A stretch of 24,000 nt of DNA from Azospirillum sp. SYSU D00513. Lineage in GTDB: Bacteria; Pseudomonadota; Alphaproteobacteria; Azospirillales; Azospirillaceae. Positions 1 to 24,000 of the stretch are shown piece after piece (positions within the stretch are counted from its first letter, which is position 1; every line of letters starts with the position of its first letter). The notes beneath the pieces are model-generated. The model was not told the origin of the DNA. It saw only the letters and a program-made list of their open reading frames with translations, and did not search any database. Location: positions 210,954 through 234,953 of the forward strand of contig NZ_JAFIQV010000004.1 in assembly GCF_017356015.1 (NCBI RefSeq). Direction: 5' to 3'. A program made the translations under genes and the position numbers.

Positions 1-6
1 GCGGCC

Positions 7-222
7 ATGACCGACCGCGCCCCCCTTTCCGACCGATACGTCGCCAGACCCGAGCCCGCCGGCCGATGGCTGGTGTGGGACACCCGGAACGATGCCGTGG
101 CACTCTCCCCCGACGGCCCGCTGACCGGGCTGGAGGAAGCACCGGCTGGCGTCTGGGCCGTGGCACTCAACGTGACGGAGACGGTGCGGGTCCGCCGCGA
201 GCGGAGCGAGGTCTCGCCCTGA
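7..222 (+). CDS. small hypothetical protein (71 aa), paralog of 830..1024
   Basis: ATG-initiated ORF. It shares the core motif PEPAGRWLVWD with the second small ORF (DEPGRWLVYD), preceded by (D/E)RY(V/A). I recognise no family. Confidence 0.4.
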   Translation: MTDRAPLSDRYVARPEPAGRWLVWDTRNDAVALSPDGPLTGLEEAPAGVWAVALNVTETVRVRRERSEVSP

Positions 223-384
223 CGCATTTCCCGTTCGAGGGGGCGGGCAAAGTGGATGGGCAATCGGCTGCTTTCGCGCCTTTCGAGGAGATGAAGCTCT
301 CTCTCAGTGCTCTTCCGCCCGGAACCCGCCGGTGAAGGGCCTGTTTCCCTGAGACGCCCGAAGCGATCCTCAGGAGCACATCGG

Positions 385-702
385 ATGCTGAAACACAGCC
401 TGACAGCCGCCGCACTGGTTCTGGCACTCGGCGCATCGATAGCGCCCGGCATGGCCGAGGACGATCGGAACGACGACGGGCGCGCCTTTCGTGACGGAGA
501 GTCCAGCTATTGGATGGAGGGCAACCGCCGGATCTATCTCGGTGAGTCGCGGTTCTTCCCAGGTCGCGGCCTTGGAGACGACGGGGAAGATGACGGAGTT
601 GCCTTCCGGAATGACGATGACGACGATGATGGCGATGACGATCGCGATGACCGCCGGGATGACGATGACGATGACCGCCAGGACGACGATGACGATGATT
701 AG
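385..702 (+). CDS. secreted, extremely Asp-rich small protein (105 aa)
   Basis: ATG at 385 lies 8 nt after AGGAG (372-376). Sec-type signal peptide MLKHSLTAAALVLALGASIAPGMA. Internal repeat DDG(R/V)AFR(D/N). The C-terminal ~45 aa are almost pure D with a few R/G/Q. The ORF-track start at 307 looks like an upstream extension. Confidence 0.55.
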   Translation: MLKHSLTAAALVLALGASIAPGMAEDDRNDDGRAFRDGESSYWMEGNRRIYLGESRFFPGRGLGDDGEDDGVAFRNDDDDDDGDDDRDDRRDDDDDDRQDDDDDD

Positions 703-829
703 CGCGGTCTGCGTATGATGTTCCGCCCGCCGCAGGTTTTCATGACATGACAGGCCAGCCCGGGCAATCCGTGTGATGCATACCGCAGTGTTCATCTTTC
801 GGTAAGATTGCTTGGAAACGCTCCTGTCC

Positions 830-1024
830 ATGCAGGAGCGATACGCACACAAGGCGGACCCCGATGAACCAGGCCGCTGGCTCGTCTATGACGCCAAGCT
901 GCTGGCCGCCGGCGGCGGCTTGCTGGTGGTCGAGCGCGGGCTGACGGAGGTCGGCGCCAAGGTCGTGGCACAGTGGTTCAACGACATGAACCGCGGCGTG
1001 CCGTTCGTGCCACCCCGTGTGTGA
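830..1024 (+). CDS. small hypothetical protein (64 aa from ATG 830; alternative TTG at 812), paralog of 7..222
   Basis: Shares the ERY..PDEPGRWLVYD motif with ORF 7..222. It is convergent with flgH. Confidence 0.45.
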   Translation: MQERYAHKADPDEPGRWLVYDAKLLAAGGGLLVVERGLTEVGAKVVAQWFNDMNRGVPFVPPRV

Positions 1025-1085
1025 CCGCCAAGCCCTATGTCCCTGAACCGACCCTGCCGTCCGCATCCGGAAGGATAGGCCCTCG

Positions 1086-1859
1086 TCAGAAGGGTGCGAT
1101 GATGTCGAACAGCTGCTGGCCGTAGCGCGGCTGCTGGACGTCGGAGATGTGGCCGCGGCCGCCGTAGGAGATCCGGGCCTCGGCAATTTTTTCATAGCTG
1201 ATGGTGTTCTGGGCGGTAATGTCTTCCGGGCGGATGACGCCGGTGATGACCAGGTCGCGCCGTTCGTAGTTCACGCGGACCTCCTGCCGGCCCTGGATCA
1301 CCATGTTGCCGTTGGGCAGGGTCTGGGTGACCAGCGCCGCGACCTTCAGCTCGATCTGCTCCTGCCGGTTGATGGCGCCCCGGCCGGTGTTGGCCGTCGT
1401 GCTCGACATGTCGATCAGGCTGGCCGGGTTGGCGTCGGGCAGCAGGGTGCCCAGCCCGCCGGGGCCTTCCAGCCCGAACATGCCGGGGATGCCCAGCGAT
1501 TCCGAATTGTCGCGGCCGCGCGTGCTCTGGTTGTTCAGCCGGGCCTGGTCGTCGATCTGGATGTTCACCGTCAGGATGTCGCCCACCTTGGCGGCGCGCT
1601 GGTCCTTGAAGAAGGCCTTGGCCCCCGTCCGCCACAGGGAGTTCGGGTTGCGTTCGGCCGGCAGCGGGGTCGGCATCGGCAGGCTGATCGGCTGGTAGCC
1701 GGCGGCGGCCTGCGGGTCCTGAATCTGGGTGAGCTGCGGGCCGGAGCCGATGTCGGCCACGCGCGACACGGCGTTGCAGGCGGGCAGGCCCGCGGCGACG
1801 GCGGCGAGGAGAGCGAAGCGGGCGGCGTGGCGAAGCGCTGGCATCCGGCGGGCGGTCAT
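1086..1859 (-). CDS. flgH: flagellar L-ring lipoprotein FlgH
   Basis: Lipobox GLPAC after the signal peptide. Typical FlgH core (LWRTGAKAFFKDQRA.KVGDILTV.I...; VALVTQTLPNGNMVIQG..EV.VN.E...L.ITGVIRPEDI...NTI.S..IA.ARISYGG.G). RBS GAGGAGAA upstream. Last gene of the flgFGAH order. Confidence 0.93.
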   Translation of the reverse strand: MTARRMPALRHAARFALLAAVAAGLPACNAVSRVADIGSGPQLTQIQDPQAAAGYQPISLPMPTPLPAERNPNSLWRTGAKAFFKDQRAAKVGDILTVNIQIDDQARLNNQSTRGRDNSESLGIPGMFGLEGPGGLGTLLPDANPASLIDMSSTTANTGRGAINRQEQIELKVAALVTQTLPNGNMVIQGRQEVRVNYERRDLVITGVIRPEDITAQNTISYEKIAEARISYGGRGHISDVQQPRYGQQLFDIIAPF

Positions 1860-1871
1860 GGAGCTTTCTCC

Positions 1872-2636
1872 TCAGTTCAGGGCTGCGCCGGGCTTTGCCA
1901 CGGCGACATGGTTGATGCCGGCGACCGTCGCTTCGACGATGCGGTTGGATTGGGTGTTGACGACGCGGATGACGTCGCCCTTGCCGCCGTCCTGCAGGGC
2001 CTTGCCCTGGGCCGACAGCGACATGGTCCCGGTGACCAGCGTGATGGTGACGATGGCGCCCTTGTCGATGATCCGCGGCGACTGGAGATCGCGCAGCCGG
2101 ATCGGCTGGCCGGGGGCGAGCACGCGGCGGGGAACCTGTCCGAGGAGCTGGGCCTCGCCGGCGACGATGTCGCTGCCGGTCTGGTCGGCGCGCATCTCCT
2201 GCCAGGTGATGTCCTCCGGCCCGATGGGCTCGCCGGGCAGGGCGCGCTGGACCAGCATCGGCACCTGCACCACCCCGTAGGCCCGGCCCGAGACGGGCAG
2301 GCGTGCCGCCGGGGCGCCGGCCGGGCCGGTGGCGACCACCTCTGCCGCGAAACGGCCCTGCGCCGCGCTGTAATGGAGGTTCTGCACCGCCAGCCCCTCG
2401 GTTCCCTGCGGGGCGCGCAATTCCAGAGCGCGCCCGTCCAGCTCCAGCCGCATCTCGCCCAGCCGGATCTGCGCGGCCAGCGCGTCCGTCAACACCGCCT
2501 CGATGTGCGGCTGGCCATAGACCACCGGCGCCGACGCCGGCGCTCCGGCGAAGGCCGGGGCGGGGACGGCCGTGGCCGCGATGGCCGAGACGGCGAGGGT
2601 GGTGCCGAGGAGGAGGGCGGCGGCGGTGCGCTTCAT
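1872..2636 (-). CDS. flgA: flagellar P-ring assembly chaperone FlgA
   Basis: N-terminal signal peptide. C-terminal SAF-like segment (GQPIRLRDLQSPRIIDKGAIVTITLVTGTMSLSAQGKALQDGGKGDVIRVVNTQSNRIVEATV), typical of FlgA. Sits between flgG and flgH. Confidence 0.85.
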   Translation of the reverse strand: MKRTAAALLLGTTLAVSAIAATAVPAPAFAGAPASAPVVYGQPHIEAVLTDALAAQIRLGEMRLELDGRALELRAPQGTEGLAVQNLHYSAAQGRFAAEVVATGPAGAPAARLPVSGRAYGVVQVPMLVQRALPGEPIGPEDITWQEMRADQTGSDIVAGEAQLLGQVPRRVLAPGQPIRLRDLQSPRIIDKGAIVTITLVTGTMSLSAQGKALQDGGKGDVIRVVNTQSNRIVEATVAGINHVAVAKPGAALN

Positions 2637-2682
2637 GGCGGAATTCCCTGGGCCGGAGAGGTGTGGTGCGGGTCAGGCCGGC

Positions 2683-3468
2683 TTATTTCAGCTGCCCGGC
2701 CTGCTGCATCATCTCGTCGGTGGTCTTGATGATCTTGGAGTTCATCTCGTAGGCGCGCTGGGCGGTGATCAGCGTGGTGATCTCCTGCACGACGTTGACG
2801 TTCGAGGTCTCCAGCGCGCCCTGGGTCACGCGGCCGAAGCCGGGAGCGCCGGGGTTGCCGCCGATGGCCTCGCCCGAGGCGGGGGTCTGCAGGAACAGGT
2901 TGTCGCCGATGGCCTCGAGGCCGGCCGCGTTGGCGAAGGTGGCGAGCTGGAGCTGGCCGACATTCTGCGGGTCCACCTGGCCGTCCAGCTTCACCAGCAC
3001 CTCGCCCGACGGGTTGATGGCGATGTCCACCGCCTCGGCCGGGACGGTGATGTTGGGCTGCACCGGATAGCCGTCGGCGGTGACGATCATGCCCTCCGGG
3101 CTCAGCTTGAAGTTGCCGGCGCGGGTGTAGGAGACGTCGCCGTTCGGCAGCTCCACCTGGAAATAGCCCGATCCGTTGATCGCCAGGTCCAGCTTGTTGT
3201 CGGTGACGTTCAGGTTGCCCTGCTCCATCACGCGGGACACGGCGGCGATGCGCACGCCCGCACCGACCTGCACGCCGGTCGGCACGATGGTGCCGGCGTC
3301 CGACGAGGTCGAGCCGATGCGGCGGAAGTTCTGGTAGAGCAGGTCCTGGAACTCGGCGCGCTGCTTCTTGAAGCCGGTCGTCGTCGCGTTGGCGATGTTG
3401 TTCGAGATGGTCTCGACGTTGAACTGCTGGGCGATCATCCCGGTCGCGCCGATGGCGAGGCTGCGCAT
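2683..3468 (-). CDS. flgG: flagellar distal rod protein FlgG
   Basis: N-terminal MRSL.IGATGM.AQQ.NV..ISNNIANA.TTGFK and C-terminal LE.SNVN.V.E...LI.AQRAYE.N.K motifs of rod/hook family proteins. 261 aa. RBS AGAAGGAAAG. Confidence 0.95.
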   Translation of the reverse strand: MRSLAIGATGMIAQQFNVETISNNIANATTTGFKKQRAEFQDLLYQNFRRIGSTSSDAGTIVPTGVQVGAGVRIAAVSRVMEQGNLNVTDNKLDLAINGSGYFQVELPNGDVSYTRAGNFKLSPEGMIVTADGYPVQPNITVPAEAVDIAINPSGEVLVKLDGQVDPQNVGQLQLATFANAAGLEAIGDNLFLQTPASGEAIGGNPGAPGFGRVTQGALETSNVNVVQEITTLITAQRAYEMNSKIIKTTDEMMQQAGQLK

Positions 3469-3497
3469 GATGGTTCTTTCCTTCTCTTCGGGATGCG

Positions 3498-4220
3498 TCA
3501 GACGGAGCGGCCGAGCCGCTGGATGGCGGTGCGCATGCGCTCGTTCTCGCTGTCGATCAGCTTCTGGGCCGACTGGTACTGGCGCTGCACGTCGATCATC
3601 GCGGTCATCTCCGAAACGGGCTTCACGTTGGAATTCTCAAGCAAGCCCTGTGCCACTTTCGTGTCCACCGGTGCCGGCTGCGGCTCCTCGTCGCTGACGT
3701 AGAGGCCGGCGCCGACCTCGGTCATCAGCTGCTCGTTGGGGAAGGTGACGATGTTCAACCGGCCGACCGGGCCGAGTTCGGTGGAGATGGTGCCGTCGCC
3801 GGCCACCTTGATGTCCGTGGTGCCGGCGGGGATCGTGATGGGCTGTCCGTTGTCGGCCAGCACGGGCAGGCCGCCCTGGTCCACCACCTGCCGCTGGTCG
3901 TTCATCTGGAAGCTGCCGGCGCGGGTGTAGCGGGGGCCGTTGACCGTATCAACCGTGAAATAGCCGTTGCCGGTGAGCGCCAGGTCCAGCGGGTTGCCGG
4001 TCTGGGCGAGATGGCCGGTGGAAAGGTCGCGCACCACCGCGCGGTCCTGCACGAAGCTCACCTTCTCGTGCAGGCCGGGGCGCTCCACGAACTCCGTGAA
4101 CAGCATGCGCTGCTGCTTGAAGCCCGTGGTGTTCATGTTCGCGACGTTGTTCGAAATGACGTCGAGCTGGCGGCGCAGGGTCATCTGGCGCGACAGGGCG
4201 ACGTAGATCGGGTTTTCCAT
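3498..4220 (-). CDS. flgF: flagellar proximal rod protein FlgF
   Basis: From ATG at 4220 the product starts MENPIYVALSRQMTLRRQLDVISNNVANMNTTGFK and ends LENSNV.PV.EMT.MI...R.Y, which are rod-family motifs. The ORF-track start at 4373 adds 51 non-conserved residues that overlap the promoter region. Confidence 0.9.
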   Translation of the reverse strand: MENPIYVALSRQMTLRRQLDVISNNVANMNTTGFKQQRMLFTEFVERPGLHEKVSFVQDRAVVRDLSTGHLAQTGNPLDLALTGNGYFTVDTVNGPRYTRAGSFQMNDQRQVVDQGGLPVLADNGQPITIPAGTTDIKVAGDGTISTELGPVGRLNIVTFPNEQLMTEVGAGLYVSDEEPQPAPVDTKVAQGLLENSNVKPVSEMTAMIDVQRQYQSAQKLIDSENERMRTAIQRLGRSV

Positions 4221-4276
4221 CGGCGGCCTCTCAGGATCTGTGCCGGCGGAGCCTTTCCGTCCGGCACCCATCCCTA

Positions 4277-4292
4277 TGCAGCCGCCGTGCCA
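4277..4292 (-). promoter_or_regulatory. candidate sigma-54 (-24/-12) promoter for flgFGAH
   Basis: The minus strand reads TGGCACGGCGGCTGCA, against consensus TGGCACG-N4-TTGCA. There is one mismatch (C for T at -14) and the GG-N10-GC spacing is correct. The -12 element is about 55 nt upstream of the flgF ATG (4220). Confidence 0.5.
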
Positions 4293-4365
4293 GTCCAGGA
4301 TCGGCGCCATTTTCCCGAGCCTACCCGGAAGAGTTGGGGCGAACGGGACCCGCTGGTGCCGGCCG

Positions 4366-4427
4366 CCGGGCAAAAGCTGCCGCCGGCCCGGAAAAGATCA
4401 CGGGCGGCGCCCGGCAAGAAGCTCCCG
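4366..4427. promoter_or_regulatory. two related GGCAA-AAGCT-CCG repeats; candidate enhancer (bEBP/FlbD-type UAS)
   Basis: CCGGGCAAAAGCTGCCGCCGG (4366-4386) contains the imperfect palindrome CGGGCA-N5-TGCCGC. GCCCGGCAAGAAGCTCCCG (4409-4427) is a related copy. The centres are about 44 bp apart and lie about 85-130 bp upstream of the sigma-54-like promoter, relative to minus-strand transcription. Confidence 0.3.
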
Positions 4428-4564
4428 TTCCCGCCAGCGGACGCGCGGCGGGTGAGGGCCGGAACCGAAGGCCGGCGGCGGGGCCGCGGCACTGGCGAGG
4501 GGTGCGGCCGCGGCAACCGCGCCTTCAATCAAGAAGCGTGCCGACTCGCCGCGGAACCCCTATC

Positions 4565-4580
4565 CTAAGGGTTTTTTAAC
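4565..4580 (+). promoter_or_regulatory. near-consensus CtrA-box-like motif upstream of fliL
   Basis: CTAA-N7-TTAAC, against consensus TTAA-N7-TTAAC (one mismatch), about 110 bp upstream of the fliL ATG. It is a rare AT-rich motif in very GC-rich DNA. Confidence 0.3.
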
Positions 4581-4690
4581 TATCCGAAAGATAGGCTGAT
4601 CGGGCAGGACGGGCCGGATTTCCCGACGTGAAGCCCCGCCGTGACGCCCCGCCGTGATGAAGCGTCCCCGAACCCACTTCCAGGACACCG

Positions 4691-5233
4691 ATGACCGCGA
4701 CCGCCGACAACGACGCAGGCGACCTTTCGGGCGAAGGCCTGCCGCGCAAGAAGTTCAGCGGCAAGAAGCTGGTGCTGTTCATCATCCTGCCGCTGGTGCT
4801 GCTGATCGGCGCCGGCGCCGGTGTCTATTTCAGCGGGCTGCTGGACTCCCTGCTCGGCAAGGAGGAGCACGCGGAGGAACAGGCGGCGGAGGCGCCTCCG
4901 GCGGACCCGGCGCACGACCCGCTGCTGAACCCGGTCTTCTACGACCTGCCGGACATGCTGGTGAACCTGAACAGCACCGGCAAGCGCCCGTCCTACCTGA
5001 AGATCCGGATTTCGATCCAGCTCTCCAAGCCGGAGGACGTGCCGGCGGTGGAGCATGTGCTGCCGCGCATCATCGACAACTTCCAGGTGTATCTGCGCGA
5101 GTTGCGGCTGGACGACCTGAAGGGGTCGGCCGGCATGTACCGCCTGCGCCAGGAGCTTCTGATGCGCATCACCGCGGCCGCCCATCCCGTGAAGGTGAAG
5201 GACGTGCTGTTCAAGGAAATGCTGGTCCAGTAG
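4691..5233 (+). CDS. fliL: flagellar basal-body-associated protein FliL
   Basis: Single N-terminal TM helix (KLVLFIILPLVLLIGAGAGVYF), then FYDLPDMLVNL......YLKI.I.L, typical of FliL. Immediately upstream of fliM. Confidence 0.9.
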   Translation: MTATADNDAGDLSGEGLPRKKFSGKKLVLFIILPLVLLIGAGAGVYFSGLLDSLLGKEEHAEEQAAEAPPADPAHDPLLNPVFYDLPDMLVNLNSTGKRPSYLKIRISIQLSKPEDVPAVEHVLPRIIDNFQVYLRELRLDDLKGSAGMYRLRQELLMRITAAAHPVKVKDVLFKEMLVQ

Positions 5234-5251
5234 GGCGGCGGAGGCGAAGCG

Positions 5252-6331
5252 ATGAGCAACACCGAGGAACTCAGCGAGGACGAACGGCTCGCCGCCGAAT
5301 GGGCCGCCATGGCGGAGGACAGCGGCGACGTCGGCGACATGGCCGACATGGGCGGCGGTTCGACCCGCGTCCTGAACCAGGACGAGATCGACAGCCTGCT
5401 GGGCTTCGACCAGAGTGGCGTCGGCGACGGCGACAACTCCGGCATCATGGCGCTGGTCAACTCGGCGCTGGTCAACTACGAACGCCTGCCCATGCTGGAG
5501 GTGGTCTTCGACCGCCTCGTCCGCATGATGTCCACGAGCCTCCGAAACTTCACCTCCGACAACGTCGAGGTCAGCCTCGACCAGATCTCGTCGGTGCGTT
5601 TCGGCGACTACCTGAACTCCATCCCGCTGCCGGCCATGCTGTCGGTCTTCAAGGCGGAGGAATGGGACAATTACGGCCTGATGGTCGTGGATTCGGCGCT
5701 GATCTACTCCATCGTGGACGTGCTGCTGGGCGGCCGCCGCGGCACCGCCGCGATGCGCATCGAGGGCCGCCCCTACACCACGATCGAGCGCAACCTGGTC
5801 GAGCGGATGGTCCATGTCGTGCTGTCCGACCTGTCGGCGGCCTTCGACCCGCTGTCGCCGGTGACCTTCCGCTTCGACCGGCTGGAGACGAACCCGCGCT
5901 TCGCGACCATCGCGCGGCCCGCCAACGCCGCCGTGCTGGTGAAGCTGCGCATCGACATGGAGGATCGCGGCGGCCGGCTTGAGCTGATGATCCCCTACGC
6001 GACGCTGGAACCCGTCCGCGAGCTTCTGCTGCAGATGTTCATGGGCGAGAAGTTCGGCCGCGACTCGATCTGGGAAACCCACTTGGCGTCGGAACTGCTG
6101 GTCACCGACGTGGACATGTCGGCCGTGCTGGACGAGGTGACGATGACCCTGCACGACGTGCTGAACTGGCGCGTCGGCACCCGCATCCTGCTGAACGCCA
6201 CGCCGGACGGCGCGATCGAGCTTCGCTGCGGCGACGTGTCGATGTTCCAGGGACGCATGGGGCGCAAGGGCGGCCACATCGCCGTGCGCCTCGAAAAGGA
6301 ACTCCCCAAGCAGGAAGTGATGCGGCTATGA
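5252..6331 (+). CDS. fliM: flagellar motor switch protein FliM
   Basis: N-terminal CheY-P-binding-type motif LNQDEIDSLLGF. The FliM middle and C-terminal regions are conserved (ERLPMLEVVFDRL.R; SPOA-like C-terminus). RBS GGAGG. Confidence 0.93.
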   Translation: MSNTEELSEDERLAAEWAAMAEDSGDVGDMADMGGGSTRVLNQDEIDSLLGFDQSGVGDGDNSGIMALVNSALVNYERLPMLEVVFDRLVRMMSTSLRNFTSDNVEVSLDQISSVRFGDYLNSIPLPAMLSVFKAEEWDNYGLMVVDSALIYSIVDVLLGGRRGTAAMRIEGRPYTTIERNLVERMVHVVLSDLSAAFDPLSPVTFRFDRLETNPRFATIARPANAAVLVKLRIDMEDRGGRLELMIPYATLEPVRELLLQMFMGEKFGRDSIWETHLASELLVTDVDMSAVLDEVTMTLHDVLNWRVGTRILLNATPDGAIELRCGDVSMFQGRMGRKGGHIAVRLEKELPKQEVMRL

Positions 6332-6882
6332 GCCCGAACCTCTCGCTCATCCTCGACCTGGTGATGGTCGGCCTGCTGGCCGCGACCATCGCCTACGCCA
6401 TCATCCTGAACAAGCAGATCATCAGGCTGCGCGAGAGCCGGGGCGAGATGGCCGAGCTGATCGTCGGCCTGAACGAGGCGATGTCGAAGGCCGAGACCGG
6501 CGTGCGCGGCATGAAGAAGACCGCGTCCGACACGGGCGAGGACCTCCAGCGCGCCATCGGCAAGGCCCAGGCCCTGCGCGACGAGCTGCATTTCATGCTG
6601 GAGACGGGCGAGGGGCTCGCCAACCGGCTCAGCGGCTCCAGCGGCGGCGGCGGCGAGCGGGCCAAGGCGCCCGCGCGTCCGCTGGCCCCCGGCCCCCGGC
6701 CGCTGGCGGCCACCCGCCCGCCGGCCGAGGACGGGCCGCTGCCGGTCAAGCGGAGCCTCGCCGCCTCCCCGCCGCCGGCACCCCTGCGCGAGGCGGGCGA
6801 GCAGGACACGATCACGCGCGAGGGCGAAACCCTCTCCCGGGCCGAGCGCGAACTGCTCCAGGCCATCGAGAACCGTCGGTAA
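6328..6882 (+). CDS. bitopic membrane protein with coiled-coil and Pro-rich tail; PflI-like (DUF6468-type) flagellar protein
   Basis: The ATG overlaps the fliM stop (ATGA). N-terminal TM helix, coiled-coil, and P/A-rich C-terminal half. This position after fliLM and this architecture match what I recall for Caulobacter PflI. The assignment is from memory and is not verified. Confidence 0.5.
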   Translation: MSPNLSLILDLVMVGLLAATIAYAIILNKQIIRLRESRGEMAELIVGLNEAMSKAETGVRGMKKTASDTGEDLQRAIGKAQALRDELHFMLETGEGLANRLSGSSGGGGERAKAPARPLAPGPRPLAATRPPAEDGPLPVKRSLAASPPPAPLREAGEQDTITREGETLSRAERELLQAIENRR

Positions 6883-6891
6883 GGGCGCGCC

Positions 6892-7863
6892 ATGGCAGAG
6901 AACACCACCCCCAAGGGCCCGGCGCCGGGCGCCGAACCCAGGGTCGTCATCCGCCCGGCCGGCGCGCTGCCGCCCGGCGGCGTCCGCACCACGCAGGGCA
7001 TCGCCGGCCATGGCGCCGCCGTCCAGCCGCCGCCCGCCGCCGCGAAGGCCGCGGCCGCCCGCAAGAAGGCAAAGCCCGCCGCCAGGCGCGCGAAGCGTCC
7101 GGCCGGCCCCTCGCTCGCCGCCCGGCTGAAGGCGTCCGTGAAGGGCATGCGCTTCCGCATTCTGCCCGTGACCATCTTCGTCGCCGTGCTGATGCTGGGC
7201 CTGCGCGTCGGCGACCTGTGGCGCATCGCCGCCCGCGACGCCCAGCTTCCGGACTTCCCGGTCTCCCACGCCGAGGCGACGGCGCCCAAGCCGGGCGATG
7301 CGAAGCCCGGCGATGCCAAGACGGCCGCCGGCTCCAGCGAGGCGCCGGCCAAGGGGCAGGGGCAGCCGGCCGCCGCTCCCGCGCAGGGCGGCGCGAGCGC
7401 GTCCTCCTCCCCGCCGCCGATGACGGCGGCCGACGGGCCGCTCGGCCCGGTCCGGAACGAGGAGCTGCTCCAGCATTTCGCGGAGCGCCGCGCCGAGCTG
7501 GAGCGGCGCGTGAAGGAGGCCGAGCAGCGCGAGGCGCTGCTCGCCGCGGCGGAAAAGCGCATCGACCAGAAGATCCAGGAGATGGACAAGGTCCGCGCCG
7601 ACATCCAGAAGCTGATGAAGGACGGCGACCAGCAGCAGTCCGAGCAGATCGACAGCCTCGTGAAGATCTACGAGACGATGAAGCCGAAGGACGCCGCCCG
7701 CATCTTCGAGGAGCTGGAGATGCCCGTCCTGCTCGGCGTGATCCAGCGCATGAAGGAGCAGAAGACCGCCCTCGTGCTCGCCGCCATGGACCCGGTCAAG
7801 GCCAAGGAAGTGACCTCCGCCCTGGTCGCCAGCCGCACCCTGCCGGCGCTGCCGCAGCCGTGA
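6892..7863 (+). CDS. motE: MotE-family (MgtE-N-like) flagellar motility protein
   Basis: The C-terminal KIYETMKPKDAARIFEELEMPVLLGVIQRMKEQKTALVLAAMDPVKAKEVTSAL matches the MotE/MgtE_N-like signature. TM helix (ILPVTIFVAVLMLGL), P/A-rich linker and coiled-coil. Confidence 0.65.
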   Translation: MAENTTPKGPAPGAEPRVVIRPAGALPPGGVRTTQGIAGHGAAVQPPPAAAKAAAARKKAKPAARRAKRPAGPSLAARLKASVKGMRFRILPVTIFVAVLMLGLRVGDLWRIAARDAQLPDFPVSHAEATAPKPGDAKPGDAKTAAGSSEAPAKGQGQPAAAPAQGGASASSSPPPMTAADGPLGPVRNEELLQHFAERRAELERRVKEAEQREALLAAAEKRIDQKIQEMDKVRADIQKLMKDGDQQQSEQIDSLVKIYETMKPKDAARIFEELEMPVLLGVIQRMKEQKTALVLAAMDPVKAKEVTSALVASRTLPALPQP

Positions 7864-7870
7864 CGGCGCG

Positions 7871-7895
7871 CCGCCAGGCCGCTGTGGCCCGGCGG
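7871..7895 (+). terminator. GC-rich hairpin after the motE-like gene (possible terminator, no T-tract)
   Basis: CCGCCAGGCC-gctgt-GGCCCGGCGG forms a 10-bp stem with one mismatch, 8 nt after the stop codon. No U-tract follows, so this is weak as an intrinsic terminator. Confidence 0.3.
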
Positions 7896-7922
7896 CCACG
7901 GCGGCGGTGCGAATAGCCTTCA

Positions 7923-7938
7923 TTAAGGCCCTATTAAC
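7923..7938 (+). promoter_or_regulatory. perfect CtrA-box motif TTAA-N7-TTAAC upstream of the cheZ-like operon
   Basis: TTAAggccctaTTAAC in the 194-bp intergenic region, about 120 bp upstream of the ATG at 8058. Confidence 0.4.
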
Positions 7939-8057
7939 CCAGACGATCTAGCCTCATGCTGGCTTGAACGGCTCCAAGCCGGTGGGGACGCGCGCGGCCA
8001 TGAGGCCCGGTGCCGGTCTCCCGGCGCCGTCGCCGCCAACCCTTGCCGGGAACGTCC

Positions 8058-8732
8058 ATGGCCATATCCAGCCTCTCCGAACAGAAGCAACTGCAGCAGC
8101 AGCTCGACGCCGCCCGCGCCGAGGCCGCGCAGCCCTTGTCGCGCGCGGAGGTGACGGAGATCGTCCAGGCCATCCTCGGCAGCATGGACGGCGACGTCAA
8201 CGTCACCGACCTCCGCCTCTACAAGGAGGTGGTGGACCTAGCGAAATACATCGAGAACGCCAAGGCCGAGATCGCCGCACTCCAGCCGGCGGAGATCCGG
8301 GACGAGCACATCCCGACCGCGACGGACGAGCTGGACGCCGTCGTCGGCGCCACGGAAAAGGCGACCTTCGCGATCTTCGACGCCTGCGACGCCATCGGCG
8401 CCGTATCGGCAACGCTCGACCCCGAGGCCGCGGGCAAGCTGAACGACCAGGTCACGAAGATCTACGAGGCCTGCAATTTCCAGGACGTGACCGGCCAGCG
8501 CATCAGCAAGGTCGTCCGTACCCTGAAGCACATCGAGGCCAAGGTGGACATGGTCGTGGCCGCCTTCGGCAACGAGGTGCGCCAGAACCACATGCGCCAC
8601 GCCCCCGCCCCCGTCAGCGTGGCCCCGGCCACGGCGGACGAGGAGGAGAAGAGCCTGCTGAACGGACCGCAGATGCCGGGCAACGCCATGGACCAGGACG
8701 AGATCGACCGCCTTCTGGCGAGCTTCGATTGA
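8058..8732 (+). CDS. cheZ: CheZ-like CheY-P phosphatase
   Basis: Contains NFQDVTGQRISKVV, which matches the CheZ active-site helix motif DFQDLTGQVIKR (catalytic Gln). The C-terminal acidic peptide DQDEIDRLLASFD resembles the CheY-binding C-terminus of CheZ. Start chosen at ATG 8058 (MAISSLSEQ...). Confidence 0.75.
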   Translation: MAISSLSEQKQLQQQLDAARAEAAQPLSRAEVTEIVQAILGSMDGDVNVTDLRLYKEVVDLAKYIENAKAEIAALQPAEIRDEHIPTATDELDAVVGATEKATFAIFDACDAIGAVSATLDPEAAGKLNDQVTKIYEACNFQDVTGQRISKVVRTLKHIEAKVDMVVAAFGNEVRQNHMRHAPAPVSVAPATADEEEKSLLNGPQMPGNAMDQDEIDRLLASFD

Positions 8733-8750
8733 TGTCGGCCGGTTGAGGCC

Positions 8751-9491
8751 ATGAGTCCCACCGGCGGTTCCTCCGGCAAGGCAGCGGCCAGCGGCCTGCC
8801 CCCTCTCCGCCATGCCGGCCTCCAGTCCGCCGGCATGGGGCCGGGCGCGGGTGCGGGATCCGGCAATGGCGGCCTGCTGCTCCTGCTGTCGCTGTTCCTG
8901 CTTCTGCTCGTCTTCTTCATCGTGCTGAACGCCCAGACGATGCAGGCGCCGCAGCGGGTGAGGGCGGTGATGGCCTCGCTCGACCGCAGCTTCCCCTCCT
9001 TCATCATCGACCCGCGCCTGCGCGACGGCGCCGATCCGCTGGCCTCGCGCGCGGGCACCGTCTTCGCGGCGGAGCGGCTGGCCGCGGTCGGCGACCTGTT
9101 CGCCGCCTCCATCGCCGTCGCCAAGACCGAGATCGTCGGGCCGGGCCACCGGCTGGAGGTCCGCCTGCCGGCCGACGAGCTGTTCGTGCCCGGCACGGCG
9201 GCGCTGCGCCCCGACCGCCAGGGGCTGATCGACCGCGTCGCCGAGGCCCTGCGCGACCCGCGCCCGGGCGAGCGGCTGGAACTGGACGCCCTGCTGGCGC
9301 TCGGCCCCGCTGGCGGCCCGTCCGGCGGCCCCGCCCATCCCCCCGGCCCCGTCGCCCGCGCCGGCGCGCTCGCCCGCCTGCTGGTGGAGACCGGCGCCCC
9401 GGCGGAGGGCGTCACCATCGGCATCGAGCGCGGGGAGCCCGGCGCCGTGCGGCTGCTGTTCAGCCCGCGCGACGCGGAGGCGCGCCCATGA
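8751..9491 (+). CDS. membrane-anchored OmpA/MotB-like protein (degenerate)
   Basis: RBS GAGG. Leu-rich TM helix (LLLLLSLFLLLLVFFIVLNA) with no conserved Asp. The C-terminal half resembles an OmpA_C/MotB peptidoglycan-binding domain (LEVRLPADELFVPGTAALRPDRQGLIDRVAEAL ... RAGALARLLVETG). Confidence 0.55.
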   Translation: MSPTGGSSGKAAASGLPPLRHAGLQSAGMGPGAGAGSGNGGLLLLLSLFLLLLVFFIVLNAQTMQAPQRVRAVMASLDRSFPSFIIDPRLRDGADPLASRAGTVFAAERLAAVGDLFAASIAVAKTEIVGPGHRLEVRLPADELFVPGTAALRPDRQGLIDRVAEALRDPRPGERLELDALLALGPAGGPSGGPAHPPGPVARAGALARLLVETGAPAEGVTIGIERGEPGAVRLLFSPRDAEARP

Positions 9492-10207
9492 TCCGCCTGC
9501 CGCACAACCCGCCGGGCCTGACGCGCCCGGCGAAGGCCGGGCTGGACGCCGAGGCCGCCCCGCCGAAGTCGCTGTGGCTGATCAGCCTGACCGACCTGAT
9601 CTCGCTGATGCTCGCCTTCTTCGTGCTGATGTATTCGATGAGCGAGCCGCTGACGGCCGAGGGCTCGAGCGGGCTTGCCAAGGTGCTGATGTCGGCGCGC
9701 TCCACCGCCTTGGCGCCGTCCAGCGCCGCGCCGGAGCCGAAGGCGGCCTTCAACGCGCAGGCCGTCGAGGCGGACGGCACCATCGACCTGGATTACCTGC
9801 ACGCGCTGCTGCGCAGCCAGACCGGCCAGGATCCGGAGCTGTCCGGGCTGTCCGTGCGGCGCGAGGACGACCGGCTGGTGATCGGGCTGCCCGGCGCGCT
9901 GATGTTCGACGCGCCCGGCGGCGCCTTCTCCGACCGGGGGCGGCGCGTGCTGTTCCTGCTGGGCGCCGCCGTCGGGCGCATCGGCAACCGGATCGAGGTG
10001 GTCGGCCACGCGGAGGGCGAGGAGGGTGCCGACGGCCACGCCTGGGAGCGCTCCCTGACCCGTGCCGTCGCCGTCGCGGCGGCCCTGCGCGAGACCGGCT
10101 ACCGCCGCGACCTCGTGGCGCGGAGCGTCATGGCCGCCGGGACGGGAATGGGCGCCAGCGCCGGACCGCGCGTGGACGTGGTCGTGCGCGACGAGGCGGA
10201 GGGCTGA
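9488..10207 (+). CDS. MotB-like stator/OmpA-family protein
   Basis: The ATG overlaps the upstream stop (ATGA); RBS GGAGG. The N-terminal SLWLISLTDLISLMLAFFVLMYSMS resembles the MotB TM segment with its conserved Asp. The C-terminus is OmpA-like (LVIGLPGALMFD.....FSDRGRRVL..LG..V....NRIEVVGHAEG...WERSLTRAVAVAAALRETGY). Confidence 0.7.
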   Translation: MIRLPHNPPGLTRPAKAGLDAEAAPPKSLWLISLTDLISLMLAFFVLMYSMSEPLTAEGSSGLAKVLMSARSTALAPSSAAPEPKAAFNAQAVEADGTIDLDYLHALLRSQTGQDPELSGLSVRREDDRLVIGLPGALMFDAPGGAFSDRGRRVLFLLGAAVGRIGNRIEVVGHAEGEEGADGHAWERSLTRAVAVAAALRETGYRRDLVARSVMAAGTGMGASAGPRVDVVVRDEAEG

Positions 10208-10212
10208 CGGCC

Positions 10213-13200
10213 ATGGCGGGACGCGCATCGCACCGGCGCTGGCTGCGCGGCCTGATGGCCGCCACGGCCCTGTGCACCGCGCTGGGCGGAGGCCTCCTGG
10301 CCGGCGCGCCGCAGGCCCATGCCGCGACGGTGCCCGTGCGCGCCGCCACCCACCCGACCTACGGGCGCGTCGTGTTCGACTGGCCGGAGCGGGTCGGCTT
10401 CACCGCGCGGGTGGAGGGCAGCAGCCTGATCGTCGCCTTCGACCAGCCCATCGAGGCGCCGGTCCAGCGCGCCGTGTCGGCTCTGCCCGGCTACCTGTCC
10501 GGCGGGCGGATCGCCGCCGACGGCAAGACGGTGGAATTCACCCTGAAGCGGCCGGTCGAGTTGAAGACCTTCCGCAGCGGCAACGGTAACCCCATCGTCA
10601 TCGACCTCCTCCCGACGAAGGACGCGCCCGGGGAGGCTCCCAAGGAGGCGGCTCCGCCCACCGCACCCCAAACCCCAGCTCAAGCCCAGCCGGCCAGGCC
10701 CGCCGCCGGGACGGTGACGGTGCAGGGGAACGACGACGCGACGCACAGCCGCATCGCCTTCAACTGGCCGGGGCCGGTGGACTACACGGTCAAGCGCGAC
10801 GGCAGCGCCGTCACCGTTCTGTTCGACCGGGCCGCGCGGGCCGACCTGTCCCCCGTGGCCCGCGCCAGCCTGCGCAACATCCGCAACGTCGAGAGCTTCC
10901 GCCAGCCGGACGGCAACCTCGCCGTGACCTTCGTCGCACCCCACGGCGCCGGGCTGCGGGAAAGCCGGTCCGGCAGCGCCGTGGTGCTGGAGGTGCTGAA
11001 CACCGGAAGCCCCCCCGCCAAGCCGGCGGAGGCCGCCCAGCCGCAGCCGCAAGCACCGGCACCGGCACAGCCGCAGGCCCAGACGGCCGCCGCGGCCCCC
11101 GCCCCGCAGGCACCGCAAGCACCGCTCCCGGCGGCGCCGGGCCGGGCCACGGCGGACAGCCGCACCACCGCCTCCGCCGCGAACGCCGCCGCCGTGGAGG
11201 CCCCGGCCCCGGCCAGGGCGCCGCAGCCGCCGGTCCAGGCCCACTTCCTGCCGGCGCCGGCCAAGGGCGAGGCCGGGCAGGGGCCGGCGCTGGTCTTCGA
11301 CGCGGGCGGCCCGTCCTCCATCGCGCTGTTCCCGCGCGCCGGGCGCCTCTACATCGTCTTCGACAAGCCGCTTCCCATCGGGGCCGGGCGGATCGTCGGC
11401 CATGGCGGCGAGCTTCTGGGCGCCATCGAGCCGGTTCCGGCGACCGGCGGCACCGCCTTCCGCACGAACATCGGCCCGATGGTCTGGCCGAAGCTCGAGC
11501 GCCAGGGCACGGTCTGGCGGATCACGCCCGCCGCCCGGCTGTCCACCGCCCCGCCGAAGGACATTCCCATCGATCCGGAGCCCGACTTCGTGCTGGGCGC
11601 GCGGCTGCTGGCGCGGGCGCCGGACGCCGCGGCGGTCGTGCAGCTCGTCGATCCGGACATCGGCGACCGGCTGCATGTGGTGCCGCTGCCGGTGCCCGGA
11701 TCGGCGGTGCTGGACCCGCACCGCTACGCCGACCTGGAGGTGATGGCCTCCTACCAGGGCGTGGTCGTGCGCCCCATCGCCGACGGGGTGAGCGTCCGCC
11801 CGGTGAAGGAGGGGGTGGAGCTGGCCGCCGCCGGCGGCCTGCACCTGTCCCCCACCGCCGATTCCGGTCGGCGCCCCAGGGAGGCGGCCCCGGCGGAAAC
11901 GGCCCTGGCGCAGGCGCCGGCTTCCGGATCGCCGCCCTTCCCGGCGCCCGGCGGCGCCTCGGCCGGGCCGGGCGCTCCGCCGGGCGCCGCGACGGGCAAG
12001 GGCGGGCAGCCGCCGCGCCTGTTCGATTTCGCCGCCTGGCAGCGCGGCGGTCTGGACCGTTACACGGAGAACCGGCAGGAGCTTCAGCTCGCCGCCGTCA
12101 ACGCCCCCGATTCGGAGCGGCCGAAGGCGCAGCTCGACCTCGCGCGCTTCTACCTCTCCCAGGGTTTCGCGCAGGAGACGCTGGGTCTGCTCGACGTGCT
12201 GCGCCAGAACCAGCCGGACCTCGATGGCCGGCCGGAGTTCCTGGCCCTGCGGGGTGCGGCGCGCGTGCTGGCCGCCGACCATGAGGGCGCGGCCAAGGAC
12301 CTCGGCGACCCGGTGCTGTCCAGCCATCCGGAAACGGCGCTGTGGCGCGCCGCCAGCGCCGCCGACCTTGCCGCCGACAAGGACGATTGGAAAACGGCGC
12401 TCGACGGCTTCAAGGCGGGCGGCGCGATCCTGGCCCAGTATCCCGAGCCGATCCTCGGCAAGCTCGCCCTGCGCGCGGCGGAGGCGGCCCTGGAGTCCAA
12501 GGACCTTCCCTTCGCCAAGCGCATGCTCGACCGCGTGATCGAGCGCGCGGGCGAGGAGGGGCTGGACCGCCCCGAGCTGCAATATCTGCGCGGCCTCTAC
12601 CACATGCAGACGGAGGAGCCGAAGCCGGCGCGCGAACAGCTCCAGGCCGCCTACGACAGCCTCGACCGCCTCTACCGGGCCAAGGCCGGGCTGGCCCTGA
12701 CCGAGCTGGAGCTGGCCGAGAAGACCATGTCGCCCTCCGCCGCCGCGGAGCGGCTGGGCGGGCTGACCGTCACCTGGCGCGGCGATGCGCTGGAAATGAA
12801 GATCCGCCGCCGCATGGGCCAGGCGCTGATCGAGGCGGGCCAGTACGCCGAGGGCTTCAAGACGATGAAGGAAACGGCGACGCTCGCCGCTGGCACGCCG
12901 CTGGCCGAGGAGATCGCCGGCGACATGACGCGCATCTTCGGCGACCTTTACAAGGACGGCGCCGCCCACCTCTCCACGCTCGACGCGCTGGACCTCTACG
13001 ACCAGTTCCGCGAACTGACCCCCGTGGGGGAGCCGGGCGACGAGATCGTCCGCCAGCTCGCCGAGCGGCTGATCCAGGTCGATCTGCTGAACCGCGCCTC
13101 CGACCTTTTGCAGCATCAGGTGGAATACCGCCTGTCCGGCCCCGAGAAGGCGCGGGTCGGCACGCGGCTGGCCTCTGTCCGGCTGCTCGACAACAAGCCG

Positions 13201-13731
13201 GAGCAGGCGATCCGCGCGCTGGAGCTGTCGAACATCCCCGGCATCCCGCCGGAGCTGGCCGCGGAACGCCGGCTGATGCAGGCCAAGGCGCTCGCCGAAC
13301 TCGGCCGGGGCGAGGAGGCGCTGCTGCTGCTGGCCGAGGACGACAGCAAGGCCGCCGAGCTTCTGCGGGTGGACATCGCCTGGAGCGGCCAGAAATGGGA
13401 ACCGGCGGCCTTCGCGCTGGGCAAGGTCATCGGCCCGCCCCCCGCCGCCGGCACCCCCATCGAGCCCGGCACCTCGCAGCTCGTCCTCAACCGCGCCGTC
13501 GCCCTGGCCCTGGCTGGCGACGGCACCGGCCTGAACCTCCTGCGCCGCGACTTCGGCCCCGCCATGACCACCGGCCCCGACGCCGACGCCTTCCGCGTCC
13601 TGACCCGCCCCGAACAGGCCCTCGGCCTGATCGACGTGAGCACCGTGCGCTCGCGCGTGGCGGAGGTGGATATTTTCAAGGAGTTCCTGAAGGACTACCG
13701 GGCGAAGAATGCGGGCGCGCCGGGGGCTTAG
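10213..13731 (+). CDS. large secreted AMIN-repeat / Pro-Ala-Gln linker / TPR-like protein (1172 aa)
   Basis: RBS GGAGGG. Signal peptide ending AQAHA-AT. Two AMIN-like modules (..THPTYGRVVFDWPERVGFTARVEGSSLIVAFD....IVIDLLP and ..ATHSRIAFNWPGPVDYTVKRDGSAVTVLFD....VVLEVLN). Long P/A/Q low-complexity linker. The C-terminal ~650 aa are helical and repeat-rich (TPR-like). The ORF-track start at 9574 is an out-of-gene extension overlapping the previous CDS. Confidence 0.7.
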   Translation: MAGRASHRRWLRGLMAATALCTALGGGLLAGAPQAHAATVPVRAATHPTYGRVVFDWPERVGFTARVEGSSLIVAFDQPIEAPVQRAVSALPGYLSGGRIAADGKTVEFTLKRPVELKTFRSGNGNPIVIDLLPTKDAPGEAPKEAAPPTAPQTPAQAQPARPAAGTVTVQGNDDATHSRIAFNWPGPVDYTVKRDGSAVTVLFDRAARADLSPVARASLRNIRNVESFRQPDGNLAVTFVAPHGAGLRESRSGSAVVLEVLNTGSPPAKPAEAAQPQPQAPAPAQPQAQTAAAAPAPQAPQAPLPAAPGRATADSRTTASAANAAAVEAPAPARAPQPPVQAHFLPAPAKGEAGQGPALVFDAGGPSSIALFPRAGRLYIVFDKPLPIGAGRIVGHGGELLGAIEPVPATGGTAFRTNIGPMVWPKLERQGTVWRITPAARLSTAPPKDIPIDPEPDFVLGARLLARAPDAAAVVQLVDPDIGDRLHVVPLPVPGSAVLDPHRYADLEVMASYQGVVVRPIADGVSVRPVKEGVELAAAGGLHLSPTADSGRRPREAAPAETALAQAPASGSPPFPAPGGASAGPGAPPGAATGKGGQPPRLFDFAAWQRGGLDRYTENRQELQLAAVNAPDSERPKAQLDLARFYLSQGFAQETLGLLDVLRQNQPDLDGRPEFLALRGAARVLAADHEGAAKDLGDPVLSSHPETALWRAASAADLAADKDDWKTALDGFKAGGAILAQYPEPILGKLALRAAEAALESKDLPFAKRMLDRVIERAGEEGLDRPELQYLRGLYHMQTEEPKPAREQLQAAYDSLDRLYRAKAGLALTELELAEKTMSPSAAAERLGGLTVTWRGDALEMKIRRRMGQALIEAGQYAEGFKTMKETATLAAGTPLAEEIAGDMTRIFGDLYKDGAAHLSTLDALDLYDQFRELTPVGEPGDEIVRQLAERLIQVDLLNRASDLLQHQVEYRLSGPEKARVGTRLASVRLLDNKPEQAIRALELSNIPGIPPELAAERRLMQAKALAELGRGEEALLLLAEDDSKAAELLRVDIAWSGQKWEPAAFALGKVIGPPPAAGTPIEPGTSQLVLNRAVALALAGDGTGLNLLRRDFGPAMTTGPDADAFRVLTRPEQALGLIDVSTVRSRVAEVDIFKEFLKDYRAKNAGAPGA

Positions 13732-13874
13732 GCTGTTTACTCATAAAATCTGACGCCCCACCAGACGCCGTTATCGCTTGGTCCCTCTGGCGAAGACGAC
13801 ACCAGCAGCGCATCCGCCGCTCACACTGGAAGCGACGAACTAAAAACGATAGGGACTGGCTGTAGTACTAGGTC

Positions 13875-14237
13875 ATGTCTGCAAAGGGTGGCAGGTTGAA
13901 GAGCAGTCCCAAAGTGTGCAGTACGGGACGCTATGATCTGACAGACGCGCATTGGGAGCGGCTGAAGCCGCCTCTTCCTCCGGAACGTGCGTCAACCGGG
14001 CGACCGAGCCACGGCCACCGGTGCATGATCAATGGGATTCTGTGGATCGCCCGCACGGGCGCGCCCTGGCGTGACTTGCCGGAACGGTACGGCTCGTTCG
14101 GCACGGTTTCGAGTTGGTCCTATCGCTGGCGCAAAGCCGGCATTTGGCAGCGCGTCCTGGAAGCGTTGCAGGCCAGTGCCGACCGTCGGGGCCAGGGTCG
14201 GAGCCCCATACTCCCATTCGAGCCCAGCGGAGGATAA
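13875..14237 (+). mobile_element. IS5-family (IS427/IS1031-group, DUF4096-type) transposase OrfA fragment, truncated
   Basis: RYDLTDAHWERLKPPLPP....GRP....R.MINGILWIARTGAPWRDLPERYGSFGTVSSWSYRWRKAGIWQRVLEAL is the typical N-terminal module. Similarity ends near 14200, and no DDE domain follows. Confidence 0.75.
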
Positions 14238-14239
14238 AC

Positions 14240-14594
14240 TGTGCCGCTAATATCCCGAGGCTCAATTCCAATTGAACTGCACGCCACAAATTGACGATTA
14301 TATGGAAACGCACAACCTTGGCAAATAATTTAGTGTAAAAGATGAAATAAATCATCAATAAACTAAGAATTTACATTTGACTTCCCCATAGCATTTAGTG
14401 AAAACTTTCTAGTATTACCTGCGCGTGTGCATATAAAAGCAAAAAATATTAACTTTTTAACCAAACTAGTGTAAGTCGGTGGCGATCATACGGACGAATG
14501 CAAGCATGAGGTTTGAAAGTTGGGCACGGCATCTGGACGTTTGAAGAGAGATGCTTTATACCAACTCCAGATGATCAATTAAGCGGTATTCCAA
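14240..14594 (+). promoter_or_regulatory. very AT-rich leader/promoter region of the island operon, with repeated ATTTAGTG motif
   Basis: About 355 bp of non-coding DNA; a sampled line is about 28% G+C. The exact 8-mer ATTTAGTG occurs at 14328-14335 and 14393-14400, and the related CTAGTGTAA at 14466-14474. There are several TTGAC(G/T) and TATAAA-like hexamers, but no pair with convincing spacing. Confidence 0.3.
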
Positions 14595-15992
14595 ATGCTT
14601 GCCTTGCAGCCTCAGCGCGCTACGCCAGAACAGTTGCCGATTATCAGCAGTAGGGCAACCGGTGTTGAAATCCTCAGGGGGGCTGCTGGTAGTGGCAAAA
14701 CGACAACAGCAATACTTCGCCTTGAGTCGCTCGCGTTCACCTTTTCTGAACGAATTCAACGGCTCAAATTAGGGCGTCCGGTCAAAATCCTTGTATTAAC
14801 GTATTATCGATCGCTTGCAGGATATGTAGAGGAGCTTGCACGTACTCAGCTTCGTTCTGCTCCTGGGATAGAAGTCCAGGTATCAACATTTGCATCCTGG
14901 GCTCGATTAGGTCTTGGCAATGTACCTATTTTAAACGGAGATACGCAGAGGAATTGGGCGTTACACTTCTGTCGCGGCATTCCTCTTCCTAGTGAGTTTC
15001 TTTTAAATGAGATAGATTATGTAAGAGGAAGATTTAGTCGTGAAAATTTAGAGCATTATGTAGACGCGGATCGCACCGGTCGTGGATCAACACCTCAAGT
15101 TCTGCGGACGTTGCGTCCTCAGATCATCGCTGCAATACAACAGTATGAGAAACATCTACTTGATAATGGAAAGGGATGCCATGATTGGCATACTCTTGCA
15201 CATGATATGAAAAATATGGACAGCTTGCAATACGACATCGTGATCGTTGATGAAGCTCAGGACTTTTCTGCAAATCAACTGCGCGCAGTTATAAAGCACC
15301 TTGCGGAGCCACATTGCCTTACGCTAGTGATTGATACTGCACAGCGCTTGTACCCACGTGGATACACGTGGAGTGAAATCGGCATACGCAACGCGCGCTA
15401 TCATAGGTTGGAAGAGAACCATCGAAATACTGTCGAAATTGCATCTTTTGCTGCAGGTATTATCGATGGCATCCCCCTTGATGACGACGCCACTTTACCC
15501 AATATTGCAGCGCTGTCCCGGCATGGCGATAAGCCTTTAGTGTTGCGCGGGTTCTACAGTGATCAATTAGCTTTCGCTCTTAGGTGGGTGCAAGACCACG
15601 TGGATCTAGAAAAGGAGTCAGTCGCCTTCTTAAAGCCAATGGGTGGTAATTGGTTTAGAGATGTAAGGACTGCACTTGCTGAAAGGGGCATTGATTTTAT
15701 AGAGTTAACACAAAATCGCGAATGGCCACAAGGAAAAGAAAACGTTGCGCTTTGTACAATGCATTCCGCTAAAGGACTCGAGTTTGATCATGTGATAATG
15801 CTCGGGTTAAATGCTGAAAACCTGCCACATGGTGAGGGCTCTGACGATGACACGCTGCTTAGTAAGCGACGCCTTCTTGCCATGGCCGCTGCAAGAGCTC
15901 GGAAAACTGTTATGGTTGGATACAAGCCAGATAGAGCATCTGACCTTATAGAATTCTTCAAACCAGGTACGTTCAAAACTCTTGACGTGTGA
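14595..15992 (+). CDS. minimal SF1 (UvrD/Rep-like) DNA helicase, 465 aa
   Basis: Walker A GAAGSGKTTTA. Motif II IVIVDEAQDF. Motif III-like VIDTAQRLY. Motif IV-like LEENHRNTVEI. Motif V CTMHSAKGLEFDHVIMLG. Motif VI-like RRLLAMAAARARKTVMV. An in-frame stop at 14580-14582 fixes the ATG at 14595 as the first start. Confidence 0.85.
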   Translation: MLALQPQRATPEQLPIISSRATGVEILRGAAGSGKTTTAILRLESLAFTFSERIQRLKLGRPVKILVLTYYRSLAGYVEELARTQLRSAPGIEVQVSTFASWARLGLGNVPILNGDTQRNWALHFCRGIPLPSEFLLNEIDYVRGRFSRENLEHYVDADRTGRGSTPQVLRTLRPQIIAAIQQYEKHLLDNGKGCHDWHTLAHDMKNMDSLQYDIVIVDEAQDFSANQLRAVIKHLAEPHCLTLVIDTAQRLYPRGYTWSEIGIRNARYHRLEENHRNTVEIASFAAGIIDGIPLDDDATLPNIAALSRHGDKPLVLRGFYSDQLAFALRWVQDHVDLEKESVAFLKPMGGNWFRDVRTALAERGIDFIELTQNREWPQGKENVALCTMHSAKGLEFDHVIMLGLNAENLPHGEGSDDDTLLSKRRLLAMAAARARKTVMVGYKPDRASDLIEFFKPGTFKTLDV

Positions 15993-16678
15993 GATCGCAA
16001 ATGGTCAATAGCATGAAGCCACCTGTTGAAAGTATAATTGCGAGTCGAGGTATTGAAGAAGTTTTGCATTTTACAACAAACAACGGATTCGTGGGATGTC
16101 TTGAAATGGGAAGTGTTTTGTCAAGATATCGCCTTCCAAATGAAAAGCACTTATCGTACATCATGGCGCCTACTGCTGATAGAGAAGAAGGAAAGGAATG
16201 GTTTGATAAAACAGAGAATTGGCTGGACTATGTCAATATGTCTGTATCTGAGATAAATTATAGGTTCTTTAGCTTTGCGCAGAGGCGACATCATGGATCA
16301 GACAGGTGGTTTTTGATATTATCATTTTCCTCAGAAATTCTGACTCATGAAAACGTATATTTCACGACTACGAATAATATATATGTTCCTTATGTAAAAA
16401 GAGCACGACATGGGCAAGGATTAGAGGCCATGTTTGCTCCTAATATACAGCGTAAAGCTTCTTGGTATGCTAATCGTGCCCGTCGTGCCGAACGACTTAC
16501 AACCTGTGAGCAGGCTGAGGTACTTTACCCATGCCAGCTTTCGTTAGACTATCTCATGAGGGTCTACGCTCGGACTGAGGACGAAGCTGATCACGCCGCT
16601 GGCTGTTTACGCAGATATCAGCGTTCAAATGTTGCAGTCCTTCTAGATCCGTCTAAATTCGACGGTCAGCCGAACTAG
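15989..16678 (+). CDS. DarT-like (DUF4433-like) ADP-ribosyltransferase, divergent; 229 aa from GTG 15989 (alternative ATG 16001/16013)
   Basis: Compared by eye with Thermus DarT as I remember it. EVLHFTTNNGFVGCLEMGSVL matches IYHITHIDNLKGILRMGKLL. DYVNMSVSEINYRFFSF matches DYVPFYFCPRSPMLY. ILSFSSEILTHENVYFTTTNN matches LVSS..AV...GLPFVFTDRH. CEQAEVLYPCQLSLDYLMRVY matches RRQAEFLVRYRIPWSLVEEIVV, which carries the catalytic Glu. Not verified by a profile search. Confidence 0.5.
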   Translation: MRSQMVNSMKPPVESIIASRGIEEVLHFTTNNGFVGCLEMGSVLSRYRLPNEKHLSYIMAPTADREEGKEWFDKTENWLDYVNMSVSEINYRFFSFAQRRHHGSDRWFLILSFSSEILTHENVYFTTTNNIYVPYVKRARHGQGLEAMFAPNIQRKASWYANRARRAERLTTCEQAEVLYPCQLSLDYLMRVYARTEDEADHAAGCLRRYQRSNVAVLLDPSKFDGQPN

Positions 16679-16699
16679 GCTTGGAAATGGGAGAGCAAG

Positions 16700-18397
16700 G
16701 TGCCCGATGTCGATACCGCCGTCACCAATTCCGCATTGTGGGCGGCCGCCGGCGATGCGCTTGGCTGGATAGCTGAATTAACAGATGAGGCAGGTTTGAT
16801 TCGACGCATCGGCAAAGGTCGGCTATGCCGACCAGTCAGCTGGCGGCGAAAAATCGGAGGTATGAATGGTGCGACGGTTCAACTCCCTGAAGGGACGTAC
16901 TCCGATGATACACAGCTCCGAATAGCGGTTTGCCGTTCAATTCGCGGAGATGGATCGTTTGATACAGAAGCATTTGCTAAAATCGAATTACCAGTATGGC
17001 TGAATTATTCACTCGGCGCGGGGCGAGGAACTAAAGCTGCAGCCACGAACCTTTCCAAGCGTGATGTCAGTTGGTACTCCAACTTTTTCACTGGTGGCAA
17101 TGGGCGTGGCTACGTCGACGCGGGCGGAAACGGAGCCGCTATGCGCATACAGCCGCATGTATGGCAAACTGGTGGCAGTGCTAAACGGAGTTATCTGGGA
17201 AACGTTATTCGAGATGCTGTCGTTACTCACGGCCATATGCGAGGTATACTTGGAGCGGTATTTCATGCGGACTGTGTAGCATATGCGCTTAGAGAGGGAC
17301 GTGTGCCCTCTCCTGAGTCTTGGGAGGAATTCATTGAAGACGGCTTCCGGTCAGTAAAGAGTGCGCTCGAATCGGATCCACAGCTTAGTAGATTTTGGTT
17401 AAGCTCATGGGAGGCGGAGAGCCAGAAGCCTTTTGGCCATGCAATCGAAGCAACGATAAATGAAGCAAAGCAATTATTGCGCCGTCTTTCTGTTGCTATA
17501 GAAAGCCCGTCCTTCGATGCATACGTCAGGGTTTTAGATGCATTAGACATGCGGTCAGAAGAGCGACGTGGCGCTGGCCTCCATTCAGCGTTAGCTGCAG
17601 TTTCAGCTGCATGGCTATATAAATATGATCAGATCGAATTTGCGTTAGTTGAGGTTGTGAATGTTATCGGCTCTGACACTGATACAATTGCAACAATGGT
17701 AGGAGCTATTCTCGGCGCGACCAGCAATCATGCTCCTGAATGGCCTATTCAGGATCATGCATATATTGTCGCACAAGCCCAAAGGCTTGCGCGTATAGCC
17801 AAGGGGGCTTCAGAAGAAAGTTTCCCTTATCCTGACCTGTTCTCTTGGCAGGCTCCCACTACGCAAAGTGATGGAGTGGGTAAAATTGAGGATGGTCTCG
17901 CTATCGCTGGTCTTGGGAAAATAGAAGTGTTTGGGGAGAGGTGGATTTCAGGGAATTTTTCATGGCAATGGGCGCGTCTTCCATTTGGTCAAACTGTTCT
18001 ATGTAAAATGAAATCGGAAATGGCGGGGGTGGTTCCGGCTTATAATCTTCCGCCCTTAGAGCAAGGAAAAAGTAGGTCGGCATCTAAGTCTCAAGATGCT
18101 GGCGTGCTGCATCAGGAAAAGTTGCCGCTTAATGTAAGTGAGCATTTTAAGAAAGAAGAGTTGGATCTCCGGAGTCTGCCAAACGCAGCATTAAGTCATA
18201 ACGGACGATTGCAGAAAGGAAGGACGCTTGATATGATAACTGATGAGGTCATAAGAAATAACTTTGATGAGCGAGTTATTGGGGTGTGTTTTCTGGAGTG
18301 CCTAAATTCTGAGGAGGGTATTGAACGGGCGATGGCATTTTCTGCTATTCTTGCAAAAGCTCATCTTGCTCGAAACAGAAGAAATAGCAGACGTTAG
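16700..18397 (+). CDS. ADP-ribosylglycohydrolase (ARH/DraG family) with ~190-aa uncharacterised C-terminal extension, 565 aa
   Basis: GTG start 5 nt after GGGAGA. ARH signature motifs are present: AAGDALGW (nt 16751-), GTYSDDTQL (SDDT at 16901-16912), GGNGAAMRI, and GSDTDTIATMVGAILGA (DTDT at 17675-17686). Residues ~375-565 match nothing I recognise. Confidence 0.85.
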   Translation: MPDVDTAVTNSALWAAAGDALGWIAELTDEAGLIRRIGKGRLCRPVSWRRKIGGMNGATVQLPEGTYSDDTQLRIAVCRSIRGDGSFDTEAFAKIELPVWLNYSLGAGRGTKAAATNLSKRDVSWYSNFFTGGNGRGYVDAGGNGAAMRIQPHVWQTGGSAKRSYLGNVIRDAVVTHGHMRGILGAVFHADCVAYALREGRVPSPESWEEFIEDGFRSVKSALESDPQLSRFWLSSWEAESQKPFGHAIEATINEAKQLLRRLSVAIESPSFDAYVRVLDALDMRSEERRGAGLHSALAAVSAAWLYKYDQIEFALVEVVNVIGSDTDTIATMVGAILGATSNHAPEWPIQDHAYIVAQAQRLARIAKGASEESFPYPDLFSWQAPTTQSDGVGKIEDGLAIAGLGKIEVFGERWISGNFSWQWARLPFGQTVLCKMKSEMAGVVPAYNLPPLEQGKSRSASKSQDAGVLHQEKLPLNVSEHFKKEELDLRSLPNAALSHNGRLQKGRTLDMITDEVIRNNFDERVIGVCFLECLNSEEGIERAMAFSAILAKAHLARNRRNSRR

Positions 18398-18460
18398 GGT
18401 CCATGGTTAATAAAATTCCAAAAGGACATTAGAAAACTCGACAGAGGAATAAGATATACG

Positions 18461-18487
18461 GGATGCAGGGTTGTGATGCCTGCATCC
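18461..18487 (+). terminator. hairpin, candidate intrinsic terminator of the island operon
   Basis: GGATGCAGG-gttgtgatg-CCTGCATCC forms a perfect 9-bp stem, 63 nt after the ARH stop, followed by ATTATCTTCC (moderately T-rich). Confidence 0.5.
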
Positions 18488-18605
18488 ATTATCTTCCAAC
18501 AACCAAATTAGGTATGTTCACCGGATTGCCGGAACTGGTGTTGCAGCATCACGCGCTTGGCGTATTGATGGATGTGAGCTAATAGGTGTTGCGACGCAAA
18601 GCCCG

Positions 18606-19078
18606 ATGTGGGTCAAGGTCATGATGACGCGCCGCGGCCGACATTGCCTGAACTTGGAGGATAAAGACACGCTGGCTCGGGCGCCACCGGATCGTATCGC
18701 AGCGCTCAGAGCGAAACTGGGACAGCCGCCGAAGACGCCGAACAAATCCAGCCTGCTGTCGGCCGTTGCGTTCGAAGCAAGCCTAGAAGCCTGCGGCTAC
18801 GCGAGAACTTGTCCCCGGCCCCACTACACTAACAACTGCCATGGTATGTGTGCGCCCGCTGTTCTTCGGACATCATGACCCATGGCCAAGTGGATCACCA
18901 TGCCTACGACCACGTTGTCCTGCTGACGATTCTGCCTGACGTGACGCGGCCCCAGATTTTCGGCCGGTGCTGTCCCGACTCTCGGCTGCGGGTGCGTGCG
19001 GAGCGCTCCCGACACCATACCGCTAAGCTCGCCCTTTCGCCCACCTATTCTGACGATGGTGGCCCATCGCCATCATGA
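18606..19078 (+). pseudogene. IS66-family transposase N-terminal remnant, frameshifted and truncated
   Basis: Frame 1 gives RIAALRAKLGQPPKTPNKSS (IS66 LGxPPKTPxNSS motif). Frame 2 gives HAYDHVVLLTILPDVTRPQIFGRCCP (IS66 zinc-finger-region motif YDH.E.P.I.PDVTR..L.GG.CP). No DDE domain follows. Confidence 0.45.
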
Positions 19079-19358
19079 ACACGCAATAAGCTATGAGCGG
19101 CTGCTCCTATTATGGCCAAGCTTTTCAGGCCGCGTATGAACGCAGTGTAATCGGTAAAGTTTTCGGCGAAAATGGCTGTATGTCTGAGTATCTCATTACT
19201 GGTGCGTTCAGCAGGGCTAAGCCAAGACCCATTAGGCCTGCTTGTCCTATGTGCAGAAAGATGTCGAGTGTGTTATTATCGACAGCAAGCGTCACTTCTT
19301 ACCAGCTTGGGACGTCCATTGTCGTCGAGGGACGACCAGGGGAATCGCTTGAACGGTT

Positions 19359-19673
19359 TCAGGCTGGTTGGCGGATAACGGCCTCCAGGTAATCGCTGTT
19401 CCATGATGCCTTTTTGCGTTGAACGGCGAAGCTCTGCTTTCCCGGAGCGGCGCGCAGCAGGTTCATGGCCATGTGGCGCAAGACGGCCATGTTCTGCGGC
19501 CCGCGGTCGGAGCGGAGGCGGCAGAGGTCGTCATGAAAGACGACGTCCATCACCCAGTGCAGGCCGTTTTCCACGTGCCAGTGGCAGCGTACGGCATGGG
19601 CGAACAGCCGCGCGTCAAGAGGGGCGGAGGACAGGAACTGCACGAGCAGCGCGACCGGCTCGCTGCCGCCCAT
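19359..19673 (-). pseudogene. ISAs1-family transposase, C-terminal ~100 aa only
   Basis: FAHAVRCHWHVENGLHWVMDVVFHDDLCRLRSDRGPQNMAVLRHMAMNLLR....K.S...KRKKASWNSDYLEAVI matches the ISAs1/H-repeat C-terminal signature (HW.IEN.LHW.LDV.F.ED..R.R......N.A.LR..ALNLL). The N-terminal ~280 aa are missing, and the fragment abuts the EamA gene. Confidence 0.8.
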
Positions 19674-19685
19674 TGAGCGGGGCGG

Positions 19686-20549
19686 TCAGCGGGCGAAGCG
19701 TTTGGCCCCGGCCACGCAGGCCACGACCGCTCCCGTGACGGCCACCATCGGCCAGCCGACAGTTTCGCCCAGCAGGGTCGCGGCGAGCGTCAGGCCGAAG
19801 AAGGGCTGGAGGAGCTGCAACTGCCCGACGGCGGCGATGCCGCCCAGCGCCAGGCCGCGGTACCAGAACATGAAGCCGATCAGCATGCTGAACAGGCTGA
19901 CATAGCCGAGCCCGATCCAGGCGCCCGTCCCGATGGCGGCCCAGGAGCGGGGCAGGGTGCCGAGCATCAGGGGCAGCATGACGGGCAGGGACAGGACCAG
20001 CGCCCAGGAGATCACCTGCCAGCCGCCCAGCCGGCGCGACAGCCGGGCGCCCTCCGCGTAGCCCAGGCCGCAGAGCAGGATGGCGGCGAGCATCAGCGCG
20101 TCGCCGGCCAGCGAGGCGGTGCCGCCCTGGAACAGGGCGAAGCCGGCGACCAGCAGGCTGCCGCAGCCGGAGAAGAGCCAGAAGGCCGGCTTGGGGCGCT
20201 CGCCCCCGCGCAGCACGCCGAACGCCGCCGTCGCCAGCGGCAGCAGGCCAATGAAGACCAGCGAATGGGCCGAGGTGACGTGGCGCAGCGCCAGCGCCGT
20301 CAGCAGGGGGAAGCCCACCACCACGCCGCCCGCCACGACGATCAGGGGCAGGAGGTCGGCGCGGTCCGGCCGGCGGACGCGCAGGGCCAGCAGCAGGGCC
20401 AGCGCCAGCAGTGCGGCGATGGAGGCGCGGGCGACCGTCAGGAACAGCGGCTCGAAATCGGCCACGGCGGCCCGCGTGGCGGGCAGGGAGCCGCTGAAGA
20501 TCAGCATTCCCAGGAAGCCGTTGACCCAGCCAACCACCGATCGGTCCAT
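19686..20549 (-). CDS. EamA/DMT-superfamily transporter
   Basis: About 10 predicted TM helices in a two-EamA-repeat architecture (GMLIFSGSLPATR...; GYVSLFSMLIGFMFWYRGL). ATG at 20549 is preferred over TTG at 20576. Divergent from a MocR regulator. Confidence 0.85.
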   Translation of the reverse strand: MDRSVVGWVNGFLGMLIFSGSLPATRAAVADFEPLFLTVARASIAALLALALLLALRVRRPDRADLLPLIVVAGGVVVGFPLLTALALRHVTSAHSLVFIGLLPLATAAFGVLRGGERPKPAFWLFSGCGSLLVAGFALFQGGTASLAGDALMLAAILLCGLGYAEGARLSRRLGGWQVISWALVLSLPVMLPLMLGTLPRSWAAIGTGAWIGLGYVSLFSMLIGFMFWYRGLALGGIAAVGQLQLLQPFFGLTLAATLLGETVGWPMVAVTGAVVACVAGAKRFAR

Positions 20550-20679
20550 CGTCGCTCTCCGCCGCGCGCGGCCCAATGGCGGCCTCTGTCGCCCGCCTTA
20601 TCGCGCGGCGGGCCATGGCCTTTCCAGGGACAGTCCATTACAGTTTGCCCGAACTGTCATGCTCCGGGGAGCGGTACGG

Positions 20680-22098
20680 ATGGACGGGTCGGGCGTCGCG
20701 GGCGTGGAGCTTTCCAGTGGGGAGGGCGGCACGCTGGTCGAAAGGGTCATGATGGCGATCCGGCAGCGGATCGCCGGGCGCACGCTGGCGCCGGGTGCGA
20801 AGCTGCCTTCCATCCGCGCCTTCGCGGAGGCCGCGGGCGTGTCGAAATCGACGGTGGTCGAGGCCTACGACCGGCTCGCCGCCGAGGGGGTGATCCAGCC
20901 CAGGCGCGGCTCCGGATTCTATGTGGCCGGCCACGCGCCGCCCCTGACGCTCGCCGACCTCGGCCCCCGGCTGGACCGCGCCGTCGATCCGCTCTGGATC
21001 TCCCGCCAGTCGCTGGAGGCGGGGGAGGAGGTGCTGAAACCCGGCTGCGGCTGGCTCCCGGCTTCCTGGATGCCGGAGGAGGCGATCCGGCGGAGCCTGC
21101 GGTCGCTCGCCCGCTCGCCCCAGGTCGGCGTCACCGACTACGGCCCGCCGCTCGGGCTGCCGGCGCTGCGGCAGCTCCTCTGCCGGCGGCTGGCCGAGCG
21201 TGGGATCGAGGCGGGGCCGCAGCAGATCATGCTCACCGAATCAGGCACGCAGGCGATCGACCTGCTGTGCCGCTTCCTGATCGAGCCCGGCGACACGGTG
21301 CTGGTGGACGATCCCTGCTACTTCAACTTCCACGCCATGCTGCGCGCCCACCGGGCGACCGTCGTCGGCGTGCCCTACACCCCCGCCGGGCCGGACATCG
21401 AGCGCTTCGCCGCCGCACTCGCGGAGCATCGCCCGCGCCTCTACATCACTAACGCCGCCCTCCACAACCCGACCGGCGCGACGCTGGCGCCCGCGGTGGC
21501 GCACCGGCTGCTGAAGCTCGCCGAGCAGCACGGGCTGACCATCGTTGAGGACGACATCTTCGCCGACTTCGAGCCGGAGCCGGCGCCGCGCCTCGCCGCC
21601 TTCGACGGGCTGGAGCGGGTCATCAGCATCGGCAGCTTTTCCAAGACGCTGTCGGCCGCCATCCGCTGCGGCTACATCGCGGCGCGGCCCGACTGGCTCG
21701 AGGGGCTTCTCGACCTGAAGGTCGCCACATCCTTCGGCAGCGGCCCCTTCTCGGCGGAGCTGGTGCTGGCCCTGCTGAAGGACGGCACCTACCGACGGCA
21801 TGTGGAGGGGTTGCGGCAGAACCTCGCCCGCGTCATGGGGGAGACGGCGCGGCGGCTGCGGGTCGCCGGGCTGACGCCCTGGATCGAGCCGCGCGGCGGC
21901 ATGTTCCTGTGGTGCGGCCTGCCCGACGGGCTGGACGCGGCGGAGATCGCGCGGCGGGCCTTGGCCGAGGGGGTCGTGCTGGCGCCCGGCAACGCCTTCA
22001 GCCTGTCGGGCTCGGCGGGCCGCTTCCTGCGCTTCAACGCGGCGCAGTCGCGCGACCCGCGCGTCTTCGAGGTGCTGGAACGCGCGATGCGCGGGTGA
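20680..22098 (+). CDS. MocR/GabR-type GntR-family regulator with aminotransferase-like (PLP fold type I) domain
   Basis: wHTH segment (AIRQRIAGRTLAPGAKLPSIRAFAEAAGVSKSTVVEAYDRLAAEGVIQPRRGSGFYV), then a class-I aminotransferase-like domain (YITNAALHNPTGATL, SFSKTLSAAIRCGY). The start is ambiguous between 20659 and 20680. The ORF-track start at 20080 is an extension antisense to EamA. Confidence 0.88.
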   Translation: MDGSGVAGVELSSGEGGTLVERVMMAIRQRIAGRTLAPGAKLPSIRAFAEAAGVSKSTVVEAYDRLAAEGVIQPRRGSGFYVAGHAPPLTLADLGPRLDRAVDPLWISRQSLEAGEEVLKPGCGWLPASWMPEEAIRRSLRSLARSPQVGVTDYGPPLGLPALRQLLCRRLAERGIEAGPQQIMLTESGTQAIDLLCRFLIEPGDTVLVDDPCYFNFHAMLRAHRATVVGVPYTPAGPDIERFAAALAEHRPRLYITNAALHNPTGATLAPAVAHRLLKLAEQHGLTIVEDDIFADFEPEPAPRLAAFDGLERVISIGSFSKTLSAAIRCGYIAARPDWLEGLLDLKVATSFGSGPFSAELVLALLKDGTYRRHVEGLRQNLARVMGETARRLRVAGLTPWIEPRGGMFLWCGLPDGLDAAEIARRALAEGVVLAPGNAFSLSGSAGRFLRFNAAQSRDPRVFEVLERAMRG

Positions 22099-22102
22099 CC
22101 GG

Positions 22103-22873
22103 CTACAACGTGCCGAAGCTGCGGGCCAGCGAGCCGGCGATCAGGTACCAGCCGTCCACCAGCACGAAGAAGATGATCTTGAAGGGGATCGCCACCATCG
22201 TCGGCGGCAGCATCATCATGCCCATCGAGGTCAGGATCGACGACACCACCATGTCGATGATCAGGAAGGGCAGGAACAGCAGGAAGCCGATCTCGAAGGC
22301 GCGCTTGATCTCGGAGATCATGAAGGCCGGCACCAGCACCTGGAGCGGCGTCTGCGATTCCTCCTGCACGTTGTCGATGCGCGCCATGTCCATGAACAGG
22401 CGCAGCTCGCGCTCGTTGGTATGGCGCAGCATGAACTCGCGGAAGGGGGCGGCAACGCGCTGGAAGGCCTCCATCTCGTCGATGTCCTCGGCGATCAGCG
22501 GCTGGATGCCCTGCTCGTAGGCGCGCTCGAACACCGGCGCCATGATGAAGAAGGTGAGGAACATCGCCAGCGACACCATCACGGTGTTGGGCGGCACCTG
22601 CTGGACACCCAGAGCCGAACGCAGGAAGGACAGCACGATCACGATGCGGGTGAAGGCCGTCATCATGATCAGGATCGAGGGCGCCAGCGACAGCACCGTG
22701 ATCAGCGCCACGAGCTGGACGATGCGGCCGGTCGCCGATCCCCCGGCGTCGCCGAGGTCGAAGGTCATGCTCTGCGCCAGCGCCGGCCCGGCGGCGAGCG
22801 CGCCGGCGAGGCCGATGCCGAGCGCCAGCAGCAGGGCGAGGCCGAGCCGCCGGGGGGAGAGCGCGCCCGTCAC
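22103..22873 (-). CDS. fliP: flagellar T3SS export gate protein FliP
   Basis: The GTG at 22873 overlaps the fliO stop (GTGA). Signal peptide, then the highly conserved FliP core (SILIMMTAFTRIVIVLSFLRSALG.QQ.PPN.V..SLA.FLTFFIM.PV; PAFMISE.K.AF.IGF.LFLPFLIIDMVVSSILTSMGMMMLPP). The ORF-track start at 23161 is an extension. Confidence 0.95.
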   Translation of the reverse strand: MTGALSPRRLGLALLLALGIGLAGALAAGPALAQSMTFDLGDAGGSATGRIVQLVALITVLSLAPSILIMMTAFTRIVIVLSFLRSALGVQQVPPNTVMVSLAMFLTFFIMAPVFERAYEQGIQPLIAEDIDEMEAFQRVAAPFREFMLRHTNERELRLFMDMARIDNVQEESQTPLQVLVPAFMISEIKRAFEIGFLLFLPFLIIDMVVSSILTSMGMMMLPPTMVAIPFKIIFFVLVDGWYLIAGSLARSFGTL

Positions 22874-23232
22874 GGCTGCCTCCGGGCGCTCAGCTCGTCG
22901 GGCCGGGCGGACGCCTCGGGGTTGGGGGCGGGCGTGCTGGCCGACGCGTCGCCCAGCGCGGTGCGGAAACCGGCGCGGACACCGGATTCGACCACCCGGT
23001 CGCCGACCGGTCCCAGCAGGATCAGGTGCTCCTGGTCGTCCCGCCGCACGAGGACGAGCCGCCGCTTGGCGTCGAGCGCCAGCACCTCGACCACGCCCAG
23101 CCGGCGCTGGCGCGCGTTGGAGCCCATCATGCCGCCGAAGCCGACGCGGCGCAGCAGCCACCCGACCGCCATGATCAGGAAGATGACGAAGAGCAGGGCG
23201 GAAGCGAACTGGACATACTGTTCGAGCGTCAT
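22870..23232 (-). CDS. fliO: flagellar biosynthesis protein FliO
   Basis: The 120 aa from ATG 23232 have a single TM helix (ASALLFVIFLIMAVGWLL), then R.L.VVEVLALDAKRRLVLVRRDDQEHLILLG, which is typical of FliO. Immediately upstream of fliP. Confidence 0.7.
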   Translation of the reverse strand: MTLEQYVQFASALLFVIFLIMAVGWLLRRVGFGGMMGSNARQRRLGVVEVLALDAKRRLVLVRRDDQEHLILLGPVGDRVVESGVRAGFRTALGDASASTPAPNPEASARPDELSARRQP

Positions 23233-23236
23233 GGGA

Positions 23237-23626
23237 TCAGGCCGGCTTCTCGGATTCGGGTGCGGAGGGTGCCGCGATGGCGACGGGGCCGGGCTCGCCC
23301 TGGGCGGACCGCCCATAGGCGGCGGTGGCGCGCTGGCGCGCCGTGTAGGGATCGGGGCGGCCCTCGGCGGCGTCGCGCAGCAGCGCGTGCTGCCGGTCGA
23401 GCGAGCCGGCCAGCGAGTCCAGCGTGCCGAGCAGCCGCTCCAGTTCGGGCAGAAGCTCCTTCGCCTGGGCGCCAGGCAGGCCGGCGGCGGCCGCGCACAG
23501 CGCGCCGACCCGTTCGTCCAGCCCGGCGAGGTCGAGCGGCGCCCCGGCCTCGGCCTGGGCGCGGGCGTCCTCCAGGGCGGTGGCCACGGCCGCGAGGTCG
23601 CGGCGGAGGTCGGTGCGTGTCGTCAC
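23237..23626 (-). CDS. hypothetical helical protein in the flagellar export operon (129 aa)
   Basis: The GTG start overlaps the upstream stop (GTGA). Ala/Leu-rich, helical-looking sequence. No family recognised. Sits between the flhB-C-like gene and fliO. Confidence 0.45.
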   Translation of the reverse strand: MTTRTDLRRDLAAVATALEDARAQAEAGAPLDLAGLDERVGALCAAAAGLPGAQAKELLPELERLLGTLDSLAGSLDRQHALLRDAAEGRPDPYTARQRATAAYGRSAQGEPGPVAIAAPSAPESEKPA

Positions 23627-24000
23627 GGCAGCAATCCTTTCAGCTCCGTCCAGTCCAGCCCCTCCGGGGCCATGCCTGAGTCCGCGTCCGCCTGCGCGTC
23701 CGCGGCTTCCCTCTCCGGCGCGGCGGGCCGTTCCGGCGCCGGTTCGGGCGGCGGCGGTGCCGTGCCGTTGGCGCGGTAGACATGGGCCAGGATCTCGGCC
23801 ACGGCGGCGATGGCCTCGATGGGGATTTCGGTGTCCACGTCGATGGCCGAGAGCACCTCCACCAGGTCGGCGTCCTCGCGCACCCGCACGCCGTTGGCGA
23901 AGGCAAGCTCCAGGATCTGCTCGGCCACATGGCCCTTGCCGGTGGCCACGACCTTGGGCAGGGACTGCCCCCCGAACTCGTACTTCAGCGCCACCGCCAC
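23623..24000 (-). CDS. FlhB C-terminal-domain-like (EscU/YscU-family) small protein; 5' end may lie beyond the window
   Basis: AVALKYEFGGQSLPKVVATGKGHVAEQILELAFANGVRVREDADLVEVLSAIDVDTEIPIEAIAAVAEILAHVY matches the conserved FlhB/YscU C-terminal fold motif (AVAL.Y....P.VVAKG.G..A..I...A...GV....D..L...L......IP.E.Y.AVAEIL..V). The ORF runs to the window edge. Confidence 0.7.
   Translation of the reverse strand: MAVALKYEFGGQSLPKVVATGKGHVAEQILELAFANGVRVREDADLVEVLSAIDVDTEIPIEAIAAVAEILAHVYRANGTAPPPPEPAPERPAAPEREAADAQADADSGMAPEGLDWTELKGLLP

Follow-up and report, generated by a model that had tools for sequence, protein, structure and literature searches.

The three-gene operon at positions 14,595-18,397 of the window, a 24,000-nucleotide stretch of the Azospirillum sp. 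SYSU D00513 genome, is very probably a DarHTG cassette, acquired horizontally and still intact. DarHTG (candidate Liu-DS3), an anti-phage system of the toxin-antitoxin type with three genes, consists of DarH, DarT and DarG3 and was published in April 2026 (Liu et al., Nucleic Acids Res. 2026, PMC13069673), where DarH was described as a UvrD-like helicase without a 2B domain and DarG3 as an ADP-ribosylglycohydrolase-like antitoxin. The initial annotation had proposed an undescribed, unnamed system. Since the same architecture has already been catalogued as DarHTG and tested against phages, the operon adds another copy to a known system and does not represent a new one. The E. coli system, under its native promoter, protects against T4, T5, T7 and SSL_2009a; defence depends on the active site of DarT and on the ATP-binding residues of DarH, ATP-binding mutants being defenceless, and a DarG3 mutant could not be constructed (PMC13069673).

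We compared the window proteins with a trio from E. coli (465, 221 and 561 aa) and found them to be 47%, 47% and 43% identical, colinear and full length, with E = 3e-163 for the helicases. This trio is present in 21 of 5,426 complete E. coli genomes (0.39%). As judged by description and prevalence (0.39% fits the reported value of under 0.5%; PMC13069673), it presumably corresponds to the tested Liu-DS3. Gene order, strand and gene sizes are as in the window, and in both the helicase lacks 2B, the toxin has a DarT fold and the antitoxin is ARH-like, resembling archaeal and eukaryotic ADP-ribosylglycohydrolases. The window copy differs in its alphaproteobacterial host and in sequences that are approximately 55% divergent. 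The lack of a recognizable system name in the initial annotation is in keeping with older catalogues, as the DarT model of PADLOC-DB v2.0.0 gave just 20.9 bits and gene 3 was unmatched. The DarT literature up to February 2026 recognized only the DarT1/NADAR and DarT2/macrodomain systems.

Table 1. Coordinates of the operon, its functional elements and its surroundings in the window.
Feature	Position	Strand	Description
Left island boundary	13875..14237	+	Truncated IS4/IS5-type transposase N-terminal fragment, DUF4096; Pfam PF13340, 91 bits; ORF only 120 aa
AT-rich leader	14238..14594	+	5′ of darH, 38% GC; presumed promoter region
Gene 1, darH	14595..15992	+	465 aa ORF; SF1/UvrD-like helicase without 2B-sized segment
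DarH Walker A GSGKT, residues 32-36	14688..14702	+	G32, S33, G34, K35, T36 at least 95% conserved
Gene 2, darT	15989..16678	+	229 aa from GTG 15989; DarT-fold ADP-ribosyltransferase
E177 codon	16517..16519	+	Predicted catalytic ART glutamate of QAEVL; invariant in 30 homologs
Gene 3, darG3	16700..18397	+	565 aa ORF; ARH-fold hydrolase
darG3 ARH domain, residues 1-367	16700..17800	+	Pfam ADP_ribosyl_GH, 123 bits
darG3 C-terminal module and stop codon	17801..18397	+	Predicted structure model; family-specific
Hairpin, 9 bp, GC-rich	18461..18487	+	Inverted repeat by direct reading; arms GGATGCAGG/CCTGCATCC at 18461-18469 and 18479-18487
Right island boundary	19359..19673	-	ISAs1-like DDE transposase C-terminal fragment; Pfam DDE_Tnp_1, profile positions 148-200 only

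The three genes are packed tightly on the same strand, and direct reading of the sequence reproduced both the GTGA overlap of the darH stop and darT start (15989-15992) and the 21-nt gap between darT and darG3, which contains GGGAGAG. The start of darT is ambiguous, as GTG 15989, ATG 16001 (chosen by NCBI, giving 225 aa) and ATG 16013 are each possible; two plasmid copies are annotated with a 4-nt stop/start overlap at the same junction, and across the family the DarT core begins a median of 2 nt past the helicase stop. The 9-bp hairpin noted 3′ of the operon is present 64 nt past the darG3 stop and may mark the transcript end, although a T-run is missing and terminator prediction did not report it. 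In the leader we found no match to any Rfam family, and a search of the + strand upstream of the operon gave no consensus sigma-70 promoter.

The operon lies on an island that was horizontally acquired and is foreign to the host, as indicated by a GC3 of 0.37-0.41 in the operon genes vs 0.93-0.96 in the host fliM and motB, and by the IS fragments on both sides. Overall GC content, 47% in the operon and lower still in the leader against 71-72% in the host flanks, agrees with the AT-rich leader and island originally described. The flagellar setting was likewise recovered: genes for an FlgF/G-type rod protein, FliM, CheZ and MotB lie upstream, and that for FliP lies downstream. Of the dead IS elements previously proposed, three in number, two could be identified, one DUF4096 IS4/5-type and one ISAs1-like, the latter having approximately 72-73% DNA identity to the transposase genes of the ISAs1-like ISAzs15 and ISAzs5 from Azospirillum sp. 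B510 plasmids; the third was not confirmed, and the 18.6-19.1 kb stretch was without a match in the Pfam search. Elsewhere, copies of the trio are found next to integrases, Tn7-like genes or IS elements, or reside on conjugative plasmids.

Linkage of the three genes is close to universal. Among 80 loci retrieved through DarT alone, helicase, DarT and ARH genes occur in identical order and strand at 78, spread over at least seven phyla, and on a Streptomyces plasmid the trio is still together at 31% DarT identity. The co-occurrence in other genomes by which the initial annotation proposed to judge the trio is thus borne out, and the helicase is an obligate third component. No recurrent fourth gene emerged from the neighbour survey, nor was there strong enrichment of defence genes in this crude survey, which covered the longest ORF within 3.5 kb per side only.

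DarH is a compact UvrD-type ATPase/helicase without a 2B domain. It matches UvrD_C, AAA_19 and UvrD-helicase in Pfam, and a 2B-sized segment is considered absent because motifs II and V are approximately 154 aa apart vs approximately 327 aa in Rep. The SF1 motif set read from the sequence is confirmed, with GSGKT and DExQD fully or almost fully conserved in the family and the SF1 motifs at least 95% conserved among 71 orthologs. PADLOC also assigns GajB matches to this protein, and Gabija is likewise a defence system with a UvrD-type ATPase; however, these matches fall mostly on the generic UvrD_C end (residues approximately 378-446), the GajA OLD/TOPRIM nuclease is missing, and the partners here are DarT and an ARH protein.

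The DarT fold suggested for gene 2 is supported by Pfam DarT (PF14487, 59.3 bits, cutoff 22.5) and by a Foldseek search of the PDB with the AlphaFold model (pLDDT 91.9), in which the top eight matches were all DarT and the best was DarT1 of E. coli C7 (8baq; TM 0.72/0.79, profile E = 7e-9). The H-x-T and QAE landmarks correspond to H27-F28-T29 and Q175-A176-E177, which vary little or not at all among family members, and the codon assigned to the putative catalytic glutamate does encode E177, aligned with DarT1 position 152 (mutated to Ala in the E152A crystal form). All catalytic residues (H27, R46, N129 and E177) are intact. DarT1 forms part of DarTG1, in which it is paired with a NADAR antitoxin and ADP-ribosylates guanine N2 in ssDNA (Schuller et al., 2023, PMC11543638). 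The window DarT shares with it H-F-T, R35, the base-coordinating Asn (N104, here N129) and the catalytic Glu (E152, here E177), and the dyad R52-x-D54 probably corresponds to R65-x-E67. However, toxin identity is just approximately 20%, the DarT1 residues that read guanine O6/N7, K74 and Y75, are replaced by F96 and A97, the antitoxin is ARH-fold rather than NADAR, and the helicase is an obligate addition. This combination, a DarT structurally nearer DarT1 yet without its guanine-reading residues, is new here. DarTG2 combines DarT2, which ADP-ribosylates thymidine N3, with the macrodomain protein DarG. It has in common with the window system the DarT fold (standalone DarT chains of Thermus, Thermosipho and M. 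tuberculosis, TMq 0.57-0.62 and TMt 0.59-0.67), the toxin-antitoxin logic and the anti-phage role, but the toxins are not significantly similar in sequence (E = 0.17), the DarT2 H119 position is Asn, and the window system has a helicase and no macrodomain.

An ARH-fold hydrolase in place of a macrodomain or NADAR as the DarT partner had been anticipated, and Pfam and Foldseek agree with this. The ARH model matched MJ1187 (TMt 0.82), ARH3, DraG, Tri1 and the Listeria ART-ARH immunity protein, and the motifs SDDT (68-71), GNGAAMR (143-149) and DTDT (326-329) are invariant, from which a two-metal, catalytically competent domain is predicted. In the Tre1-Tri1, Listeria ART-ARH and DraT-DraG pairs, too, an ARH-fold reversal or immunity factor is encoded beside its ADP-ribosyltransferase, and structurally these ARH proteins lie close to gene 3; their transferases, however, are protein-Arg ARTs of other clades rather than DarT-fold enzymes, they lack a helicase, and gene 3 bears approximately 200 additional aa. 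This family-specific C-terminal module is also new here. It is modeled as a beta-domain (residues approximately 389-438), a disordered variable linker (455-505) and a three-helix bundle that ends in an Arg/Lys-rich tail (510-564), and is kept in 77 of 78 complete loci. Pfam and PDB sequence searches with the module gave no match, and only 419 matches were obtained among 1.84 billion representatives; those of odd length that were scanned all proved to be ARH proteins truncated at the N-terminus.

We infer the DNA substrate, the enzymatic reversal by ARH, the helicase role and activity in Azospirillum. DarT would act as an NAD+-dependent ADP-ribosyltransferase restrained by its antitoxin DarG3 in uninfected cells, where the ARH domain is predicted to take off the ADP-ribose put on by DarT and the C-terminal module might serve to tether DarT or DarH, or to occlude them. 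Infection would tip the balance, such that DarT ADP-ribosylates ssDNA of the replicating phage and, collaterally, ssDNA of the host, with a replication block and an abortive-infection-like outcome. DarH, likely necessary for defence here too, would spend ATP to translocate and unwind and so offer ssDNA to DarT, or may recognize phage replication intermediates. A DNA-base substrate is an assumption, because to our knowledge no ARH-fold enzyme reverses base-linked ADP-ribose. It is possible, though rather unlikely, that the DarT of this clade modifies a target other than a DNA base (a protein side chain such as Arg or Ser, a nucleic-acid phosphate end, or RNA), which would account for the ARH-fold partner. 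Known ARH-fold substrates are Arg-ADPr (DraG, ARH1, Tri1) and Ser-ADPr and phosphate-linked nucleic-acid ADPr (ARH3), exactly the type of enzyme that neighbours gene 3 in structure. A published hydrolase table assigns thymidine adducts to macrodomain-type DarG2, TARG1 and SCO6735 and guanine adducts to NADAR enzymes, with no ARH for base adducts (PMC12945103), the DarHTG publication is without a substrate determination (PMC13069673), and the guanine readers are not conserved. Set against this are the full DarT fold closest to a DNA-modifying enzyme, the retained base-coordinating Asn and R-x-acid dyad, and an obligate DNA-type SF1 helicase, which favours a nucleic-acid substrate.

Location among IS remnants on a low-GC island of foreign origin, the carriage of other copies by plasmids, by Tn7-like elements and by integrative islands, and the unobtainable E. 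coli DarG3 mutant, typical of toxin-antitoxin behaviour, could alternatively indicate an addiction or stabilization module of a mobile island, or passive cargo, with no meaningful anti-phage role in Azospirillum. We regard this as improbable, since expression of the E. coli ortholog from its native promoter confers protection from four phages, the flanking IS copies are dead and leave no mobile element to stabilize, and the three ORFs and every catalytic motif are intact, which suggests ongoing selection. Reversible DNA ADP-ribosylation that regulates host replication and growth, in place of an immune function, appears very improbable. The Mycobacterium tuberculosis DarTG is reported to control replication and gene expression (PMC12170906); however, the distribution of the trio is sporadic, as in E. 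coli, its composition is foreign and its genomic neighbourhoods are variable, and the phenotype demonstrated for the E. coli ortholog is one against phages.

The three tightly packed, co-directional genes at window 14595-18397 (+) very probably form a functional-type DarHTG cassette. In the initial annotation the operon was proposed to be an undescribed ADP-ribosylation-based defence system. This claim of novelty is refuted by a publication of 2026 in which the same architecture was described, named DarHTG (Liu-DS3; DarH + DarT + DarG3) and validated as anti-phage (Liu et al., 2026; PMC13069673). The functional reading, a helicase and a DarT with an ARH-fold partner, was largely right, and the window operon is an ortholog of the named system, with an architecture that is already known. 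A full-text literature search for an alternative or earlier name for a DarT plus ARH/helicase trio returned only PMC13069673, and a survey of viral NAD+/ADPr systems from 2022 covers DarT-Macro/NADAR only (PMC9503650). The strings "DarT3/DarG3" in a Vibrio preprint arise from superscript citation numbers and are not protein names.

The window shares with DarHTG the co-directional, tightly linked order helicase-DarT-ARH-type antitoxin; a UvrD-family SF1 helicase that, judging from sequence spacing, lacks the 2B subdomain and has intact ATP-binding motifs; a DarT-fold ADP-ribosyltransferase with its catalytic glutamate (E177); and an ADP-ribosylglycohydrolase-like antitoxin resembling archaeal and eukaryotic ARHs, not a macrodomain or NADAR. 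E. coli has one such trio, carried by 21 of the 5,426 complete genomes (0.39%); it is chromosomal and lies in an integrase/IS-rich island, and its prevalence agrees with the figure of under 0.5% given in PMC13069673. The E. coli proteins (465, 221, and 561 aa) are annotated as "3'-5' exonuclease," "DarT family" and "ADP-ribosylglycohydrolase family," and all three window proteins are homologous to those of E. coli AR_0128 over their full length, with identities of 47% (DarH, E = 3e-163), 47% (DarT, E = 3e-68), and 43% (DarG3, E = 5e-151). The AR_0128 island (L081; NZ_CP021722.1 3037339-3057082) adjoins ychF and contains tyrosine integrases and several IS fragments. It also holds a CbtA-family toxin remnant and, on the opposite strand, a 1,300-aa P-loop NTPase that may be another defence gene.

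Coordinates of the operon genes, the flanking IS fragments and the DarH genes labelled "3'-5' exonuclease" in other loci.
Feature	Coordinates	Strand	Remark
Gene 1 (darH)	14595-15992	+	465 aa ORF
Gene 2 (darT)	15989-16678	+	229 aa ORF from GTG 15989
Gene 3 (darG3)	16700-18397	+	565 aa ORF from GTG 16700
DUF4096 IS4/5-type fragment	13875-14237		left flank of island
ISAs1-like DDE C-terminal fragment	19359-19673	-	right flank of island
DarH in L081 (E. coli AR_0128 island)	7992-9389		labelled "3'-5' exonuclease"
DarH in L082 (Streptomyces tsukubensis pST1)	2547-3947		labelled "3'-5' exonuclease"
DarH in L083 (Cereibacter record)	3598-4998		labelled "3'-5' exonuclease"

Direct reading of the sequence bore out the ORFs and the signals noted around them. 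The helicase TGA (15990-15992) overlaps the GTG at 15989 within a GTGA, GTG 16700 is preceded by a 21-nt spacer with GGGAGAG, and a 9-bp hairpin (GGATGCAGG/CCTGCATCC, 18461-18487), which has no T-run, lies downstream of the operon. The start of darT is ambiguous between GTG 15989, ATG 16001 (the NCBI choice) and ATG 16013, and its junction with darH is either a 4-nt overlap or a gap of at most 20 nt. The database entry of the identical SYSU D00513 DarT has 225 aa and starts at ATG 16001, while that of the identical ARH protein has 553 aa and starts 12 codons after GTG 16700. For gene 3 the longer ORF is more likely than the database start, because the alignment of the E. coli ARH ortholog begins at residue 8 of the window protein and GGGAGAG precedes GTG 16700. 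A search upstream of the operon revealed no consensus sigma-70 promoter. The best promoter-like match (TTGCCA, 16 nt, TATAAT; 11/12) lies in the AT-rich leader at 14297-14324 (-) and faces away from the operon; promoter-like sites in the region are at chance level (6 found vs. 7.1 expected).

The full SF1 helicase motif set attributed to gene 1 is present: conservation among 71 orthologs is at least 95% for the Q motif, Walker A (GSGKT), DExQD and motifs III, V, and VI, and Pfam assigns UvrD_C, AAA_19 and UvrD-helicase to the protein. The UvrD_C match covers only profile positions 282-347 of 350, and motifs II and V are separated by approximately 154 aa, vs. approximately 327 aa in E. coli Rep. 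Judged by this spacing, the deficit is about the size of a 2B subdomain, as expected of the 2B-less UvrD-family helicase that defines DarH. RefSeq family names are correct for two of the three genes; the helicase carries only the RefSeq/PGAP name "3'-5' exonuclease," as seen in E. coli, Streptomyces and Cereibacter records. This name is misleading, since by Pfam and motif analysis DarH is a UvrD-type ATPase of SF1 and has no exonuclease domain.

The assignment of gene 2 to the DarT fold was upheld by both profile and structure. The protein scores 59.3 bits against Pfam DarT (PF14487; cutoff 22.5), and when its AlphaFold model (pLDDT 91.9) was compared with the PDB using Foldseek, the top eight matches were all DarT. 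The best of these was the guanine-specific DarT1 of E. coli C7 (8baq; TM 0.72/0.79, rmsd 3.1 Å), with the DarT2 structures of Thermus, Thermosipho and M. tuberculosis ranking below it (TMq 0.57-0.62; TMt 0.59-0.67, standalone chains). In agreement with this, a profile of the gene 2 family found DarT1 with E = 7e-9, and its match to DarT2-type chains was not significant (E = 0.17). Using the residue roles established for DarT1 (Schuller et al., 2023; PMC11543638), we found that the N-terminal H-x-T motif and the putative catalytic glutamate noticed initially correspond to H17-F18-T19 and catalytic E152 of DarT1 (H27-F28-T29 and the invariant E177 in the window protein), that R46 corresponds to R35, and that the invariant N129 aligns with the base-coordinating N104. 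R65-x-E67 probably matches the R52-x-D54 dyad. The catalytic core thus appears DarT1-like by alignment. However, the guanine O6/N7 readers of DarT1, K74 and Y75, align with F96 and A97, in a loop where the HMM alignment is uncertain at 20% identity, and we do not extend the base specificity of DarT1 to the window enzyme.

Gene 3 matches ADP_ribosyl_GH (PF03747) with 123 bits over residues 15-340, and the ARH/DraG motifs SDDT, GNGAAMR and DTDT, recognized in the initial annotation, are invariant in its family. Pfam gave no macrodomain or NADAR match in this protein, and there was no NADAR among the Foldseek matches of its model (pLDDT 85), the top ones being archaeal MJ1187 (TMt 0.82) and ARH3, with DraG and the ARH immunity proteins Tri1 and that of a Listeria ART-ARH pair as further structural matches. 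Beyond the ARH domain, residues 368-565 (window 17801-18397) are modeled as a small beta-domain, a disordered variable linker, a three-helix bundle and an Arg/Lys-rich (RRRR-type) tail. Neither the beta-domain nor the helical bundle had a significant match in Pfam (E <= 10) or PDB profile searches. An exhaustive search of 1.84 billion representatives returned 419 matches to the module, in ARH fusions only; full-length matches bear it after the ARH domain, and the ten odd-length matches that we scanned all proved to be ARH proteins, with N-terminal truncations in eight. The module could be the part of DarG3 that contacts DarT or DarH.

Several known systems share components with the operon. Of these, DarTG1 and DarTG2 were set aside as their defining antitoxins, NADAR (YbiA-like) and the macrodomain DarG, respectively, are absent from the window, where gene 3 has an ARH fold instead; in addition, DarT2 has a His (H119) at the base-coordinating position where the window protein has Asn. 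Gabija is excluded because GajA, the OLD-family ATPase-TOPRIM nuclease that stands beside GajB, is found neither in nor beside the operon, where the neighbors are DarT, ARH and IS fragments; the GajB matches of the helicase are generic UvrD_C. Pairs of the DraT/DraG and Tre1/Tri1 type are excluded because their partner is a protein-arginine ART whereas the window transferase has a DarT fold, and gene 3 scores far below the NCBIfam cutoffs for DraG (41.9 bits vs. 337) and Tri1 (10.7 bits vs. 490). A decayed pseudogene cluster was likewise rejected, as the ORFs are full-length relative to their orthologs and the catalytic motifs are intact. In PADLOC-DB v2.0.0, gene 2 scores only 20.9 bits with the DarT model, gene 3 is matched by none of the models, and the matches of the helicase, to GajB and "NERD+UvrD," are due to its generic UvrD_C end. 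Software relying on this release would miss or mislabel the system, and the window is a case in which it overlooks DarHTG.

Co-occurrence of the three genes was assessed by searching 185,579 species genomes with DarT alone. Of the 80 loci retrieved, 78 have DarT directly preceded by the helicase gene and directly followed by the ARH gene, all on one strand; the remaining two are a locus truncated by a contig end and a partial DarT. Represented among the loci are Alpha-, Beta-, and Gammaproteobacteria, Acidobacteriota, Actinomycetota, Desulfobacterota-type lineages, Planctomycetota, Bacteroidota, Chloroflexota and Saccharimonadales, and in at least seven phyla the three genes are linked almost without exception. 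A median of 2 nt separates the helicase stop from the beginning of the conserved DarT core, annotated plasmid copies have a 4-nt stop/start overlap like the GTGA of the window, and annotated records from E. coli, Cereibacter and Streptomyces show this gene order too. A crude scan, in which the longest ORF flanking the trio on either side was compared with Pfam for 67-68 loci and which likely picks spurious ORFs in high-GC genomes, gave heterogeneous neighbors with no recurrent fourth gene and no strong enrichment for defence genes. Transposases, integrases, resolvases and ResIII/SMC ATPases were scattered among them. There were no phage-borne copies among 50,697 phage records, and only five plasmid records carry a DarT of the DarHTG-type clade. 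A divergent trio (DarT identity 31%) is present on the 18.8-kb linear plasmid pST1 of Streptomyces tsukubensis (L082), directly adjoined by TnsA-like and DDE-type (TnsB-like) transposase genes (L082 1-2353), which suggests that it is carried as Tn7-like cargo.

In E. coli, DarHTG provides anti-phage defence that requires the catalytic residues of DarT and DarH (PMC13069673); the substrate of DarT, the reversal chemistry of the ARH enzyme and the role of the helicase are what we infer beyond this. In uninfected cells, DarG3 would restrain DarT by means of its intact two-metal ARH site and possibly of its C-terminal module as well. Infection would free DarT activity on single-stranded DNA and replication would be blocked, with the DarH ATPase needed, probably for making or recognizing the substrate. 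The main mechanistic rival, in which DarT of the DarHTG clade acts on a target that is not a DNA base, arises because we know of no ARH-fold enzyme that reverses base-linked ADP-ribose; we regard it as unlikely. For the adducts already described, macrodomain-type enzymes serve for thymidine and NADAR for guanine (PMC12945103). That the operon is purely an addiction module seems improbable, and a role as a growth regulator very improbable indeed, given the phage phenotype of the ortholog, the dead flanking IS copies and the intact genes.

A more far-reaching reading, which we put forward only tentatively, is that DarT forms a linkage chemically unlike thymidine-N3 and guanine-N2, perhaps to a different base or atom or to a phosphate of the nucleic acid. 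On this reading, DarG3 would be the first two-metal hydrolase of the ARH fold devoted to undoing a DarT-type modification of nucleic acids, DarT would receive its substrate from the 2B-less helicase, and the three proteins would be coupled by the C-terminal module specific to DarG3. There is room for this reading because the published DarHTG work reports phage phenotypes only (PMC13069673). With the architecture published, named and validated, the discovery value of the locus is now small; its residual value lies in DarHTG biochemistry, for which an intact, divergent ortholog is suited to comparative work, and in family-level details. Those that we did not find in the main text of PMC13069673 are the near-absolute linkage, a toxin structurally nearer DarT1 than DarT2 and apparently without the guanine readers, and a conserved C-terminal module exclusive to the DarG3 family.

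The island that carries the operon is clearly foreign, as its composition contrasts with that of the host: GC content is 47% in the operon and 38% in the leader vs. 71-72% in the flanks, and GC3 is 0.37-0.41 vs. 0.93-0.96 in fliM and motB. These values agree with the AT-rich leader and low-GC island described initially. The flagellar setting was confirmed as well: an FlgF/G-type rod protein, FliM, CheZ and MotB are encoded upstream, and FliP is encoded downstream. Of three dead IS elements proposed to flank the unit, two were confirmed; the third, at 18.6-19.1 kb, had no Pfam match. In window 18656-19145, which lies between the operon and the ISAs1-like fragment, one ORF includes a peptide, "PPKTPNKSS," reminiscent of IS66-family transposases. 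At the DNA level, this interval is 71% identical to a part of Azospirillum ramasamyi plasmid NZ_CP029836.1 that bears no annotation. No RNA elements, tRNA attachment sites or flanking direct repeats were found around the island. Between the island and fliP (19686-22098) lie genes for an EamA-family transporter (-) and a GntR-aminotransferase fusion (MocR/PdxR-like regulator), and the flagellar cluster is therefore already broken by non-flagellar genes on the right. On the other side, between motB and the island, a very long ORF (9574-13731, +) within the flagellar cluster has no Pfam match at E <= 0.001 and contains Pro/Ala-rich and repeat-like regions; its real protein probably starts near the internal signal-peptide-like "MAGRASHRRWLRGLMAATALC...".

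Follow-up and report, generated by a model that had tools for sequence, protein, structure and literature searches.

The open reading frame at positions 15989-16678 of the window, i.e., the whole stretch of 24,000 nucleotides that we analysed, encodes a DarT-family ADP-ribosyltransferase with the DarT fold, and it probably serves as the toxin in a DarHTG anti-phage cassette of three genes that Azospirillum acquired horizontally. The cassette matches the known DarHTG system in its architecture and is probably a new copy of it. It should be noted that the upstream UvrD-like helicase gene, overlooked by the first-pass annotation of this DNA, is part of the unit. The three genes are adjacent and all lie on the plus strand; they are given here together with the features that border them.

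13875-14237, plus strand: N-terminal fragment of a truncated IS4/IS5-family transposase (DUF4096; PF13340, E = 4.9e-26), left island border
14240-14594, plus strand: AT-rich leader, presumed promoter region of the cassette; left edge of the low-GC island (GC drops from ~0.70 to ~0.45-0.50)
14595-15992, plus strand: DarH, UvrD/Rep-like SF1 helicase, 465 aa (Pfam UvrD_C, UvrD-helicase and AAA_19)
15989-16678, plus strand: DarT toxin (ADP-ribosyltransferase), 229 aa if GTG 15989 is the start, 225 aa with the ATG 16001 of NCBI
Within DarT (GTG numbering): candidate active-site residues H27, F28, R46, R65, E67, S85, F93/F94, N129, Q175 and E177
16700-18397, plus strand: DarG3-type antitoxin, 565 aa (Pfam PF03747, E = 1.9e-35)
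19359-19673, minus strand: C-terminal fragment of a DDE transposase (DDE_Tnp_1; PF01609, E = 1.5e-5), right island border

The first-pass annotation had described a divergent DarT-like enzyme, and the reading frame and all four of its DarT motifs are present where it had placed them: LHFTTNNG at residues 26-33, YRFFSF at 91-96, VYFTTTNN at 123-130 and CEQAEVLY at 173-180. Where translation starts is uncertain, the candidates being GTG 15989, which overlaps the helicase stop codon as GTGA, and the ATG 16001 used by NCBI; we use the GTG numbering, from which NCBI residue numbers are obtained by subtracting 4. Of the two residues put forward as catalytic candidates, H27 (codon CAT, 16067-16069) is conserved in 120 of 121 relatives and E177 (codon GAG, 16517-16519) in all 121; they align to H17 and E152 of DarT1, respectively.

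The family match is far beyond chance. The product scores 59.3 bits against Pfam PF14487 (DarT/DUF4433), for which the cut-off is 22.5 (E = 5.8e-16, profile positions 2-197 of 201), and 913 homologues were found at E <= 1e-3, of which the best 120 have E-values of ~1e-54 to 1e-151. When the AF2 model of DarT (pLDDT 92.4, pTM 0.90) was compared to known structures by Foldseek, all eight matches at E <= 1e-3 were DarT1 or DarT2, the next match being Tpt1. The top match was DarT1 of the DarTG1 system (E. coli C7, 8baq; TM 0.71/0.77, 20% identity), whereas the TM values for DarT2 structures were about 0.6, at 12-15% identity. The same ranking was found for the clade profile searched against the PDB (E = 1.3e-8 for DarT1 8baq versus 0.45 for DarT2), and hhalign assigned the clade to 8baq with a probability of 97.3%. 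Together with the alignment of H27 and E177 to DarT1, these Pfam, profile and model comparisons bear out the assignment to DarT-like ARTs; the significant structural matches were to DarT only. A single-sequence phmmer search of the PDB gave a marginal match to DarT1 (E = 0.26), and the clade profile was needed.

The expectation that standard annotation might call this product hypothetical did not hold, given the Pfam score of 59.3 bits and the NCBI product name of the 100% identical protein of Azospirillum sp. SYSU D00513, "DarT ssDNA thymidine ADP-ribosyltransferase family protein"; a search for an NCBIfam model of this DarT found none. For annotation, the meaning of our analysis is corrective: the gene already carries a DarT label in public annotation and is not a hidden ART but a recognisable DarT within a published defence system.

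DarT1 ADP-ribosylates guanine N2 in ssDNA and is paired with a NADAR antitoxin, and DarT2 (Thermus, M. tuberculosis; 7omv, 7yk3) ADP-ribosylates thymidine N3 in ssDNA and is paired with a macrodomain DarG. Using the hhalign alignment of the clade profile and the published functional roles of DarT1 residues (PMC11543638), we mapped H17 to H27, F18 to F28, R35 to R46, R52 to R65, D54 to E67, S63 to S85, F72 to F94, N104 to N129, Q150 to Q175 and E152 to E177; the YRFFSF and VYFTTTNN motifs fall on the functional DarT1 positions M71/F72 and N104. Each of the mapped residues is conserved in 120-121 of the 121 relatives, except for F94 (99/121; otherwise L, Y or M). In common with DarT1, the window protein has a Ser where H-Y-E has its Tyr, the base-holding Asn, an Arg and an acidic residue for proton relay, nicotinamide-stacking Phe residues and the catalytic motif Q-A-E. 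A DarT1-type active site is thus present in S85, N129, R65 and E67, the last being Glu where DarT1 has Asp. Conversely, at the positions of Y71 (the Tyr of H-Y-E) and H119, which are characteristic of DarT2, the invariant S85 and N129 are found, and what is shared with DarT2 is the Pfam family, the fold, the catalytic Glu and His and the logic of a toxin with an enzymatic antitoxin. Judging by these alignments, the active site is clearly DarT1-like, not DarT2-like. For this reason the NCBI label is probably too specific, and the word "thymidine" in the database name is probably wrong for this clade.

The loop with R65 and E67 is the least certain part of the mapping (pLDDT of the model is ~56 at residues 51-60). 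A first HMM alignment that placed DarT1 R52 on a variable column was abandoned, and the more coherent hhalign assignment to R65/E67 was preferred. K74/Y75 of DarT1, which read O6/N7 of guanine, are not conserved: one aligned column varies (V/F), the other holds Ser, with Ala in the window protein, and a 3-residue indel adjoins them. Therefore, we do not fix the target to guanine, and it may differ from the targets of both DarT1 and DarT2. Compared to DarT1, the clade also carries an insertion of 9 residues that includes the invariant motif F-D-K-x3-W.

The partner proteins were analysed in a similar way. DarH retains the ATP-binding motifs (Walker A GAAGSGKTT and motif II DEAQD), and PADLOC returned GajB-like UvrD matches for it. 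In the alignment with Rep, DarH residues 216-257 correspond to Rep 211-253 and residues 374-440 to Rep 542-608, with no room for Rep residues 374-542; a segment of ~170 aa, which corresponds in size to the 2B domain, is missing, and judging by this alignment DarH is without a 2B domain. The DarG3-type protein consists of an ARH (ADP-ribosylglycohydrolase) domain at residues ~1-367, a small beta domain (~389-438), a disordered linker (455-505) and a C-terminal three-helix bundle (510-564). Its metal-site motifs are intact (S68-D69-D70-T71, GNGAAMR, T176-H177 and D326-T327-D328-T329), the metal-site residues are invariant in the alignment of relatives, and the C-terminal extension is kept across the surveyed loci. 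Foldseek matches of its AF2 model (pLDDT 86.8) were ARH3, MJ1187, Lmo0067 (8za7), Tri1 (6drh) and DraG, the closest being ARH3 and the archaeal MJ1187 (TMt 0.74-0.83). The earlier suggestion that the hydrolase partner has a different fold is in agreement with these results (PF03747 and Foldseek), since the fold is ARH, not macrodomain or NADAR. No macrodomain was found at the locus or as a partner in the surveyed loci, where the partner is PF03747, and no NADAR antitoxin was found next to DarT here or in the 62 loci, the neighbour being the ARH protein.

The arrangement helicase, DarT, and ARH with extension is kept in order and strand in ~58 of 62 species-level genomes from at least 8 phyla, and a search for a fourth conserved gene in the cassette loci found none. 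A cassette of identical architecture is present in 21 of 5426 E. coli genomes. The identity between the window and the E. coli cassette is 47% for the helicase (over the full length of the 465-aa protein WP_000699006.1), 47% for DarT (WP_000151475.1) and 43% for the hydrolase (WP_001087212.1), and the lengths are nearly the same (465/465, 225/221 and 565/561 aa for window/E. coli, respectively). An E. coli system of this architecture, DarHTG (DarH, DarT and DarG3; Liu-DS3), has been reported as an anti-phage system that protects against T4, T5 and T7 (Nucleic Acids Res 2026, PMC13069673). According to the same report, protection needs the DarT active site and ATP binding by the helicase, DarH is a UvrD-family helicase without the 2B domain, and DarG3 has the ARH fold, like archaeal and eukaryotic ARHs; the account is one of phenotypes, without target chemistry (PMC13069673). 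The window cassette resembles this system in gene order, in the 2B-less UvrD-like helicase, in the DarT toxin and in the ARH-fold antitoxin, and differs in its host, a high-GC alphaproteobacterium, and in sequence, the identity to the E. coli cassette being ~45%. The tie to the validated Liu-DS3 consists of the gene-for-gene description and the E. coli homologue, which is presumed from its architecture to correspond to Liu-DS3. A literature search for descriptions of a cassette of DarT, ARH and helicase found none besides PMC13069673.

The cassette lies in an island with GC of 0.40-0.53, compared to ~0.70 in the flanks, and has IS remnants on both sides, which suggests horizontal acquisition. 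The right-hand remnant covers profile positions 148-200 of 200 of PF01609 only. Flanking inverted or direct repeats that would define a transposon were not found, comparison of the island DNA to plasmids gave no near match, comparison of the DarT protein to phage records gave no match, and neither the Rfam scan nor the tRNA scan of the window gave a match. The truncated transposase fragments could also be read as signs of a decaying IS-flanked island, in which the cassette would be an inactive relic. Consistent with decay, a consensus promoter scan upstream of darH found nothing above chance on the plus strand, the promoter and terminator scan performed no better than it did on shuffled sequence, and residue 100 of DarT is Arg in the window, at a position where a near-invariant Trp is found in 117/121 relatives. 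Against decay, the helicase-DarT overlap is preserved, and a toxin gene should disappear quickly once its antitoxin no longer works. Because all three reading frames are full length relative to homologues, with the catalytic and metal-site invariants all intact, we reject the relic, which we regard as extremely improbable.

Two further alternatives to an active DarHTG toxin with a mark of DarT1-like chemistry concern the target. A canonical thymidine-specific enzyme of the DarT2 type, modifying T in TNTC-like ssDNA motifs, would agree with the NCBI name, with the Pfam family common to this protein and DarT2 and with the significant fold matches to DarT2 structures; however, the name is inherited from the title of the Pfam family, DarT1 is favoured by the clade profile and by the structural comparison (TM 0.71-0.77 and 20% identity versus ~0.6 and 14% for DarT2), the Y71 and H119 positions carry the DarT1 residues, and there is no macrodomain partner. 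DarTG2 consists of two genes with a macrodomain, whereas the window cassette has three genes and none. We therefore consider thymidine specificity highly unlikely. A protein or RNA target, with the helicase-like ATPase acting on RNA or on a nucleoprotein (RNA polymerase, for instance), is suggested by ARH-fold partners that elsewhere reverse protein ADP-ribosylation (DraT/DraG, Tre1/Tri1 and the Listeria pairs), by the protein-directed hydrolases among the fold neighbours of DarG3 (ARH3, Tri1 6drh, Lmo0067 8za7 and DraG) and by the loss of the guanine readers. The DarH motor also resembles the RNAP-recycling ATPases HelD/HelR, with E-values similar to those for Rep; this similarity is confined to shared SF1 motor motifs and is far below the family cut-offs of HelD/HelR. 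The ART-ARH pairs (DraT/DraG, Tre1/Tri1 and Listeria Lmo0067) likewise combine an ART with a reversing ARH-fold hydrolase that has a conserved metal site, but their ARTs are not of the DarT family and modify protein arginine, and they have neither a helicase component nor a 200-aa C-terminal extension, both of which are present in DarHTG. Moreover, every characterised DarT acts on ssDNA, and the base-holding N129 and Q175, which contacts the phosphate of the target nucleotide, are invariant, so that a target other than DNA appears unlikely.

Under the preferred reading, i.e., a DarHTG toxin that acts on nucleic acid, DarT would catalyse NAD+-dependent mono-ADP-ribosylation of a base in ssDNA, with E177 in the role of the ART glutamate, H27, F28 and R46 binding NAD+, R65 and E67 forming the proton-relay pair (R52/D54 of DarT1) and N129 holding the base to be modified. 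Since the residues in these roles follow DarT1, not DarT2, the target is most likely an exocyclic amino nitrogen, not thymine N3, with guanine N2 as the first guess. In the uninfected cell, DarG3 would remove the adduct through its binuclear-metal ARH site, and its conserved C-terminal extension might hold DarT. During infection, the ATP-driven DarH may expose or engage ssDNA on phage replication intermediates, which would tip the balance, and DarT would then block DNA replication. The cassette differs here from DarTG1 in that its antitoxin is ARH and not NADAR, and in having a helicase.

The ADP-ribose linkages on which ARH enzymes are known to act are those to Arg, Ser or phosphate, and to our knowledge no ARH enzyme acts on a base adduct. 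We tentatively put forward, as a possibility that is rather doubtful, that the DarHTG DarT writes a nucleic-acid ADP-ribose mark other than thymine N3 or guanine N2, and that DarG3 is the first ARH-fold eraser of nucleobase-linked ADP-ribose, with its extension docking DarT or DNA. Candidates for such a new mark may be adenine, cytosine, or guanine in a context presented by the helicase, and the part of DarG3 that may serve for docking consists of the beta domain and the helix bundle.

The DarHTG DarT represents a third DarT lineage. It should be noted that "DarT3" in a preprint on V. cholerae DarTG results from citation superscripts and is not a protein name. The target base and atom, reversal by an ARH enzyme and the need for a 2B-less helicase are questions for the whole DarHTG family rather than for this locus, and the DarT residue map (H27, R46, R65, E67, S85, N129, Q175 and E177), together with the domain map of DarG3, translates into concrete mutants and constructs.

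The DarT open reading frame occupies 15989-16678 on the + strand and encodes 229 aa counted from GTG 15989, the start codon overlapping the stop of the upstream helicase gene as GTGA. NCBI places the start at ATG 16001 (225 aa), an alternative candidate, and its residue numbers are those used here minus 4. The open reading frame in the first-pass annotation, its four motifs and the two codons quoted there (H27, CAT 16067-16069; E177, GAG 16517-16519) were all borne out, the motifs lying as follows:

DarT residues 26-33: LHFTTNNG
DarT residues 91-96: YRFFSF
DarT residues 123-130: VYFTTTNN
DarT residues 173-180: CEQAEVLY

The enzyme class proposed there, a DarT-like ADP-ribosyltransferase (ART), is right: Pfam DarT (PF14487) matches at E=5.8e-16 and 59.3 bits (gathering cut-off 22.5 bits) over profile positions 2-197 of 201, and the significant fold matches are DarTs only. 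The AlphaFold2 model, built from clade alignment A1 (35 sequences of the window DarT and its relatives), is confident (pLDDT 92.4, pTM 0.90), with a single weak loop at about residues 51-60. In a Foldseek search of the PDB it gave eight significant matches, all eight of them DarTs; the best was the guanine-N2 enzyme DarT1 of E. coli C7 (8baq; E=3.3e-11, TM 0.71/0.77, 20% identity), followed by Thermus, Thermosipho and M. tuberculosis DarT2, the thymidine-N3 type (TM ~0.57-0.63, 12-15% identity), with tRNA 2'-phosphotransferase ranking below the DarTs. Best profile or structural matches outside the ART superfamily, named beforehand as grounds for dropping the assignment, were thus not what we found. 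By sequence comparison the window DarT stands far from the DarTs of known structure: phmmer with the one sequence matched only E. coli C7 DarT1 (E=0.26). The clade profile A1 reached DarT1 at E=1.3e-8, its match to a DarT2 (Thermosipho DarTG) was weaker, at E=0.45, and hhalign of the clade against DarT1 gave 97.3% probability. There were 913 DarT relatives in the homologue search, from Pseudomonas, Acinetobacter, Klebsiella, Sphingomonas and many other genera; among the matches listed, all but the two closest share 44-54% identity. The expectation that standard annotation might call the protein hypothetical does not hold for NCBI, where the identical protein is already named 'DarT ssDNA thymidine ADP-ribosyltransferase family protein [Azospirillum sp. 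SYSU D00513]'; 'hypothetical' is the label of some relatives in JGI and older NCBI records. NCBIfam has no model for the window DarT.

Residues with roles known from the DarT1 structure (PMC11543638) were mapped to the window DarT by a clade-profile alignment and an hhalign alignment. Taken together, they place DarT1 H17, F18, R35, R52, D54, S63, F72, N104, Q150 and E152 on window H27, F28, R46, R65, E67, S85, F94, N129, Q175 and E177, and M71 falls on F93 (Tyr or Phe in most relatives). The mapped active-site positions are conserved in 120 or 121 of 121 sequences, except F94 (99/121), and the candidate catalytic residues picked at first pass, H27 and E177, prove to be counterparts of H17 and E152. 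The nearby E174 is Gln in 14 of the 121 sequences and is ruled out as the catalytic Glu, which is therefore E177. It should be noted that DarT1 differs from DarT2 by a Ser in place of the Tyr of H-Y-E and an Asn in place of His119 (PMC11543638); at both positions the clade is in the DarT1 state (Ser, Asn). The pair R52/D54, proposed as the proton relay for guanine-N2 chemistry (PMC11543638), is kept as R65/E67. Because of the Ser/Asn state and this pair, the catalytic machinery is judged DarT1-like, and for the same reason 'thymidine' in the NCBI product name is probably over-specific; thymidine specificity, for which that name speaks, is not favoured. In contrast, the guanine O6/N7 readers K74/Y75 of DarT1 correspond to non-conserved window positions beside an indel, and base specificity cannot be read from sequence. 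The clade has an invariant insertion of its own (window F72, D73, K74, then W78). Residue 100 (16286-16288) is Arg, where 117 of 121 relatives have Trp; Arg is also found in the closest relative among the matches listed.

DarT is flanked by two partner genes, the helicase DarH and the hydrolase DarG3:

14595-15992, + strand: DarH, UvrD/Rep-like SF1 ATPase, 465 aa, GSGKT and DEAQD
16700-18397, + strand: DarG3-type ADP-ribosylglycohydrolase (ARH), 565 aa, PF03747 E=1.9e-35
DarG3 residues ~1-367: ARH domain (model)
DarG3 residues ~389-438: small beta domain (model)
DarG3 residues 455-505: disordered linker, ~50 aa (model)
DarG3 residues 510-564: three-helix bundle (model)

The first-pass annotation had left out the helicase, which adjoins DarT upstream and is part of it. 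DarH residues 216-257 align with Rep 211-253, and 374-440 with Rep 542-608, and therefore there is no room for the 2B domain, which we take to be Rep residues 374-542. In DarG3, the metal-site residues S68-D69-D70-T71, G143-N144-G145-A146-A147-M148-R149, T176-H177 and D326-T327-D328-T329 are invariant in a 30-sequence alignment. Its model (pLDDT 86.8) has four parts, and the ARH domain is nearest to ARH3 and archaeal MJ1187 in Foldseek (TMt up to 0.83), followed by ART-immunity ARHs (Listeria 8za7, Tri1 6drh), DraG and ARH1. The C-terminal extension of ~200 aa (residues ~385-565, window 17850-18397) has no Pfam match; it is conserved, occurs in nearly all of 62 loci surveyed and possibly docks DarT or DNA. 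The NCBI ARH model (553 aa) starts at TTG 16736 and drops residues 1-12, including the conserved 'NSAL' lead-in and S11, which all 30 homologues examined share, whereas GTG 16700, with GGGAGAG ahead of it, fits the homologues better.

The survey used the DarT profile to collect 62 genome loci at species level. In about 58 of them the helicase, DarT and the ARH plus C-terminal extension share order and strand, the exceptions being contig ends or decayed copies, and the linkage of DarT to its two partners is obligatory. The hosts are Alpha-, Beta-, Gamma- and Deltaproteobacteria, Acidobacteriota, Chloroflexota, Verrucomicrobiota, Planctomycetota, Spirochaetia, Bacteroidota and Saccharimonadales. 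Integrases, recombinases and regulators are neighbours, and no fourth conserved gene was found around the 62 loci, the commonest flanking family occurring in 5. The cassette was not found in phage records and is rare on plasmids (7 records); Streptomyces plasmids NZ_CP119134.1 and NZ_CP045177.1 carry more distant DarT relatives (~31% identity).

This architecture is that of 'DarHTG' (Liu-DS3), described from E. coli in a 2026 Nucleic Acids Research paper (PMC13069673), the only paper naming the system in our literature search. There, DarH is a UvrD-like helicase without 2B, and the antitoxin DarG3 has an ARH fold similar to those of archaeal and eukaryotic ARHs. Protection extends to T4, T5, T7 and SSL_2009a and has an abortive-infection-like phenotype; mutating the active site of DarT or the ATP-binding site of DarH abolishes defence, and mutants of DarG3 could not be made (PMC13069673). 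It is most abundant in Thermodesulfobacteriota and Bacteroidota (PMC13069673), and both have members among our loci. With an enterobacterial cassette from the survey as query, the same three genes were found in 21 of the 5426 complete genomes of E. coli. Their annotations there are '3'-5' exonuclease', 'DarT ... family protein' and 'ADP-ribosylglycohydrolase family protein', and the island around them is rich in IS elements and integrases. Full-length identities between window and E. coli proteins are 47% (helicase), 47% (DarT) and 43% (ARH), with lengths of 465/465, 225/221 and 565/561 aa. We file the window locus as a member of DarHTG, Liu-DS3 being provisionally equated with the E. coli cassette from architecture; the locus is a new copy of an already known, recently validated system. 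In E. coli AR_0128 (NZ_CP021722.1), a 1300-aa 'P-loop NTPase fold protein' on the opposite strand (10078-13980 of the locus surveyed) adjoins the cassette and could be another defence gene.

Defence and its genetic requirements are established in the E. coli system, by the literature (PMC13069673). In the mechanism that we propose, DarT would mono-ADP-ribosylate a base in ssDNA with NAD+, E177 acting as the ART glutamate, R65/E67 as proton relay and N129 positioning the base. Guanine N2 would be the first-guess site because the machinery copies that of DarT1, and a target other than guanine is quite possible. DarG3 would reverse the mark, its extension perhaps binding DarT by analogy with the DarG2 C-terminal domain, and DarH would provide ssDNA, or sense it, while the phage replicates. 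A protein or RNA target is not favoured. Nor do we favour an inactive relic; transposase fragments border this copy, but its three open reading frames are full length and the catalytic residues of DarT are intact. What remains of interest, the target of DarT and the ARH-based reversal, is a question for DarHTG generally, beyond this locus.

The cassette lies on a ~5-kb stretch with GC of 0.40-0.53, compared to ~0.70 for the genome, and was clearly acquired horizontally:

13875-14237: truncated IS4/IS5-family transposase N-terminus (DUF4096), left border of the low-GC island
19359-19673, - strand: DDE transposase C-terminal fragment (DDE_Tnp_1), right border
1086-1859 (-), 3498-4373 (-), 22103-23161 (-), 20080-22098 (+) and 19686-20576 (-), as a group: FlgH L-ring, FlgF/G-type rod, FliP, EamA and GntR-aminotransferase genes

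No terminal repeats of the island were found, its promoter scan marked none, and scans of the window for RNA families and tRNAs were negative; the interval from the ARH gene to the right transposase fragment (18400-19358) holds short open reading frames only, with no family matches. Among the matches listed, the closest relative lies on a 12-kb metagenome contig (DarT 69%, ARH 63% identity). Flagellar genes (FlgH, FlgF/G, MotB-like, FliP) surround the inserted island, which lies directly beside genes for an EamA transporter and a GntR-aminotransferase (MocR-like) regulator. A very long open reading frame at 9574-13731 (+; up to 1385 aa) lies in this flagellar region, just downstream of the MotB-like gene (9488-10207). 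It contains long low-complexity stretches rich in Pro, Ala and Gln, and from 10300 onward it matches no Pfam family.
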